This document shows positions 1-64,000 of a DNA stretch of 64,000 nucleotides, piece by piece. Below the pieces are notes generated by a model. The model was not told where the DNA came from. It made no database searches and saw only the letters and a program-made list of their open reading frames with translations. The position numbers and the translations under genes are program-made. The stretch comes from an uncultured Pseudomonadales bacterium (GTDB lineage: Bacteria; Patescibacteriota; Microgenomatia; UBA1400; UBA1396): NCBI GenBank assembly GCA_964598125.1, contig CAZRAG010000002.1, positions 373-64,372 of the forward strand, written 5' to 3'. Positions within the stretch are counted from its first letter, which is position 1; every line of letters begins with the position of its first letter.

Positions 1-148
1 ATGTTCATCAAGAACAGCCTATCAGACGGGAAAGCAGGTGACAAGCACTGATTTACCGGGGATTTTTTCGGCGTAGTGAACTCAATAGATATTGTGTTTA
101 CTTGGGTATTTGACTGCTACGGTTGGCATAGTTGCTGCAAGTAGGTGA

Positions 149-448
149 TTGATTGTGACCGTCCCAGCTACTACAATGATCTCAGCTATGATGAATGCAT
201 CTTCTCCAACGAACACCTCAATTAACACAACTGACTCAGATAACTCGATAGAAGCACCCACGACAATCAGCCGGACTACCCCAATCACCATAACGGCCAG
301 TGAATTGCGAAAAAGTCCCGGCCAATACTTGGACCGCGTATTTTATCGCGGTGAGAGCTTTATTGTGGAGAGGGCAGGAAAGCCGATGGCGGTGATCGGG
401 CCAGTTAAACCGGAAGAAGAACAAGAATTATGCCATGTTTTTGAGTAA
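149..448 (+). CDS. Phd/YefM-like antitoxin domain protein. The C-terminal ~50 aa resemble the Phd/YefM N-domain. The Thr-rich N-terminus and the true start are uncertain, and no cognate toxin lies downstream.
   Basis: Translation '...[39 protein letters not shown]...' matches the Phd/YefM antitoxin pattern (S/T-E-x-R-x-x-x-x-x-L-D-R-V, then 'G...V.R.GKP.AV'). There is no in-frame ATG or GTG near the start of the domain. Confidence 0.35.
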
Positions 449-620
449 TCCTGAGCGACAAACTTCCTACTTGATGATCACGTCTATCATAGGTGAGTGA
501 ATGATCCGAATGACAACCTCCAACTCTTCCCGCAAAAGTTCGTTGATTCAATAATGGTCTCTTCTTCGATTTGGCGACGCCTTCTACGGTTCTAATGGAC
601 CAGGTGGTGATTATTACGAT

Positions 621-1220
621 TCATTGATACAACTCATCAAGGAGGCTCTTCGTTTCCATGTCCCTTTGGGCTTGTGTTTTCTGATCTCTATCCGTCACCG
701 TCTCGAATTCGAGTTCAAGAAACTTATCAACTCCTCCGAATTCTCGAAATAATTCGGCTGCCTCTTGCATTAACTCACTCCAGGAATTGGTATTTAATCC
801 CGTCCCTTGCCTCGGGTACCCCCAAGCCTCATTTTTACGGGAATTTATACCGATAACTCCAAGCCAACCGTGTTGTTCTGTGTCAATAGAAATTGTGTCG
901 GAACCAGGAATCTGCATAAGGGAATAGGTTGCTTTTTCACCAACCAATTCAATCGTCCGCACTTTACCAGTATGTTCCCTAGCTTCTTGACGTAGTTTCT
1001 CCCCACCGCCTTTGCGGGCATAAGTGTCTGCAATCATTTTGTCTACATCAAATCTGCCTTTTTTGTATTGACCCACCAATCCAATTATTCTGCTTTGGAA
1101 CTCACCCAAGCACAAACCTTCTGCAAAGTCCCTCGGTAGCTTTCCTTTCCCAAAAACGGCAATGGCATCGTCAACTATTGACTCGATTTGTCCTTCGATA
1201 GGTTGTTCCTTCTCTGGCAT
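621..1220 (-). CDS. hypothetical protein
   Basis: 199-aa ORF with ordinary amino-acid composition. No recognisable motif. Confidence 0.5.
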   Translation of the reverse strand: MPEKEQPIEGQIESIVDDAIAVFGKGKLPRDFAEGLCLGEFQSRIIGLVGQYKKGRFDVDKMIADTYARKGGGEKLRQEAREHTGKVRTIELVGEKATYSLMQIPGSDTISIDTEQHGWLGVIGINSRKNEAWGYPRQGTGLNTNSWSELMQEAAELFREFGGVDKFLELEFETVTDRDQKTQAQRDMETKSLLDELYQ

Positions 1221-1366
1221 AAGCTCCTTCTGAATATTTACGTCGAATTATATCATCCTGAGCTCGACAACATGGGCGATGAATCGGTAATTGGCACCTA
1301 AGTAACTATCAATGGGATGTTTTGTGGCGAGAACGGCGCTCGGAAGGGGAGTGGTTCTTTTTGCAT

Positions 1367-1624
1367 TTACCGTTGCCGATAGATCTCGTGCGTGCCAATT
1401 GAGCGCAGCACGATATCATCGTCGCTAAATTGAAAGGTGAACCGATATTGAATGTCGATGCGGGCTTCCCAAACTTCTTCGCGGTTGACCATCTTAGGAG
1501 CTCGTAGAGAGGGGTGCTGGGGGTCTTTTACTAAGCGGCGAAGCTGCCGATCAAACTTTTCCCGGACGATTGCAGGTAACTTCTTATACTGCTTGGCAAA
1601 TGGTCGAAGATAGACCACCTTCAT
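1367..1624 (-). CDS. RelE/ParE-family type II toxin (mRNA interferase-like)
   Basis: 85 aa 'MKVVYLRPFAKQYKKLPAIVREKFDRQLRRLVKDP...RIDIQYRFTFQFSDDDIVLRSIGTHEIY' follows the RelE/StbE/ParE pattern (start ...F.K....L.......kl..l...P; end '...yRiiy....d..i.vlrigHR..vY'). Its start overlaps the upstream ORF stop by 4 bp. Confidence 0.7.
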   Translation of the reverse strand: MKVVYLRPFAKQYKKLPAIVREKFDRQLRRLVKDPQHPSLRAPKMVNREEVWEARIDIQYRFTFQFSDDDIVLRSIGTHEIYRQR

Positions 1625-1845
1625 ACATGGGCGTGCAGGTCGGCAATGAGCGCCTCCGCGCTGTCAAATTCACGATACTCGCCCTGCGCCAGATTGAAGA
1701 CCACTTTCAATACTCTTGTGTCTCCACCCGGGACATTAACTGTGTTCTTTCCCCTTCTCATTCTAGGGCTAACGATACCAACGGTGACTAACATTTTTTT
1801 ACTCAAAGGAAAAAGTTGGGCTAGAAAATTCGCCCTCACAGTCAA
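1621..1845 (-). CDS. putative antitoxin partner of the RelE/ParE toxin. The start is uncertain; internal Met codons at 1794 and 1761 are alternatives.
   Basis: Small ORF immediately upstream of the toxin on the same strand. Its stop overlaps the toxin start (ATGA-type 4-bp overlap), the classic type II TA arrangement. C-terminus 'EYREFDSAEALIADLHAHV'. Confidence 0.4.
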   Translation of the reverse strand: MTVRANFLAQLFPLSKKMLVTVGIVSPRMRRGKNTVNVPGGDTRVLKVVFNLAQGEYREFDSAEALIADLHAHV

Positions 1846-2008
1846 CCTAATCGCCTTTCCCTTTGCAGTGTTCGCTTATGCAAGGGGAGACTACTCCACC
1901 TTTGTCTTCATGCTCAGATCGATGGAACTCCTTCTCATTTTGGCGATCCACTTCATCTCGCGAGCTAAATCTGAACAAATACCAATTGTATATAATGATC
2001 CCCAGTGA
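1784..2008 (+). CDS. possible small hydrophobic protein (GTG start) translationally coupled to the downstream glycosyltransferase. Weak call.
   Basis: ORF ending with an ATGA overlap into the GT39 gene. Hydrophobic 'LIAFPFAVFAYA...LLLILAIHFI'. It overlaps the antitoxin ORF on the other strand, so support is low. Confidence 0.2.
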   Translation: MTNIFLLKGKSWARKFALTVNLIAFPFAVFAYARGDYSTFVFMLRSMELLLILAIHFISRAKSEQIPIVYNDPQ

Positions 2009-3402
2009 AACTCTCAGATTGGAACTTCAGCAAACCCACTTTCTTGGTCTTCTTCATTCTTATTATCGGGATGGGGTTACGTCTATGGAACCTTGGCCAA
2101 GTTCCCCCTCGCGGCGAAACCGCCGATGAATACGCCTGGATTTTCCTGGGCAGTTCCCTCATTCAGGAACACCAGCCTATTGCTTGGTCCTATTTCCCCT
2201 ATCCGGAGTACGATCATCGAACCATTCAGGGAATGTACTTTCCCATGGTCTCGCCAGCGATGGATCACCCGCCAGCTTTTAGCCTCATTCCTGGCCTGGT
2301 TCAAACTCTTGGTGGGCAGTCATGGGATAATCCGCTGTCATTCTTTTGGCTACGGCTCCCAATGGTCGGACTTTCTGTCCTTACAATGGTTTTGCTCTAT
2401 CGCTGGTCGCTCTCCTGGATGGACTCGCGGGCGGCTCTCCTCACTTTGGCGCTCTACGCCGTTAGTCCTACAACCGCTCTTGGCAACCGAATGATTCTCG
2501 CAGAAAACCTGATTACCCCGCTTGTTCTCGGACAACTCTTGTTGTTAGACCAACCCTTGCGTTCTCGTTGGGCTCAGTGGGGAGTTCAGATCATCAATTT
2601 CCTACACCCACTCACCAAAATTGCGGCTCTTGTTTTTTCCTTTGTCCATCTGGTTGTTCTAGCCACTGAAAAGCGCTGGCACGAGACACTCACAGTCCTG
2701 GCCAGCGTTCTTTTTGGAATTGCGGTTTTGACCTTCTACGTTTCACTGTTTGACCCTGAACAGTTTCTGCAAATCCAGATGCTTCAGGGCTCATTTCGTC
2801 ATACCACGTTTTTGACGACACTCCTGGCTTTCTTTGGCAAACCCAAGGCCATTGATACGGTGTTCTTTGATGGACTCCTGACCGCTGCTAAATTTGCCTT
2901 TATCGTCCTGGCTTTCAATCTTCCCGCGAAACTGCCGGTAAAGCGGATGTACATTTTTAGTTTGACGTATATGCTCTTTTTGGCAGCTACAGTTGGTGAA
3001 TGGGTACAGTCGCCTGGCACTGGCGGTGGGCATGGCAGTTATGGATGGTACTGGTACCCGCTGTATCCGTTCTTTTTTGCCGCCCTGGGGTACATTTTGT
3101 GGCAAACCATCAGCGCCGGAAAACGCGCCGCATTTCTTATTCTTTCACTCTTTTTGATTCTGCAATTACGGCTTGTTTTTCTTTATTCAGGTTGGATCAC
3201 GCTTGGTCAAGGCGGAATACCTGATCTTGTGGTTTTGACTATTCTTGGCGTTATTGGTGTTCAGGCATTTCTCCCTGAGAAGCTCTGGCAGAAAACAAGT
3301 TGGGCTGTTGTGGCAATCATTCTTCTGGCCAGTGTTGCCAGCATACTCATATTCAATGAGGGGGCGTATTTCCAGGAAGCGACCTATTTCACCGTTATCT
3401 GA
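2005..3402 (+). CDS. GT-C fold membrane glycosyltransferase, family 39 (ArnT/PMT-like)
   Basis: 465 aa, multi-pass. N-terminal 'GLRLWNLGQVPPRGETADEYAWIF' matches the GT39 first-loop 'RL.nL......DE' motif. It has a large hydrophobic core. Confidence 0.75.
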   Translation: MKLSDWNFSKPTFLVFFILIIGMGLRLWNLGQVPPRGETADEYAWIFLGSSLIQEHQPIAWSYFPYPEYDHRTIQGMYFPMVSPAMDHPPAFSLIPGLVQTLGGQSWDNPLSFFWLRLPMVGLSVLTMVLLYRWSLSWMDSRAALLTLALYAVSPTTALGNRMILAENLITPLVLGQLLLLDQPLRSRWAQWGVQIINFLHPLTKIAALVFSFVHLVVLATEKRWHETLTVLASVLFGIAVLTFYVSLFDPEQFLQIQMLQGSFRHTTFLTTLLAFFGKPKAIDTVFFDGLLTAAKFAFIVLAFNLPAKLPVKRMYIFSLTYMLFLAATVGEWVQSPGTGGGHGSYGWYWYPLYPFFFAALGYILWQTISAGKRAAFLILSLFLILQLRLVFLYSGWITLGQGGIPDLVVLTILGVIGVQAFLPEKLWQKTSWAVVAIILLASVASILIFNEGAYFQEATYFTVI

Positions 3403-3475
3403 CCCTGCATCATTTCGCCGTCTTGATCATATTCTGTACTCAAACCTTCAATTTCCCGTAGTACACTAAACCAAC

Positions 3476-3667
3476 ATGCGGCTCAGTCGTCTCTTGGTGC
3501 TATTGCTCCTGGCCATTATCGTCGTGGTGGGCGGTTGGGCGATGTATCGTGAGTTCTTTTCCAGAAAGACGTTCTCCTTGAATCAAAAAGCGCTGGAAGA
3601 AGTTGTGGTTCCTCCTCTTGAACGCTTTGAGCTTGAGCTCCGGACAGTAAGTAAAAAAATTCATTGA
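3476..3667 (+). CDS. small membrane-anchored hypothetical protein
   Basis: 63 aa with an N-terminal TM segment 'LLVLLLLAIIVVVGGWAMY', sitting between two glycosyltransferase genes. Confidence 0.3.
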   Translation: MRLSRLLVLLLLAIIVVVGGWAMYREFFSRKTFSLNQKALEEVVVPPLERFELELRTVSKKIH

Positions 3668-3772
3668 AAAATTGTAAACGTGTTTTATCTCATTTCGAAC
3701 GCTTCTGGCTTTAGCCAGCTCGCCGTAGAGAGAAATGGGATAAAACAAAGTTATTACGCTACAATGCACCTT

Positions 3773-4930
3773 ATGCGCATTGCCATGTATACCGACAGTT
3801 TTTATCCGTTTATCGGAGGGGTCAGCACCGCCATCTTTAACCTGGCTCAAATTTTGGCCCAAAATGGGCACGAGATATTCATTCAAGCTCCGCGCTACCC
3901 CACCGAGGCCAACCTTGATGGTTTGCCCTCAAGCGTCCAGGTCCACTACGTCAACTCGGTCAAGGTCTATATGTATCCAGACTTTCGCATTGGTACCGGT
4001 TTGCCCCTTTCGCTCAAAACCATTCGTGAGTTTAATCCGGACGTTATTCATATTCACACGCCTTTAAGCATTGGCATTGAGGGTACGCTCATCGCTAAGA
4101 CTTTGCGTGTCCCCACGGTGCACACCTTTCATACCTACTTTATGGATGAAGATGCTATCCGCCTTATCGGACTCAACAACAAGCACCTTCTCCCACTTAT
4201 TAAACAAGGTGGCTGGAAATTCAACTCTGCTTTTTGTAATCGGTTCAACACTATTATTGCTCCCTCCGAAGCCGTAGCTAAAGACTTGCGGACCCATGGG
4301 GTAAGTAAACCCGTATTTGTCGCCCCCAATATGCTTGATGTCTCTATTTATAGTCCCAAAAAAGGCCGTAAAAAAAAGCTCAACAAACTCATTTTTGTGG
4401 GTCGACTCAGTATTGAAAAACGCGTTGATCTCACCATCCGAACCCTCGCCAAGCTCCGAGAAAAAGATCCTGACTATGAACTCATTCTGATTGGCGATGG
4501 CCCGGATCGGCATGCTCTGTTTGACCTGAGTGTAGAACTGGGCGTGGCTTCAGCGATTACCTGGTATGGCGCGGTTGAGCATCAAAAACTCATCCACAAT
4601 CATCTTTTCCATGAAGGTGACTTGTTTGTGGTGAGTAGCAAATTTGAAACGCAAGGACTCTCAACCCTGGAAGCTATGGCACATGGCTTACCGGTCGTGG
4701 CGGTAAGTTCTGAAACCAACAAAGAAGTCATCGGCAAAGGTGGCATTGCCGTTCGCGATACCGGTGATCCGGAAAAAACCGTTCAGCTGTTAGCCAAAGC
4801 GGTGGAAAAAATGAACGATCATCCAGAAATCCCTTACCCTCAGCTTGCTTACCAGGAAGCCCTCAAGTACAGTCCAGAATCGTTATTCGACATTTACGAA
4901 ATGGTGTATCAAAAAACGAAAGACGCCTAA
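3773..4930 (+). CDS. glycosyltransferase family 4 (GT-B, Glycos_transf_1)
   Basis: 'MRIAMYTDSFYPFIGGVSTAIFNLAQ' N-terminus typical of GT4. 'FVGRLSIEKRVD' and 'ETQGLSTLEAMAHGLPVVA' match the EX7E motif. A TACAAT hexamer lies 7 nt upstream of this ATG, suggesting a leaderless start. An in-frame ATG further upstream at 3764 falls inside that -10 region, which argues against it. Confidence 0.85.
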   Translation: MRIAMYTDSFYPFIGGVSTAIFNLAQILAQNGHEIFIQAPRYPTEANLDGLPSSVQVHYVNSVKVYMYPDFRIGTGLPLSLKTIREFNPDVIHIHTPLSIGIEGTLIAKTLRVPTVHTFHTYFMDEDAIRLIGLNNKHLLPLIKQGGWKFNSAFCNRFNTIIAPSEAVAKDLRTHGVSKPVFVAPNMLDVSIYSPKKGRKKKLNKLIFVGRLSIEKRVDLTIRTLAKLREKDPDYELILIGDGPDRHALFDLSVELGVASAITWYGAVEHQKLIHNHLFHEGDLFVVSSKFETQGLSTLEAMAHGLPVVAVSSETNKEVIGKGGIAVRDTGDPEKTVQLLAKAVEKMNDHPEIPYPQLAYQEALKYSPESLFDIYEMVYQKTKDA

Positions 4931-4952
4931 ACTTTGCAACAAGAAAGACTTT

Positions 4953-5534
4953 ATGTCTCGATTTCTCATCATCGCCCTTGGCAATCCTGGAGAGGAATAT
5001 CAACTCACCCGCCACAATGCGGGTTGGTTTGCCCTTGACCAGCTGCTGGAAAAATGGAATGACCCGTCTATCCCGCTTGTGTGGAAAAACGAGCGCAAGA
5101 TCCAAAGTTTGATCACCAAAATCCAGTACGCTGGCCACGAAATCATCGCCATCAAACCGCAAACGTTCATGAACCGTTCTGGTGAAGCCGTTAAAGCAGC
5201 GCTGCAATGGTATAACCAATGGGACGCGGAAAACCCAGCAGAAAAGATCCCCAATCTCGTGGTGATTCACGACGATCTCGATATTGAGCTTGGGAAATAT
5301 AAGCTCAAGTTCGGTTCCGGACCTCAAATTCACAATGGTGTGAACAACATCCGCTCCCAGATCCACACCGACCAATTCTGGTACGCCCGACTTGGCATCG
5401 ATGGCCGCCTTGGTGACCGAAGTATACCTGGAGAGGCCTATGTCCTGCAAAAACTTTCGCCACAGGAAAAGGTTATTCTTAAGCAATCAATAGACTTATT
5501 AGCGGATGAACTCTTTTACCTTGTCTTTCCCTAG
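4953..5534 (+). CDS. pth: peptidyl-tRNA hydrolase
   Basis: 'MSRFLIIALGNPGEEYQLTRHNAGWFALD...IKPQTFMNRSGEAV...LVVIHDDLDIELGKYKLKFGSGPQIHNGVNNI' matches the Pth signature (GNPG, TRHN, HDD). The longer ORF extending back to 4845 is a spurious upstream extension. Confidence 0.85.
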   Translation: MSRFLIIALGNPGEEYQLTRHNAGWFALDQLLEKWNDPSIPLVWKNERKIQSLITKIQYAGHEIIAIKPQTFMNRSGEAVKAALQWYNQWDAENPAEKIPNLVVIHDDLDIELGKYKLKFGSGPQIHNGVNNIRSQIHTDQFWYARLGIDGRLGDRSIPGEAYVLQKLSPQEKVILKQSIDLLADELFYLVFP

Positions 5535-5604
5535 CACAGAGGAATGCCATTCTTTCAGGCTCTTTTGCCTTGTCATTCCGAACTATTCCCGCTAGAGTAA
5601 GAAA

Positions 5605-6852
5605 ATGCCATTACGGTTTCTCTTTCAGAATTGGTCACGTTTCTCGTTGATTCCCGCACAGCTTCGTTGGCTCTACGTTACCATGCTCTTTCTCCGGTTA
5701 GGTGAAGCCCTATTGACTGTTGTCGGACCAATTTTCCTTTTTCAATTGGCGCCAAAAGTTCCGTACGTAAATCAAATTTTTCCAGACCAGATTAGAACCG
5801 GCTTTCTTTTTGTAGTTCTCTACTTTCTCGCCGAAAAACTGGCCGTTTTGTTGATTGCGCCTTTGGTTTCCCGACTCGAGGTGTCAAAAAATATTCGTCT
5901 TTCATTAACACTCGGTCAAAGCTTAACCCTGCTGAGCGTGATTCTCTTTACCTTTCTCCCTCATAACCTTTGGCTCTTGCTGCTCTTACCTTTTTTCAAA
6001 GCGCTGAATTTACTCTGGTTTTGGACAAGCTACTACATTATGCTCGCCGTTGAGATGGATCTGGAAAAAGTCGGCCAAGAAATGAGTGCTCTGGAAGTGC
6101 TCAGTAAGCTGGCAACACTTATCGCCCCACTTATCGGCGTCTTATTAGTTCCGGTCATCACCTTCAATGGAGTGTTCTGGATTGGCGCCCTGTTTTACTT
6201 TCTCTCGGTCATTTCCCTCATTCTTTTGCCCACTCTGCGTGTTCGCACAACCTGGAAGTGGTCTGATTTTTGGCAAGTCCTCAAAACATCTGCTGGCAGT
6301 AAACAACTTGTAGGCTTGGGTGGAATGTTTTGGGAAAGCGCTGCTATTCTCTTTTTCTGGCCGCTTTTCTTATACATCTTTTTTCATGAAAACATGATTT
6401 CGGTTGGGTACATATTGACAGGCGCAACCCTTGCCTCCTTTATCTTTATCTATCTGTCTGGCTGGATATTTGATCATCGGCGTCGAGAATCAAAGTGGGA
6501 GATTGGTAGTGGCAGCCTCCTCGCCTTCCTTTGGCTTCTTCGTGGCTTGGCTTTCCAATTTCCGCTGTTTTCAATTGTTACCGAAATGCTTGATAAGGTG
6601 CTAGGTGGTGTGTACTATACCCTCTTTACTTCACTTGTTGTATTGCGCATTCGGGCGAATAATTCCATCATCTACGCATACAATCGCCAGATCGCCTTTG
6701 CTTTGGCTCAGGTGATTGGGAGCGTTAGTCTCATTCTCGTTCTCCTGCTCAATCTCCATCTTTCTTGGATGTTCATCAGCTTCTTTGTTGGAGGAATGCT
6801 CGGCCTGCTCTTTGTCAAAAATCGCCAATTGCGGTATCGTCTTGATACATGA
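5605..6852 (+). CDS. multi-pass membrane protein, possibly an MFS-type transporter
   Basis: 415 aa with ~12 predicted hydrophobic helices. No diagnostic MFS motif was seen. Confidence 0.5.
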   Translation: MPLRFLFQNWSRFSLIPAQLRWLYVTMLFLRLGEALLTVVGPIFLFQLAPKVPYVNQIFPDQIRTGFLFVVLYFLAEKLAVLLIAPLVSRLEVSKNIRLSLTLGQSLTLLSVILFTFLPHNLWLLLLLPFFKALNLLWFWTSYYIMLAVEMDLEKVGQEMSALEVLSKLATLIAPLIGVLLVPVITFNGVFWIGALFYFLSVISLILLPTLRVRTTWKWSDFWQVLKTSAGSKQLVGLGGMFWESAAILFFWPLFLYIFFHENMISVGYILTGATLASFIFIYLSGWIFDHRRRESKWEIGSGSLLAFLWLLRGLAFQFPLFSIVTEMLDKVLGGVYYTLFTSLVVLRIRANNSIIYAYNRQIAFALAQVIGSVSLILVLLLNLHLSWMFISFFVGGMLGLLFVKNRQLRYRLDT

Positions 6853-7181
6853 GCGACTCCATCAAAAGCTTGCTCCAACAGTACCAAGTCAGCAACACCG
6901 GGAAGTATGTTTCTCAGGAATTTCAGGATTACGCTTACCGGCTTGCCATGGATTTAAGCACGGCAGAAGACCGCGAAACCATTGGTATGTGCATGCGTTT
7001 GGTCAAAACCAAGCCACGACACTTACTTGAAACTGCCCAAAATTTTGTCAAAGATGCCAATGCTAAAAAGAAGGTGGCCCTGTTTTTATGGAAACTCAAA
7101 GAATTGGAAAAAGAAAAAAAAGCAAAGGACCAGACGAAAGCTGACAAAAATATCCAACCAAAACTCTTTGAGTCTACTTGA
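6849..7181 (+). CDS. hypothetical protein (Lys/Glu-rich C-terminus)
   Basis: Start overlaps the previous stop (ATGA). 110 aa. Confidence 0.4.
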   Translation: MSDSIKSLLQQYQVSNTGKYVSQEFQDYAYRLAMDLSTAEDRETIGMCMRLVKTKPRHLLETAQNFVKDANAKKKVALFLWKLKELEKEKKAKDQTKADKNIQPKLFEST

Positions 7182-7237
7182 GAAGTACGGTGTTTGTTTG
7201 GGTTGTAGTCCCGCAAAAAAAACTCTACCATAAGCCT

Positions 7238-7807
7238 ATGCGCTCAGTTTCGCGTCTCTTCTGGCTATTATTGATTGTCCTTATGATGGGTGTATCTGCC
7301 GGACGCGTTTTTGCGGCTTCCTACACCGTCACCATTTCTGAGACAAAATTCGTCCCTGCTACCCTGAAAATTAAACCTGGTGACACCATTACCTTTATCA
7401 ACACCACTGACTCGACTCAAAGTGCCAAAACCACTTCTAGTGCTGGCTTTAATACTGGCAATATTGGCCCCAACGCCAGTAAATCCGTTACCGTCAGTAC
7501 AGCGGGAACTTATTCCTATACTTCTGCTTTTAATTCCGCTCTTCAGGGCTCCGTAACTGTTGAAGGGGAAACCACAACCACTTCAACCGCGAGCGCCACG
7601 CCAACGGTTACCACCACCAAAGGGGAGCAGCCTCTTCCCGTTTCCGGAACGGCGGAAGTTCTTATGGCCCTTATTGCTGGCGGACTTGGACTCATTGCTT
7701 TTGGAACCTTTACCGAAAAATACGGCACCATTTCTCTGAGTCGGTCAAAGACTCTCGTTGATATTCCACCAGTTTCAGCACACAATGATTCTGGCGATGA
7801 AGAATAA
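7238..7807 (+). CDS. secreted Thr-rich surface protein with a cupredoxin-like beta domain and no Cu ligands. It carries a C-terminal 'LPVSG' + hydrophobic anchor.
   Basis: Signal peptide 'MRSVSRLFWLLLIVLMMGVSAGRVFAA'. 'YTVTISETKFVPATLKIKPGDTITFINTTDS' is cupredoxin-like but has no Cys/His/Met ligands. The C-terminal 'QPLPVSGTAEVLMALIAGGLGLIAFGTF' resembles a sortase-type sorting signal. Confidence 0.55.
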   Translation: MRSVSRLFWLLLIVLMMGVSAGRVFAASYTVTISETKFVPATLKIKPGDTITFINTTDSTQSAKTTSSAGFNTGNIGPNASKSVTVSTAGTYSYTSAFNSALQGSVTVEGETTTTSTASATPTVTTTKGEQPLPVSGTAEVLMALIAGGLGLIAFGTFTEKYGTISLSRSKTLVDIPPVSAHNDSGDEE

Positions 7808-8351
7808 CTTCAGGGCATCCCTCGCCCACTACTGGCAACTCTTTCCTTGGATTGGTTTTGGCCTTTTGTTTTTGGTCGCCCTTGGCGCAGCTCGAGCATT
7901 CTCCCTGAGTGATCCGCATGACTGGTTTATTCAAACTGTTTTGTTTGTTCTGGGCGGTTGGCTCAGTACACTCATTTTTGTTTTTGAGCCACAGGTCAAC
8001 ACCGGCATAGAACAAATTGGGAGCTGGCTAGCCCATGAGGACACCAGCAATCAGCCGGCTACACCAAGTCCAAGTACTCACTCTTGGCTCCGATCCAGTA
8101 CGATTCTTTTCATTTTGCCTATCCTGGCCGTGTATCTCCTGACATCCTCCCAATCGGCAATTGGTTTTGGCTTTTTATGTGGAATATCACTCGTTTATCT
8201 CATTGATATCTGGAAATTTACCCAAGGAAAATTTCCCGCATTTTTGCAGACATACTTTTATCAGAATCCAACACCATCTACTGTTCGTTCACTTATCTTG
8301 GCGTATGGTGTGTACTTTGGACTGTACTGCCTCGCACTCATCTTGCTATGA
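7785..8351 (+). CDS. hypothetical integral membrane protein
   Basis: Multiple hydrophobic helices. The stop is coupled to the lgt start. Confidence 0.45.
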   Translation: MILAMKNNFRASLAHYWQLFPWIGFGLLFLVALGAARAFSLSDPHDWFIQTVLFVLGGWLSTLIFVFEPQVNTGIEQIGSWLAHEDTSNQPATPSPSTHSWLRSSTILFILPILAVYLLTSSQSAIGFGFLCGISLVYLIDIWKFTQGKFPAFLQTYFYQNPTPSTVRSLILAYGVYFGLYCLALILL

Positions 8352-9139
8352 ATTTTTCCTGGTACGGACTTTTGATTGGCCTGGCTTTTTTAATGTTTTG
8401 GCACCTTTTTGAAAGCGTTCTCCTATCAAAGAAAAAAGTTGCAGCCAACCACATTAACTCGGCTATTATTTTCACCGGTTTGGGTGCACTCCTTGGCGCT
8501 CGAATCTACCACCTAACTACTGATTGGCCGCTGTATCAAGCTGCCCCATGGTGGAAACTCTTCGCCGTCTGGCAAGGTGGCTTAGGAATCTTTGGCGCTC
8601 TCCTTGGTGGAGGCTTAGGACTTTTCCTCTGGAAAAAAACAAGTCGTTTTCCGTTGAGCTGGTCAGAAATCAGTGATGCAGCTGCTTTATCACTTCCCGC
8701 CGCCCAAGCACTTGGTCGTTGGGGAAACTTTTTCAATCAAGAACTCTTTGGTCAGCCAAGCACACTTCCCTGGGCAATTTATATTCGTCCGGAAAACCGA
8801 CCAGAAATCTGGAAACAGTTCTCGACATTCCACCCCTTATTTTTCTATGAAAGTTTTTTTTCCTTCACTCTTCTCGCGTTTTTATGGTTTATCAAAAAAA
8901 GACATTCAAATATTTTTCCTATTGGATCCCGCTTTTTCACCAGTTATTACTTTATTGGCTATGGATCTGTCCGGTTCAGTTTGGAACTACTACGTTATCC
9001 CACGCCGCTCGTGTTTGGACTCACTTCCGGACAATGGAGTTCTTTATTTTTAATCGTTATTGGCCTGCTCGCTTTTCCCCGATATTTTCCCCTACAATGG
9101 AGTAAGCATGTGGAAAAAAATGTCAGCCGCCATCTTTAA
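8348..9139 (+). CDS. lgt: prolipoprotein diacylglyceryl transferase
   Basis: 'GRWGNFFNQELFGQPSTLPWAI' matches the Lgt signature (G-R-x-G-N-F-x-N-x-E-L-x-G). It is multi-pass membrane and 263 aa long. Confidence 0.85.
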   Translation: MNFSWYGLLIGLAFLMFWHLFESVLLSKKKVAANHINSAIIFTGLGALLGARIYHLTTDWPLYQAAPWWKLFAVWQGGLGIFGALLGGGLGLFLWKKTSRFPLSWSEISDAAALSLPAAQALGRWGNFFNQELFGQPSTLPWAIYIRPENRPEIWKQFSTFHPLFFYESFFSFTLLAFLWFIKKRHSNIFPIGSRFFTSYYFIGYGSVRFSLELLRYPTPLVFGLTSGQWSSLFLIVIGLLAFPRYFPLQWSKHVEKNVSRHL

Positions 9140-10091
9140 GCGAGGTCTCACCTTAGCACTTACAGCTGTTCTCTGCCAATTTTTGGCATTTCGTCCAGTG
9201 TATGCCCAAGAAAACTACCCCTTTGACCTCAGTATTTCTCCTAGTGTGGTGGAATTTGCTGTTCGACCGGGAAAATCCGTAACTCAAGCCTTTGAATTGA
9301 AAAATAATGGTTCTGTCCCGCTTAAAGTCACTCCCCAACTTCGAGACTTTCAAGCCGATGGCCTTCATGGCTTAGTTACTATTCTCCCCAGTCTGAGTTT
9401 CCCCTACGGCAAACTTGTTAACTCGGATATTGCTCTAGATCAACCCTTCACTTTGCCGGCAGGCGCAAGTCAACAACTCGTTATCAGCCTGACGATTCCT
9501 GAAAATGCCCGCGAACAAGACTGGTACCTTAGCCTGGTTGCCCGAACCCAACCGGATCTAGCCGATACCGTTTTCTCTCCCAGTTCCAACACAACCACCC
9601 AAGGAACCATTGTTGCACACATGCTTCTGCGTGTAACACAAAATAATCAAGAGCCCTTAGCCTGGAAAATTAATTTAGAGCTCCCAAGATTCATTGATAG
9701 CCTCCAGCGCGTGAAGTTTACTCCTACAGTGAGCAACTTGAGCCGAACCTACGCTATCCCAGATTTGCATGTGACGGTTCTGAATTGGCAAAAACGCATT
9801 GTGTCTGAGCAATCTGGCTTACCAGAGAGAATTCTAGCCCAGGCAGAGCGGAAAATTCCAGCGCAGCAAACGAGAAAGGATGACCCACGCTCCTATGAAG
9901 GAATTCCTTTTTCCCTCAATGAAAAGTTTGCTCTTGGCCCATATACGGTGAGAGCCAGTATTGCCAACAGCACAGGTGGTCCCACGATTGTGGAACAAGA
10001 AGTCTTTGCCTTTCCGTTCTCTATTTTGGCAGCAATCTTGGTACTCGTTGTCTTGATATGGTTCTTACGAATTTTTCAAGGCAAGATGTAG
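9108..10091 (+). CDS. secreted, C-terminally membrane-anchored hypothetical protein
   Basis: Signal peptide 'MWKKMSAAIFKRGLTLALTAVLCQFLAFRPVYAQ'. C-terminal TM 'FSILAAILVLVVLIWFL'. The longer 9060 start lies inside lgt. Confidence 0.55.
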   Translation: MWKKMSAAIFKRGLTLALTAVLCQFLAFRPVYAQENYPFDLSISPSVVEFAVRPGKSVTQAFELKNNGSVPLKVTPQLRDFQADGLHGLVTILPSLSFPYGKLVNSDIALDQPFTLPAGASQQLVISLTIPENAREQDWYLSLVARTQPDLADTVFSPSSNTTTQGTIVAHMLLRVTQNNQEPLAWKINLELPRFIDSLQRVKFTPTVSNLSRTYAIPDLHVTVLNWQKRIVSEQSGLPERILAQAERKIPAQQTRKDDPRSYEGIPFSLNEKFALGPYTVRASIANSTGGPTIVEQEVFAFPFSILAAILVLVVLIWFLRIFQGKM

Positions 10092-10100
10092 AGCGAAGTT

Positions 10101-10195
10101 ACAACAAGGAATATCTTTCCCACTTCTTCTGCCTGGAAGGATATTCCTGGGAATATCCTTCTTGAGGAATTCAATAGGAAAGATATTCCTTGTTG
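10101..10195. repeat. nested palindromic element, family A, copy 1. Outer inverted repeat is 'AACAAGGAATATCTTTCC/GGAAAGATATTCCTTGTT'. Inner palindrome is 'CTGGAAGGATATTCC-TGGG-AATATCCTTC'.
   Basis: Read directly. Near-identical copies sit at 51078-51165 and 63397-63484. Confidence 0.8.
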
Positions 10196-10247
10196 AAGGC
10201 TTCATCGATCTCGTTTGAGAGATTGTTATACTATCTGTAACTTGGCA

Positions 10248-12380
10248 ATGAAGCTCAAAAACAGACGTTTATCAACGTGGATATCCCAGCAGTGGTTTTC
10301 GATGTTTATTTTCTTTATAAGCATCATGAGTACCTTTGCTTTTACAGTGATCACACTCTATCTGGCGAAAATAAAAGAGGAGGCACGGTTTGAAAATTCG
10401 ATTAATCGCACACAACGAACGATCGAAACTCGATTAGATACCTACACCGCGGTTATGCTTGGGGGCGCCGGCCTATTTGTCGCGAGCGATCAAGTAACGG
10501 CCGCCGAATTTCGCGAATACGTAAAACAACTAGAAATTGAAAAGCGATATCCTGGTATTCGCGAATTTGGCTATATTAGCCTTGTTAGTCCAGCAAATCA
10601 GGAAGAGATTCTTGGACAAATTCAACAATTAGTTCCCAACTTTTTCTTTCCTGCTCGGGAAAATTCAGGTACACAAACAGCTATCACTTACGTGGAGCCT
10701 GAGAATTCCAAAAACCTTCAGCGCTTAGGAAAAGATTTATTTACGGAATCCATTTTTCAGGAAGCCATGATTCAGGCCAGAGAAACACGTCGACCAACCT
10801 TAACCGCCAGAGTTGAACTTACTTCGGACAGTGATGACCAAAAACATGCCGGTTTCCTCCTTTTTATTCCTCTATTTCGGACCAATCAGGGAAATACGCA
10901 ATCAGAACTGGTCGGCTATACATATGGAGCATTTCTGGCTGAGGATTTGTTTGGGGGCATTCGGGAGGACCTTCCACATTCTGATATTGATTTCTGGATT
11001 TATGATGGCGTAGTACCGGCACCGGAAAACATTCTTTACAAACACAGTACGGAAGACGATATCACGCTTTCTAAGACGCTGCCACAATATACAACATCTT
11101 CCCCAATCAATATTGCTGGCCGTAACTTTACCGTCCTCTATGTTTCCAACCGTAACTTTAACTACTCGTTAGAAAGAAGCACCTATCCCTATTATCTGGC
11201 CGCAGGCTTGGTGATTAGTTTTTTAGTGTTCGCCCTCAGTCGAGTGCACTCACGATCTGTTATCGAAACCGAACGAGCCCACGCCGAACTACTCTCTTCG
11301 CAGGAGGCTTTGCGCCGAAGCAGTATTCAATATAAAACTCTCGCTGAAAATGCCAGCGACTTAGTTACCGTTATCGACCCGTTAGGAACCATTCTGTATG
11401 CTTCACCCTCGCATGAGGAAATGTTCGGCGTCACTCCAGATGAGCTCATCGGCACCAGTATTTTGCCGTATATTCACCCGGAAGACTTTGAGAGTTTCCA
11501 ATCTAAACTCTCAACGTTGTCAGAAGGAGGGCACGAAACGGCCGTCTACCGAGTTCAACGCCAAAGTGACGGCATGTATGTGAGCTTGGAAGGTGTTGGA
11601 ACCGGTCTGATTGATGAGGATGGCCAGATCACTGGTATTCTCATGATCTCGCGAGATATTACGGCTCGTGAAGAAATGGATAGGCGCAAGGACGAATTTA
11701 TTAGCATTGCCAGCCATGAGTTAAAAACTCCGGTTACGAGTCTTAAAGTGTATACCCAATATCTGGAACAGTATTTTGCTCACAAAAATGACCGTATTTC
11801 GGTTGAGTTACTCGGTAAAATGGATCGACAACTTTTTAAACTTACACGTTTAATTCGTGACTTGCTCGACGTTTCACGAATTGAATCAGGACGACTTGAT
11901 CTTCATATAACTTCTTTTGATATTAAGGTTGTTCTGGCCGAAGTTCTTGAAACACTTTCGCTCTTGCAGGGAAAACACCATATACGGTTAGAAAAAATAA
12001 CAAACACTATTATCGAAGCTGATCGAGATCGCATTGCCCAAATTCTTACGAATATCCTTGCCAATGCTATAAAGTATTCCGCTGAAACTCAGGAAATCAT
12101 TGTCACCCAAAAGAAAACAAAAAAGTCACTCACCATTTGCGTACAGGATTTTGGGCCTGGTATTCCTCGGTCAAAACAGGCCCAAATATTTGATCGATTT
12201 GTCCGAGTTGACGGCCCCAAACAAGAAACATTTGCCGGATTTGGTCTGGGTTTGTATATTGCCCGAGAGATTGTAGAAAAACATCACGGAAAGATTTCCG
12301 TTAAAAGTCAGGTTGGCAAAGGATCAACCTTTTGCTTTACCATACCCTTACAAAGTGCCGTTACAATACATTTATCATGA
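10248..12380 (+). CDS. sensor histidine kinase (TM, CHASE-like periplasmic domain, PAS, HisKA, HATPase)
   Basis: PAS 'LAENASDLVTVIDPLGTILYASPSHEEMFG'. H-box 'FISIASHELKTPVTSL'. ATPase N/G boxes 'ILTNILANAIKYS', 'DFGPGIP' and 'GFGLGLYIAREIVEKHHG'. An alternative TTG start lies at 10215. Confidence 0.85.
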   Translation: MKLKNRRLSTWISQQWFSMFIFFISIMSTFAFTVITLYLAKIKEEARFENSINRTQRTIETRLDTYTAVMLGGAGLFVASDQVTAAEFREYVKQLEIEKRYPGIREFGYISLVSPANQEEILGQIQQLVPNFFFPARENSGTQTAITYVEPENSKNLQRLGKDLFTESIFQEAMIQARETRRPTLTARVELTSDSDDQKHAGFLLFIPLFRTNQGNTQSELVGYTYGAFLAEDLFGGIREDLPHSDIDFWIYDGVVPAPENILYKHSTEDDITLSKTLPQYTTSSPINIAGRNFTVLYVSNRNFNYSLERSTYPYYLAAGLVISFLVFALSRVHSRSVIETERAHAELLSSQEALRRSSIQYKTLAENASDLVTVIDPLGTILYASPSHEEMFGVTPDELIGTSILPYIHPEDFESFQSKLSTLSEGGHETAVYRVQRQSDGMYVSLEGVGTGLIDEDGQITGILMISRDITAREEMDRRKDEFISIASHELKTPVTSLKVYTQYLEQYFAHKNDRISVELLGKMDRQLFKLTRLIRDLLDVSRIESGRLDLHITSFDIKVVLAEVLETLSLLQGKHHIRLEKITNTIIEADRDRIAQILTNILANAIKYSAETQEIIVTQKKTKKSLTICVQDFGPGIPRSKQAQIFDRFVRVDGPKQETFAGFGLGLYIAREIVEKHHGKISVKSQVGKGSTFCFTIPLQSAVTIHLS

Positions 12381-12727
12381 TCCGGCAAGTCTTCATCGCT
12401 GACGATGATGATGCCATTTTAGATGCCTTAGAGCTCATTCTCAGTGCAGATGGCTATCAAGTTACCTGTAGTAATGATGGTCGCGAAATTTTCAAACATC
12501 TTGAGCAGCCTCCTGATATTTTCTTGCTTGATATTTGGATGTCCGGTGTGGACGGAACTGATCTCTGTCTGGCTCTAAAATCTGATGAAGAAACAAAAAA
12601 CATCCCCGTTATTCTGATCTCCGCCCATCAAGATATTGCCCAAATTGCCCAAGAAGCCGGTGCCGATGGATACTTGGTCAAGCCTTTCGAAATTAAGGAA
12701 CTCATAGAGCTTCTCAAAAAATATTAG
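12377..12727 (+). CDS. single-domain response regulator (CheY-like receiver)
   Basis: 'VFIADDDDAILDALELIL...FLLDIWMSGVDGTDLC...PVILISAH...GADGYLVKPF'. Its start overlaps the kinase stop (ATGA). Confidence 0.85.
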   Translation: MIRQVFIADDDDAILDALELILSADGYQVTCSNDGREIFKHLEQPPDIFLLDIWMSGVDGTDLCLALKSDEETKNIPVILISAHQDIAQIAQEAGADGYLVKPFEIKELIELLKKY

Positions 12728-12768
12728 AGAAGGTGACTCCCTGATCTAGAAAGTTCATCCTTGCTCGA

Positions 12769-13107
12769 TCAACCTCTCTCCTCGTCCATTTGGTAGCGAG
12801 CATAAATTTCTTGTAAACGCTCATCAATCACTTTTGGCATGTCTAAATCAAGAGCCATACCTGCCAAAATAACCGTATTAAAAACATCGGCCCATTCTTT
12901 GGCCACGTCATCCGTGTGGTGCTGTTGTTGCTTGTCTGCCCGGTGCAGGTGCAATTCACCATGAACCGCACTATGAAGTTCGCCGAGCTCTTCGGTAATC
13001 TTGCCTAGACGGGCAAGAATTTTGTATTCGTCTTGGAGCTGCGGAAATTTCTGGGCAAAATACTGATCAATTTTGTCGTAGCGTTGCAGGAGCGTTTGAA
13101 AATTCAT
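12769..13107 (-). CDS. MazG-like nucleotide pyrophosphohydrolase domain protein
   Basis: 'LARLGKITEELGELHSAV' plus the EExxE-type motif typical of small MazG/HisE-like NTP pyrophosphatases. 112 aa. Confidence 0.6.
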   Translation of the reverse strand: MNFQTLLQRYDKIDQYFAQKFPQLQDEYKILARLGKITEELGELHSAVHGELHLHRADKQQQHHTDDVAKEWADVFNTVILAGMALDLDMPKVIDERLQEIYARYQMDEERG

Positions 13108-13231
13108 GTCCTCATCTTACGCCTTATCTTGACGTGGAACTCATTGTGTTTGCCTATTCTTAAAACAACAAATATGTTGGCTTAAGAATAGGGGGTGGCG
13201 TGTGAAGCCACCCCCAACGTGTTACTTTTTG

Positions 13232-14173
13232 TTACGGCGCGCTCGTGAGCATACCAATGGTCACGGGTTCGCAGTTGATACCGTACTGCTCAATCTGGCA
13301 ATCATAGACCTCGCGGCCAGGACCGGCCAGGATGAGGTTGTTGCCGCTGATGGTGGACAGGCGCTCGAGCGTCATGGGGTTGTCGTTCAGCTCGAGAAAG
13401 TACGAAATCATCGGGCCGACGTAAATCACGCCCGACTTCAGTTGCCCATCGACAATCCCGGTGATGAGTTTCCAGCGCTGGGTTTCGCGGATAACGCGGT
13501 AGTGCTCCACCGTGGTCTTTACGTTGGAGTTGCCCAGGTCTGAAACTTCAAACCCCGCCTCTTCGAATACTGGCCAGGCAGCAGGCGAGCGACGGGTTTC
13601 CATGAGGATCGCGTTGTAGATCATTACATCGCTCCCCAACATGTATCCCAACTCGTTGCCACGAATGGAGATTGGGTAAAGGTCATCATCCCCCACCAGC
13701 GATGAAATCCGCGTCCCCCGGCTGATCCGGACGTGGTTCCACACCTGGTGGTTACGATCCAGAATCAGGAACGAACCGTCCGAAAACGGCTGTTCCCACA
13801 CGCGGAACGACCCACCAGACGTGTGAATTGGGTAGACGACAGAGCCGAGCGGAGCATCAGCCAAATCTTCGAAAGTGTAGTAGCTGAGCTCGTTGCGCCC
13901 AGCAACCAACACCATTCCGGAAATTGCTGACCAAGCAAAGGCTCCCTCTCCGAGAGCCTGATACACCACTTTCCCGTCCTCGCGGACAAGAACGTGCCAG
14001 TTGGTCTCATCGACGTACTCAACGTACAGAATTCCGTCATATGAGACCTCAACGCGGAAAACCTCCCAGATTTCATCCTGGGCGGTTGCGGACGGAACGG
14101 AGTGTGCGCCGAATGCGCCAAACACCAGGGTGGCCACCATGGCCACCAGGATCAAACGTGCGATTCTCAACAT
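13232..14173 (-). CDS. secreted hypothetical protein encoded in a GC-rich (~60%) islet
   Basis: Signal peptide 'MLRIARLILVAMVATLVFGAFGAHSVPSATAQ'. Base composition is clearly higher in GC than the surroundings. Antisense ORFs here are GC artefacts. Confidence 0.6.
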   Translation of the reverse strand: MLRIARLILVAMVATLVFGAFGAHSVPSATAQDEIWEVFRVEVSYDGILYVEYVDETNWHVLVREDGKVVYQALGEGAFAWSAISGMVLVAGRNELSYYTFEDLADAPLGSVVYPIHTSGGSFRVWEQPFSDGSFLILDRNHQVWNHVRISRGTRISSLVGDDDLYPISIRGNELGYMLGSDVMIYNAILMETRRSPAAWPVFEEAGFEVSDLGNSNVKTTVEHYRVIRETQRWKLITGIVDGQLKSGVIYVGPMISYFLELNDNPMTLERLSTISGNNLILAGPGREVYDCQIEQYGINCEPVTIGMLTSAP

Positions 14174-14253
14174 CACATTCACCTCTTGGCTAAAATAGGG
14201 ATATGCACCGGATGGGTGTGTCCCCATCAAAAGCGGTATTCTGAAAAAGTTCT

Positions 14254-14301
14254 CTCAGGACACACAAAAAAGTCTCACCTGACCCTTTTGTGTGTCCTGA
14301 G
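14254..14301. promoter_or_regulatory. perfect 16-bp stem hairpin 'CTCAGGACACACAAAA...TTTTGTGTGTCCTGAG' in the 5' region of the GC-rich secreted-protein gene
   Basis: Read directly. Neither side has a T-run, so it is not a canonical terminator. Confidence 0.5.
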
Positions 14302-14478
14302 GTATGTGTAACACGTTGTTCAAGAGCTTTGCCTCTACCACTAAGGAAGTTATTTCCTCGAGTAATGACAAAACCAGACTTTCTCGATTAAGACAAGAAA
14401 GCATCTAAATATTATAGGCTAAATAAGCGAAAAATTCAATCTTATAGGATGTAAAGAGCCATTTTTGCAACAATCCTC

Positions 14479-14958
14479 TCACCGCAACAGCACCGCACCC
14501 ACATACGGCCCGGGAACTCTCTCAAGCTGTGGCACGGTTCTTTTCCCATTACTTGGAGCGGTTCCTCGTTCTTGCCTGGTAGCGGTGACCGCCGGCTGGG
14601 TAACCTGGGTAATAAGTGCAACTTTCTTTTCCTGGGAATACCATGATATCGGCGCCATTCGAACGCTATTTATAAGTCTCATCAGGGTTACAGCCGTAAG
14701 CAGCATATTTCTGTCGGCGACAATTGATTCAAACAATCGCATTGTCTCCCTGAGAAATACAGGCCTCAAGTAAGCGATTTGTTCCTGAAATTCCTGTGAT
14801 TCTGGTATTTGGGCATCGATTTCTGCTTTTTTGAGGTGAGACGACAAAATATCAAAAGCTGCCTTCTCTTGAGGAGAGTTGCCAATGCGAGAAAACCGTC
14901 GTGAAATCGAAAGAAAATACTGCAAGGTTTCTGCTTCTTGAGTCGAAACGTTTCTCAT
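14479..14958 (-). CDS. hypothetical protein. The start is set at an internal Met. The longer ORF runs back to 15198 but overlaps the upstream gene.
   Basis: Translation looks protein-like. No motif recognised. Confidence 0.3.
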   Translation of the reverse strand: MRNVSTQEAETLQYFLSISRRFSRIGNSPQEKAAFDILSSHLKKAEIDAQIPESQEFQEQIAYLRPVFLRETMRLFESIVADRNMLLTAVTLMRLINSVRMAPISWYSQEKKVALITQVTQPAVTATRQERGTAPSNGKRTVPQLERVPGPYVGAVLLR

Positions 14959-15049
14959 GGATGCCGCTTCTCTAGGCTTATAAGAAACAGTATACACACC
15001 TGGATGTGAATTCTGTAAGAAATGCTGGCGATTATTGGAGTAACGAGTG

Positions 15050-15457
15050 TTACTCAGCAGATCCAGAAGGACACGGGGCAAACTCACAATTCGGTCCAAC
15101 CCGACCAACCGAGCTACCATCCGGACAAATCTTGGCTTCCATGGTACAGGCCACACCTTCAAATGGCGGGACCACTTCCTCGCCCACAGGAAGATCATCG
15201 ATAATTACGGGTTCTTGGGCGTCAGGAGCTTGCCAAATAGGTCCGTCGTCAACAATCATGGGACAGGTAGCATCATTATTATCAATAACAATTGGACTAG
15301 GAATACTGCGCTGTCCAAGATAAAAACCACCCAAACCAGTGGCGAGCCAAAGAATCACACCACACAACACAACCACCACAGTTCGAGCCAAGTTTGCCGA
15401 TGAGGTGATCATCTTTTTTGGTTGATCGCTTTGAGCAGAAGGTATCATGTGCATCAT
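15050..15457 (-). CDS. membrane-anchored hypothetical protein with a Cys-containing C-terminal domain
   Basis: N-terminal TM 'VVVVLCGVILWLATGLGGFYL'. C-terminal 'CPDGSSVGRVGPNCEFAPCP'. Confidence 0.45.
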   Translation of the reverse strand: MMHMIPSAQSDQPKKMITSSANLARTVVVVLCGVILWLATGLGGFYLGQRSIPSPIVIDNNDATCPMIVDDGPIWQAPDAQEPVIIDDLPVGEEVVPPFEGVACTMEAKICPDGSSVGRVGPNCEFAPCPSGSAE

Positions 15458-15661
15458 TATACAGACTGTCGAGATTCAACTCTGGAAGAGATCGGCTCTG
15501 TCAGCCAGATTGTTACAGTAGTTTCCTTCTGGAGTAGTCTGACTTTCTCTGATCTTGCTATAGTAGATCTGCCGCACTTTTTCGCTGTTGGATAAACAAG
15601 CAGAAGAATAAATCATCAATGCAACACCTCATACCACGCGCAATTCAAATCAGACAACTCT

Positions 15662-17170
15662 ATGAGCAACGAGAGAAATAAAATATCGACACTCTTGAGG
15701 CAAGAATCAGGCGTGCGTAAGAATGTCACGATAGAAAAAATCATTCTATGGGTCGCAATCTTATCTGGCTTTTGGTGGCATCTCCAAGCAGCGTGGCATC
15801 AGCAACTGTTTGGCGATGAAGTTCATAGTCTTTTCTTCTTTGCGAACAACTCCTGGATTTCACTCCTGCAAAGACCCGTTGAGCCCATTCATCCTAATGG
15901 TTATTATCTTTTGCTCAAATTTTTGTACACCCTCACCCCTTCAGTTTTGGCATTACGTTTCTGGATGGTAGGGTCTTTTGTGGCAAGTTGTTGGGTACTC
16001 TCCCGAATCCTCAAACAACTCCGCTTTCCCTCAAACATGAGTTTGGCCATAGTTGCCTTGTGGAGTAGTTCAGCCTACATCTGGCATTTTTCCTTCCAGT
16101 TGCGCATGTATGGTCCGGCCATGACGCTGCTTTTGCTGTCACTACTGACGCTCATGCAAAAAAAATACTGGTGGTCGATGGTGGTGGATTGGCTGCTCCT
16201 TTTTTTGGCCTATGGCTCGATTGTGGGAATTGTGGCCAAATGGTTGGCGTGGTTTTTGTTCCGTGACACGAAGCTGCAAAAAGCACGTAAATTCTGGGTT
16301 GCCAATGATTTTGCGCCAGCGGCCTTGAGCCTTTTGCCCGTTTTCGTGGTTGTTATCCAATTCTGGCAACAACAAGCAGCAATTGATACCTCCTATTTAT
16401 ATTGGGTACATCAACCAGTATTCGCTGACTGGAGTTTGGCCTTTCTTTCCTTTTTTGCTGGGCTTTTTTTGCCTTACTTTGAAGGTTATAGCGCCCTTTC
16501 CCAGCGTTGGATGCAGTTGGGTGCAATCGCCAACTGGGGATTCTTGCTGGCCGTTTTTGGGGGCTTTGCTTTTGCCTATCGCCAGAAAAAAATTATCGTC
16601 CAGTGGTGGAAACAACGTACTACCAATGAACGACTCCTGTTACTCATAAGTCTCATTACCATCACGCTCTACACCACCATTTTTGGCTGGTCACTCTTCA
16701 CTCAAGGTCATATCTTTCATGTTCGCCAGCTCTTCCCGGTCGCCGTGATTGGTTGGCTTTTTATGGCTTGGTTGCTGAACCAAATACACAGGTTTAGGCC
16801 GGTAATAACCTTTGTTTTAGTAACCGGAATCCTTGCTATAAATCAGACAAGCATTATCAAAGATACTTGGGCGGATAACCAGGCGTATCCCCATCACTTT
16901 CAGCCACAACCTGGTACTCCCGTGATTGCCAGCCAGACAGATATTGAACTCATCTACAAGCAATGCCAGACATTTACTTGGAACGACGTGGAAAAAGCCT
17001 GCGCCCAACACCACATTTTTTTGCTGGAAAAGTTTGAGAATACTCAAGCCCTTCCTTCAACTTGGTGGCTCACAACCCGAGCCTATCAAACCTGGCCAGA
17101 AAAAAATCAGTTGATTCACTGTTCGGCTATTTCTCTTGACTTTTGGGAATGCCGACAACAAGAGTTTTAG
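15662..17170 (+). CDS. large multi-pass membrane protein, putative GT-C type glycosyltransferase (PMT/ArnT-like)
   Basis: 502 aa. 'LFGDEVHSLFFF' acidic DE motif after the first helix, as in GT39/GT83. Many hydrophobic segments. Confidence 0.5.
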   Translation: MSNERNKISTLLRQESGVRKNVTIEKIILWVAILSGFWWHLQAAWHQQLFGDEVHSLFFFANNSWISLLQRPVEPIHPNGYYLLLKFLYTLTPSVLALRFWMVGSFVASCWVLSRILKQLRFPSNMSLAIVALWSSSAYIWHFSFQLRMYGPAMTLLLLSLLTLMQKKYWWSMVVDWLLLFLAYGSIVGIVAKWLAWFLFRDTKLQKARKFWVANDFAPAALSLLPVFVVVIQFWQQQAAIDTSYLYWVHQPVFADWSLAFLSFFAGLFLPYFEGYSALSQRWMQLGAIANWGFLLAVFGGFAFAYRQKKIIVQWWKQRTTNERLLLLISLITITLYTTIFGWSLFTQGHIFHVRQLFPVAVIGWLFMAWLLNQIHRFRPVITFVLVTGILAINQTSIIKDTWADNQAYPHHFQPQPGTPVIASQTDIELIYKQCQTFTWNDVEKACAQHHIFLLEKFENTQALPSTWWLTTRAYQTWPEKNQLIHCSAISLDFWECRQQEF

Positions 17171-17931
17171 GAAAATATTTCTTGAACCACCGGATGAAGA
17201 CTCTGATTTGTCGCAATCAGCGAAGTGGTTGCCAAAGTGAGTGGCTGGCCACGAAGATCGGTCACCTGACCGCCAGCCTCTTGCACGATCAAACTCGCCG
17301 CGGCCACATCCCAAATTTTAATGGCGGATTCCACAACAACATCAACCTTCCCTTGCGCAAGCAGATGATACGCCCAAGCATCACCAAACCCGCGATGACC
17401 TCGCGTGGCGTTTTCCAGTTGCAAAAGAGCATCAAGGGCATTTCTTTTTTGGAAACAGGTCAGACTCCCATAACTGAGAAAGGCCTCATTCAAACGATCC
17501 ACAGTAGAAACATGCACGGGTTGGTCATTCAAAAAAGCTCCCTGGCCCTTTTGTGCATACAACAGTTCCTGCATAGCTGGGGCATTGGAAACGCCCACAA
17601 TGACTTCGCCATCTTTCATGAGCGCCAATTGGGTGGCGAAGAGCGGAATCTGCCGAATATAGTTTTTCGTGCCATCGATTGGGTCTATGATCCACAGATA
17701 TTCTGAGTCAGTCGAACTTTGACCACTTTCTTCGCCCAAAATAGCATGATTGGGAAAATACTCAAGCACATGGGAACGAATAATGAGTTCGGCTTCCTGG
17801 TCAGCAATGGTGACGGGTGATTGGTCCGGCTTTAACGTCGCTCGCGTTTGAGGAGTATAGTATTGGTTGATTACGGATTCCGCTGCCTTCACGGCTTCAA
17901 GAGCGACGGTAAGAAATTGCGAGTATGCCAT
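17167..17931 (-). CDS. inositol-monophosphatase family phosphatase (SuhB/HisN-like)
   Basis: 'LWIIDPIDGTKNYI' and 'WDVAAASLIVQEAGGQVTD' match IMPase motifs. 254 aa. Confidence 0.85.
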   Translation of the reverse strand: MAYSQFLTVALEAVKAAESVINQYYTPQTRATLKPDQSPVTIADQEAELIIRSHVLEYFPNHAILGEESGQSSTDSEYLWIIDPIDGTKNYIRQIPLFATQLALMKDGEVIVGVSNAPAMQELLYAQKGQGAFLNDQPVHVSTVDRLNEAFLSYGSLTCFQKRNALDALLQLENATRGHRGFGDAWAYHLLAQGKVDVVVESAIKIWDVAAASLIVQEAGGQVTDLRGQPLTLATTSLIATNQSLHPVVQEIFS

Positions 17932-17969
17932 GAAAGCATTGTAGCAAGAGCAATATGCCAGATTTTTTA

Positions 17970-18344
17970 CTATTGGGCGGGAATGAGATTTTGGTGATCA
18001 TTGGGTAATGATGGCCAACGAACCGTAAGAATAACCGAGTCTTCTTCAATCACGTATTTATGCTCAACTTGAGGTTGAGAAATGTAGTAATCGCCAGGCT
18101 TGAGTACCATTTCTTGCTCGCGAAAAATCATGCGCATCTGCCCTTGAACTACCAAGCTCATGGTGGTGGCGGTGGCGCACACCGACCACTCGTCACGGCG
18201 CTCTCCCTTCTGGTGAATTCCCCACTTCATCTCAACATCCTGGGAAAATCGCAAGGAATCTTTATCCTCAATAAAATGACCGATAAACCAACCACGTTGA
18301 GCGGTTGATTCGTTGTTCACGTTACCAAAATAAACGGATTGCAT
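17970..18344 (-). CDS. cupin-fold protein (probable)
   Basis: 124 aa. Two-motif cupin-like pattern 'WGIHQKGERRDEW...H' and 'LKPGDYYISQPQVEHKYVIEEDSVILTV'. Confidence 0.5.
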   Translation of the reverse strand: MQSVYFGNVNNESTAQRGWFIGHFIEDKDSLRFSQDVEMKWGIHQKGERRDEWSVCATATTMSLVVQGQMRMIFREQEMVLKPGDYYISQPQVEHKYVIEEDSVILTVRWPSLPNDHQNLIPAQ

Positions 18345-18408
18345 AGGTGTACTATAGCAATTGAGAAGTATAAAGAATAAATGCAGGAAGATATTCTAAA
18401 ATTTTTCC

Positions 18409-18600
18409 TTAGGCTTTCCGAAAATATTCATTCCCTTTAGCTATTTCGACGAGTTCAGCGGACCGAACATCAACGCCATGTATGAGGTAATACCATTGCT
18501 GGTAAAAATCTTGCCAACTGATTTTATCTATTTGATATAAAAAATCCTTATAATAAATGTAGTCACCCTCTAAAAATTTTGGCTCAGGTTGGTAAGACAT
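18409..18600 (-). CDS. small hypothetical protein in an AT-rich segment
   Basis: 63-aa ORF, Tyr/Trp-rich. Confidence 0.3.
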   Translation of the reverse strand: MSYQPEPKFLEGDYIYYKDFLYQIDKISWQDFYQQWYYLIHGVDVRSAELVEIAKGNEYFRKA

Positions 18601-18643
18601 ATATTAATATTTTACAAATAATTTGTTCTCAGGGATGCGAAGT

Positions 18644-20503
18644 TTATACTTCACTGTTCAAGAAGCGACTCCCTAATGGTACCTGAGCTAAAGTTGCTTC
18701 AAGTCTCCGGTATGCTTCACCAACTTCCGGATCGTTAAAAGGTGACTCAACCACAAAGTCAAAACTTTCTAACCAATGTTTCTCTACCTCACCTTTGTCG
18801 CCATAAATCATTTGATTGCCCCAAGAATCAACATTGCTACGAAATCGATCATCAAACCCTGGGGTAGCGTAGAGTTTTGTCCGAACACGACACCATCTTT
18901 CATTGGGTTCTTTAACTCCACCATCATCAAAATCACCTAGAGAAATACAGAGAATCTTCCCACGCACCTCGGCTGGTACAACCATTTCAATATATCCATT
19001 TCCCGTAGCGACCTGCACGGTGCTTGCTTCAGGGAAAATAATATTCATAACAAAACCTTCGTCACGCTCATATTCATTAGAATATTGTGGATGAAAGCGA
19101 TAGTACGTAAACATGTGTGGCCGATTGACAACAACTCTTGAGAGTGAATCAACAAAAATAAAGTCTTCTCCTGGTTTTGCTGAATACCTTTTTTGGATCT
19201 GCTCTTGACTCATTATTCTTAAAATCTCGCCAGCTTTAGGACCACCGTCTCGTTCTGTTCTTAAAAGCAATTCAAAAAAATAATCCGCCGGTACAAAGGT
19301 TTCTGAGGGTTTGCAGGTTTCCAAAAGTTGAGGCGAAACTCGTCCGGTTTCCACTAAATCGGTATAACCTTGGCAGGCGGAACACTTAAAAAAGGAGCGC
19401 TGTCCCTCATATCCTCGAATCGCCGCTCCGCAATGAGAGCACTGAATACTCATTCCTTGGCTCAGCTTCTTGTCTAGAAAGTAATTATCATCAATAAGTC
19501 GAGCTTCTTGTTGATCAACCTTGGGGTGGTCACGGAAAGATGCCTCTGGTCCGACGTTGTCAGAACCCGCATCAATAATGGCGTTAATGCGCTGCAATAA
19601 TTGATCTTCTTGCGCGTCTAAGGCTCTAGCCAGATCATAGTATTCTTCTCTTCTGGCGTTACCGTTAAGTTGCCTCTCGGTAGGTGCTTGACGATAAGAA
19701 GAAAAAACCATTTCATCACTTGTTGTTACGTCGGTGTTTTCCTCTGGCCAAGCATGCATCATCTCAGTAAAATCTGACACATTCCGGGGAGCACGCATGA
19801 AACGCTTAATTGAAAGTTGATAATAATACTCATTTTTTTCTTCTTCAGCTGTAAGCTCTCGGCCTGCTCGCTTGGCCTTTTCTCTTCTTGAATATTCGGC
19901 TTCATAATCTCTCTCCCGAACAATGGTTACTAATGAAAAATAGCCACCAGGGTGCGCAAATATACAACCAATTTTGGGACGAGTTCTGCCATAGATTTCT
20001 TCATTCATAAAAAACCACTCTGCATCAGGAATGTTAGTGATTCCATCGATAAGTGATTGACGTAGGCGAACTTTTTCCCGTATGTCTACTGCTTTTGTTT
20101 CAACTTCTGCATCTGATTTTGTGTGTGATGCCGTTAACCAGTAAAAACTTCCCTCAATTACAGAATGAGACAAATGAGACAGATGAATTCTTCGTCGGTT
20201 CAATAAATCAAGAGCAGGATACTTTGCCAACCACTCAGGGTGATTTAGACACTTCTGTAAATGAGTTCGATCAATGAGCATTTGGGTACGCGCCTCATCC
20301 CGAGGCATAAGTTCATAGTGACAACTGGGACAAAGACTACTTTGTCCAGATTCAACAAATCCCAAAATATCGCCGCAGTTTGGACAGGTCATGGCTTGGT
20401 TGGGTAAAACTCCCTCCGCAAAAGGAAGAATGAATTGAATATCTGGTTGGGTACTGGTATCAAGATGAGTACGTTGTTCAGATCTATTGGGTAAACCTGG
20501 CAT
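18644..20503 (-). CDS. hypothetical 619-aa protein with two Cys4 zinc-ribbon motifs
   Basis: 'CPNCGDILGF...CPSCHYEL' and 'CSHCGAAIRGYEGQRSFFKCSACQGY'. AT-rich context. No other family recognised. Confidence 0.6.
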   Translation of the reverse strand: MPGLPNRSEQRTHLDTSTQPDIQFILPFAEGVLPNQAMTCPNCGDILGFVESGQSSLCPSCHYELMPRDEARTQMLIDRTHLQKCLNHPEWLAKYPALDLLNRRRIHLSHLSHSVIEGSFYWLTASHTKSDAEVETKAVDIREKVRLRQSLIDGITNIPDAEWFFMNEEIYGRTRPKIGCIFAHPGGYFSLVTIVRERDYEAEYSRREKAKRAGRELTAEEEKNEYYYQLSIKRFMRAPRNVSDFTEMMHAWPEENTDVTTSDEMVFSSYRQAPTERQLNGNARREEYYDLARALDAQEDQLLQRINAIIDAGSDNVGPEASFRDHPKVDQQEARLIDDNYFLDKKLSQGMSIQCSHCGAAIRGYEGQRSFFKCSACQGYTDLVETGRVSPQLLETCKPSETFVPADYFFELLLRTERDGGPKAGEILRIMSQEQIQKRYSAKPGEDFIFVDSLSRVVVNRPHMFTYYRFHPQYSNEYERDEGFVMNIIFPEASTVQVATGNGYIEMVVPAEVRGKILCISLGDFDDGGVKEPNERWCRVRTKLYATPGFDDRFRSNVDSWGNQMIYGDKGEVEKHWLESFDFVVESPFNDPEVGEAYRRLEATLAQVPLGSRFLNSEV

Positions 20504-20601
20504 ATCTTTATTGTACTGATAAAAACTTTTTTTACTTTATGAGCTATGAATGTACAAATTGCCTTAATGCAAGTCTCTTCTAAAACACTCTCACCCGTCT
20601 T

Positions 20602-21015
20602 TTATTCTTGCTCCGTTGGGGTGAGTTTTATCTTCATGGTTTCAGGATTAATGGAAACTGAAACGACTAAACGCTTGTTCTGTTTTTTGTCTTTCAGAAT
20701 TATGGCGTCGCCATCCTGAAGCTTCATTGCTGAAAAATATTTACTTTCTTTTCCAGAATTTGCTTGCTGATGCGATATTGCAATATCGCCGACCTCATTA
20801 CCAAAAGCGGTCAGTGGCAAAACGATTTGCCATTCCTCAATTTTATCTGGACTCATTGTATCCATTCCCACAGGACTAACGGTAAAAACAAGTCTTCCCT
20901 TTGTGTCATGAAACTCAAAAGTTCCATCACTTTCATGGTTGTCTTTTATCTCTGGTAGATGTTCCTCACTTGGAGGGGATGGCAACGATAATCTATCTAA
21001 TGTATCTGCTGACAT
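20602..21015 (-). CDS. hypothetical protein
   Basis: 137-aa ORF directly downstream (minus sense) of the tRNA-Trp 3'-end repeat copy. Confidence 0.45.
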   Translation of the reverse strand: MSADTLDRLSLPSPPSEEHLPEIKDNHESDGTFEFHDTKGRLVFTVSPVGMDTMSPDKIEEWQIVLPLTAFGNEVGDIAISHQQANSGKESKYFSAMKLQDGDAIILKDKKQNKRLVVSVSINPETMKIKLTPTEQE

Positions 21016-21066
21016 AGTTTCAAGCTTACTATTAAGTTTTTTAAAGAGATAGTAAGAAAAAGTATT

Positions 21067-21085
21067 GCAGGCCTACAAGGACTCG
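21067..21085. repeat. 19-bp direct repeat of the tRNA-Trp 3' end ('GCAGGCCTACAAGGACTCG'), att-like
   Basis: Identical 19-mer at 21221-21239, which is the tRNA 3' end. Confidence 0.75.
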
Positions 21086-21221
21086 CGACTGTGCTCGTTT
21101 CCACTCGCTCCGCATGCACTAGCCAGGCACTCGTTGATACTCGTGCTTGGCGGCGGAACGAAGGCAGCCTTCCATGACCAGTCTCCACAAAAAAATCCCG
21201 TGTGGGGATTTTTTTGGAGAG

Positions 21222-21293
21222 CAGGCCTACAAGGACTCGAACCTTGACGAAGGGTTTTGGAGACCCTCATGCTACCAATTACATCATAGGCCT
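21222..21293 (-). tRNA. tRNA-Trp (anticodon CCA)
   Basis: Manual fold: acceptor AGGCCTA/TAGGCCT, D-stem ATGT/GCAT, anticodon stem AGGGT/ACCCT with loop CTCCAAA, T-arm CAAGG-TTCGAGT-CCTTG. 72 nt, CCA not encoded. A terminator hairpin 'AAATCCCGTGTGGGGATTT' follows. Confidence 0.8.
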
Positions 21294-21529
21294 AGGTAGT
21301 CAGTTGTTTGGGACTTTTGGCAGTCGCCCTGCAGACAATCCAGAAAACAACAATGGTGAGATTGTATCATCCAGACTAAAAACTGTCTCTTCACAGCTTG
21401 GAAATCTGGCTGCCATTTATGGCCCTCACAATAAAAAACAATCAGCTTGAGAAATTCTTCTGGTACAATAGGACTTCATGCGAGCGTGATTTTATGGGCG
21501 TTTTTGCCCAAGGAAATACCTCTCCACGT

Positions 21530-21615
21530 GCCGGCTTACCCAAGTGGCCAACGGGGGCAGACTGTAAATCTGCTGGCGAACGCCTACGTAGGTTCGAATC
21601 CTTCAGCCGGCACCA
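21530..21615 (+). tRNA. tRNA-Tyr (anticodon GTA), long variable arm, CCA encoded
   Basis: Acceptor GCCGGCT/AGCCGGC, anticodon loop 'CTGTAAA', T-loop GGTTCGAATCC, 3' ACCA. 86 nt. Confidence 0.85.
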
Positions 21616-21619
21616 TCAT

Positions 21620-21648
21620 AAAAAACTCCCCACCTGGGGAGTTTTTTT
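21620..21648 (+). terminator. rho-independent terminator after tRNA-Tyr
   Basis: 'AAAAAACTCCCCACCTGGGGAGTTTTTTT' is a stem plus U-run. Confidence 0.7.
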
Positions 21649-21692
21649 AGAAAGTGGTTTGGTGTATGGGAGCATCCTGCTACAATGGCCTT

Positions 21693-23036
21693 ATGCCCAA
21701 TTCCCTCAAGAACAGAGTCACCTCAAAGCTCCTCAAAGAAGACCAAGAGCTCTTGGCCAAAACCCAGGCGCCCATCATCACCCTCTCGGCAAGTTTCCGC
21801 GACGTGGTCGAGGCGGAACACCACATCGACGACTCACTCAATCACCCTGACATTGTGTTATCACGTGCTCATTACTCCATGGCCTATGGTGCAGCCATCG
21901 AGGCCTGGGGTGGCGACGACCCTGATCCAGCCAAGGCTTGGCTCGTCGACCCTACCAACTACGTGCAGGCTGAACAGTGGTCAAGTGTGGCCTTTATGGA
22001 GCGCGTCGGCAAGGTTCTCGCCCGCTACCCGCTTCTCACTTCGGTCAAGCGCAACATCCTTGATCGTCGCGCCCGCAGTAAGCTGCCTATTGAGCAAGCC
22101 ATTACACAACCTCTACTCTCCCTGGTAAAAAATGTTGAGTCACCACTCATCTGCTTCCACATTGAACTGGGGAATATCCTTGCCAGAAATACGAACAAAA
22201 CAATTGTTCAGGCTGTTACCGACCCACACGTGCGCGAACAGTACACCGATTTTGCCGATAAAAAGAATCTCTACTTTGCCGTTTTTGACGAGCCCACCCG
22301 CGAACGCTTTCTAGAAATAGCGGCGCTGCGCGGCAAAACCGTCGATCCTGCCCACGTGGTGGTAACCGGTCCGTTTGTGGATCCACGCGTCTTGGCGGCT
22401 GGCGCGAAAAAATCACCCACCGCCTGGAAAAAACGTCCGCTGCGCATTTTGCTCACCACCGGCGGCTTAGGAACCAACAAACCCGAGCTTGGTGACGCCC
22501 TCGACCAACTCTTGCCACTGCTCGCCAATAAAAAACCAGCCCTCAACATCGAACTCATGTACTACGCCGGCACCAATGAAGATCATGTCGACATGGTGAG
22601 AAATCTCGCCAAGAAGCATGGCGTAACGATTGGACAAACGGCCGATACCCACGCCAAACTCCGTGTCCTGTTTGCCGACGACATCGTGGCTGCCAACGAA
22701 CTTTTGGTTGAACACGGCTTCCCTTGGGCGGATATTGCCTTGGCTAAGCCTTCTGGCGATATGGCCTATGATGCATCTGCCGCCGGCTGTGCCCTGATCT
22801 TGCTGGGCTCCTGGGGAGAGTGGGAAGACAATATTGCCGCCATCTTTACTCGCCTTGGATTGGCCCGACATGCACAACTTGATCAGCTGGTAGAACAATT
22901 GCAATTTATTCAGCAACCGATTTCCGGAAAATTGTCCTGGCTTGAGGAGGCCATGCATAAAGCAAAAGAGTTTGAAAGCCTATTTCCCAACGGCGTAAAG
23001 AATATCTTGAAATTAGCTCGGAAAATCGAGCTATAG
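21693..23036 (+). CDS. hypothetical protein, possibly a GT-B-type glycosyltransferase (MurG/MGD-like C-terminal half). Weak call.
   Basis: 'ILLTTGGLGTNKPELGDALDQLL' and 'ALAKPSGDMAYDASAAGCALILL' loosely resemble the GT28 C-domain. The start ATG lies exactly 6 nt after a TACAAT hexamer, suggesting a leaderless start. Confidence 0.55.
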   Translation: MPNSLKNRVTSKLLKEDQELLAKTQAPIITLSASFRDVVEAEHHIDDSLNHPDIVLSRAHYSMAYGAAIEAWGGDDPDPAKAWLVDPTNYVQAEQWSSVAFMERVGKVLARYPLLTSVKRNILDRRARSKLPIEQAITQPLLSLVKNVESPLICFHIELGNILARNTNKTIVQAVTDPHVREQYTDFADKKNLYFAVFDEPTRERFLEIAALRGKTVDPAHVVVTGPFVDPRVLAAGAKKSPTAWKKRPLRILLTTGGLGTNKPELGDALDQLLPLLANKKPALNIELMYYAGTNEDHVDMVRNLAKKHGVTIGQTADTHAKLRVLFADDIVAANELLVEHGFPWADIALAKPSGDMAYDASAAGCALILLGSWGEWEDNIAAIFTRLGLARHAQLDQLVEQLQFIQQPISGKLSWLEEAMHKAKEFESLFPNGVKNILKLARKIEL

Positions 23037-23080
23037 AAGCCTATAACTCGAAAGTCACACTTTTTTATTCTAGGCTTTTT

Positions 23081-25201
23081 CTAAGGATTCAATTCTCGCC
23101 AACTATACTGTGGCCGCTTCACCGCTTCAGGGGCATTCTTCAAAAAGTCAGGTCGATAGCGGAAATATTCGGTTGGATTAGAGTTGTTTAACCGGCGACG
23201 GGTGACACCGTCATCGTAGTCACGAGCCAACACAAATCCTTGCCAACCAACAAAGGTACCTTCACCTACGAATTTTTTATCACCGCCAGCGGCTTCACCA
23301 CGGCTGGGAGTTTCAATCTGACGGTTAGCCACAAAAACACCTTCGACCACGGCCGTATCAAGAGCCGGATTATCATGGCCTAGTTCTTCATCAAAAATAA
23401 TGTCACCACTGGCCACAATCATCAGAAAACCGCCATCGGCTACTATGGTCCGGGCGTTCACATTCACATTACCGTTCACCACCACCACAATTTTTTGGGT
23501 GTCGGCGACATTCCAGTTGGTTCCAATGGTGAGATCTCCGTTATGGAAGTAGGCTTCGGCCCCCTCGTTGACGGGATTGCCTGTGGGCTTCGTGGCGTTA
23601 CTTGCCGTGGCACCAAAATCACTTTCTGGACTGGCAGGCAGCTTGAGGATTCGCTTGAAGTACGCATAATCCTGGTGACTGGGCGTGTCGTTCAGACGAG
23701 CGAACCAGTTGTGATTATGTTCATCGATTTGATCCGTCTGGATTCCACCTACATAACTGGTGTCAATACCGCCGCCACCGGTGAGTACGTATCCTTCGGT
23801 GGTGGTGCCATTTTGATTGGTGATGAGGTTGGGGTTACACGCCGGCAATGTACAGTATGGTGAAATCAAACTTTGAATCACGGTACCGGTGGTTCCATAC
23901 GCAGCCACTGGTCCACCCTCGGTTTGGAACCAGGGGTCGGTAGCGTCCAGAACATAGAAGTTCACATTCGCACTCGGCGCGTTGATGCCACTAGGGTACA
24001 CACAGCCAACCGGGCAGGAACAGAGCCAGAGGTCGGAGTTTTCGATTTGCAATTGAGCGTTGTTTTGGCCGGTGGTGGTATACGGTAAACGGAGGGAATA
24101 GGAAGTTCCCGAGGCAACCGCACTATCAATGTAGGTTCCAGAATCGTGGCCAGTGATTGTTAAGGCTCCAGTGGTATCTGGCACGGCTGTAGTTGGTCCA
24201 GTACACAATGATCCAGATATTGCGGCAGTGGCATTGGTGTCATAGTAAATATTTCCACTGACGGGAACAGCAACTTCAAAACTGACATAGGCGCTCCAAG
24301 CCGAAGTGTCCGTACCACAACTCGTATTCTGGGCTCTGACTCGAGCAGAATAGTAGCGACTGGTTGGTGCAAAGGAGTAAGAAGTACCTGTTACTGTATA
24401 GCTCTGGACAGGTGAATCAGCGGGGTTTGTTGATGGATGAAGCTCAAGGTTATAACGCTCGGCTTTTCCAGGAGCAGACCACATTATGATAATTTGCCCG
24501 GCAGCATCGGATTGAATCATTTGTCCTGAGGCAGAGGGAATATAGAACACTGGGGTAGATGGCGCCCCATCGTCTGTATTTGAACAGGCACCACTGCAAC
24601 CATCAGATTGACCACAATAGGGAGCGGAACAGCTTGGACTACAAGGAGGAGGGATATATCGACAAGTTCCAGGGTCCCAAGTACAAACACCTTCCGGAGT
24701 GGTGACACATTCACCTGATGGATGGCTTCCAGAGCCAGGTGGGTTTTCATCACAGTTTCCGCAAGAACCACAGCCTCCCCAGCCTGGCTGAACAGTTGGT
24801 TGTGGCTCACCAGGATCACCTGTTGGTTGTGGGGGTGGAGGATATACGGGAGCGCTACAGCCTCCTCCCGTGCGATCACAACCAAAACTAATATGTTGAA
24901 GTTCCTCACAAATAATTGCACAACTATTCACAACTGGTGGATATGACCCCGGTCCACAAAAAGAGCATGGGTAATAACTTTTCTGAACTTCAACACAAGT
25001 CCCTGCTCCTAAAGGTCCACAACGTGATCCTAATGGAGAGCATCTTTCATTTGTGCTTGTACACTGGTTCTGATAGCAAGATACACCACCAGAGCAAGAT
25101 TGAGCAAAAACTTCATTGGATGAAAAGAATAACGACGAGATTGTAACAAATAGTAATAGAAGCGCAAAACAAATACGCATATATCTAATTACTATACACA
25201 A
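23081..25201 (-). CDS. large secreted Cys-rich surface protein (N-terminal Cys-rich region, Pro-rich linker, Ig/FN3-like middle, beta-helix-like C-terminal region)
   Basis: Signal peptide 'MRICFALLLLFVTISSLFFSSNEVFAQ'. Many CxxC-type Cys clusters. 'IVVVVNGNVNVNARTIVADGGFLMIVASGDIIFD' looks like beta-helix repeats. Confidence 0.6.
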   Translation of the reverse strand: MCIVIRYMRICFALLLLFVTISSLFFSSNEVFAQSCSGGVSCYQNQCTSTNERCSPLGSRCGPLGAGTCVEVQKSYYPCSFCGPGSYPPVVNSCAIICEELQHISFGCDRTGGGCSAPVYPPPPQPTGDPGEPQPTVQPGWGGCGSCGNCDENPPGSGSHPSGECVTTPEGVCTWDPGTCRYIPPPCSPSCSAPYCGQSDGCSGACSNTDDGAPSTPVFYIPSASGQMIQSDAAGQIIIMWSAPGKAERYNLELHPSTNPADSPVQSYTVTGTSYSFAPTSRYYSARVRAQNTSCGTDTSAWSAYVSFEVAVPVSGNIYYDTNATAAISGSLCTGPTTAVPDTTGALTITGHDSGTYIDSAVASGTSYSLRLPYTTTGQNNAQLQIENSDLWLCSCPVGCVYPSGINAPSANVNFYVLDATDPWFQTEGGPVAAYGTTGTVIQSLISPYCTLPACNPNLITNQNGTTTEGYVLTGGGGIDTSYVGGIQTDQIDEHNHNWFARLNDTPSHQDYAYFKRILKLPASPESDFGATASNATKPTGNPVNEGAEAYFHNGDLTIGTNWNVADTQKIVVVVNGNVNVNARTIVADGGFLMIVASGDIIFDEELGHDNPALDTAVVEGVFVANRQIETPSRGEAAGGDKKFVGEGTFVGWQGFVLARDYDDGVTRRRLNNSNPTEYFRYRPDFLKNAPEAVKRPQYSWRELNP

Positions 25202-25221
25202 GAGAAGTAAGTAATTGGAAG

Positions 25222-27303
25222 TTAATTATTTACACTGTAATCGCTATAGTCTACAGGAAACTCCATTGGAAACTGCGATTCATTTGCCTCTAAATAACTA
25301 ATATCAGCATCAGTTGTTAGTAGTGACAATCCAGCTCCAGGATTATTTGTTATTGAATTCACTGTTTGCCCCCAAATATCGACCGGTCTCTTCAGATTCT
25401 CATCTGAACTAAAACCATAGGTGATTGCTTGTCCCAGTATGTTCATGACATCACCACCATACATTCCAAATTCGTCGTCAAATACGACATTAAGTTGCAA
25501 TACATTAGTATCAGGGTTATAGTTCCGGTAAACTGCAAATCCATTCTTGTTATAAACTGGCAGAAAACCACTGTGATCTTCCATTTCGCCACTAATCACG
25601 AGTATTTGAGGAGGAGTTGTAAGTGCATCAGGAATTGAATTGTAGTTTTCAAACAGCGCTTGAATTTCAGGTAGTATTACGTTCAAAATTACCTCTCTTG
25701 TACGAGGCGTTTGGACAAGAAAGTAACCATTTATTCCATTTCTTTCTTCTATGAATTCTTGCCTTTCCTCATCCCCACCAGGATTGTAAACTAGCGGTAT
25801 CCCGACAAATCTCCCTTCCTCGTCAATATAACCAAACTGGATGTAATCAGGATTTTGTAAGGCTGCCTCTAATTCAGGAGCAAGCTGCATTTCTAATAAT
25901 GCCTCAGGATTGGTACTGGCAACTTCAAGCCAGTTCGTATTGAGAGCAGTCATAGTATTGCTTTCGGCTGGAGTCTCAACCGCGGCGAGAAACTCAGCCT
26001 CGGTTGTAATAAGCAACATAGAACCGTCTTCTTGAGGGAGGTAGAAAGAAAATGGTCCATTGGGAATTATTTGAACTCGGAACACACCATGACCATTGAT
26101 GACCACCTCTTGAGCAACATCACCATTTAAGTCAGCAGGCTGAATGGTATTTCCTTCTAAATTAGTGATTCCTCTCATTTGAAAAAATAAGGCTAATGCG
26201 TGTTGATTTTCTGCACTAAGAGCAGACCATTGAGCTTCTGCTGGATTAGCAGCATGCTCAAGCATATATTCATCAACAAAAGCAACTTCTAATGGTTTAT
26301 CATCACCGCCTTCCTGCTCAAGACCACCTTGGTCACCGTCAGGTTGTTGCGAGGCATCACCAGAACCGCCATCACCGGTACCAATCCCACCATCACCGCC
26401 ATGAGGATCTCCATCACCATCTGGAGGAATATTGGTTTCAGGATTAACGTTAACATGCATGGCTAAGGCGATACCTTCATCGCCAGGCCCTTGCTGAGGC
26501 ATTCCAATATCAAGAGTACTGGCCTGTCCATCTGGATCATTGTGACGACCTTGCAGTTGAACGGTATACCAAACTTCCTCTTCTGGAAGAGGCACACCAG
26601 AAGAGAATGAGGCTCCAGGCCCAACTGGCCGGACAATGAAGTCACCCTTTTCAAGCAGAGCATCAACTTCTTCCTGAGACATCAGTCGACCATCGGGAGT
26701 GTAAAAAAGCGCTGAGACGACATTCTCACCACGACCAAGATCTTGATCATTCACGTAGGCAACAATTTCCTCTGAGGCAACTTCGGAAGAGGCCGGAACT
26801 TCGGGAAGTTCAGCCGTTCTTTGTGGTTGTTTGGGTACCAGACGCCATTCACCGTCATCTGGAGGCATGAAAGTAACATCATCGAGTACCACTGGTTCAG
26901 ACAATGGAATAACTTGAAAAACGTTCTCTGCCATTAAAGAGTTGAGTCGCGTTCGAGAGACGAGTTCGCCATCCAGATCATAGTAGTTGATCGAGTAGCG
27001 ACCATCACCGAGATCAATTCTTTGAACATAGCCTGCTAATTGGCCAAGTTTTTCCGCATTTCTGGTTGTTTCTGGGGAACCAGCAGGAACAGTATTTCCT
27101 GGATTTCGAAGTTCGGCAAGTTCAGATTGACTTAAGGCTTGCACTTGTCTGCCAACAGGCAAGAGATACTCACGAAATTTCGCAGTATTACTGGCTTCAG
27201 CTTTGCTGCCACCACCAATTCCTAAAGCAGATCGGACCAGTTCGACAAAAATAAAACTAACAGCTCCAACTCTGAGTCCTGTTCTTTCAATTGATCTTGG
27301 CAT
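25222..27303 (-). CDS. large hypothetical protein with an N-terminal membrane anchor and an acidic Gly/Asp-rich segment
   Basis: 693 aa. 'GLRVGAVSFIFVELV' anchor. 'DGDGDPHGGDGGIGTGDGGSGD' low-complexity tract. Forms an operon-like pair with 23081-25201. Confidence 0.6.
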   Translation of the reverse strand: MPRSIERTGLRVGAVSFIFVELVRSALGIGGGSKAEASNTAKFREYLLPVGRQVQALSQSELAELRNPGNTVPAGSPETTRNAEKLGQLAGYVQRIDLGDGRYSINYYDLDGELVSRTRLNSLMAENVFQVIPLSEPVVLDDVTFMPPDDGEWRLVPKQPQRTAELPEVPASSEVASEEIVAYVNDQDLGRGENVVSALFYTPDGRLMSQEEVDALLEKGDFIVRPVGPGASFSSGVPLPEEEVWYTVQLQGRHNDPDGQASTLDIGMPQQGPGDEGIALAMHVNVNPETNIPPDGDGDPHGGDGGIGTGDGGSGDASQQPDGDQGGLEQEGGDDKPLEVAFVDEYMLEHAANPAEAQWSALSAENQHALALFFQMRGITNLEGNTIQPADLNGDVAQEVVINGHGVFRVQIIPNGPFSFYLPQEDGSMLLITTEAEFLAAVETPAESNTMTALNTNWLEVASTNPEALLEMQLAPELEAALQNPDYIQFGYIDEEGRFVGIPLVYNPGGDEERQEFIEERNGINGYFLVQTPRTREVILNVILPEIQALFENYNSIPDALTTPPQILVISGEMEDHSGFLPVYNKNGFAVYRNYNPDTNVLQLNVVFDDEFGMYGGDVMNILGQAITYGFSSDENLKRPVDIWGQTVNSITNNPGAGLSLLTTDADISYLEANESQFPMEFPVDYSDYSVNN

Positions 27304-27570
27304 TATATCCTCTTTCTTTATTTTCTAGGATGATCATTAGGTAAAAAAAGATCGCCATTGCTGTGGCTCTCTGACCTGGCTTAGGTTAGAGGTTGGAGCC
27401 ACCGCTAATAGCGATTTACACATCCTTATCTCGAATTATAGCAAACAACCTATAAATTGATAAGTACTAGGGATAAGTGATAAGTGTAAGAAGCTCGTAA
27501 TAAGCCTTGTTCTGTTATGAGATTACTTAGCAAAATCCCTTCAACATAATTGTTGTACACTTATTCTGTC

Positions 27571-28563
27571 ATGCGTTTACGAATCTTTCTTGTAATTCTT
27601 ACTCTCACAGTTATTGCTGGCTACGTTGGCTGGAAATATTTCCTCAATGGATCCCGAAAGCAAATCTATTCATTAAATGAGACCTCCTTTTTAGCTGAAG
27701 ACGCTGAAAAACGAGTCAACACTGAATATCTCCACCGTACACCCATGCCTATTTCAATTGCCAACCTTGAGGATCCCTTTTTTATTGAACCTTGCTTTTT
27801 TTGGAAAAAAGATTCGTGTTTGCCAAGCTTTGTTGTTGAAGCCTCGACTTTTCGTTTCTCCTCAGGAAAATTTCCAGACGAACAATTGAATCCCTTCCAG
27901 TTGTACGTTGCCATGGGTGATATTGTGGGCAAACCTGACAACATCCGAGCATATTTCGCTCGACAAGCAAAACCAGCCGAAAAATATGTTCAATTTGTCA
28001 AAGATATTCAGGGAAGAAGCCTAGAGAATCAGTTAACGCCTTCTCTAACGTATGCCTACTACGATTACCTCTTTAGCAAAAAGGAAATGCGATCATCTAA
28101 GGACTTCCCAAATCCGTCAGTTGGGATCAATTTGATTAGCCTTGGTATGTATATTTTTGAGAAAAAAGGTATTTCGCAAGCCGAGCCAATTCTCGAAGAG
28201 CCAGAAGATTGGAGCTCTTATGGGAAATCACTTTTGTATGCCACTTGGTGGGGTTTCCTTGATAATAATCTTGTTGAAACTGCTTTTGCTGATAAGGGAA
28301 AATTTGAATCATTCTATCTTCAGCGCTTTAGTAAAAAAAGTGATGCCATAACCTATGTCGTTGCTGTTGAACCTGACTCAATTACCGAAGGAGAGTATTT
28401 TTCTGTTGACACTGATATAACTGGATTAGCTCTTTGTTATCAATCAAAAGCAATGATCTGTCAACTTGAAACAGCTGAGGATCAATCTACTGGTACTGCC
28501 CGTTGCCGACCGGCAACTTTCCTTAATACTTTATGTGGTGATACTTTATTGCCACTGTATTAA
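27571..28563 (+). CDS. membrane-anchored hypothetical protein
   Basis: 'MRLRIFLVILTLTVIAGYVGWKYF' signal anchor. ~330 aa. Confidence 0.5.
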   Translation: MRLRIFLVILTLTVIAGYVGWKYFLNGSRKQIYSLNETSFLAEDAEKRVNTEYLHRTPMPISIANLEDPFFIEPCFFWKKDSCLPSFVVEASTFRFSSGKFPDEQLNPFQLYVAMGDIVGKPDNIRAYFARQAKPAEKYVQFVKDIQGRSLENQLTPSLTYAYYDYLFSKKEMRSSKDFPNPSVGINLISLGMYIFEKKGISQAEPILEEPEDWSSYGKSLLYATWWGFLDNNLVETAFADKGKFESFYLQRFSKKSDAITYVVAVEPDSITEGEYFSVDTDITGLALCYQSKAMICQLETAEDQSTGTARCRPATFLNTLCGDTLLPLY

Positions 28564-28566
28564 GGC

Positions 28567-29685
28567 TCATTCTCCCAGCTCCCCGACCTTGCCGACCAAC
28601 TCCACCAACCGGTTACAGTAGCCCCATTCGTTGTCGTACCAGGTAACGATTTTCACCATGGTGCCATCAATGACTTGGGTCAGATTTAAATCCACCAAAC
28701 TCGACTCGCTGCGACCAATAATGTCATGGGAAACCAAAGGCTCGGTGGTACAGGCCAGAATTCCCTGCCAGCGAGGTTGCTGGGCAGCTGTGGCCAACGC
28801 CGCATTGACTTCATCAACCATCGTGGGCTTTTTCACTATATAGGAAATATCCGAAATGGAGCCGGTCGCCACCGGCACGCGCAAGGCCAGACCATCGAAT
28901 TTGCCTTTCAGTTCTGGAATTACCAGCGTGGCTGCTTTGGCCGCACCGGTTGAAGTGGGCACAATGTTTTGGGCTGCCGCTCGGGCGCGGCGTAGGTCCT
29001 TGTGTGAATTATCGTGCAGATTTTGGTCATCGGTGTAGGCGTGAACCGTAGTCAACATGGCTCGCTCAATCCCGAATGCCTCAAGAATCACCTGAGTTGG
29101 CGGCGCGATACAGTTGGTGGTGCAAGAAGCGTTGGAAATAATCGTTCCCCGGGGGTGATTGTGGAGTTTGGCGCGAATGGCTTCGTTGTCATCAACCCCC
29201 AAAACGGTAGTGGTAATACCTTCATCCTTGCCTGGAGCAGATAAAACCACGTGCTTTACTCCACCTGCAAAGTGGAGAGCGGCTTTGTCAGATTTGGTAA
29301 AAGCGCCAGTGGAATCAATGACAATTTCCGCTTCGTAACGTTGCCAGGGAATGAGGCTGGGGTCGCGCTGCGCCGTAAGCGTAATAATATGGAGTTGACC
29401 GTTGTGATCGGTGACTTCGATGGTGCCAATTTCCGGATACTCGTCGGTGGCTTCCTTGACGCTGCGATAGCGATTTACGCGAAAATCATTCGCCCAGACA
29501 CCATAGTTAGAGTCATATTTCAGCAGATGTGCCCAGTCTTCCACTTCCATGGAACCAGAGGTGTTGATGGCAACGAGTTCCAGATTCGGCAGTTGCCCAG
29601 CAAGATATTTTTTCCACCAAACACGGGTGGCGGTTCGACCGATGCGACCAAATCCGTTAATAGCAAATTTTGTGTGTGAACTCAT
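28567..29685 (-). CDS. gap: glyceraldehyde-3-phosphate dehydrogenase (type I)
   Basis: 'INGFGRIGR' Rossmann motif. 'ASCTTNCIAPP' active-site Cys motif. 'WYDNEWGY' C-terminal motif. Confidence 0.9.
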   Translation of the reverse strand: MSSHTKFAINGFGRIGRTATRVWWKKYLAGQLPNLELVAINTSGSMEVEDWAHLLKYDSNYGVWANDFRVNRYRSVKEATDEYPEIGTIEVTDHNGQLHIITLTAQRDPSLIPWQRYEAEIVIDSTGAFTKSDKAALHFAGGVKHVVLSAPGKDEGITTTVLGVDDNEAIRAKLHNHPRGTIISNASCTTNCIAPPTQVILEAFGIERAMLTTVHAYTDDQNLHDNSHKDLRRARAAAQNIVPTSTGAAKAATLVIPELKGKFDGLALRVPVATGSISDISYIVKKPTMVDEVNAALATAAQQPRWQGILACTTEPLVSHDIIGRSESSLVDLNLTQVIDGTMVKIVTWYDNEWGYCNRLVELVGKVGELGE

Positions 29686-29888
29686 CTTTCCAGTGTAGCA
29701 AGTTGGCGCAGAATGAGAAACATTGGCGAATTGGTGTGGCAGCCTTATTTACATATTATAGGCTCAAAAGTGGTATAATATCCTCTGGCGAAAAGATGTT
29801 TCTGTTTTTCCGTTGCGGAAGAATAGAGTGACTTTAACGCCAAGATCGTGAAAATGTATCCTGGCCTCATGGAGGGGGCCCCATAATC

Positions 29889-30677
29889 ATGCAGAAAATG
29901 CGTTTTACCTCACTCGTTTTGCTTGTTCTCTTCGTGGTCGCGCTGGTCTTTGCAGATCTGCCGACTGTCGCCAACGCCCAAGAGGGCGACACCTGTGCCG
30001 ACGGCTTGACCTCGCAACTGCGGGTCGGTATGAGTGGTCGCGTGACGTTCACGGACGGGACGCCCACCAACCTGCGCAAACAGCCCACCAGCCCAGTTAT
30101 TGTGGTCGCCATGCCCGAAGGCCATGAGTTCACCGTTATTGGTGGCCCCACCTGCGACAATAATTTGTATTGGTGGCAGCTCGAAACCGAGGATGGCCTT
30201 ACGGGCTGGGCCGCTGAAGGACGCGACGAGATCTACTGGATCGAGCCGCTTCCCGCCGCTGGCAACTTGCCTGGTCGCGAAAATGCCACCGCGACACCTC
30301 AGATCCCCGTTGTCGTTACTCCGCAAAACCCGCCGTACACCGGCACCATCCGGTTCACCCGGATGGTTCAGGCAAGCTGTACCATCGAGCTGCTGAGCAC
30401 CTGGGCGTGGACTGAGAATGATCTCGCCACCTTCCAAGCGGCAGCTAGCGAACCGGCGGAGCAGATCCTTGAGGCGGTATTCACCGCCCTGGTCGAAGCA
30501 GCCGACGAGGGCCAGTCCCTGCCCTCGCGCCTGGTCATTCGCGACATGCAGGATAAGGACACGGGACAATTCGTGACCGACGTCACCTGGGGAGCTGGCA
30601 ATAACGAGATGGTCATCGAAACCCTCCTCAGCCCCCGTGCCATCGAACTGTGCGAGGCCTTCGAAAGCCTCGACTAG
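29889..30677 (+). CDS. secreted protein with a bacterial SH3-like domain, encoded in a GC-rich (~65%) islet
   Basis: Signal peptide 'MQKMRFTSLVLLVLFVVALVFADLPTVANAQ'. 'NLRKQPTSPVIVVAMPEGHEFTVIGG...WWQLETEDGLTGWAAEG' is SH3b-like. GGAGG Shine-Dalgarno sequence upstream. The antisense 273-aa ORF is a GC artefact. Confidence 0.6.
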   Translation: MQKMRFTSLVLLVLFVVALVFADLPTVANAQEGDTCADGLTSQLRVGMSGRVTFTDGTPTNLRKQPTSPVIVVAMPEGHEFTVIGGPTCDNNLYWWQLETEDGLTGWAAEGRDEIYWIEPLPAAGNLPGRENATATPQIPVVVTPQNPPYTGTIRFTRMVQASCTIELLSTWAWTENDLATFQAAASEPAEQILEAVFTALVEAADEGQSLPSRLVIRDMQDKDTGQFVTDVTWGAGNNEMVIETLLSPRAIELCEAFESLD

Positions 30678-30757
30678 CATCTTCATCTTCACGCAAAAAA
30701 AGCTCCCAGGGCTAAACACCCTGGGAGCCAAACATTCATCTAAAAAAAATTCAGCGG

Positions 30758-31777
30758 TTACGCTACAAATTCCAGTAACTTATCCCAATCGAACGATTTT
30801 TGACTTTCTTCAATCGCCTGCTGACCTGGCAAGTTACCACTCACTAAATACTCCATCACCGCTCCACCACCGGTAGAAACGTGATTAAAGTTCTTGTGCT
30901 CAAAGCCAAGCAAATCAATCGCGGCTTCGGTATCACCACCACAAATGTAACTAAACACTTTCGTCTTGGCTAAGGAGTTGGCAATGTACTCAGTACCAGC
31001 CTGGTGATCGGTATCTTCATACTTCCCAACCGGGCCATTCCAAACAACGGTTTCAGACGCCTTAATGAAGCGATCAAACTGCTCCATACTTTCATGGTTA
31101 ATATCCAGGCCATCAGCAGTCAGTTCAGCCACAATAGCTTTACGATTTTTCTTTTCAAGCTCCTCTTTGCGACCATCGGCCAATTTGCCACCAACCAAAA
31201 AGACATTGAAATGATCGAATAATTTATCAAGATATTCGAGCTTATCTTCCTTCGCGCCACCTAAAATAAGGGTAAGGGGCCGCTTAGGGACATACACAAT
31301 CTGGCGCAGAACCTTGATTTCTTTTTCGAACTGCCGGCCCATGACGGTCGGAAGCAAAGTTGGTAGGGTAACCACCGAAGCGTGTTCGCGGTGTGCCGTG
31401 GCAAAAGCGTCATTCACATACACATCAAATCCCTTGGCCAACTGCTTGGCAAAGGTTTTGGAGTTTTCTTCCTCACCAGCGTCAAAACGCAGATTTTCAC
31501 CAAAGGTAACTTTGTCATGAAATTTTTCTTCAATGCGGGAGAGAACCAGATCGTTGATTGGTTTGAGATCGAGCTTCTTAACTTTTTTCCCATCAGGACG
31601 ACCGCGGTGTCCAATCACATGTACCTTGGCGGCACCCTTTTTCAGAATGTATTGCAGAGTGGGAACGCCATAGTCTAACCGAGTGGTGTCGAAACCATCT
31701 TGGTTTTCGGGTAAATCGAGATCGAGTCTGAGGAGAACTTTTTTATCGCGCAGGTCAAGGGACTTGAGATAATACAT
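30758..31777 (-). CDS. pgk: phosphoglycerate kinase
   Basis: 'LDLRDKKVLLRLDLDLP...', 'VNDAFATAHR', 'ILGGAKEDKL' and 'GGGA' motifs. ~340 aa. Confidence 0.9.
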   Translation of the reverse strand: MYYLKSLDLRDKKVLLRLDLDLPENQDGFDTTRLDYGVPTLQYILKKGAAKVHVIGHRGRPDGKKVKKLDLKPINDLVLSRIEEKFHDKVTFGENLRFDAGEEENSKTFAKQLAKGFDVYVNDAFATAHREHASVVTLPTLLPTVMGRQFEKEIKVLRQIVYVPKRPLTLILGGAKEDKLEYLDKLFDHFNVFLVGGKLADGRKEELEKKNRKAIVAELTADGLDINHESMEQFDRFIKASETVVWNGPVGKYEDTDHQAGTEYIANSLAKTKVFSYICGGDTEAAIDLLGFEHKNFNHVSTGGGAVMEYLVSGNLPGQQAIEESQKSFDWDKLLEFVA

Positions 31778-31811
31778 GCCGGTATTATACCGGATAAGCA
31801 AAAAATGTGGG

Positions 31812-31908
31812 TTTGTAAGAAATGTGTGACTTACAAATGAATATTTTAGGGAAAAGACGAGTGTATCGTTCTATTTTAGAGTTTGTAAGAAATGTCACAC
31901 ATTTCTTA
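31812..31908. promoter_or_regulatory. two 'GTTTGTAAGAAATGTG' palindromic boxes in the divergent pgk/pyrH intergenic region. The second is the perfect palindrome 'GTAAGAAATGT-CAC-ACATTTCTTAC'. Possible operator sites.
   Basis: Read directly. Repeated 11-bp arms with a 3-nt spacer. Direct repeats 'TTCTTACTTTT' follow. Confidence 0.4.
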
Positions 31909-32058
31909 CTTTTTCTTACTTTTTCGAACTTTTTGCTTTACAATACCAATAACCTTCAATCTGCTTGAAGATTTTTGTGGCAACAAAAACAGCAATGGCC
32001 ATTAAAGAGAAGTCGCGATCATAAATAATCAAAACTTCTCACCCAAAGAAAGGACAGC

Positions 32059-32802
32059 ATGTCTAAAAACGCCGGATACCAACGAGTCATGATCAAGGTA
32101 GGAGGCGAATCGCTCATGGGCGACCGTGAGTACGGCATCTCTAACGAAGCAGCTGTCGAAGTGGCCAAGAAAATACAAGAAGTACACGACCTGGGAATCC
32201 AGGTCGCTGTTGTAGTGGGGGGTGGAAATATCTTCCGCGGCCTCTCCGCCAGCCGCTCCGGTTTTGACCGCGCCACCGCTGACTACATGGGCATGCTGGC
32301 TACCGTCATGAACGGTCTGGCCTTGCAAGATGCCCTCAGCCAAATCAATGTCCCCACTCGCGTGCAGTCCGCTCTCACCATGCCGGAAGTTGCCGAACCT
32401 TTCATTCGTAATAAAGCCCTCCGCCACCTCGAAAAAGGCCGCGTAGTTATCCTCACCGCCGGCACCGGCAACCCGTACGTCACCACCGACACCGGCGCCA
32501 CCCTCCACGCCTTGGAGCTCCACTGCCAGGTTGTCATGAAGGCTACCAAGGTCGACGGCATCTACAACAAAGATCCTATGAAATTCCCGGACGCCAAACG
32601 CTACAAAACCGTGACCTATCGCGACGCCATCACCATGCCAGAAATTCAGGTTATGGATACCGCTGGACTTTCCATGAGTATGGAAAACAACATGCCTATT
32701 CAGATTTTCAAACTTTTCGAGGGCGACAATCTCATTCGCGCTTGCCAAGGCGAAGACGTGGGTACACTTGTAGCCAACAACGTTGAAACTGTGCTGGAAT
32801 AA
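32059..32802 (+). CDS. pyrH: uridylate (UMP) kinase
   Basis: 'VMIKVGGESL', 'VAVVVGGGNIFRG', 'ATVMNGLALQDAL', 'VVILTAGTGNPYVTTDTGA' and 'KATKVDGIYNKDP' are UMP kinase motifs. Confidence 0.9.
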   Translation: MSKNAGYQRVMIKVGGESLMGDREYGISNEAAVEVAKKIQEVHDLGIQVAVVVGGGNIFRGLSASRSGFDRATADYMGMLATVMNGLALQDALSQINVPTRVQSALTMPEVAEPFIRNKALRHLEKGRVVILTAGTGNPYVTTDTGATLHALELHCQVVMKATKVDGIYNKDPMKFPDAKRYKTVTYRDAITMPEIQVMDTAGLSMSMENNMPIQIFKLFEGDNLIRACQGEDVGTLVANNVETVLE

Positions 32803-32911
32803 GGTGTCCCCTTACTCAAGTGTCTCAACTTGAGCTTGATCAACCTCTCACCCACTACCTTCAATAAATCCCTATAATGGAAATGGTCGTAGCAAGTAAT
32901 ATCTGATTATC

Positions 32912-34219
32912 ATGAAAAGCAATCTGCCAACAAAGGTCATTTCCATTATTGTGAATCTGCTTTTGTTGATTGTGCTGCCTTTGGTCGTCCTTTTTGGCCC
33001 CGTTCAGAGCGTTTCTGCCGATACTATCTATAACCAATGCCGAACCCTCGATAAATCGCGCTGCCCTACGGATCAATTCGACCACAATCATTGTTTGGAC
33101 TTGGTGTCGCAGTATTATGCGGAGATCGGTCAACAAGTTATCCAGGACCCCGAGACCGACAACTGGACCGAAAACAATTGCACCGTCACTGTTTCTGGCT
33201 GTTTTGTACCTATTCCCAACCACAATCACTCTAACGGTAGCCCCTTGGGAGTGTGTGTTGCTCCGGTTGATGAGGAACCAGCGGAGGTCGTGAATTGCGA
33301 TAACGTCCGCTCCACGAGCTACCGCGACCAATGTCCTTCAAGTACGTACACACTGTGCTTTGATACCAATAATCACCCACTGCCCCGATCCGTGGCTGAT
33401 GTTGATTGTCGAATTAATCCACCTGGTCCAGATGAATTGTTCTTTTTTTATAATCAAGAATCTTTCGATCAGCAGGCAGGTTTAGCTACCGCTGATTGTA
33501 GTGTTGGTCAGCCCCTTTCTGAGGAATATCCTGATATTTGTGGTGACGACCGTCCAATTTCCTGCATAGCTGCGGGACGCTATCGCTGTTGTGCCACGCA
33601 AGATGATTGTGATGACATTGGCGGAACAAAACAGGAATGTATGGCTATCCCAGAAGTTAGTGCCAATCTGAATGACTGTGAAAATAACACGAGCCGCCCA
33701 AGTCTCTGTACAACCCAAAACACGGACGGTTCCAAGAATTACTTCTGTTGCTCGTCTGACGATGCTTGTGAGGAAGAAAAAGATGGCACCCCAACCGAAC
33801 CGCTTGTCCAAAAGGAAGAAGACCCGGAAAAAGGTTCCGACTACAACTACTGCAAGCAAGTCCCCTCAGACCAACGCGATGAATGCCAGGCTTGCATGGG
33901 TGCTTGGAGCTCAAGTGAAAAAAAGTATGCCAATGAAGGAAAGAAAATCTATACTGCCGTGGGTTGTGTTCGAGTTGAAGGCGAAGAACTCGCCGCCGAT
34001 TTGATTAAACTTTTGCTGGGTATTGGTGGTGGTGTGGCTCTTCTTTCCATGTTGGCGGCAGCCTTTAAGTTCACTATTAGTAAAGGCGATTCCGGAAAAA
34101 TTAAAGAGGCCAAAGAGCTCATGACGGCCGCTGTGTCTGGCTTGCTGTTTCTCATTTTTTCGGTGATTATCTTGCAATTTATTGGCGTGGAAATTTTGCA
34201 GATTCCGGGACTCGGATAA
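32912..34219 (+). CDS. secreted Cys-rich protein with a C-terminal double-helix hydrophobic hairpin (VirB2/TrbC-pilin-like topology)
   Basis: Signal peptide. About 40 Cys in the extracellular part. C-terminal 'LLGIGGGVALLSMLAAAFKF...KIKEAKELMTAAVSGLLFLIFSVIILQFIG'. Confidence 0.6.
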   Translation: MKSNLPTKVISIIVNLLLLIVLPLVVLFGPVQSVSADTIYNQCRTLDKSRCPTDQFDHNHCLDLVSQYYAEIGQQVIQDPETDNWTENNCTVTVSGCFVPIPNHNHSNGSPLGVCVAPVDEEPAEVVNCDNVRSTSYRDQCPSSTYTLCFDTNNHPLPRSVADVDCRINPPGPDELFFFYNQESFDQQAGLATADCSVGQPLSEEYPDICGDDRPISCIAAGRYRCCATQDDCDDIGGTKQECMAIPEVSANLNDCENNTSRPSLCTTQNTDGSKNYFCCSSDDACEEEKDGTPTEPLVQKEEDPEKGSDYNYCKQVPSDQRDECQACMGAWSSSEKKYANEGKKIYTAVGCVRVEGEELAADLIKLLLGIGGGVALLSMLAAAFKFTISKGDSGKIKEAKELMTAAVSGLLFLIFSVIILQFIGVEILQIPGLG

Positions 34220-34413
34220 CAGAAATATCTTTTGGGAAAGACCGGCTGTCGTTATTACCTTGGGCTAAAGATTCTTCTCTCTCCAGCCTGCGCAATTCTC
34301 CTCAAAATACCTTGTTACTCATACATTGCTTCGTCGAATTGAGCTCTCTCCCAAAGAGTATTTCTGCTATTACTCACCATAAAAATTACCTGGGAGTTCG
34401 ATATACTGACTGA

Positions 34414-37400
34414 GTGGGAGTTACCAAGCTCAAATCAGTTTCCATGCGGTCTCGTAAACGGAGATCGCTTTCTTTTGCCATTCGGCTCCCAAAGCTCCCT
34501 CAATTACTCTTACTCACAGGCCGCAAACGCTCCCGCTGGCCACTCTTAGTGGGTCTCCTCTTCTTGTTGATCGCCCTGCCCACCGCGTTTTATTTAAATT
34601 CGCGAACGCCTGAAGTCGAGGCCGCCTGGTGGAACGCGGGGTGGACGTATCGGAGGGCGATACCAATTACCAATAGTGGAAGCGAACAGACTAATTACCA
34701 AGTTGCCCTTTCTTTAGACACTCAATCTCTTGTGAGTGAAGGAAAACTCCAAGCTGATTGCGATGACATTCGCGTCACAGATGTGAATGGAAAAATCCTT
34801 CCACATTGGGTTGCAAATTGTGGAACATCATCAAGTTTAGTCTGGACAAGGATGCCACAAGTTCCCGTTTCTGGTGCCACAGCCTACATTTATTATGGAA
34901 ACGCCACAGTTGAAAGCGGCAAAACACCAATTGGCACTGAGAGCTTCCCCGCCCTCAATTGTCGAGCCATCATGGATGCTGGGGATGATTCTGGCACAAC
35001 AGCGTACTGGATAGATCCTAATAATGCCGATTTTACCGATAAATTTCAAGCTTATTGCGACATGACAAGTGATGGTGGTGGTTGGACGCTCATTGGAAAA
35101 GGTCGTGAAGGCTGGAACTGGAACAATAATGGACAAGGCACTCTTACCGACCTCGCCCAGAATCCAAACACAGCGAGTGTTGCTTTCATGCCAGCAGCCA
35201 CTATTGATCAAATTATTGGTAAAAATGTCAATTCTCTTACCGATGGGGTCCGTGTCTACCGATTCGGAGTCAACCAAGACTGGCGTTTTTCCTATCCCAC
35301 AATGACTACTTGGGATTGGGTAATGGACACAAGCAAAACGGCTACGGTGATATCTCGCTCACCCAGTTGCAGTGGTTCTACGTCTGGTAATACTCGTGAC
35401 GCCTACTGGTGTGGCGGAGGTAATGATTGCGATCGCATTTTCACTTGGGACTGGGCAAGTCATGCCTACATCAAAGGTTGGAGTGCCGGGTCCTCCTGTA
35501 GCTGCACGGCCTATGGCAGTGATGGCTGGTGCAATGCTACCGAAGGTCATGTTATTTTGCGAACCCAGGTTTGGGTCAAGGAACCCCCAGCAAACAGAAA
35601 TGGGATCTCCGCCACCTCTCCACAAGCGGAAGAAACCACCCCTGGCCCCATCGCCTACTGGAAGTTTGACGAAGGCAGCGGTACACAGGCAAAGGACAGC
35701 AGTAGCAATCAAAAACATGGCACCCTAAATACACCACCTGATTGGAAACCAGAAGAAGAATGTATCAGTGGTAAGTGTTTGTACTATGACGGCACTAACT
35801 ACGATTCCGTGAATATTGCTGATAGCGGCACGAATGATCCGCTTGATATGGGAACTAGAAGTTTTAGTATTTCATTTTGGGAAAAACCTCTTGACTATAC
35901 GTATCCCAAATCATTTTTCCCCATTAAAGATGGTAATGCACCCTATACTGACGGTGCTGGCCACGAAGGATGGTCTATTGCCGACAACTATATTGCCAAT
36001 GGCGTAAACTTCAACCTCAATGACGGCACAAATCGTATTAGTGCAACCCTCGCTTTTAATTCTGAAAATTCAACGGCTCATTTAAAAAACAAGTGGACTC
36101 ATATGACGTATGTCTTTGATCGCACAAATAACGTAGCATCCGTATATATAAATGGAGTAAAGCAGACAGCCGAAGTAGACATTTCCTCTGTAACTGGTTC
36201 AATCTCCAACTCTTCCTCGCTCACTATTGGCTACGGAACAGGCTGGAAATTTCATGGATACCTTGATGAATTTAAAATTTACCCTTTTGTTGTCACTCCC
36301 GAACAGGTGCAGCAAGACTATAACCATGGTTACTCCACCATCATTGGTCAACAAGACCAAGGTGCCCTTTCCGACGGTCTGGTTGGTTACTGGAAAATGG
36401 ATGAAGCCAGCTGGAACGGCACCAGCGGCGAAGTCATTGATAGCAGTGGGAATGGATACCATGGCACCAGTGCGAATGCCCTCTCCACGAGTGTGGGCAA
36501 ATTTAGCAAAAGTGGAAGCTTTGATGGTGTTGATGACCGCATTGATCTCCCAAACTCGATTGGTTACTCAACCCAAGTTTCCAGTTTTTCCTGGTTTAAA
36601 TCAGATGGAAATTCGCCAGGCTCACATCACATCATTTTTGGTGGTCCGGAACTTGAACTTACCGTGAGCAACGGTGGTGTGCTCAGAACGGGAGTAACGA
36701 CCAGTAGTGGTCGAACCTATTTTGATGGTGGATCAGGACTCACCGATGGCAATTGGCATCATATTGGTTTTACCTTTGATGGCTCTACCATGGTCATGTA
36801 CGTTGATGGTCGAGTTGTTAACACCCGCAATAATATTACGGGGACACTTACTTCATCCTTTTCCTATCGTCGTATTGGCCAATTCGGGAATAATACTGGC
36901 TATTTTGCCAATGGCTACATCGATGAAGTCCGTGTCTACAATCGTGCCTTAGCGACTGACGAAGTCACCAAACTCTACCAGTATGCCCCTGGTCCCGTTG
37001 GGTACTGGAAAATGGATGAGGGAAGCGGAACCACCATTGCAGATATGAGCGGGAATGGCAACACGGGTACTTTTGTAAACTCTCCCGTCTGGACCAATGG
37101 GCAATATGGACCAGCCCTCAGCTTTACCGGATCGGACTACGTAACCATCCCCTTTTCCTCAACAATCGCTAATAACTACACCGTAAGTGGTTGGATCAAT
37201 TTTACACAAAGACCAAGCGGCACAGACCCCAACCGAGCAGGAGGGATCATTGGTGGAACAGCATCACCTAACGGAACAATCGAATTCATCGCTACGTACG
37301 CCGTAAGCGGTGAAACATCCAAAATCGGTTTGGGAAGAATGTCAGATTTCTCAACTTTAGTGAGCACCGATTCATTTCCTATGAATCAATGGACGTATGT

Positions 37401-39633
37401 GACCGCTACGGTCGATGCGAATAACCAAATTACTTACTATATTAATGGCCGCAACGCTGGAACGGTTGATGGCTCTGGTCATAACCTCAATATCACGAAT
37501 CCGATAATTATTGGCGACAATGCTTGGCGAGATTTTATTGGTCAACTTGACGAGATCAAAATTTACAACTATGTTCGAACCCCTCAACAAATCGTCCAAG
37601 ACATGAATGCTGGACACCCGGCTGGTGGCAGCCCGGTAGGCAGTCAGCTTGCTTACTGGAAGTTTGATGAGGGTGGCGGGCAGACAACGGGTGATACCGT
37701 TGGTAACTATCCCGCCACACTTGGTGCCACAACTACAGCAAGCACGGACGATCCTACCTGGAAGTCGGGTTCCGAATGCAAATTTAATGGCTGTTTGAGC
37801 TTTGATGGTGGTGATCACCTAAAATTAGGAACCGTTGTTGATGGCTCAAATTCGCATACGTTTACCATGTGGGTCAAAAGCTCGGCCGCTATTAGTGGAG
37901 AGAAATTTTTATTCGATATTAATCCAGTGAGAACCGTCATTGGCTGGCATCGAACTGGTGGAAAGATTGCCTACTACGATGTAAGTGGCTGGCACGACTC
38001 AACGCTTGATCCGCCAAATGATGGCCAGTGGCACCACCTGGCATATGTTTTAGATGGAACCACCAACAAAGGGGCCATTTATATTGACGGTAAGCTTCGC
38101 CAAGAAAACATTGCCTATAATCCCACCACATTCAATGGACCAGCCGCCATTGGAGCTCGTTACGATGCCACGGCCTACTGGTTCACTGGCTACTTGGATG
38201 AATTTAAGATCTACTCCTCTCCCCTCACTGCTGAACAAATTCTCATTGATATGAACCAAAACCAGGCTATGAACTACGGTGCCGGTGGCGACAGTGAGGC
38301 CGCTATTATGACTGATGGTGCTGGCAATCCTCCCGTTGGCGAATGGAAGCTCGACGAAGGCACCGGCACCGTGGCCAAAGATACCAGCGGCAACGGCAAA
38401 GACGGCACCCATAACGGCGGTGGCTGGGGCATTGGCAAGTTTGGCAACGCGGCAGATTTTGATGGGAACGACCTTATTAGTGTTCCCAATATGACTGGAT
38501 TAGGAAACACCAGTTTTACTTTGCAGGGATGGATAAATGTCAGAAGTCAGCCAACAGTTTACTCTTCTATGGTCATCTCTTCCTCTGGTGGCTTTGTTCT
38601 TTACATCAACCAAAGTACACCCTATCCAAGAGCTCAGATGTATAACGGAACAAGTTGGATTGGTATAGCTTGCAATACCTTTACCACAAACTTTAACGAA
38701 TGGAATCATTTAGCACTTGCCTATGACGAATCAACCACTTCCATGACCTTGTACTACAACGGCCAAAAGTGTTCCGGACCGACAACGGTTACCGGTGGAT
38801 TTAATGACAGCTACACCACAACCTTTCAAATTGGAGCCTACACAGGATCATATCTGCATGACGGCTTGGTCGATGATGTGAAAGTCTACAACTACGCCCG
38901 CACGCCCGGACAAATTGCCTATGACTACAATCGCGGCAAGCCTGTGGCCCACTGGAAGTTTGATGAGTGTGAAGGCGGAACCATCCACGACAGTAGTGAA
39001 AATGGTAATCATGGAACTTGGAGTGGGGCTGGCGGAGGGACACAAACGAGTGTGGGTACGTGCTCAACCAGTGGTACAGCCTGGGGAAATGGCGTGAGTG
39101 GGAAATATGGAGCAAGTTTGAATTTTGACGGGACGGATGATTATGTGGATGTAAATACAAATCTCAGTACTATCCCCTACACAATTTCTGGTTGGATTAA
39201 ATATTCCGGATCACTCACAACGCCAGGGTTCGTTTCCTTTACCGATTCAAATGGCCGACGACGAGATGTCTACATTTATAACAATAATATGCTTCGCATC
39301 TTTACCTATGATGGATCAAATGCCAGATATTACGTGAGTCCCACGATCAAGTCTTTCAATGATAATCAGTGGCACCATATTGTTGGAACTTTTGATGGAA
39401 CAACTCCTTATGTATACGCCGATGGCATTCGCTATTCAGTATCGACTCCTGTTTCGGCAGGTACATATCCGACTGGAAAAATCAGAATTGGCGCACTCAA
39501 TATCTCTCCTATGACTTCCCAATATTATTTCTCGGGCCAAATCGATGACGTCCAGATCTACAACTATGCCCTTTCAGCCGACCAAGTCAAGCAACTCACC
39601 AACGAAGGTTTTGCCACCCGGTTTGGGGAATAG
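34414..39633 (+). CDS. giant surface protein 1 (1739 aa): basic N-region with signal anchor, DUF2341-like 'WWNAGWTYRR' module, then multiple LamG/concanavalin-A-like domains
   Basis: GTG start 6 nt after a TATACT hexamer. Recurrent LamG_3-type domain endings 'LDE(F/V)KIY...', 'DEVRVYNRALATDEV' and 'YNYARTPGQIAYDYNRG'. Paralogous to the next three genes. Confidence 0.85.
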   Translation: MGVTKLKSVSMRSRKRRSLSFAIRLPKLPQLLLLTGRKRSRWPLLVGLLFLLIALPTAFYLNSRTPEVEAAWWNAGWTYRRAIPITNSGSEQTNYQVALSLDTQSLVSEGKLQADCDDIRVTDVNGKILPHWVANCGTSSSLVWTRMPQVPVSGATAYIYYGNATVESGKTPIGTESFPALNCRAIMDAGDDSGTTAYWIDPNNADFTDKFQAYCDMTSDGGGWTLIGKGREGWNWNNNGQGTLTDLAQNPNTASVAFMPAATIDQIIGKNVNSLTDGVRVYRFGVNQDWRFSYPTMTTWDWVMDTSKTATVISRSPSCSGSTSGNTRDAYWCGGGNDCDRIFTWDWASHAYIKGWSAGSSCSCTAYGSDGWCNATEGHVILRTQVWVKEPPANRNGISATSPQAEETTPGPIAYWKFDEGSGTQAKDSSSNQKHGTLNTPPDWKPEEECISGKCLYYDGTNYDSVNIADSGTNDPLDMGTRSFSISFWEKPLDYTYPKSFFPIKDGNAPYTDGAGHEGWSIADNYIANGVNFNLNDGTNRISATLAFNSENSTAHLKNKWTHMTYVFDRTNNVASVYINGVKQTAEVDISSVTGSISNSSSLTIGYGTGWKFHGYLDEFKIYPFVVTPEQVQQDYNHGYSTIIGQQDQGALSDGLVGYWKMDEASWNGTSGEVIDSSGNGYHGTSANALSTSVGKFSKSGSFDGVDDRIDLPNSIGYSTQVSSFSWFKSDGNSPGSHHIIFGGPELELTVSNGGVLRTGVTTSSGRTYFDGGSGLTDGNWHHIGFTFDGSTMVMYVDGRVVNTRNNITGTLTSSFSYRRIGQFGNNTGYFANGYIDEVRVYNRALATDEVTKLYQYAPGPVGYWKMDEGSGTTIADMSGNGNTGTFVNSPVWTNGQYGPALSFTGSDYVTIPFSSTIANNYTVSGWINFTQRPSGTDPNRAGGIIGGTASPNGTIEFIATYAVSGETSKIGLGRMSDFSTLVSTDSFPMNQWTYVTATVDANNQITYYINGRNAGTVDGSGHNLNITNPIIIGDNAWRDFIGQLDEIKIYNYVRTPQQIVQDMNAGHPAGGSPVGSQLAYWKFDEGGGQTTGDTVGNYPATLGATTTASTDDPTWKSGSECKFNGCLSFDGGDHLKLGTVVDGSNSHTFTMWVKSSAAISGEKFLFDINPVRTVIGWHRTGGKIAYYDVSGWHDSTLDPPNDGQWHHLAYVLDGTTNKGAIYIDGKLRQENIAYNPTTFNGPAAIGARYDATAYWFTGYLDEFKIYSSPLTAEQILIDMNQNQAMNYGAGGDSEAAIMTDGAGNPPVGEWKLDEGTGTVAKDTSGNGKDGTHNGGGWGIGKFGNAADFDGNDLISVPNMTGLGNTSFTLQGWINVRSQPTVYSSMVISSSGGFVLYINQSTPYPRAQMYNGTSWIGIACNTFTTNFNEWNHLALAYDESTTSMTLYYNGQKCSGPTTVTGGFNDSYTTTFQIGAYTGSYLHDGLVDDVKVYNYARTPGQIAYDYNRGKPVAHWKFDECEGGTIHDSSENGNHGTWSGAGGGTQTSVGTCSTSGTAWGNGVSGKYGASLNFDGTDDYVDVNTNLSTIPYTISGWIKYSGSLTTPGFVSFTDSNGRRRDVYIYNNNMLRIFTYDGSNARYYVSPTIKSFNDNQWHHIVGTFDGTTPYVYADGIRYSVSTPVSAGTYPTGKIRIGALNISPMTSQYYFSGQIDDVQIYNYALSADQVKQLTNEGFATRFGE

Positions 39634-39665
39634 GGAGAGAGGTTAATCAGGGGAGGATTGAATTC

Positions 39666-39733
39666 CTTGAGTAAGGAGTATCCTTGCTCAAGCCAACTCA
39701 ACTTCACTTGAGCAAGGATACTCCTTCTTTTTT
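39666..39733 (+). terminator. family-B palindromic element copy (20-bp stem 'AAGGAGTATCCTTGCTCAAG...CTTGAGCAAGGATACTCCTT' followed by CTTTTTTCG). Acts as a rho-independent terminator after giant gene 1.
   Basis: Read directly. Related copies at 45133-45186, 57565-57623 and 60700-60763. Confidence 0.75.
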
Positions 39734-39748
39734 CGCTACAATGGCTAA

Positions 39749-42700
39749 GTGGGTGTGCGCAAAATCCGATCAGTATCCGCTAAGCGATCCAGAATAGGGT
39801 CTTTTCCCCGTCATTTTTTTTCTTTCCCCAAGCTCTCTTTTACCAATAAACGCTCCCGCTGGCCGCTCCTTATTGCTCTGCTTATTATTCTCGGAGCCAT
39901 TCCGGCCGCCATTTTTCTCAATTCCCGAGCCAAACCGGTAGCCGCCACTTGGTGGAACGCCAGCTGGCAGTATCGGCAGCGGGTGGATATTACCAACGCC
40001 AATGCCTCGGCTCTCACCGATTTTCAGATCAGTTTCAACCTGGACACGGAAACTCTCATAACCGCTGGGAAATTGCAATCAAACTGTTTGGATCTTCGCG
40101 TAACGGATAATCAGGGACAGGAAATTCCATTTTGGATCGAAGAAAATAATCCCGGATGCAACAATGCGGCCACAAAAATCTGGGTCAAAGTTCCCCAAGT
40201 TCCCACTTCTGGAAGCACCATTTATGTTTACTACGGGAATGCAACGGCAACAGCCGCGGTAAATAATGATGGCAACAAAGTTTTTGAGTTTTTCGATGAT
40301 TTTAACGGCAGCGCACTTAATGCAGCCAAGTGGCAAGACTGGTTCACCACCGCTTCCACCAACACCTACACGCAATCGGCTGGTGTACTGCAAATCACCA
40401 CGAGTGGTTGCAACAACGGTCTGCGAACAAAAAATCTTAACCAATCCGACGTACGGATTCGCACGCGCATGATTGGTCAAAGTGATGCTGGTTTGCTGGC
40501 TCGCGTCACTGATAACGACCATCTCTATCTCATGCGAACCGATATCGGAACCGCCGCCACCGACTACTACCTTCGCAACAGCAGTTGGACCAGTCTTGGT
40601 GGAATTTTCACTGATTTTGGAGACTGGAGTGTTTTTCGCATTGTTGAATTCAGGGTCGTTGGCACAGCCCTTTCTTCTACCGTTGACGAACAAACTATGA
40701 ATAGCATCACCAACACCACTTTTACTTCTGGTGGCATTGGCTTGCGCAAATGTGGTGGAAACCCAAGTTTTGACTGGATCGTGGTCGCGAAGCCCGCTTC
40801 ATCGGAACCGACCTCAACCCTCGCCACCGAAGAAACCACTCCCGGCCCCGTGGTAGAACTCAAGTTTGACGAAGGCGGCGGTTCGCAGGCCAAAGACAGC
40901 AGTGGCTTTAAAAATCATGCCAGTGTCCCCAGTTCAACGCAGTGGAAATCCGACGATGAATGTATTTCGGGCAAATGTCTTTTCTTTGATTCCACCGATG
41001 ACCGAATCATCATGTCCAATAATCAAACACTGAACAACACGAAACAACTCGGTTTTAGTTTCTGGTGGAAACCAATGGGGTATCACACAAATTACGCCTA
41101 TCAAATTCTGCGCAAGTTTAGCGGAACCAGTGATGCTAACCTGGCACTCTACTATTTTGGTGACTACAACGGCACATATCCTGAAAACAAAGGTCGCACT
41201 ATGGTTTATGGAACTGCCGGAGGGGCTTGGAAAGGTATCTCCAATCCCTACACCTTTTCCGAGGCAGAACTGGGACAATGGCACCACATTGCGTTTTCCT
41301 ACGATTCTGTTTTGGGTGGTCAACTGTATGTTGATAGCAAACCCGTTGGCGGGCGAACTGGTTCAGGAGAACTGTCAGTTAATACCTATGATCTGATTCT
41401 TGGCTCCGGTTCTATGGCCCAGTACTATGACGATTTTCGCTTCTACCCCTACGCCATCACCCAAGAACAAGTCCTGAAAGACTTCAATCGCGGTTCGGCC
41501 GTGATGATTGGTGCGCAGGAACAAGGAGCGCTCACCAATGGCCAAGTTGGCTACTGGAAGATGGATGAGACTACCGGCACAACGGTTGCTGATTCATCAG
41601 GATTTGGCAACCATGGCACGCTGCTTGGTGCACAAGAAACCGGTACAGCCGAAGCGGCCAGCACCACCACAACTGTCGTTGATACCGCAAGCACCGCCCT
41701 TTCAACCGTGAATGATGCCTACAACGGACAGTATTTGGTAATAACCGGAGGTTCTTGCGGCATAAGCACCAATACTTTTGGGACCATCACCGACTACGAT
41801 GGCACCACCAAAACCCTCACTGTTAGTCCGGCCTTAAGTGCGCAAGTCGATGGCTGTACTTACCAAATCCGCCACCAAAATGCGGGTAAATTCGGCAACG
41901 GCCTAGGCTTTGACAGTAAAGATGACCGAGTCCAAATTGGCAGCTCCACCCAGTTTGATTTGAGTAGCGGTGACTTTGCTCTGGCCTCCTGGATCCGTCA
42001 AACTGGCACCCAAGATTTGCGAAAAATTTTCTTTAAGGGCAACCCTTTTTGTGATGCCTGTGAAGCTGGATATTTTCTGGGCGTTCATGCGGGCAGTCCC
42101 CGTTTCTCTGTCGATTTGAGCAGCAACACCGGTGACATCAAATCGGTCTACAACAACAGTATCTTAGTGAATGATGGCCAGTGGCACCACATTCTGGGAC
42201 AACGAAAGGGCGACATGCTTGAACTTTGGGTGGATGGCTTGCAAGTGGCCACCCTGGCATTACCAACTGGAGCTACTATCAACTACGGCGCGGCATCAAA
42301 TCTGATTATTTCCGATGCTTCCTATGCATTTGATGGTTCTCTGGATGAAGCGCGTATTTTTTCGCGCTCTTTTTCTGCTGATGAAATTGGTAATTTATAC
42401 CGCTATGCTCCCGGACCTACCGCGCACTACAAATTGGACGAGGGTTCAGGCACGACAACCATTACTGATTCCTCCGGCAATAATAATTCTGGCACCATGA
42501 CCGGCTTCGCCGCCAGCTCCTGGGTTCCTGGAAAATTTGGTAAAGCACTCACGTTCTCTCGCAGCACCAGCACACGCATCGATCTGGGCACGCTCTTTAC
42601 CAATGTTTCTACGGGTTTTTCTGGTTCCGTCTGGATAAAACGCAGTGGCACCGCCTACAACAACGACCCTTTGGGAAATAAAATCTACACGGGGAACAAT

Positions 42701-45133
42701 GGTGGTTGGCGAGTCCTTGGCCTTGATACCAATGTATTCTCCTTTGTTGCTTCGACCGGACAGGTCAACTTTGGCACCATTGGTACTGACTGGACGCATC
42801 TGGCTTGGAGTTATGATCCCGTCACCGGTGTTTTAACCACATACGTGAACGGGAAAAAAGCAAATTCCGGTAGTGTCAGTTTTCTCCCCACAACCAACAA
42901 TCTTTTTATGGGCATGGGGTATGGCAGCACCTCCCAAAACTTTATCGGTATTCTTGATGATGTTCGTCTCTATAACTACGCTCGCACCTCGCAGCAAATT
43001 GTGCAGGACATGAATGCCGGCCACCCAACGGGTGGTAGTCCGGTTGGCAGTCAAACGGCGTACTTCCCCTATGACGAAGGCAGCGGCAATACGGCTCACG
43101 AAAAAGTCTCCCCTGTCTATGACGGCACCCTCATGTGTGGTGGCACGAGCTGCACTAACCCCACCTGGAAATCGGATGGTCGGGTGAATTCGGCCATTTA
43201 CTTTAGCGCCGACACCGGAATGCAGGGTGACTACGTCCGCTCCGCACCCATCAATATGGGGACAACTCTTGGTGACAAGCTTACGGCAAGCATGTGGATC
43301 AAACCCGTTGCCACTGAAGACAACTATGGCTGGATCATTCGCAATGGTCATAGTACTGACGAAAACTATTCGGTGAAGTTAACAAACTATTCTGCTGGAA
43401 AATGGCGGGTGGGTGCGGAGTACTACGACACCACTTTTCGTAACATTGCTGGCGCTCAAAATGTGGTTCCCCAAGATACTTGGAGCCATTTGGCTGTGGT
43501 CTTTTCCAACGGTGAATACATAAAAATTTATCTGAATGGCCAGTTCATTGAACAAGTTGCCTGGAGCGGCAGCCCATCCGTCGCGGCGAACACAAACTTT
43601 TATGTTGGCGGTCACGTTGGCACTATTAACCAGTTTTTTGGCGGCTACATTGACGAGGTAAAAATCTATAATTCTGAATTGACTGCGGACCAAATCAAGC
43701 TGGATTACAACTTAGGTGTTTCTTCTAGTTACGGTGGTTCAAGTGTTGACGAGGCCAGCAGTTTGAACGACGGTGCCGGGTCCGCACCGGTGGCCGAGTA
43801 TCATTTTGAAGAAATGACCGGGGCGCAAGCTAAAGACACCAGTGGCAATAATCATAACGGTACCATCACGGGAGCCCAGTGGGAGCCAGCCGGAAAAGAA
43901 GGCGCGGCCCTGCGATTTGATGGAAGTGATTATGTTGACGTGGGTAACGTGGGTGATGAAGCCACAAACTTTACGGTGTCGGCATGGATTAATCCATCAC
44001 TCATGGCCAACCAGGAAATATCGGTCATTACCAAAAGGAATGCTACCACTGCCGGCTGGGCATTAGGAATAAACGCTAACGGAACTACGCCTCTAGTCAT
44101 TTGGCGGACATTCAATGGCGGTGGGCAGTATTCCATCTCAGGGACTCGACAATTAGCTATTAATAACTGGTACTACATTACGGTTGTTCATCAGGATGGT
44201 ACAGCATCTTTGTACGTGAATGGTGTGTTTGATCGCTCAGCCAGTATTACGAATCCAGCTACTGACACCACCGCCTTGAGAATTGGTTATTTGAATGGTG
44301 GTGCAGTAAGTTATCAAGGAAAAATCGATGAAGTAAAAATCTACGACTACGCCCGTACTCCTGCCCAAATCGCTTACGACTATAATCGCGGCGGACCAGT
44401 CGCTCATTACAAACTTGATGAGTGTCAGGGTAGCACCACCTACGACACCAGTGGCGGTAATAATGGAACACTCATTGTTGGTGCAACAGGGGCGCAGACT
44501 TCCGTCGGCACCTGTAATTCCAGTGGTACAGCCTGGGGAAATGGCGCCACCGGCAAGTTTGAATCAAGTCTGAATTTTGATGGCACGGATGATTACATTG
44601 ATACCGTTGCTTCCTCGACTTTACTTCCAGGGGATACTTCTTTTTCTCTTGGTGGATGGTTTAAAACATCAACCCTCTACTCAACAGCTGATAACAATAT
44701 AGGAGGCCGAATTGTGAGCTTGTACCGGAGCGTTGATGGGGCCGGCTTCTCCTCCAAAGTTGGCCTTGGGTTTTATGGGGATAACACCGATACTCTTATG
44801 GTTTTTTCTAATGGGGCCAGTGGATCAACCTCTTTGCGAAAAACCAACAGTGGTTTTAATGACAATCAGTGGCACCATCTCTTCACCACCTATGACAGCA
44901 CAACCAACATACTTAAGCTTTTTTATGATAGCGTGGAAGTGGGTTCGCAAAATGCCAGTACTATCTATTCCTCTGAGTCCGAGCAAATGAAAATTGGAAC
45001 ATTTGGCGGGACGAGTACAACGGGAACCTTTAATGGCCAAATCGACGACGTTCGCGTATACAACTATGCCCTCTCCTCAACGCAAGTCAAACAGGTGATG
45101 AACGAGGGAATGGCGATTAAGTTTAATAACTAA
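39749..45133 (+). CDS. giant surface protein 2 (1794 aa), DUF2341-like + multi-LamG paralog
   Basis: 'WWNASWQYRQRVDITN' DUF2341-like signature, then multiple LamG repeats. GTG start 6 nt after TACAAT. Shares conserved modules with the other three (e.g. 'ARTSQQIVQDMNAGHPTGGSPVGSQ' and 'YDYARTPAQIAYDYNRGGPVAHYKLDECQG'). Confidence 0.85.
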   Translation: MGVRKIRSVSAKRSRIGSFPRHFFSFPKLSFTNKRSRWPLLIALLIILGAIPAAIFLNSRAKPVAATWWNASWQYRQRVDITNANASALTDFQISFNLDTETLITAGKLQSNCLDLRVTDNQGQEIPFWIEENNPGCNNAATKIWVKVPQVPTSGSTIYVYYGNATATAAVNNDGNKVFEFFDDFNGSALNAAKWQDWFTTASTNTYTQSAGVLQITTSGCNNGLRTKNLNQSDVRIRTRMIGQSDAGLLARVTDNDHLYLMRTDIGTAATDYYLRNSSWTSLGGIFTDFGDWSVFRIVEFRVVGTALSSTVDEQTMNSITNTTFTSGGIGLRKCGGNPSFDWIVVAKPASSEPTSTLATEETTPGPVVELKFDEGGGSQAKDSSGFKNHASVPSSTQWKSDDECISGKCLFFDSTDDRIIMSNNQTLNNTKQLGFSFWWKPMGYHTNYAYQILRKFSGTSDANLALYYFGDYNGTYPENKGRTMVYGTAGGAWKGISNPYTFSEAELGQWHHIAFSYDSVLGGQLYVDSKPVGGRTGSGELSVNTYDLILGSGSMAQYYDDFRFYPYAITQEQVLKDFNRGSAVMIGAQEQGALTNGQVGYWKMDETTGTTVADSSGFGNHGTLLGAQETGTAEAASTTTTVVDTASTALSTVNDAYNGQYLVITGGSCGISTNTFGTITDYDGTTKTLTVSPALSAQVDGCTYQIRHQNAGKFGNGLGFDSKDDRVQIGSSTQFDLSSGDFALASWIRQTGTQDLRKIFFKGNPFCDACEAGYFLGVHAGSPRFSVDLSSNTGDIKSVYNNSILVNDGQWHHILGQRKGDMLELWVDGLQVATLALPTGATINYGAASNLIISDASYAFDGSLDEARIFSRSFSADEIGNLYRYAPGPTAHYKLDEGSGTTTITDSSGNNNSGTMTGFAASSWVPGKFGKALTFSRSTSTRIDLGTLFTNVSTGFSGSVWIKRSGTAYNNDPLGNKIYTGNNGGWRVLGLDTNVFSFVASTGQVNFGTIGTDWTHLAWSYDPVTGVLTTYVNGKKANSGSVSFLPTTNNLFMGMGYGSTSQNFIGILDDVRLYNYARTSQQIVQDMNAGHPTGGSPVGSQTAYFPYDEGSGNTAHEKVSPVYDGTLMCGGTSCTNPTWKSDGRVNSAIYFSADTGMQGDYVRSAPINMGTTLGDKLTASMWIKPVATEDNYGWIIRNGHSTDENYSVKLTNYSAGKWRVGAEYYDTTFRNIAGAQNVVPQDTWSHLAVVFSNGEYIKIYLNGQFIEQVAWSGSPSVAANTNFYVGGHVGTINQFFGGYIDEVKIYNSELTADQIKLDYNLGVSSSYGGSSVDEASSLNDGAGSAPVAEYHFEEMTGAQAKDTSGNNHNGTITGAQWEPAGKEGAALRFDGSDYVDVGNVGDEATNFTVSAWINPSLMANQEISVITKRNATTAGWALGINANGTTPLVIWRTFNGGGQYSISGTRQLAINNWYYITVVHQDGTASLYVNGVFDRSASITNPATDTTALRIGYLNGGAVSYQGKIDEVKIYDYARTPAQIAYDYNRGGPVAHYKLDECQGSTTYDTSGGNNGTLIVGATGAQTSVGTCNSSGTAWGNGATGKFESSLNFDGTDDYIDTVASSTLLPGDTSFSLGGWFKTSTLYSTADNNIGGRIVSLYRSVDGAGFSSKVGLGFYGDNTDTLMVFSNGASGSTSLRKTNSGFNDNQWHHLFTTYDSTTNILKLFYDSVEVGSQNASTIYSSESEQMKIGTFGGTSTTGTFNGQIDDVRVYNYALSSTQVKQVMNEGMAIKFNN

Positions 45134-45186
45134 AAGGAGTCTCCCTGATCGAGTGCCTTTGGGTTCTCTTGATCAGGGAGACTCCC
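45133..45186. repeat. family-B palindromic element copy ('GGAGTCTCCCTGATCGAG...CTTGATCAGGGAGACTCC'), followed at 45205 by a degenerate 'TGATAAACCTCTCTCC' flank motif
   Basis: Read directly. Confidence 0.7.
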
Positions 45187-45719
45187 TATCCAAGCAACCT
45201 CTTTCTTGCCTGATAAACCTCTCTCCCTGGTTAGAATCTTGTCAGTTTTTGGTTGTATGTTACTTCTGTGACGTCAAGGTCGTTCATTATTCTTTCAAAG
45301 GTCCATGTTGTTTTTGAAACATTTCAAAACGCCCTTCTTCATCCATCAGTAGCAAAAGTACTCGGTGAAAAAATCATTGAACTGGGAAATCTTCTCCTTA
45401 TAGGTTTAGTCGTTACCGAAATCCTCCAAATAAACATTCGAGCTACGCCTATTAGTATGGGATTCATCGGATTTTTACTATGCTACACTTTGGGTGTGCT
45501 CATTCTGAGAAATGGAAAGGAGACACCATGACACTCTTTGGCGAATCACTCAATTTCTACATCATTTTTGGTGGGCTTTATTTGTTTCTTGGAGTCATGT
45601 TTCTCTTGGTTCTCACAGGCAAGAAAAAGAAAAAATAACTTCTTTTCTCACAGCACACTTTCACTTTTGAGTTTTCCTTCTCTGTAGTCCGTCCCACATA
45701 ATTCCACTACAATGACTAG

Positions 45720-48700
45720 GTGGGAGTTACCAAAGTTCGATCAGTGTCTGCCAGGCGAGCAATACCAAAAATTGGCTGGCCTTTTAGCAGATTTTCATTT
45801 CGACTGCCAACGCTCACTTTTACAAAAAAGCGTTCTCGTTGGCCCCTCCTTGTCGCCCTTCTTTTTCTCCTCATTGCCCTTCCTACCGCGTTCTATCTCA
45901 ACTCCCGCACTCCAAAAGTCGAAGCTGCCTGGTGGAATCCTGGGTGGGCGTACCGTCAGCGAATTGCCATTACCAATAGTAACGGGAGCGACTTAACCGA
46001 TTTTCAAGTCAGCTTTACCCTTGATACTGCTGCTCTCATTACCAACGGCAAACTGCAAAATGATTGTGATGATCTGCGAATCACCGATCATCTTGGAAAA
46101 GAACTCCCGTTTTGGATTGAAGAAAATAATCCTGGCTGTAACAACTCCGCTACCAAGATTTGGACCAAGGTACCAAATATCCCCACCAGTGGCGCCGCTC
46201 TGTACGTGTACTACGGCAATATCTCCGCTACAAATAACGAAAAAGGAAATGAGGTTTTTCCTTTTTTTGATGGTTTTAATTCTGCTGCCCTAAACACACA
46301 AATTTGGGGGAACACCGGAACTTATAATTTTGCTTCAGGTGCAATCACCGTAACAGCTGGCGCGGTGTACTCAAAGTCAACCATCTTGTCGACCAACCAA
46401 AACTACGTGTATGAAATGCGCAGTAAATGGGCGGCTGGTGGCAGTCAGTGGGCGGGACTCGATATTGCGAGTACTCAAAGCGTCTTAAGTAGCAACAGCG
46501 GCGCCAGTGCCTTGACTTTCTTCATGACGCTCAACGGCACACCAACTTTGGGAGCATACGTTTCGTCAGGTGTCTCTGGCTATAACGTGACCGGTGGGAC
46601 ATCACAATTTACCACCACTCCTAATACTTACGAAGTCATTGGCTACACGCACACACCAACTACGTTAAGTTTTTATCGAAATCAAACCCTTACCAATTCG
46701 TATTCCGACACTGCCAACTTTGCCCCGTATGTATGGCTGGGCTATTTTATGGGAGCGGGTTCGGGTTCGCAGGACATTATGGACATGACGGTTGACTGGG
46801 TCCGTGTCCGCAAGTATGCCGCTACCTCTCCCGCCACCACTTTAGCGACGGAAGAAAGTACCCCTGGCCCAGTCGCTCACTGGAAATTCGACGAGGGTGG
46901 TGGCAGCGCCATCAAAGATAGTAGTGGCAATAATCGAACTGGCACCCTTTCCAACGCCACTTGGTCAACAGGTGATTGTGTAAGCGAAAACTGTCTCCAA
47001 TTCAACGGGACCAATGGTTATGCCGATACCGGTTATGACTACAGCATGGAATACAACTCCAGCACAAGTTTTTCGGTATGGATCAGACCGTCAACCATCA
47101 ACACCGGCGGAAAAGTCAAAACGATTTTGGGCAAAGTGAGTTATGAATACATTCTCTCGCAACTTGATGACACAATTATGTTCCGCCAATGGACTGATTC
47201 TGGCAACGACACAATTGCGATCCAAACACCGAGTATTTTGGAAGCAAATCAGTGGTATCAAATCACCCTTGTGTATGATGGGACCGCTCACACTACCAAT
47301 CTGTATGTGAATGGTACTCTGCAAGCGAGTGGCGCCAACTTGCAACCGTCGTTTGTGAACCGAACCGAGACATTGAAAATAGGCTATGGGTATGGTTGGA
47401 ACGTTTCACCCACACCCTATTTTTCCGGAAAAATTGATGAGGTAAAAATTTTTCCCTATGCTCTTACCGCTGCTCAAATTAAAAAAGAGTTGAACTTTGG
47501 ATCAGCCGTAACCGTGGGCTTTGAAAACCAAGGGAGTCTGGGCGAGGGTTTAGTGGCTTATTGGCCCATGAACGAAACTACTGGCACGACCATCGCCGAT
47601 TATTCTGGCAACAATGCCACGGTGACACTCACCAACGCCCAAGAGACCGGCACCAGTGAAGCGGCCGGCACCACTACTCTTGTAGTCGACGCGGATAACG
47701 CAACCATTTCCAACTATGACGATGCCTATAACGGCATGGTTATGGAGGTTACCGGAGGAGCGGGTTGTGGGATAGGATCTGGTTCAAGCAATCGGATTCG
47801 CTTTATCACTGATTATGTTGGTGCAACAAAGACCTTTACCGTGGGCAGCGCCTTTCCCGCCGAAACCGATAACTGTACTTTTCAAGTTTTGCATCAAAGT
47901 CGTGGGAAATTTGGAGGTGGAGTCTACCTTGATGGTGTGAATCATGAAGGTGGCAACGACACTATGGAACTCACGGATATTCGTTTTGATTCCGATGATC
48001 CTTGGTCTTACTCGGTTTGGCATAGAATTCCCGCTGGCTCAACGGTTAACTGGAATAGTTTTTTTGGTGGACCCCAAAGTGGTTATGGTGGCTACTGGCA
48101 GTACCATGGCGGTGGCAATCTCATGTGGTATCAAGATTACTACGAGAGTACGGTGTATGGAATCAACGATAGCGTCGTGAATTTTGGAGATGAATTGCCC
48201 TACGACAAATGGTTCATGCTAACGCTCACCTATACGCCCACTGATACCTTGCACGGTACGGCAAAAATTTATGTCGACAGTGAGCTCGTGCATTCAAGAA
48301 GTGTCACGCTCAGTGCTCGTACCACCTACTTTACCGTGGACAAACTTGCGGGGGCAGGTGGGCGATCTTTTGAAGGCCATATGGATGAGGCCCGTTTATA
48401 TAACCGTGTACTGGCCGACAGCGAAATTGTTAATCTCTACCGCTGGGCACCAAAACCAAAAGCCTACTATCCCCTTGATGAGGGTACCGGGACAACCACG
48501 ATCGACAAAGGCGGTGGCACCAGTGTCACTGCGAGTAGCACCACCTGGACCGCTGGCAAATATGGCCAGGCACTGCATTTTAATGGCACAAGCTCAACAG
48601 TGGACATTCCGAATATTTCCCACCCCTATGCGTTTACCAAAATGGCTTGGGTCAAAATTCACGCCGCTGACTGTGTTAACGAGAGTCGTTGTTCTATCTT

Positions 48701-51065
48701 GGCGCCCTATTTTGAAATTGTCAGCAATGGTCAGTTGCAAATGTATTCGTATCAGCTGAACCCGAATGGCTGGCATTCCAGTACAGTGAATCCAGGTGAT
48801 AATGTTTGGACACACGTAGCCGTTTCCTATGATGGCGTGTATCTGCGATTGTTTGTAAACGGAAAGCAGACAAAAGAAGTTGCCGCTTCTCAGCTTCGTT
48901 ACTTTGACGACACGACCCACCTTGGATCTCTTTCGAATATTCGGTGGTTTGCCGGTGATATTGATGAGGTGAAGGTGTACGACTACGCCCGTACCACCCA
49001 ACAAATTGTCCAGGACATGAATGCAGGTCATCCGGTTGGTGGCAGTCCAGTGGGGAGTCAGTTGGCGTACTGGAAGCTAGATGAAGCGAATGGAACAACG
49101 GTACATGACAGCGTTTCCAGTAATGTGGGTACCATTGCCAGTCCTATTTGGTCAAACAGCTGCAAAACAAATAGCTGTCTGCAGTTTGACGCTACGGATC
49201 GATCAGTCACCGGAAACTTAGCAAGTTCAGTGGCAAATCAATCTTTTACTATCACTGGTTGGATTTTTCAGGATAGCGACGCCCCGTCCGCAAACAGTTG
49301 GTTCTCTTTAGGCGGTGGTGGGACAAACAGCTGGATCCACCTGCGCATGTATTCCAACGGTACCATGCGTTTTGGTTTTTACTCTAATGACTTGGATTCT
49401 CCTTCTGGTGTTTTTACGCGCAATGTTTGGCATCATGTGGCGTATACCTATGATGCGGCGAGTAAAGTTCGTGGTATCTGGCTTGATGGAAAACAAGTGG
49501 CGAGTGCCGTTTCAACCTCAGATTTTTTGGGTTCGGCTGCTTATACCATTGGTAAATTTGCTAGCGAATACTGGAAAGGAAAAGTGGATGAAGTCAAAAT
49601 GTACTCCTCTGCCCTTACCGCCGAACAAATCGCCATTGATATGAATGGCGGCGCCTCTACCAATTATGGGACGGGAAGTAATGAGGCGGCCTCTCTGAAT
49701 GATGGTGCTGGTGACGCGCCCATCTTGGAATATAACTTTGATGAAATGACGGGAACAACCGCCAAAGATACCAGCGGTCAAAATGGCAACGGGACAATTA
49801 ATGGTGCCACTTGGAATGCCACCGGCAAGAGTGGCAGTGCCCTGGAATTCGATGGCAGCTCGGGTTACGTGGATTTGTATAGTTCGAGTTTTGCAAATGC
49901 TTTCAACACGGCTGAAGGAACGGTTCATGCATGGGTAAAAGTGAGAGATAGTTCTGTCTGGTCCGACAGCACCCTTCGAAGAATTTTTCTCATCCGTACA
50001 GATATTAACAATTACGTCTCCGTATACAAGTTAGCGGATAATCAACTTTCTGGAATCTACAGAGCTAATGGCGTAAGTGAATCGGTGAGTTTTACTCAAA
50101 CTCCAACTGACTTTTTCTTGGTAACTATTACTTGGAGTAAATCCGATGACGAGGTGAGGGTGTATTTCAACGGAAAACAACAGGGATCCACCCAAACCGG
50201 TTTAGATACCTGGGTTGGAAGCCTCAGTACGAATATGTGTTTGCTTGGTTCCAATAGTATGCCGTCGGCTACGTATGTGTGGAATGGCCTTATCGACCAA
50301 GTTCGAATCTATGATTACGCCCGCACTCCCGCTCAGATCTCTTACGATTACAATCGTGGGGCACCAGTGGCCCAGTACAAGTTTGATGAGTGCCAGGGGG
50401 CAACGGTTTACGACACCAGTGGCAACAACTTGCATGGAACTTGGAGTGGCAGCAGCGGGACGCAAACTTCGGTGGGTACTTGTACCACCAGTGGTTCGGC
50501 TTGGGGAAATGGCGCCAGTGGAAAGTATTCAAGTAGTCTCAACTTTGATGGCTCAGACGACATGATTACCGTTCCCCACCCAACTGGTGGCCAACTCGAC
50601 TTTGGCAGTACATCCAGCTTTAGCATGGCTGCTTGGGTAAAAACAAGCGACACCACCGGAACATACCACACCATTTTAGAAAAGGGTGGATACTCCACAA
50701 CCAGCCGCTTTACCTTGTTTACCTATGGTGACGGAAAAGCTCGCGTCTATATTGCCGATGGCACGACAAGTCGGAATATCCAAAGCAATAGCACCGTCAA
50801 TGACGGCCAATGGCACCATATTGTGGGACAGATAAATCGTGAGGACTCCACCATTCAAATTTTCATTGACGGAAAACTTGATCAAACTGCCCCCCTGAAT
50901 TTGTCTGGATCAGTAACGAGTACCAACGTTTTACGAATTGGTGGACCTGGACCTTTTTCATTCAACGGACAAATAGATGATGTCCAAATTTTTAACTACG
51001 CTTTGTCTGCCGACCAAATTGCCAAGGTGTACAACCAGGGCTCGTCGATCCGGTTTGGGAACTAA
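45720..51065 (+). CDS. giant surface protein 3 (1781 aa), DUF2341-like + multi-LamG paralog
   Basis: 'WWNPGWAYRQRIAITN' DUF2341-like signature, then LamG repeats. GTG start 6 nt after TACAAT. Shares the conserved C-terminal module 'YDYARTPAQISYDYNRGAPVAQYKFDECQG...SGSAWGNGASGK'. Confidence 0.85.
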   Translation: MGVTKVRSVSARRAIPKIGWPFSRFSFRLPTLTFTKKRSRWPLLVALLFLLIALPTAFYLNSRTPKVEAAWWNPGWAYRQRIAITNSNGSDLTDFQVSFTLDTAALITNGKLQNDCDDLRITDHLGKELPFWIEENNPGCNNSATKIWTKVPNIPTSGAALYVYYGNISATNNEKGNEVFPFFDGFNSAALNTQIWGNTGTYNFASGAITVTAGAVYSKSTILSTNQNYVYEMRSKWAAGGSQWAGLDIASTQSVLSSNSGASALTFFMTLNGTPTLGAYVSSGVSGYNVTGGTSQFTTTPNTYEVIGYTHTPTTLSFYRNQTLTNSYSDTANFAPYVWLGYFMGAGSGSQDIMDMTVDWVRVRKYAATSPATTLATEESTPGPVAHWKFDEGGGSAIKDSSGNNRTGTLSNATWSTGDCVSENCLQFNGTNGYADTGYDYSMEYNSSTSFSVWIRPSTINTGGKVKTILGKVSYEYILSQLDDTIMFRQWTDSGNDTIAIQTPSILEANQWYQITLVYDGTAHTTNLYVNGTLQASGANLQPSFVNRTETLKIGYGYGWNVSPTPYFSGKIDEVKIFPYALTAAQIKKELNFGSAVTVGFENQGSLGEGLVAYWPMNETTGTTIADYSGNNATVTLTNAQETGTSEAAGTTTLVVDADNATISNYDDAYNGMVMEVTGGAGCGIGSGSSNRIRFITDYVGATKTFTVGSAFPAETDNCTFQVLHQSRGKFGGGVYLDGVNHEGGNDTMELTDIRFDSDDPWSYSVWHRIPAGSTVNWNSFFGGPQSGYGGYWQYHGGGNLMWYQDYYESTVYGINDSVVNFGDELPYDKWFMLTLTYTPTDTLHGTAKIYVDSELVHSRSVTLSARTTYFTVDKLAGAGGRSFEGHMDEARLYNRVLADSEIVNLYRWAPKPKAYYPLDEGTGTTTIDKGGGTSVTASSTTWTAGKYGQALHFNGTSSTVDIPNISHPYAFTKMAWVKIHAADCVNESRCSILAPYFEIVSNGQLQMYSYQLNPNGWHSSTVNPGDNVWTHVAVSYDGVYLRLFVNGKQTKEVAASQLRYFDDTTHLGSLSNIRWFAGDIDEVKVYDYARTTQQIVQDMNAGHPVGGSPVGSQLAYWKLDEANGTTVHDSVSSNVGTIASPIWSNSCKTNSCLQFDATDRSVTGNLASSVANQSFTITGWIFQDSDAPSANSWFSLGGGGTNSWIHLRMYSNGTMRFGFYSNDLDSPSGVFTRNVWHHVAYTYDAASKVRGIWLDGKQVASAVSTSDFLGSAAYTIGKFASEYWKGKVDEVKMYSSALTAEQIAIDMNGGASTNYGTGSNEAASLNDGAGDAPILEYNFDEMTGTTAKDTSGQNGNGTINGATWNATGKSGSALEFDGSSGYVDLYSSSFANAFNTAEGTVHAWVKVRDSSVWSDSTLRRIFLIRTDINNYVSVYKLADNQLSGIYRANGVSESVSFTQTPTDFFLVTITWSKSDDEVRVYFNGKQQGSTQTGLDTWVGSLSTNMCLLGSNSMPSATYVWNGLIDQVRIYDYARTPAQISYDYNRGAPVAQYKFDECQGATVYDTSGNNLHGTWSGSSGTQTSVGTCTTSGSAWGNGASGKYSSSLNFDGSDDMITVPHPTGGQLDFGSTSSFSMAAWVKTSDTTGTYHTILEKGGYSTTSRFTLFTYGDGKARVYIADGTTSRNIQSNSTVNDGQWHHIVGQINREDSTIQIFIDGKLDQTAPLNLSGSVTSTNVLRIGGPGPFSFNGQIDDVQIFNYALSADQIAKVYNQGSSIRFGN

Positions 51066-51077
51066 AAAGACAAGCAT

Positions 51078-51165
51078 TCAGGAATATCTTCGCACACACT
51101 TTAGCCTGGAAGGATATTCCTAGGAATATCCTTCCAGAGGAAAACATTGGTAAAGATATTCCTTG
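51078..51165. repeat. nested palindromic element, family A, copy 2, lying between giant genes 3 and 4
   Basis: 'TCAGGAATATCTTC...CCTGGAAGGATATTCCTAGGAATATCCTTCCAGAGG...GTAAAGATATTCCTTG'. Confidence 0.8.
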
Positions 51166-51204
51166 CACGTAGTCCACGTATGGCAATTCCTTTACAATGA
51201 ATGG

Positions 51205-54200
51205 GTGGGAGTTACCAAGTTACAATCAGTCTCGGTGCGCCGCCGGCAAAGCAGGCGGCGAGGGTTTCGGGCATTCCGACTTGCTGGTTTTCGATTTCCC
51301 AAAGTCCCCTTTTCGTTACCCCATTTGCTAACCAACAAACAACTCCTTAACCCACGCCGTTCTCGTTGGCCGCTCCTTTTGGGCATTTTGTTTTTACTGA
51401 TTGGCATTCCGACAGCATTTTGGCTCAACTCCCAAACAGAGGAGGTTGCCGCCTGGTGGAACCCTGGCTGGATGTACCGCCAACGTGTCGATATCACCAA
51501 TGGCAGCGGCAGTAATTTAACTGATTTTCAAATTGGCTTTACTCTCGACACCGCTGCACTCATCACTGCTAGCAAACTACAAAATGATTGTGATGACCTA
51601 CGAATTACTGACCATCAGGGGACTGAACTCCCGTACTGGATTGAAGAAAATAGTCCTGGTTGTAATAATGCTGCAACTAAAATTTGGGTGAAGTTACCTT
51701 CAATTCCAACAAGTGGTGGATCATTCTTTCTGTACTACGGAAATGCTCAGGCTATAAAGTCGGCAGACCAAAATGGAAACAAGGTTTTTGTCTTTTTTGA
51801 TGATTTTTCAGCCACTTCCATCGACGCCTCAAAATGGACACAAGGAACAATCGCCGCCACCTCTGGAACAAATTTTTCTATTTCATCAGGCAAGCTGATT
51901 GGCGGAAATACGAACCGCTACATTCAATCGGTCAACACCTTTACAGGTGATTACATAGCCGAGACTAGGGTTTATGAAACAACCGCTGCCAATAATGGGT
52001 TTACCAGCATCGGCTTTTATGCTTCTTCGAGTAACACCATTAGCATCCTTAACCATAGCGGAACATTTTATGTACGAAACGACTCCGCTTGGCCAAGTTA
52101 TGGAAGCTACACAAAAGATCAATGGGAACACGACAAAATTAAAGTCGTTGGAACAACGGCCACACTCTGGAAAGTTGGAGAATCGTCGGGTTCGCTCACA
52201 GGATCCCCAACAAATAGCGGAATTAGTGGCGAGTACTTTCGAATTGGTCCTCGTGGTGATGATGGCGCATACAATCAAAATTATTCTGCCTCTTGGGACT
52301 GGGTGTATGTGCGCAAAGCCGTCACAACCGAACCTTCAACCTCACTCCAATCCGAAGAAACCACCCCGGGACCCGCCGCCTACTGGAAGCTCGATGAGGG
52401 AAGTGGAAGCACCATCAAAGATTCGGTCAACAATAACACCGGTACCATCAATGGCGCCGAGTGGAAACCGGAAACTGAGTGCGTTTCCGGAAAATGTCTC
52501 TACTTTGATGGCACAACTGACTTTGTTTCGGTGGCCAATAACAAAACGCTTAACCCCACTGAACAACTCTCTGTTTCCTTGTGGGTGAAAAATCAGCGAG
52601 CCACTGGCAAACATACCTTTTTACTCAAAAAGGCCAATGGGGTTGGCGGCTATGGCTTTTATTTAACAACCACGGACACTCTCAGTTTTTTTGTGTACTA
52701 CTTTTCGGGTAGTCCTAACTATCAATTTTGCGAAATTCCTGCTTATACCCTTCCCAAAGATCAGTGGACCCATCTCACTGGCCAGTTCAAGACCAATGAT
52801 TTCCTTAAAATTTTTGTAAATGGCGTAGAAAAAGTAAGTTGTGTCCCCAGTCAGAGCACCAATCTTGGCGTTGATACCAGCACTTTAAATTTGGGATACC
52901 AAGGGTGGTGGGGAGCAGACAATGCTTACTTTAAAGGATATCTCGATGAAATAAAAATCTTCCCCTACGCCCGTACTCAGGAACAAATTCTGCAGGACTA
53001 CAACCTTGGTTCAGCAGTGGCAATTGGTCAGCAACAGCAGTCGTACATGAGTGAAGGCTTAGTGGGCTACTGGAAAATGGATGAAGCCAGTGGCACCACG
53101 GTAGCCGATGCCTCCGGCAATGGACGAACCGGCACCCTCACCAACGCCCAAGAAACTGGCACCGGCGAAGCGGCTGGAACAAACACAACGCTGGTAGATG
53201 CTGACAATACGGCACTATCCGCCGACGACGATACCTATAACGAAATGATTCTGGAGGTTACTGGTGGCGTTGGCTGCGGTATTGCTATCGGGCAAAAAAG
53301 GTTCATCTCTGACTATACCGGATCCACCAAGACTCTCACTGTTTCCTCTGCCTTTACGGCCGAAACCGATAGTTGTACTTTTTTGATTGACCATCATGGC
53401 ACCGGCAAGTTTGGTTCTGGATTGGCTTGTTCCGGAAAATCTTCTGGAGCAAATAGCGGTGATTTTGTGAGTGTTTCTCTTCCCAGCATGAATGAAGTAA
53501 GTGCCTTTACCTGGTATAAATTTCACCCACGAGGAACTGGCTCAAACACCATTATGCGCATGCAAAATGATGACATTGGAATAACCATCAATCCAAGCGG
53601 CCCGTCGCGTTTCCACATTGACTCATATGCCACGCTCTTTTCCTACATCGATATTCCCAATTCAGCTGATGGAAATTGGCATTACATTGGCCTCACCTAT
53701 GACGGCACCACTATGACGGCTTACTTTGATGGCCAAGCCATTGGCACGAAAACAGGAAGCTACAGCATCGCCGCTGGAACCATGAATATTGGTGATCGTA
53801 GCGACGGCTATGGAGAACATTTCAATGGCTGGATTGACGAAACGCGCGTCTACAACCGCGCCCTCAAACCAGACGAAATAGCCAGCCTCTACCGGTTTGC
53901 ACCAGGTCCAGTGGGTTACTGGAAAATGGATGATGGCAGTGGGAGCACCGCTACCGACAGTTCCGGCAATGGCAACAATGCCGCCCTCGACGGTTCGACC
54001 TATTGGCGTGATGGAAAGTTTGGAGGATCTCTCCTCAATAGTTTTTCAAGTGGGTCGGATGGAGTTATCACCCAGACCGCAATCTTAAATCCTCTCGCTC
54101 CAAATCTGACTGTTGAAGCCTGGTTCAAGGTGAACGCCTACAACGCTACCCACTGGCAAACCATTGTTGAAGGCAGTGGAAGTCTCAATGCAGGTACAGG

Positions 54201-56556
54201 CTATTACCTTGGCTTCCCACCAGCATCAAGTACTAACCTTTACTGGCGGGTGGGTAATGGTACCGTCTTCGACGCGGACATCAACTACGCGAATCACGGA
54301 ATTCAAGTTGGCGATTGGGTCCATGTCGCCGGAACTCTCGGGCCAACGACTGCCAAAATGTATGTTAACGGAAAACTTGTCAAGACGGATCCCCACACCA
54401 TTTTCAATATCGGATATGGCGTCTATCCCATTACCATTGGCAGTCTCTCCTATGCAACAGGCGCCCACACTCTTGACGGTTTGATCGATGAAGTCCGCAT
54501 TTACAACTACGAACGAACGGCTCAGCAAATCGTTGAAGACATGAATGCTGGCCACCCCGCAGGCGGAAGTCCCGTGGGAAGTCAACTCAGCTATTGGCCT
54601 TTTGATGAGCAAAATGGAACAGTTGCTCACGATCGTACCCAGACACAAAATCTCACCGTTACAAGCGCGAGCTGGAAATCTCAATCAGACTGCAAGGTGA
54701 ATGGCTGTTTGGACTTTGACAACGGCGTAGCTGGCAGTACCGCTTATTTCGATGACACGACCGCCAGTATTTATGATCTCACGAACGATTTTACATTTGG
54801 CGCCTGGGTGTATCGAACAGGCACACCAGAATCCCAAGCCAGAATTATTAGCAAAGGAGACCGATATCTTTTATACACAACCAATACCAATATTGTGCAG
54901 TGTCACATGCAGGGGCTTACGCCGACAGCTCTATCTGCAACATCTGCTCTGCCACTCAACTCATGGACTCATGTACTGTGTACGTACAAAGACAATGTCC
55001 GCAAACTCTACATTGATGGTGTCCTCAATGCACAAGACGCTCCCACCGGAACCATGACTCCTGATGATCTTGACCTGGTCATTGGTAACTTTAGTACACC
55101 AGGTGATAGTTATCGTTTCCGGGGAAAGATTGACGAAGTAAAGCTCTATTCTTCTGCTCTCACAGCGGAACAGGTTAAACTCGAAGTGAATCAAGGCTCT
55201 TCGGTGGCTTATGGAGGAACAACAAGTGAAGCCTCCGATTTAAGTGATGGAGCAGGCAATCCGCCGGTCTTGGAATGGAAATTTGACGATAAAACCGGCA
55301 CCTCGGTTACCGACACCAGCGGTAATGGCAATAACGGCAGCATTGTTTCGACACCGAGCTGGAAGTCGAGCAGTTCGTGCAACGAAGGATCTTGTCTCGA
55401 ATTTACCTCAAATTCCCAGTATGTTACGGCTGCCGACCCTGGCACCAGTGTTCTCGATATTACCGGACCAGTAACTCTGGAGGCTTGGGTATGGTGGGAT
55501 CAGTTCAAGGATTACGGTGTTGTTGCCAATAAAGGAAGCGGAGGCACAGCCGCAACATTCAACTATGGTATCTGGTCATATTCAACATCGATAAACTGTT
55601 TTATCGGCAATGGTACAGCAACCAATAGCTTGGGATATAACGCTGCCCTTGTTAGTACTAATGCTTGGCACCATCTTGTGTGTGTCGCTGATGGAACAAA
55701 TCTTTCCATGTATATTGATGGCAAACGAGTAACTCAAGTGGGCCAAACAGTCACTCCCGCCGCTAACAATGCAGCCTTTATTGTGGGAGAAAATGGTCGA
55801 TCAGTTGATGGGAAAATCGATACTGTTAAAGTCTACAACTACGCCCGTACTCCCGCCCAAATCGCCTATGATTACAACCGCGGTACACCTATCGCCCACT
55901 GGAAACTCGATGAGTGCCAAGGCACCACTCTCAACGATAGCAGTGGCAACAACTATTCCGGAACCTGGAGCGGCAGTGGCGGCACGCAAACCTCAGCCGG
56001 CACCTGCACCACCGCCAGCACCGCTTGGGGAAATGGTGAGTCAGGAAAGTTTAATGGGAGCCTTAATTTTGATGGTACAGATGACAGGATTTCGATTCCA
56101 GGTGCCACAAATATCACGGTAGGAAATGATATTACCGTTTCGGCCTGGGTAAAAACCACAGCTTACTCTCAAGAACCATTTGTCAGCAATCGGTCTGGGG
56201 CTGGTGGCCGAATGTACTTTGGTTTGGGTTTGGGGAAAGCCTTTTTATATTACAGTGGTGCATCTCCAGCAGGAGTCAACGGGACAGCTCGCATTGACGA
56301 CAACGTTTGGCATCACGTAGTTTATGTCCGTTCAGGCACAACCACTACGCTCTATGTAGATGGAAAACAGGATGCCACAGCCACTCAGACTGGTGTTGGT
56401 GCATATGCCGACACCATGTATGTTGCTCATGATGTAGCCAATAATGAATATTATCCTGGACAAATTGACGACATCCAAATCTTTAACTACGCCCTTTCGG
56501 CTGATCAAATCGCCAAACTCTATAATGGCAGTTCGGCTGTTCGTTTTGATGATTAA
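51205..56556 (+). CDS. giant surface protein 4 (~1783 aa from the GTG start), DUF2341-like + multi-LamG paralog
   Basis: 'WWNPGWMYRQRVDITN' DUF2341-like signature, then LamG repeats. The conserved GTGGGAGTTACCAAG start lies 6 nt after TACAAT, and the ORF-track ATG at 51163 is upstream of that promoter. C-terminal module 'YNYARTPAQIAYDYNRGTPIAHWKLDECQG'. Confidence 0.85.
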   Translation: MGVTKLQSVSVRRRQSRRRGFRAFRLAGFRFPKVPFSLPHLLTNKQLLNPRRSRWPLLLGILFLLIGIPTAFWLNSQTEEVAAWWNPGWMYRQRVDITNGSGSNLTDFQIGFTLDTAALITASKLQNDCDDLRITDHQGTELPYWIEENSPGCNNAATKIWVKLPSIPTSGGSFFLYYGNAQAIKSADQNGNKVFVFFDDFSATSIDASKWTQGTIAATSGTNFSISSGKLIGGNTNRYIQSVNTFTGDYIAETRVYETTAANNGFTSIGFYASSSNTISILNHSGTFYVRNDSAWPSYGSYTKDQWEHDKIKVVGTTATLWKVGESSGSLTGSPTNSGISGEYFRIGPRGDDGAYNQNYSASWDWVYVRKAVTTEPSTSLQSEETTPGPAAYWKLDEGSGSTIKDSVNNNTGTINGAEWKPETECVSGKCLYFDGTTDFVSVANNKTLNPTEQLSVSLWVKNQRATGKHTFLLKKANGVGGYGFYLTTTDTLSFFVYYFSGSPNYQFCEIPAYTLPKDQWTHLTGQFKTNDFLKIFVNGVEKVSCVPSQSTNLGVDTSTLNLGYQGWWGADNAYFKGYLDEIKIFPYARTQEQILQDYNLGSAVAIGQQQQSYMSEGLVGYWKMDEASGTTVADASGNGRTGTLTNAQETGTGEAAGTNTTLVDADNTALSADDDTYNEMILEVTGGVGCGIAIGQKRFISDYTGSTKTLTVSSAFTAETDSCTFLIDHHGTGKFGSGLACSGKSSGANSGDFVSVSLPSMNEVSAFTWYKFHPRGTGSNTIMRMQNDDIGITINPSGPSRFHIDSYATLFSYIDIPNSADGNWHYIGLTYDGTTMTAYFDGQAIGTKTGSYSIAAGTMNIGDRSDGYGEHFNGWIDETRVYNRALKPDEIASLYRFAPGPVGYWKMDDGSGSTATDSSGNGNNAALDGSTYWRDGKFGGSLLNSFSSGSDGVITQTAILNPLAPNLTVEAWFKVNAYNATHWQTIVEGSGSLNAGTGYYLGFPPASSTNLYWRVGNGTVFDADINYANHGIQVGDWVHVAGTLGPTTAKMYVNGKLVKTDPHTIFNIGYGVYPITIGSLSYATGAHTLDGLIDEVRIYNYERTAQQIVEDMNAGHPAGGSPVGSQLSYWPFDEQNGTVAHDRTQTQNLTVTSASWKSQSDCKVNGCLDFDNGVAGSTAYFDDTTASIYDLTNDFTFGAWVYRTGTPESQARIISKGDRYLLYTTNTNIVQCHMQGLTPTALSATSALPLNSWTHVLCTYKDNVRKLYIDGVLNAQDAPTGTMTPDDLDLVIGNFSTPGDSYRFRGKIDEVKLYSSALTAEQVKLEVNQGSSVAYGGTTSEASDLSDGAGNPPVLEWKFDDKTGTSVTDTSGNGNNGSIVSTPSWKSSSSCNEGSCLEFTSNSQYVTAADPGTSVLDITGPVTLEAWVWWDQFKDYGVVANKGSGGTAATFNYGIWSYSTSINCFIGNGTATNSLGYNAALVSTNAWHHLVCVADGTNLSMYIDGKRVTQVGQTVTPAANNAAFIVGENGRSVDGKIDTVKVYNYARTPAQIAYDYNRGTPIAHWKLDECQGTTLNDSSGNNYSGTWSGSGGTQTSAGTCTTASTAWGNGESGKFNGSLNFDGTDDRISIPGATNITVGNDITVSAWVKTTAYSQEPFVSNRSGAGGRMYFGLGLGKAFLYYSGASPAGVNGTARIDDNVWHHVVYVRSGTTTTLYVDGKQDATATQTGVGAYADTMYVAHDVANNEYYPGQIDDIQIFNYALSADQIAKLYNGSSAVRFDD

Positions 56557-56626
56557 TGACTCTTATTTCTTGATAGAAATGGCGCTTTTCTCTCGCTAAA
56601 AGTAATTGTGATAAACTACCTTTTTA

Positions 56627-56854
56627 ATGACCCATCGAACAAATTCCCATGAGGGAAACAAACCCCTGTTAAAAGATTCCAGCTTCTGGACCCAAGTTGT
56701 TTTGCCCCTCCTTATGGCTGCGGCCGCTGGAATAGGCATTGGTAAAATCGCCGATGATGCTGGTCGGAGGTGGGAACAGGAAATGCAGTCTCGTAATGAG
56801 GCTGTTAGTTCTCCCGCTGATGTTCAGCCACCAAGCTCGGTTGATATGCGATGA
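56627..56854 (+). CDS. possible small membrane protein. Weak call.
   Basis: 75-aa ORF with a hydrophobic 'VVLPLLMAAAAGIGIG' stretch. Confidence 0.25.
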   Translation: MTHRTNSHEGNKPLLKDSSFWTQVVLPLLMAAAAGIGIGKIADDAGRRWEQEMQSRNEAVSSPADVQPPSSVDMR

Positions 56855-56930
56855 GCTCACTCTCGTAGTGGAATAATTTCATTGCATTAAACTCTCAAGG
56901 CTTTCGCCTTCGTAAGAAAGAAGAGGATTT

Positions 56931-56951
56931 TTTGTGGACCCAAGGAGATTC
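56931..56951. repeat. 21-bp direct repeat of the tRNA-Ala 3' end plus trailer ('TTTGTGGACCCAAGGAGATTC'), att-like
   Basis: Identical copy at 57164-57184, overlapping the tRNA-Ala 3' end. Confidence 0.75.
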
Positions 56952-57167
56952 AGAGCTTGCTCGCTCATTTCAGCATAACTTCGTTACTGGCTGATTCGCT
57001 GCGCTTCCTCAGATAGTTGAGCGTAATGCGCCTCGCGGTATCAGTTTCTCTTTCGAATACCCGCTCGTGTGCATTACTTTGCTCAAGTATCGAACTCGCC
57101 TACGGCTGAATTCACCTCCAGCGGGATTCACAAACAAAAAATCCGCCCATGGCGGATATTTCGTTTG

Positions 57168-57240
57168 TGGACCCAAGGAGATTCGAACTCCTGACCTCTT
57201 CATTGCAAATGAAGCGCTCTACCAACTGAGCCATGGGCCC
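57168..57240 (-). tRNA. tRNA-Ala (anticodon TGC)
   Basis: Acceptor GGGCCCA with a G3:U70 pair, anticodon loop 'TTTGCAA', T-loop GGTTCGAATCC. 73 nt, CCA not encoded. The terminator hairpin 'ATCCGCCATGGGCGGAT' + T-run follows on the minus strand. Confidence 0.85.
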
Positions 57241-57377
57241 AACCACCGAGTTGTTCTTTTAGATATTTTCTCTTTTTGACAAAATCTAAAACAATTTTCT
57301 TCTCCATCAAAGTTTTTACTTTACAACGAATCTCAAGGCTTTAGCCTTCGTGAGGTGTAAGGGGAAAACTTTGATTG

Positions 57378-57451
57378 TGAGAGTACCTGGACTCGAACCA
57401 GGGACCTCTGTCTTATCAGGACAGCGCTCTAACCAACTGAGCTATACTCTC
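57378..57451 (-). tRNA. tRNA-Ile (anticodon GAT)
   Basis: Acceptor GAGAGTA/TACTCTC, anticodon loop 'CTGATAA', T-arm CCTGG-TTCGAGT-CCAGG. 74 nt. Confidence 0.85.
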
Positions 57452-57564
57452 GTTTTTCACCAGACCAGTGATAACAATCACCTCTGATAAAAGGCGATAC
57501 AGCGTATTGTAACAAAAGTTTTCTAAAATGGGAGAGAGGTTGATCGGGAAAGGAAAAACAACTC

Positions 57565-57623
57565 AGAGTAAGGAGTCTCCTTGATCGAGAGTGCCTCTCG
57601 GCCCTCGATCAAGGAGACTCCCT
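57565..57623. repeat. family-B palindromic element copy ('GAGTAAGGAGTCTCCTTGATCGAG-loop-CTCGATCAAGGAGACTCC')
   Basis: Read directly. 17-bp perfect stem. Confidence 0.75.
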
Positions 57624-57665
57624 CTTGATTCGCCCAGACTTTTTCTGCCATTATGGTGAAAGCCT

Positions 57666-59411
57666 ATGCGACTGCGTTTTGCGTTGTTATTAGCGGTTTT
57701 TTCTATTTTCTCCACCTTGAGCCTCATTTTTACTCAATCCGCCCAAGCAGGCGAATGTACCAATCAGGGTCTTCTGTGTTCCTGTGACTCAGGTGGTGCT
57801 TCCTGTAGTGGTGGAGCCTGGATCGTTTCCTTCGATTGTGATGGCCGGGTAAATGAGTGTCGCAGTAATGAAGGCAGTGCTACTTCAACTGGTGGTCTTG
57901 GTTGTGGCCGTTCTCGCCAAATTGATGTTTTCGATCGCAAATGCCGTTTAGATAATGGTGGTTGGGATAATTCCTGTGTTCTGCTTGGTCACGCTGTTTG
58001 GTATGCCGGTGATTGTCCCGTCCAAACTCCTCCGCCGGCCAATACACCTACTCCTCAACCTAGCCCCACTCCTCAATGTAAAGCTTCCACCCCACTTTTC
58101 CGTCTTCCTGGTGAAACAACTTGGCTTAACCAAAAACAATTAGCCAAGAAAACGCTCTATCCCAAAGATAAAATTTTCTTTAAATGTGTCGATGCCAAAG
58201 GCGCCGGTATCACCACCTACAACACCAAAAGTGTCGTTCTGCCAGATAAAAAAGTTCGCAACCTTCCACCACAAGATCAGGTTGTTTCCGAAACCACGCT
58301 TGATCAAATTGGCAACTACGTTTTCCGCTGTCGAACAACCAAAACCAATTATTGGTGTCCTAGTAACGCCACCGTAACTGTCAAGAAACAACCTGTCACC
58401 GTTTGTGGCGGCAACTGTAGTGCCCGCGGGAACCTCTGTCCCACCGGGAATGTCTGCAACGCTACAACTGGGAAGTGTGAACTTCAAACGTGTTATGCCA
58501 ATCCAAATCTTTGTAAAACCAATAAATGTGAAACACTTCCGCGCGTAAATTGTGGTGAAAGCTGCGGACCAAACACCGGTCTTTGCCGAGCCAACAACAC
58601 CTGTCAAAACGGAAAGTGTGTCCTTGATCTTTGTCTCAATTCAACCAATAACTGTTCCACCGACCGCTGTAGCATCTTGCCCGTGGCTCAGTGTGGTGAA
58701 GCCTGTGGCCCAGATACAGCCGTTTGTCCGCTGTATCAAGGCTGTAGCGATGATGGTAAATGTGCCCGCCAAACTTGTCTTGACAATCCCAGTCGTTGTC
58801 AGACTGATATGTGTGAGGTCATTCCTCTCACCTTGCAGTGTTTGAATATTCAGCCAAACTTCACGGATTTTGCTCTGGGTGGCAACTACGCCTTTACCTG
58901 TGAAGAAGTCGCCAATGCTCAAAAGTATGAATTCCAGGCTCTTTATACCACCAAGAAGGAAGGTCGTGATGATGTCGAGGTCACTGATCTTGAGGCGGCT
59001 AGCGTTGGCGGAAACGTCTCTAAAAACTTTGGGGTCACCAAAGTGGGCCGTTACATATTCCAGTGTCGACCCTGTATGGAAAACGGCGTATGTACAGAAT
59101 GGGGAGATTCAACACCTATTGTGGTGAGTTCGCCAGAACCTACTCCACCACTCAACGAAACCATCGCTGACCCGGCATCAAGCAATAATGCTTATGTAGC
59201 CCCAGAATGTAAGCTTTCAGGATGTAACAATACGATTTGTCAAGGTAAAGATGATGAACAGATGTTCACCACGTGTGACATGAAACCCGAATACGCCTGT
59301 TATGCTCAGGAGGGTCGCTGTGAGATTCAAGAGGATACTAGTGAATGTGGCTGGACTTCATCCGACGAACTCACCCAGTGTATTGAAGATGCGAGGGCAT
59401 CAGAAGAATAA
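57666..59411 (+). CDS. secreted Cys-rich protein with repeated ~45-aa Cys modules
   Basis: Signal peptide 'MRLRFALLLAVFSIFSTLSLIFTQSAQA'. Modules read like 'C(G)xxCGPNTGLCRANNTCQNGKCVLDLCLNSTNNC' and repeat three or more times. Pro/Thr linker. Confidence 0.65.
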   Translation: MRLRFALLLAVFSIFSTLSLIFTQSAQAGECTNQGLLCSCDSGGASCSGGAWIVSFDCDGRVNECRSNEGSATSTGGLGCGRSRQIDVFDRKCRLDNGGWDNSCVLLGHAVWYAGDCPVQTPPPANTPTPQPSPTPQCKASTPLFRLPGETTWLNQKQLAKKTLYPKDKIFFKCVDAKGAGITTYNTKSVVLPDKKVRNLPPQDQVVSETTLDQIGNYVFRCRTTKTNYWCPSNATVTVKKQPVTVCGGNCSARGNLCPTGNVCNATTGKCELQTCYANPNLCKTNKCETLPRVNCGESCGPNTGLCRANNTCQNGKCVLDLCLNSTNNCSTDRCSILPVAQCGEACGPDTAVCPLYQGCSDDGKCARQTCLDNPSRCQTDMCEVIPLTLQCLNIQPNFTDFALGGNYAFTCEEVANAQKYEFQALYTTKKEGRDDVEVTDLEAASVGGNVSKNFGVTKVGRYIFQCRPCMENGVCTEWGDSTPIVVSSPEPTPPLNETIADPASSNNAYVAPECKLSGCNNTICQGKDDEQMFTTCDMKPEYACYAQEGRCEIQEDTSECGWTSSDELTQCIEDARASEE

Positions 59412-59413
59412 GT

Positions 59414-60694
59414 ATGGAAAATCTCGATCTCCCATCAGCCTACCTTACATCTGCACCACAAGCGGAGTCTCAGCCGATTCCGGATGTACCCACTCCACCT
59501 GTTACAGCCACCACTGGTCCCAATCAACCACAAAAAGATGACTTTAAAACTCTGATCAAAAAATATAAGGTTGTTGTTGCTTTTGTTGGTATTCTTTTGT
59601 TCGCCATTTTGGCCCTCGTCACCATTTGGTTCATTCGCCGTGCTCAACAACCACTTGCACCTACCGCGCCTGTATCAGTGCCAAAAGCGGGCGAGGTCTG
59701 TACCATTGAATACGTTATCGACGAAGTCTGTACCGATCTGGAACAAGTCGACACCGAAGAGAACAACAAGATTCAATTTCGTTGTCTCGCTCCCGAAGGA
59801 ACTGATCAATACATTTTTGAAGCACGCTACTCAGATGACGGTGAATTTGAAGAAATCGCCAAATCGAGTGAGGCTCTTTCTCCGCTCATTACTCAGAATG
59901 AAGATGATTATGTGGAAGTTCGTTGTATCCCTTGTGCTGGTGAATACTGTGCTTCAGCCGAAAATATTGCCAATGCTTGCACCTACACGTACGTACCCCC
60001 CAGCCCCAGTCCTTCACCGAGTCCATCTCCAACGCCTGAACCGGCCCAGTGTGATGAAGAATGTTCTGCGGACAGTGAATGTACAGGCGGTCTAACCTGT
60101 ATTGGCGGTATGTGTCGCGAAGCCGAATGTTCAGATGAAACCGACTGTATTTGTGACGAGAAGAAAGAAGTCGGCTTCTATGTAGAAAAATACCATGACC
60201 TTGACGGTGATGGCTCTCGCGATAGCGATGAGGACGGTCTCGACTGGGAGTTTGAGTGGGATCTGAATCATGATGACGACTGGCGTGAATATATTACTTA
60301 CGAGTCACGCGATGGTCGCGGTGGCAACATTAGTAACTTAAAAGGTGATGATATTGTCCGTGTTCGTGAAAAGTCCAAATCTGGTTGGGTGGCCACCTCT
60401 GGAACCGAAAAATCGATTACCGTGAAAGATGGTGAGCTAACCGCGGTCCGCTTTGGCAACCGCCAGCCCCCTGCTTCGCCTCAAGCAAAAGCCTCTCCAC
60501 GGGCTCAAGTCCCTGAAGAACCAGAAGAGCCAGCTGCACCAGCTCCACAGCAGCCAGCGCAAAAACCAGAACCCACACCTGAACCAACTTTGCCTCAAGC
60601 TGGCTCAACGACCCAAACCGTGGTACTCACGGGGTTTGGTGCCATCATTCTCCTGCTGGGTGTCCGCCGAATCTTTACCGGCACCTGGTTGTAA
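59414..60694 (+). CDS. membrane/surface protein with an N-terminal TM, Cys-rich and acidic domains, and a C-terminal 'LPQAG' + hydrophobic + 'RR' sorting-signal-like tail
   Basis: 'VVVAFVGILLFAILALVTIWFIRR' N-terminal anchor. C-terminal 'LPQAGSTTQTVVLTGFGAIILLLGVRRIFTGTWL' has the architecture of a sortase substrate. Confidence 0.65.
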   Translation: MENLDLPSAYLTSAPQAESQPIPDVPTPPVTATTGPNQPQKDDFKTLIKKYKVVVAFVGILLFAILALVTIWFIRRAQQPLAPTAPVSVPKAGEVCTIEYVIDEVCTDLEQVDTEENNKIQFRCLAPEGTDQYIFEARYSDDGEFEEIAKSSEALSPLITQNEDDYVEVRCIPCAGEYCASAENIANACTYTYVPPSPSPSPSPSPTPEPAQCDEECSADSECTGGLTCIGGMCREAECSDETDCICDEKKEVGFYVEKYHDLDGDGSRDSDEDGLDWEFEWDLNHDDDWREYITYESRDGRGGNISNLKGDDIVRVREKSKSGWVATSGTEKSITVKDGELTAVRFGNRQPPASPQAKASPRAQVPEEPEEPAAPAPQQPAQKPEPTPEPTLPQAGSTTQTVVLTGFGAIILLLGVRRIFTGTWL

Positions 60695-60699
60695 AAAAA

Positions 60700-60763
60700 G
60701 GAAGGAGTCTCCTTGATCGAGGGTGCTTGAAGACACTTGATCAAGGAGACTCCTTACTCAGAG
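60700..60763. repeat. family-B palindromic element copy ('AAGGAGTCTCCTTGATCGAG-loop-TGATCAAGGAGACTCCTTACTCAGAGG'), followed at 60778-60794 by the flank motif 'CTGATCAACCTCTCTCC'
   Basis: Read directly. Confidence 0.75.
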
Positions 60764-60809
60764 GATCTTTCCCTCACCTGATCAACCTCTCTCCCGCTAC
60801 AATATACCC

Positions 60810-61337
60810 ATGGACAAATCTCAGGCTCACCAATTACTCGAACAATACGTCAAGCAACCATCTCTGCAACGACATTGCGAAATGGTCGCCCAAGCCATGG
60901 AGGCGTATGCTCGAGAACTCAACCAAAATCAGCAGGAATGGTACCTTGCTGGTCTCCTACATGACCTGGATTGGGAAATGTATCCAGATGAACACCCAAA
61001 TAAAGCCATCAATGATATTTTGCCTGCACATGGACTTGGCCAGGAAGTGATTGAAGCCATCAAAGCTCATGCGCCTGACAGAACGGGGAAACAACCATCT
61101 GCCCTCATAGAAAAATATCTTTTTGCCTGTGACGAAATTTGTGGGTTTCTTGATGCCGTGGCCAAGGTCCGACCGGATGGTTTTACCGATCTAGCTTGGT
61201 CATCTGTCAAGAAAAAACTCAAAAATAGAAGTTTTGCCGCCAATGTTTCGCGAGAAGATATCGAAAAGGGCGCAGAACTCATCGCGCGACCGCTCAATGA
61301 ACACACTGAGTTTTTGGTTCGAGTCTTTTCCGAGTAG
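60810..61337 (+). CDS. HD-domain phosphohydrolase family protein
   Basis: 'HCEMVAQAME...LAGLLHDLDW' is the H...HD motif. 175 aa. The ATG lies 6 nt after TACAAT, suggesting a leaderless start. Confidence 0.65.
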   Translation: MDKSQAHQLLEQYVKQPSLQRHCEMVAQAMEAYARELNQNQQEWYLAGLLHDLDWEMYPDEHPNKAINDILPAHGLGQEVIEAIKAHAPDRTGKQPSALIEKYLFACDEICGFLDAVAKVRPDGFTDLAWSSVKKKLKNRSFAANVSREDIEKGAELIARPLNEHTEFLVRVFSE

Positions 61338-61408
61338 TTTGTGGTTACAAACACCATTTTTTCAAATCTGATCTCTTGACTATTGCCTTTTAACACCTGC
61401 ATACTTGT

Positions 61409-63331
61409 ATGAGCACATATAAGGATCTCACTATGCAAGAATCGTCAAAAACACCAACAATTCAAGATTTTTTGACTTCTTCTCCACCATCAGCCACGCC
61501 AACCGCTTCTCAAGAATACTCTGCACCAAAAAAATTACGCCGTCGTTTTCCTTGGCTTAAGATTGCTCTGGCTGGTGTTTTGGGTCTTCTCCTTGTAGTG
61601 GGAACTGGCACCATTGTGTATCTCACTCAGCAAGAACAAGATTCGCGTAGCCGAGCCAGCGCTGGACAATATCCAGAGATGGTGGTTGCCACAACAAGTA
61701 GGGGGCCAGGCCATTTTGACTTTATTTTTGATGGCAGCACGATGCCCATAGGCACAACTATTTCATCCGTAGACATCAAGCTGGCGGTTTATCCAGAAAG
61801 AATGAGCACGCCAACTCCTCCCTTACAAGGTCAAGGTGAGGCCTATCCTGCCGGAAGCGTCCAAGGCGTCTCAACAGAATCACAAGAACTTATTGCCCAG
61901 AATGGTGATTTTCCAACTGTTTGGGGAGAGGTCACACCGGTTTCCTCCCCGAGCATTTACCCCCGACCTCCAGAAACACCTTCCCCCTCAATCTATCCAA
62001 AACCCACTTCAACCTCATATCCAAAATATTCTCCCACTCCCTATCCGACACCAACTCCAGTGAACCAGATTTGTTATCCAGAAAAACCAACCTGTCCAAG
62101 TGGTTACACCTGTGTTCCTAACACAACTCCTGGCGTAAAAGTTTGTGACGAGCAAGGAAACTGTATCTATGGCGATCCTGCTCCTGGATACTGCTTGCCA
62201 ACGGCAGCAAAAACTCCAATCCCCACACCATATCCCCCAACCAATCCGCCATCTCCTACCCCTCCGGCCCAAGAAACACTGATTTATGACAATCGAAAGG
62301 GTGTGCAGGTGTACATCCGAAACCAATATCTCTCAACTCTCCAGCTTGCCTCGAGCGATGTTCAAGAAACACCAGATGGATCGGTCACGTTTATTGCTTC
62401 CGTTAAAGTTGCCGGCTCTGCACTGAGCGACCCCAAGTTCTTCCAGGGAAAACAAATTCTCGGAAGAATTGAATATAGACCAACATATGGAGGTGAGTAT
62501 GGTGGTGGCTCAGGCGTCCCTACAGCGAAAATCCTTTCTCAAAGTATCAGAGGATATCGTCCTGGTTCAGCCGTAGTAGAGGAACTCTACGAGCCAAATC
62601 TGCCAAAGCCCACCCCACCAGGAAAGACCCCAACACCAGATACCATTATCCCTTGTGGCGAAAATGGAAGCTGCCCGGCAGGATATTCTTGTATTACTCC
62701 AGTTCCACCGCCAACCAATTGTGTTCCTAAACCGGGAGTGGTTTGTCCCCAGCCAGTGCCAGCAATGCCTCGTTGTGTGAAGAATCCTGAACCAACAGCG
62801 AAACCAGCCTATGATCTGAAGAAGTGTTGGTCATCGGTAATCGTTAAAGGCACGAGTGTATTAACTCGATACTACTGGCCAAATGGTTGCCGCGGCATTG
62901 TGAGCTCTGGGCAAATTTGTAAAAAAGGCCAGGTTTCGTTGACCAAAACAGAAATTGCTCAGTACAAAGCCTGGATAAAGGCTGGCAAACCCGCCTTGGA
63001 GGCTTGCGGTATTATCTTGAATACACCCAAGCCATCACCGGTGATAAATACACCGAAGCCATCGCCAGTACTCAAAACACCATGGCCCTCTCCTTCGTTG
63101 AAGCCAACGGGCACCCCAACGCCTCGGCCATCACCGATCGTTAAGTCACCATGGCCAAGTAGCACGCCGTATGCCAGCTTTAAACCGTCACCGTACCCAA
63201 CGGCTCAACCAACGGTTTACCCAACCACGCAACCGACGATTCGGCCAACGGTAAGACCAACTCCAGTCTTAACGCCCAAGCCGACTCCAATTCCAGTGTG
63301 GAGAAGAATCATCCCTTGGCTAGGACGATGA
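61409..63331 (+). CDS. Pro/Thr-rich membrane-anchored surface protein
   Basis: 'KKLRRRFPWLKIALAGVLGLLLVVGTG' signal anchor. Long PxP/TPxP tracts such as 'PTPYPTPTPVNQ' and 'KPSPVINTPKPSPVLKTPWPSPSLKPTGTPTPRPSP'. Several Cys pairs. Confidence 0.6.
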   Translation: MSTYKDLTMQESSKTPTIQDFLTSSPPSATPTASQEYSAPKKLRRRFPWLKIALAGVLGLLLVVGTGTIVYLTQQEQDSRSRASAGQYPEMVVATTSRGPGHFDFIFDGSTMPIGTTISSVDIKLAVYPERMSTPTPPLQGQGEAYPAGSVQGVSTESQELIAQNGDFPTVWGEVTPVSSPSIYPRPPETPSPSIYPKPTSTSYPKYSPTPYPTPTPVNQICYPEKPTCPSGYTCVPNTTPGVKVCDEQGNCIYGDPAPGYCLPTAAKTPIPTPYPPTNPPSPTPPAQETLIYDNRKGVQVYIRNQYLSTLQLASSDVQETPDGSVTFIASVKVAGSALSDPKFFQGKQILGRIEYRPTYGGEYGGGSGVPTAKILSQSIRGYRPGSAVVEELYEPNLPKPTPPGKTPTPDTIIPCGENGSCPAGYSCITPVPPPTNCVPKPGVVCPQPVPAMPRCVKNPEPTAKPAYDLKKCWSSVIVKGTSVLTRYYWPNGCRGIVSSGQICKKGQVSLTKTEIAQYKAWIKAGKPALEACGIILNTPKPSPVINTPKPSPVLKTPWPSPSLKPTGTPTPRPSPIVKSPWPSSTPYASFKPSPYPTAQPTVYPTTQPTIRPTVRPTPVLTPKPTPIPVWRRIIPWLGR

Positions 63332-63346
63332 TATTGCAATGAGAAA

Positions 63347-63383
63347 CAAAAAAAGGGCATCGCAAGATGCCCTTTTTGTTTTG
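63347..63383. terminator. bidirectional rho-independent terminator ('AAAAAAAGGGCATCGCAAGATGCCCTTTTTGTTTTG')
   Basis: Stem-loop flanked by an A-run and a T-run. Confidence 0.7.
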
Positions 63384-63396
63384 TAGGAACCCTTCA

Positions 63397-63484
63397 CAAG
63401 GAATATCTTTTCATTTGTTTTTGCCTGGAAGGATATTCCTAGGAATATCCTTCCAGAGGAAAGGTCGGACAAAGATATTCCTTC
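63397..63484. repeat. nested palindromic element, family A, copy 3
   Basis: 'CAAGGAATATCTTT...CCTGGAAGGATATTCCTAGGAATATCCTTCCAGAGG...AAAGATATTCCTTC'. Confidence 0.8.
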
Positions 63485-63513
63485 ATCTTTATCCTCATTC
63501 ACTCTGAATCCAC

Positions 63514-63545
63514 AAAAAAAGGCGACCCTTTCGGATCGCCTTTTT
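63514..63545. terminator. terminator-like hairpin flanked by A7/T5, probably terminating the minus-strand 16S transcript
   Basis: 'AAAAAAAGGCGACCCTTTCGGATCGCCTTTTT'. Confidence 0.55.
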
Positions 63546-63698
63546 CCATTATTCAAGTAAAGAAGAAAACAGTCTTTTCTAGACACCACACCAACTGACA
63601 GGATGGCCCGGGCATGAGATCCACGGGACTTGGAGTTTTTGCTGATATTACTATCAAGCGAGGAGTGAGGGCGTGAGACCTCAACCTCCGACTCCTTA

Positions 63699-64000
63699 GA
63701 AAGGAGGTAATCCATCCGCACCTTCCAGTACGGATACCTTGTTACGACTTAGTCCTCATCGCCGACCTCACCGTAACGGAGCCTATCCTACTAATGTAAG
63801 TTAAGGTCACCCGCTTCGGGCGCTGCCGACTTTGCTGGCTTGACGGGCAGTGTGTACAAGAAGCGAGAACGTATTCACCGCAGCGTGCTGATCTGCGATT
63901 ACTACCGATTCCGACTTCATGAGGGCAAATTGCAGCCCTCAATCTGAACTGAGGAGCCGTTTATTAGGATTGGCTCAGGGTTACCCCATCGCGACCCGTT
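63699..64000 (-). rRNA. rrs: 16S rRNA, 3' ~300 nt (gene continues beyond the window end)
   Basis: Minus strand reads '...GAAGTCGGAATCGGTAGTAATCGCAGATCAG...CTTGTACACACTGCCCGTCA...AAGTCGTAACAAGGTATCCGTACTGGAAGGTGCGGATGGATTACCTCCTTTCT'. These are universal 16S 3'-domain blocks including the anti-SD CCTCC. Confidence 0.9.

Follow-up and report, generated by a model that had tools for sequence, protein, structure and literature searches.

The 64-kb stretch of DNA analysed here (the window) carries three copies of a non-coding, nested palindromic unit of about 88 bp, which we call family A, and five more copies were found in related metagenomic genomes. We put at about one half the probability that family A is a dispersed palindromic repeat of the REP/BIME/REPIN-like kind whose blocks are recognised by a trans-acting protein. 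The finding itself is real and statistically solid; family A is a new sequence family, and its geometry is unusually strict in comparison with that of REP-type repeats. An earlier sequence-only reading of the window had likened the unit to a MITE/REP-like mobile palindrome or to a multimeric protein-binding site. The REP part of the first idea gained support, since the unit is multi-copy and intergenic, shows turnover and inversion and is associated with assembly breaks, and the classical MITE part did not, since target-site duplications are lacking. The second idea is compatible with the helically phased boxes and fixed spacer lengths described below, and it ranks below the REP-like reading, which is the better supported of the two.

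Copies and internal geometry of the family A unit

The window copies, all on the + strand, occupy positions 10107..10190 (A1), 51080..51163 (A2, the element under study) and 63399..63482 (A3). The related contigs L041 (A4, at 782), L042/L049 (A5, at 9564 of L049), L054 and L055 hold a single copy each, and half copies stand at the contig ends of L047, L048, L050 and L053. The three places named in the sequence-only reading were confirmed, and the core 32-mer CTGGAAGGATATTCCTAGGAATATCCTTCCAG was found at each, with 0 mismatches at 51106-51137 and 63425-63456 and 3 mismatches at 10133-10164; the 32-mer had no match in 100 shuffles of the sequence. Its description as a perfect 32-bp palindrome is correct for A2 and A3 and incorrect for A1, where the 3 mismatches (A to G at the centre, and CCAG to CTTG) make the central palindrome imperfect. 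An outer inverted repeat around the core had also been proposed, and its arms AAGGAATATCTT and AAGATATTCCTT do bracket each window copy (7 matches against 0.39 expected); A1 carries in addition a copy-specific stem extension, CAAC/GTTG, which widens the stem to 10102-10195. To call the copies near-identical overstates their likeness, as pairwise identity among A1, A2 and A3 is 80–82% overall, with about 60 positions invariant and the 13-nt and 8-nt spacers at background identity.

Each full copy contains four boxes of 11 bp that fit ARGA-N3-TCYT and together span 84 positions. In A2, box 1, the outer left arm (AGGAATATCTT; 51080..51090, +), is followed by spacer A (51091..51103, +), which is 13 nt long in every copy and free in sequence, and then by a left flank, GCCTGGA, that stands between spacer A and box 2 and includes an invariant GC at 51104-51105. 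The inner two boxes, box 2 (AGGATATTCCT; 51111-51121) and box 3 (AGGAATATCCT; 51122-51132), make up with their extensions the perfect 32-bp palindrome (51106..51137, without strand). After box 3 comes the right flank TCCAGAGGAAA, with AGGAAA at 51138-51143 directly after the palindrome, followed by spacer B (51144..51151, +; 8 nt in every copy, and likewise free in sequence), a single A, and box 4, the outer right arm (AAGATATTCCT; 51153..51163, +), which is the reverse complement of box 1. Box starts are 31, 11 and 31 bp apart in all seven full copies, no copy contains an indel, and the box separations of 11, 31, 42 and 73 bp are near whole helical turns (about 1, 3, 4 and 7). The module is dyad-symmetric except for the invariant GC on the left versus AG plus GAAA on the right; because the GC and AGGAAA flanks break the symmetry, a family A element has a defined orientation.

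The half-site that had been described as occurring four times per element needs redefinition. Each unit contains the exact 9-mer GGAATATCC only twice and the outer arms carry GGAATATCT, so that a count of four holds for the 8-mer GGAATATC or, better, for the 11-bp box ARGA-N3-TCYT. Within the window the 9-mer has no intergenic occurrence outside a full family A unit. A lone exact box AGGAATATCCT at 33522-33532, inside ORF 32912-34219 and without partner boxes nearby, is probably there by chance.

Between copies the spacers agree at about 38% of positions, a background level for their composition. Spacer A is pyrimidine-rich (8–12 of its 13 nt), and the five consensus-like copies all have C as its third base. 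A2 and A8 have 7 of 8 bases of the right spacer in common, and A4 and A8 have the 8-mer ACGAACTT of the left spacer in common; similarity across non-orthologous copies reaches 14 of 21, which is not significant (corrected p of about 0.1), and the A2/A8 and A4/A8 likeness is at most a suggestive hint, in the sequence, that units may have been copied spacers included. Pairing of spacer A with spacer B was no better within copies than between copies, and no match to spacer A in sequence from the same organism was better than those obtained with shuffles.

Each of A1–A3 is predicted to fold as one long hairpin on either strand (z = -6.6 to -10.1 against shuffles). The predicted hairpins span the whole unit, have energies of -39 to -60 kcal/mol, and consist of two stems separated by an internal loop of 15 x 15 nt; within the stem, the copies keep a GC/AG mismatch. 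Two inverted conserved sequences that form one long hairpin, the arrangement that characterises REPINs, are thus present in family A with the exception of the L054 copy, in which hairpin stability is mostly lost (z of 0.17 against dinucleotide shuffles and -2.4 against simple shuffles). Rfam matches over the family A element were all far below the gathering score, and in the window only the rRNA and tRNAs matched at gathering level. A sigma-70 scan found no promoter inside the element, and a sigma-54 promoter was rejected after the sequence was read and gave only poor partial matches.

Family A is rare and its distribution is narrow. A metagenome search of 241 million records returned only 2 exact matches to the family A core, a scan of 185,579 species genomes gave no matches beyond chance (with an 18-nt core, 40 singletons, mostly an acyl-CoA dehydrogenase coding motif), and there were no matches to the core in the viral sequence collection scanned. 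In the sequence examined, which is only part of a genome of roughly 1 Mb, the density is about 1 copy per 20 kb.

Genomic setting and turnover among relatives

Judged by its sequence, the host is a Woesebacteria-like CPR bacterium with a small genome (~1 Mb); homologs of the PEGA protein bear the names Candidatus Woesebacteria and Patescibacteria, and the gene order of the window matches that of a relative's 1.08-Mb contig. All eight family A copies are intergenic, as had been claimed for the three in the window. A1 lies 11–16 nt after the stop codon of a membrane-protein ORF (9060-10091) and upstream of a CHASE-PAS histidine kinase gene that has a -10-like TATACT at 10227-10232. A2 begins 14 nt past the stop codon of LamG giant gene 3 (end 51065); 29 nt separate its right end from a -10-like TACAAT box (51193-51198), and the GTG start of giant gene 4 at 51205 is a probable leaderless start. 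A3 is placed between the bidirectional terminator (63350-63377) of gene 61409-63331 and the terminator behind the 3' end of the 16S rRNA (~63514-63546), and A5 in the interval from which an MreB-like gene and the PEGA gene start in opposite directions. For A1, A2 and A4 a stop codon precedes the element by 5–16 nt, no intrinsic terminator intervenes, and the next start codon is 39–58 nt beyond the end of the element. Four of the five distinct family A loci are promoter-proximal, and the best-conserved one, the 16S-proximal site, is without a promoter. The right end of the element is 28–50 bp from the downstream -10 box, and we rejected a fixed phasing of element to box on account of this variation. 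GC skew is negative across the whole window, which places the three window copies, all in the same orientation, on one replichore.

In many genes of this lineage a TAnnnT -10 box stands 12–15 nt before the start codon and there is no Shine-Dalgarno sequence; we saw the arrangement at gene starts in L044, L046, L049 and L051 and at window positions 10227-10232 and 51193-51198, and the ribosomal-protein genes of the lineage carry AAGGAG. Taken as sequence, this suggests that leaderless mRNAs are widespread in the lineage, some of them with GTG or TTG starts.

Orthologous sites were compared in relatives whose 16S 3' segment (300 nt) is about 97.7–98.7% identical to that of the window. The histidine-kinase site is occupied by A1 in the window genome only. 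At the 69%-identical ortholog locus in L044 it is a 180-bp intergenic region without family A that holds a different repeat, family D (below), and in more distant relatives an MscL gene is in place there. At the PEGA site, L049 carries the element and so does the 79%-identical ortholog L047/L048, which is probably the window species and whose contigs start in the middle of the palindrome; between these two orthologs the blocks are identical, 2 of 8 positions of spacer B are common, and the flank has partly diverged. The same site is empty in the 70% ortholog L051/L052, with just 22 bp between the divergent genes. The 16S-proximal site, which holds A3 in + orientation in the window, is occupied in L054 and L055 in the opposite orientation between identical flanking genes. 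Once correctly oriented, the L055 copy matches the consensus except at 3 box-centre positions and in its spacers, and the L054 copy has a few more changes. Orthologous copies of family A, then, carry differing spacers. In all, the 16S site is occupied in three species and the PEGA site in two (with a third empty). Conservation in close relatives, on which the sequence-only reading had staked its proposal, is therefore found at two of the three testable sites, one of which is occupied in three species. An apparent excess of conservation in the box arms (Fisher p = 0.001 and 3e-5) was discarded as an artefact of aligning the inverted L054 and L055 copies in locus orientation; in element orientation the box arms of these copies are no better conserved than other block positions (p = 0.6 and 1).

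Four independent Logan short-read assemblies break within or beside the central palindrome (L047 at 1, L048 at 1, L050 at 1 and L053 at 4237), as is expected of a repeated palindrome. The practical consequence is that family A causes contig breaks in short-read assemblies of these genomes.

Identity of the repeat

A multi-copy, all-or-none unit that is placed between genes, turns over between species and can be flipped fits a REP/BIME/REPIN-like repeat. Family A resembles the REP/BIME elements of enterobacteria in that both are extragenic and multi-copy, consist of inverted copies of a short conserved palindromic unit joined by less conserved linkers, lie after stop codons and between convergent genes, vary in occupancy among related species and lack target-site duplications. 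In E. coli, REP/BIME elements also serve as binding sites for gyrase and IHF and as mRNA 3' hairpins. Family A differs from them in its unrelated sequence, which has no GTAG-type 5' tetranucleotide, in the rigidity of its 31-11-31 layout (without indels in seven copies) and in its ~1-Mb CPR host. With the RAYT-mobilised REPINs of Pseudomonas and others it has in common a unit of the ~90–100-nt class that forms one long hairpin, inverted segments that are highly conserved around more variable intervening sequence, and persistence of the family across related species. A REPIN, however, has conserved arms around a variable loop, whereas family A has outer and inner conserved stems around a large internal loop of fixed size. 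Genomes with RAYT-associated REP sequences also encode a cognate Y1 HUH transposase (PF01797), as a rule with repeats on both sides of it. It is a further difference from REPINs that no RAYT was seen in the part of the ~1-Mb family A genome covered by our search, which found neither a RAYT nor another transposase among the window ORFs scanned or in the Pfam listings of ~180 kb of related contigs. We found no paper linking CPR bacteria with REP-type repeats, and none containing the family A motif, in the full-text literature searched.

Small MITEs of the Correia, RUP and BOX type are likewise non-coding and dispersed, have terminal inverted repeats and insert between genes near promoters and terminators. 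Family A differs from these elements in that conservation is highest in its interior, at the central palindrome, and lowest in the spacers. The flanks of all eight copies, read directly, show no target-site duplications, for which the earlier proposal had suggested a check. Their absence fits REP/RAYT-type elements and not DDE-type MITEs, and we rejected a DDE-derived MITE in spite of the terminal inverted repeats. We also rejected an integron attC site: the conserved blocks contain neither of the core motifs RYYYAAC and GTTRRRY, the genes on either side of the element are no cassettes, and in one case these genes are divergent.

If family A is a REP-like repeat, the whole unit would be copied, or would formerly have been copied, into the few positions that a compact genome tolerates, namely immediately behind stop codons, in front of core promoters and in the gap between two terminators, where it could be lost, replaced or flipped. 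That the unit is copied as a whole, and that a protein recognises it, we infer from the comparisons above. The roughly 60 block positions would stay near-invariant because a trans-acting protein reads them, whether a mobilising enzyme, a host DNA-binding protein or both, and this protein might read either the folded two-stem hairpin, as RAYTs read REPs, or the duplex with its four boxes on one face, as a cooperative DNA-binding protein would. Since the spacers are almost randomised between copies, most family A copies are old; an ancestor's competence for transposition would not by itself keep the blocks of old, static copies intact, which indicates constraint at the level of the host and argues against a purely selfish element. 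Randomised spacers beside intact blocks, together with a promoter-less site kept in three species, also make it probable, as far as sequence comparison goes, that some trans-acting protein reads the blocks. If family A influences its neighbouring genes, it probably does so modestly, for example at a transcription boundary or through a 3' hairpin. The genomes that carry family A also contain further families of palindromic or dispersed repeats.

A possible but doubtful alternative is that family A is a host cis-element, a four-box platform for a putative dimeric, sequence-specific DNA-binding protein, whose copies would be alike through selection and not through copying. On this account, one dimer would occupy each quasi-palindromic box, all four boxes would face the same side of the helix, and the resulting ~85-bp complex would serve at gene boundaries as a regulatory, insulating or architectural site. 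Such an account would explain why box spacing is invariant in seven copies and near whole helical turns while spacer sequence is free, as in known multi-box operator arrays, such as those that dimeric repressors occupy cooperatively, where quasi-palindromic boxes in helical phase likewise keep the length of a spacer and not its sequence, and why blocks are conserved at orthologous sites in two to three species whose spacers and flanks have diverged. It also agrees with the right end of the element lying 39–58 nt upstream of four start codons of genes for envelope, surface or signalling proteins, and with A5, which stands between divergent genes whose -10 boxes are 12–15 nt before their start codons and which, given these leaderless starts, is probably outside both mRNAs. 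Family A differs from such arrays, however, in that the identical four-box unit is reused at unrelated loci, one of them promoter-less; it has no single box or box pair in the intergenic DNA of the window, unlike typical regulons, and we found no candidate binding protein. Moreover, the best-conserved site, that near 16S in three species, lies between two terminators without a promoter and varies in orientation, sites are gained and lost between close species, and the distance from element to -10 box is not fixed (28–50 bp). We think it improbable that the unit acts in RNA, transcribed at the 3' end of the upstream gene, whether by protecting that end, by inviting RNase III-type processing or as a terminator that lacks a T-tract. 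The very stable predicted hairpins (z down to -10), the conserved GC/AG mismatch in the stem, the placement of A1, A2 and A4 at 5–16 nt past a stop codon with no intrinsic terminator between, and the orientation of the element with the downstream gene at all four sites that have one would suit such a role. A3, however, follows a canonical terminator, A5 is upstream of both flanking transcription starts, the 16S-site copy is reversed in two species, little hairpin stability is left in the L054 copy, the spacers have no copy-specific complementarity, and there is no Rfam family at gathering score. An ordinary intrinsic terminator was rejected, as the sequence-only reading had already argued: no T-run follows any window copy and no terminator was called at the copies, quite apart from the positions of A3 after a terminator and of A5 between divergent gene starts.

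A site for site-specific recombination seems very unlikely. The 13-6-13 layout of the core, CTGGAAGGATATT-CCTAGG-AATATCCTTCCAG, resembles that of a tyrosine-recombinase core, to which the outer boxes could serve as accessory arm sites; spacer lengths are fixed, and the whole element is inverted between species at the 16S locus, a flip that could be a recombination product. The same inversion is equally possible through recombination between the element's own inverted arms, however, and three copies in the same orientation within 64 kb of one replichore would invite deletions; a symmetric 6-bp core gives no directionality, and neither the window ORFs scanned nor the related contigs yielded a recombinase gene. 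Least probable of all, and close to negligible in our estimate, is a solitary guide-like RNA scaffold whose stems would present 13- and 8-nt programmable segments in the internal loop. In favour of it, two fixed-length, sequence-free segments stand between invariant structured blocks, and the different spacers of orthologous copies would reflect turnover of targets. TIGR arrays, which have two short spacers per unit and are known in parasitic bacteria and phages (PMC12045711), offer a precedent in that two short variable segments of fixed length alternate with conserved repeats. By an equally faint chance, such scaffolds would be dispersed in CPR bacteria as distant analogues of tigRNAs, IS110 bridge RNAs and box C/D RNAs. 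Family A units are palindromic, solitary and not tandem, and at 84 nt rather than 36 more than twice as long as TIGR units; box C/D-like motif positions misfit, and neither a Nop-domain (Tas) protein nor an IS110 gene was found in the window or the related contigs, so that no copy adjoins a Nop-domain gene. We rejected membership of family A among TIGR arrays and tigRNAs, from which it departs in each defining feature that was tested. Spacer matches in the sequence examined are also no better than chance, and the left spacer is pyrimidine-rich, unlike guide sequences.

The reading of family A as a REP-like repeat matters for a streamlined and uncultured lineage, since CPR/Patescibacteria genomes are only about 1 Mb in size. 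Some 60 of 84 positions and all spacer lengths have stayed intact across three species, even where there is no gene to regulate, and a protein that reads the module, be it mobilising or a host architectural or regulatory one, would give a handle on genome dynamics or on transcription-unit boundaries.

Neighbouring repeats and genes

At least four repeat families share the tiny intergenic regions of this lineage. Family B, a second intergenic repeat found in either orientation, occurs in the window at 12727-12781, 39633-39733, 45131-45236, 57521-57624 and 60695-60795 and in L054 at ~6420-6520. It consists of a conserved box, GGGAGAGAGGTTGATC, followed by a hairpin with 20-bp arms (AAGGAGTCTCCTTGATCGAG) and a variable loop of 14 nt; in L054 the box is kept and the arm sequence is different yet fully compensated (AAGGTGTCACCTCACTCAAG), a true covariation. 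An AGGA-N3-TCCT box is common to families A and B, with 11 sites where 0.8 would be expected and a box spacing of 41–42 bp. The idea that one protein binds both families is weakened by L054, where the family B arms read AGGT-GTC-ACCT and the family A boxes are unchanged. Family D, a third dispersed repeat, is about 75 nt long, is not palindromic and has the form GGACAGCTCGATTCGACGA...GAGGAGAATCGCGCAGGCCG; it is found in L041 (4538-4612), in L044 (4016-4034 on the - strand, and 8660-8732) and in the window (34331-34349, -), and it has no match in Rfam. In L041, four GGRATGTCGCAC units lie in a hairpin with 44-nt arms after a terminator (4412-4506), and in a divergent intergenic region of L045 two hairpins are nested in an outer stem (3047-3150).

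The 16S rRNA gene (window 63700-64000, -) has its own terminator, and about 6 kb of protein-coding genes separate it from tRNA-Ile/tRNA-Ala (57167-57451, -); the window has no 23S gene, so the rRNA genes are unlinked. A small ORF at 1367-1624 (-) gives a weak match to a ParE-like toxin (E = 1.3e-4, below the Pfam cutoff). Four tandem paralogous genes, at 34414-39633, 39749-45133, 45720-51065 and 51205-56556, encode proteins of ~1,750–1,800 aa, each with an N-terminal membrane segment, DUF2341 and six LamG (Laminin_G_3) domains, and the gaps between these giant paralogs hold, in order, family B, family B reversed and family A.
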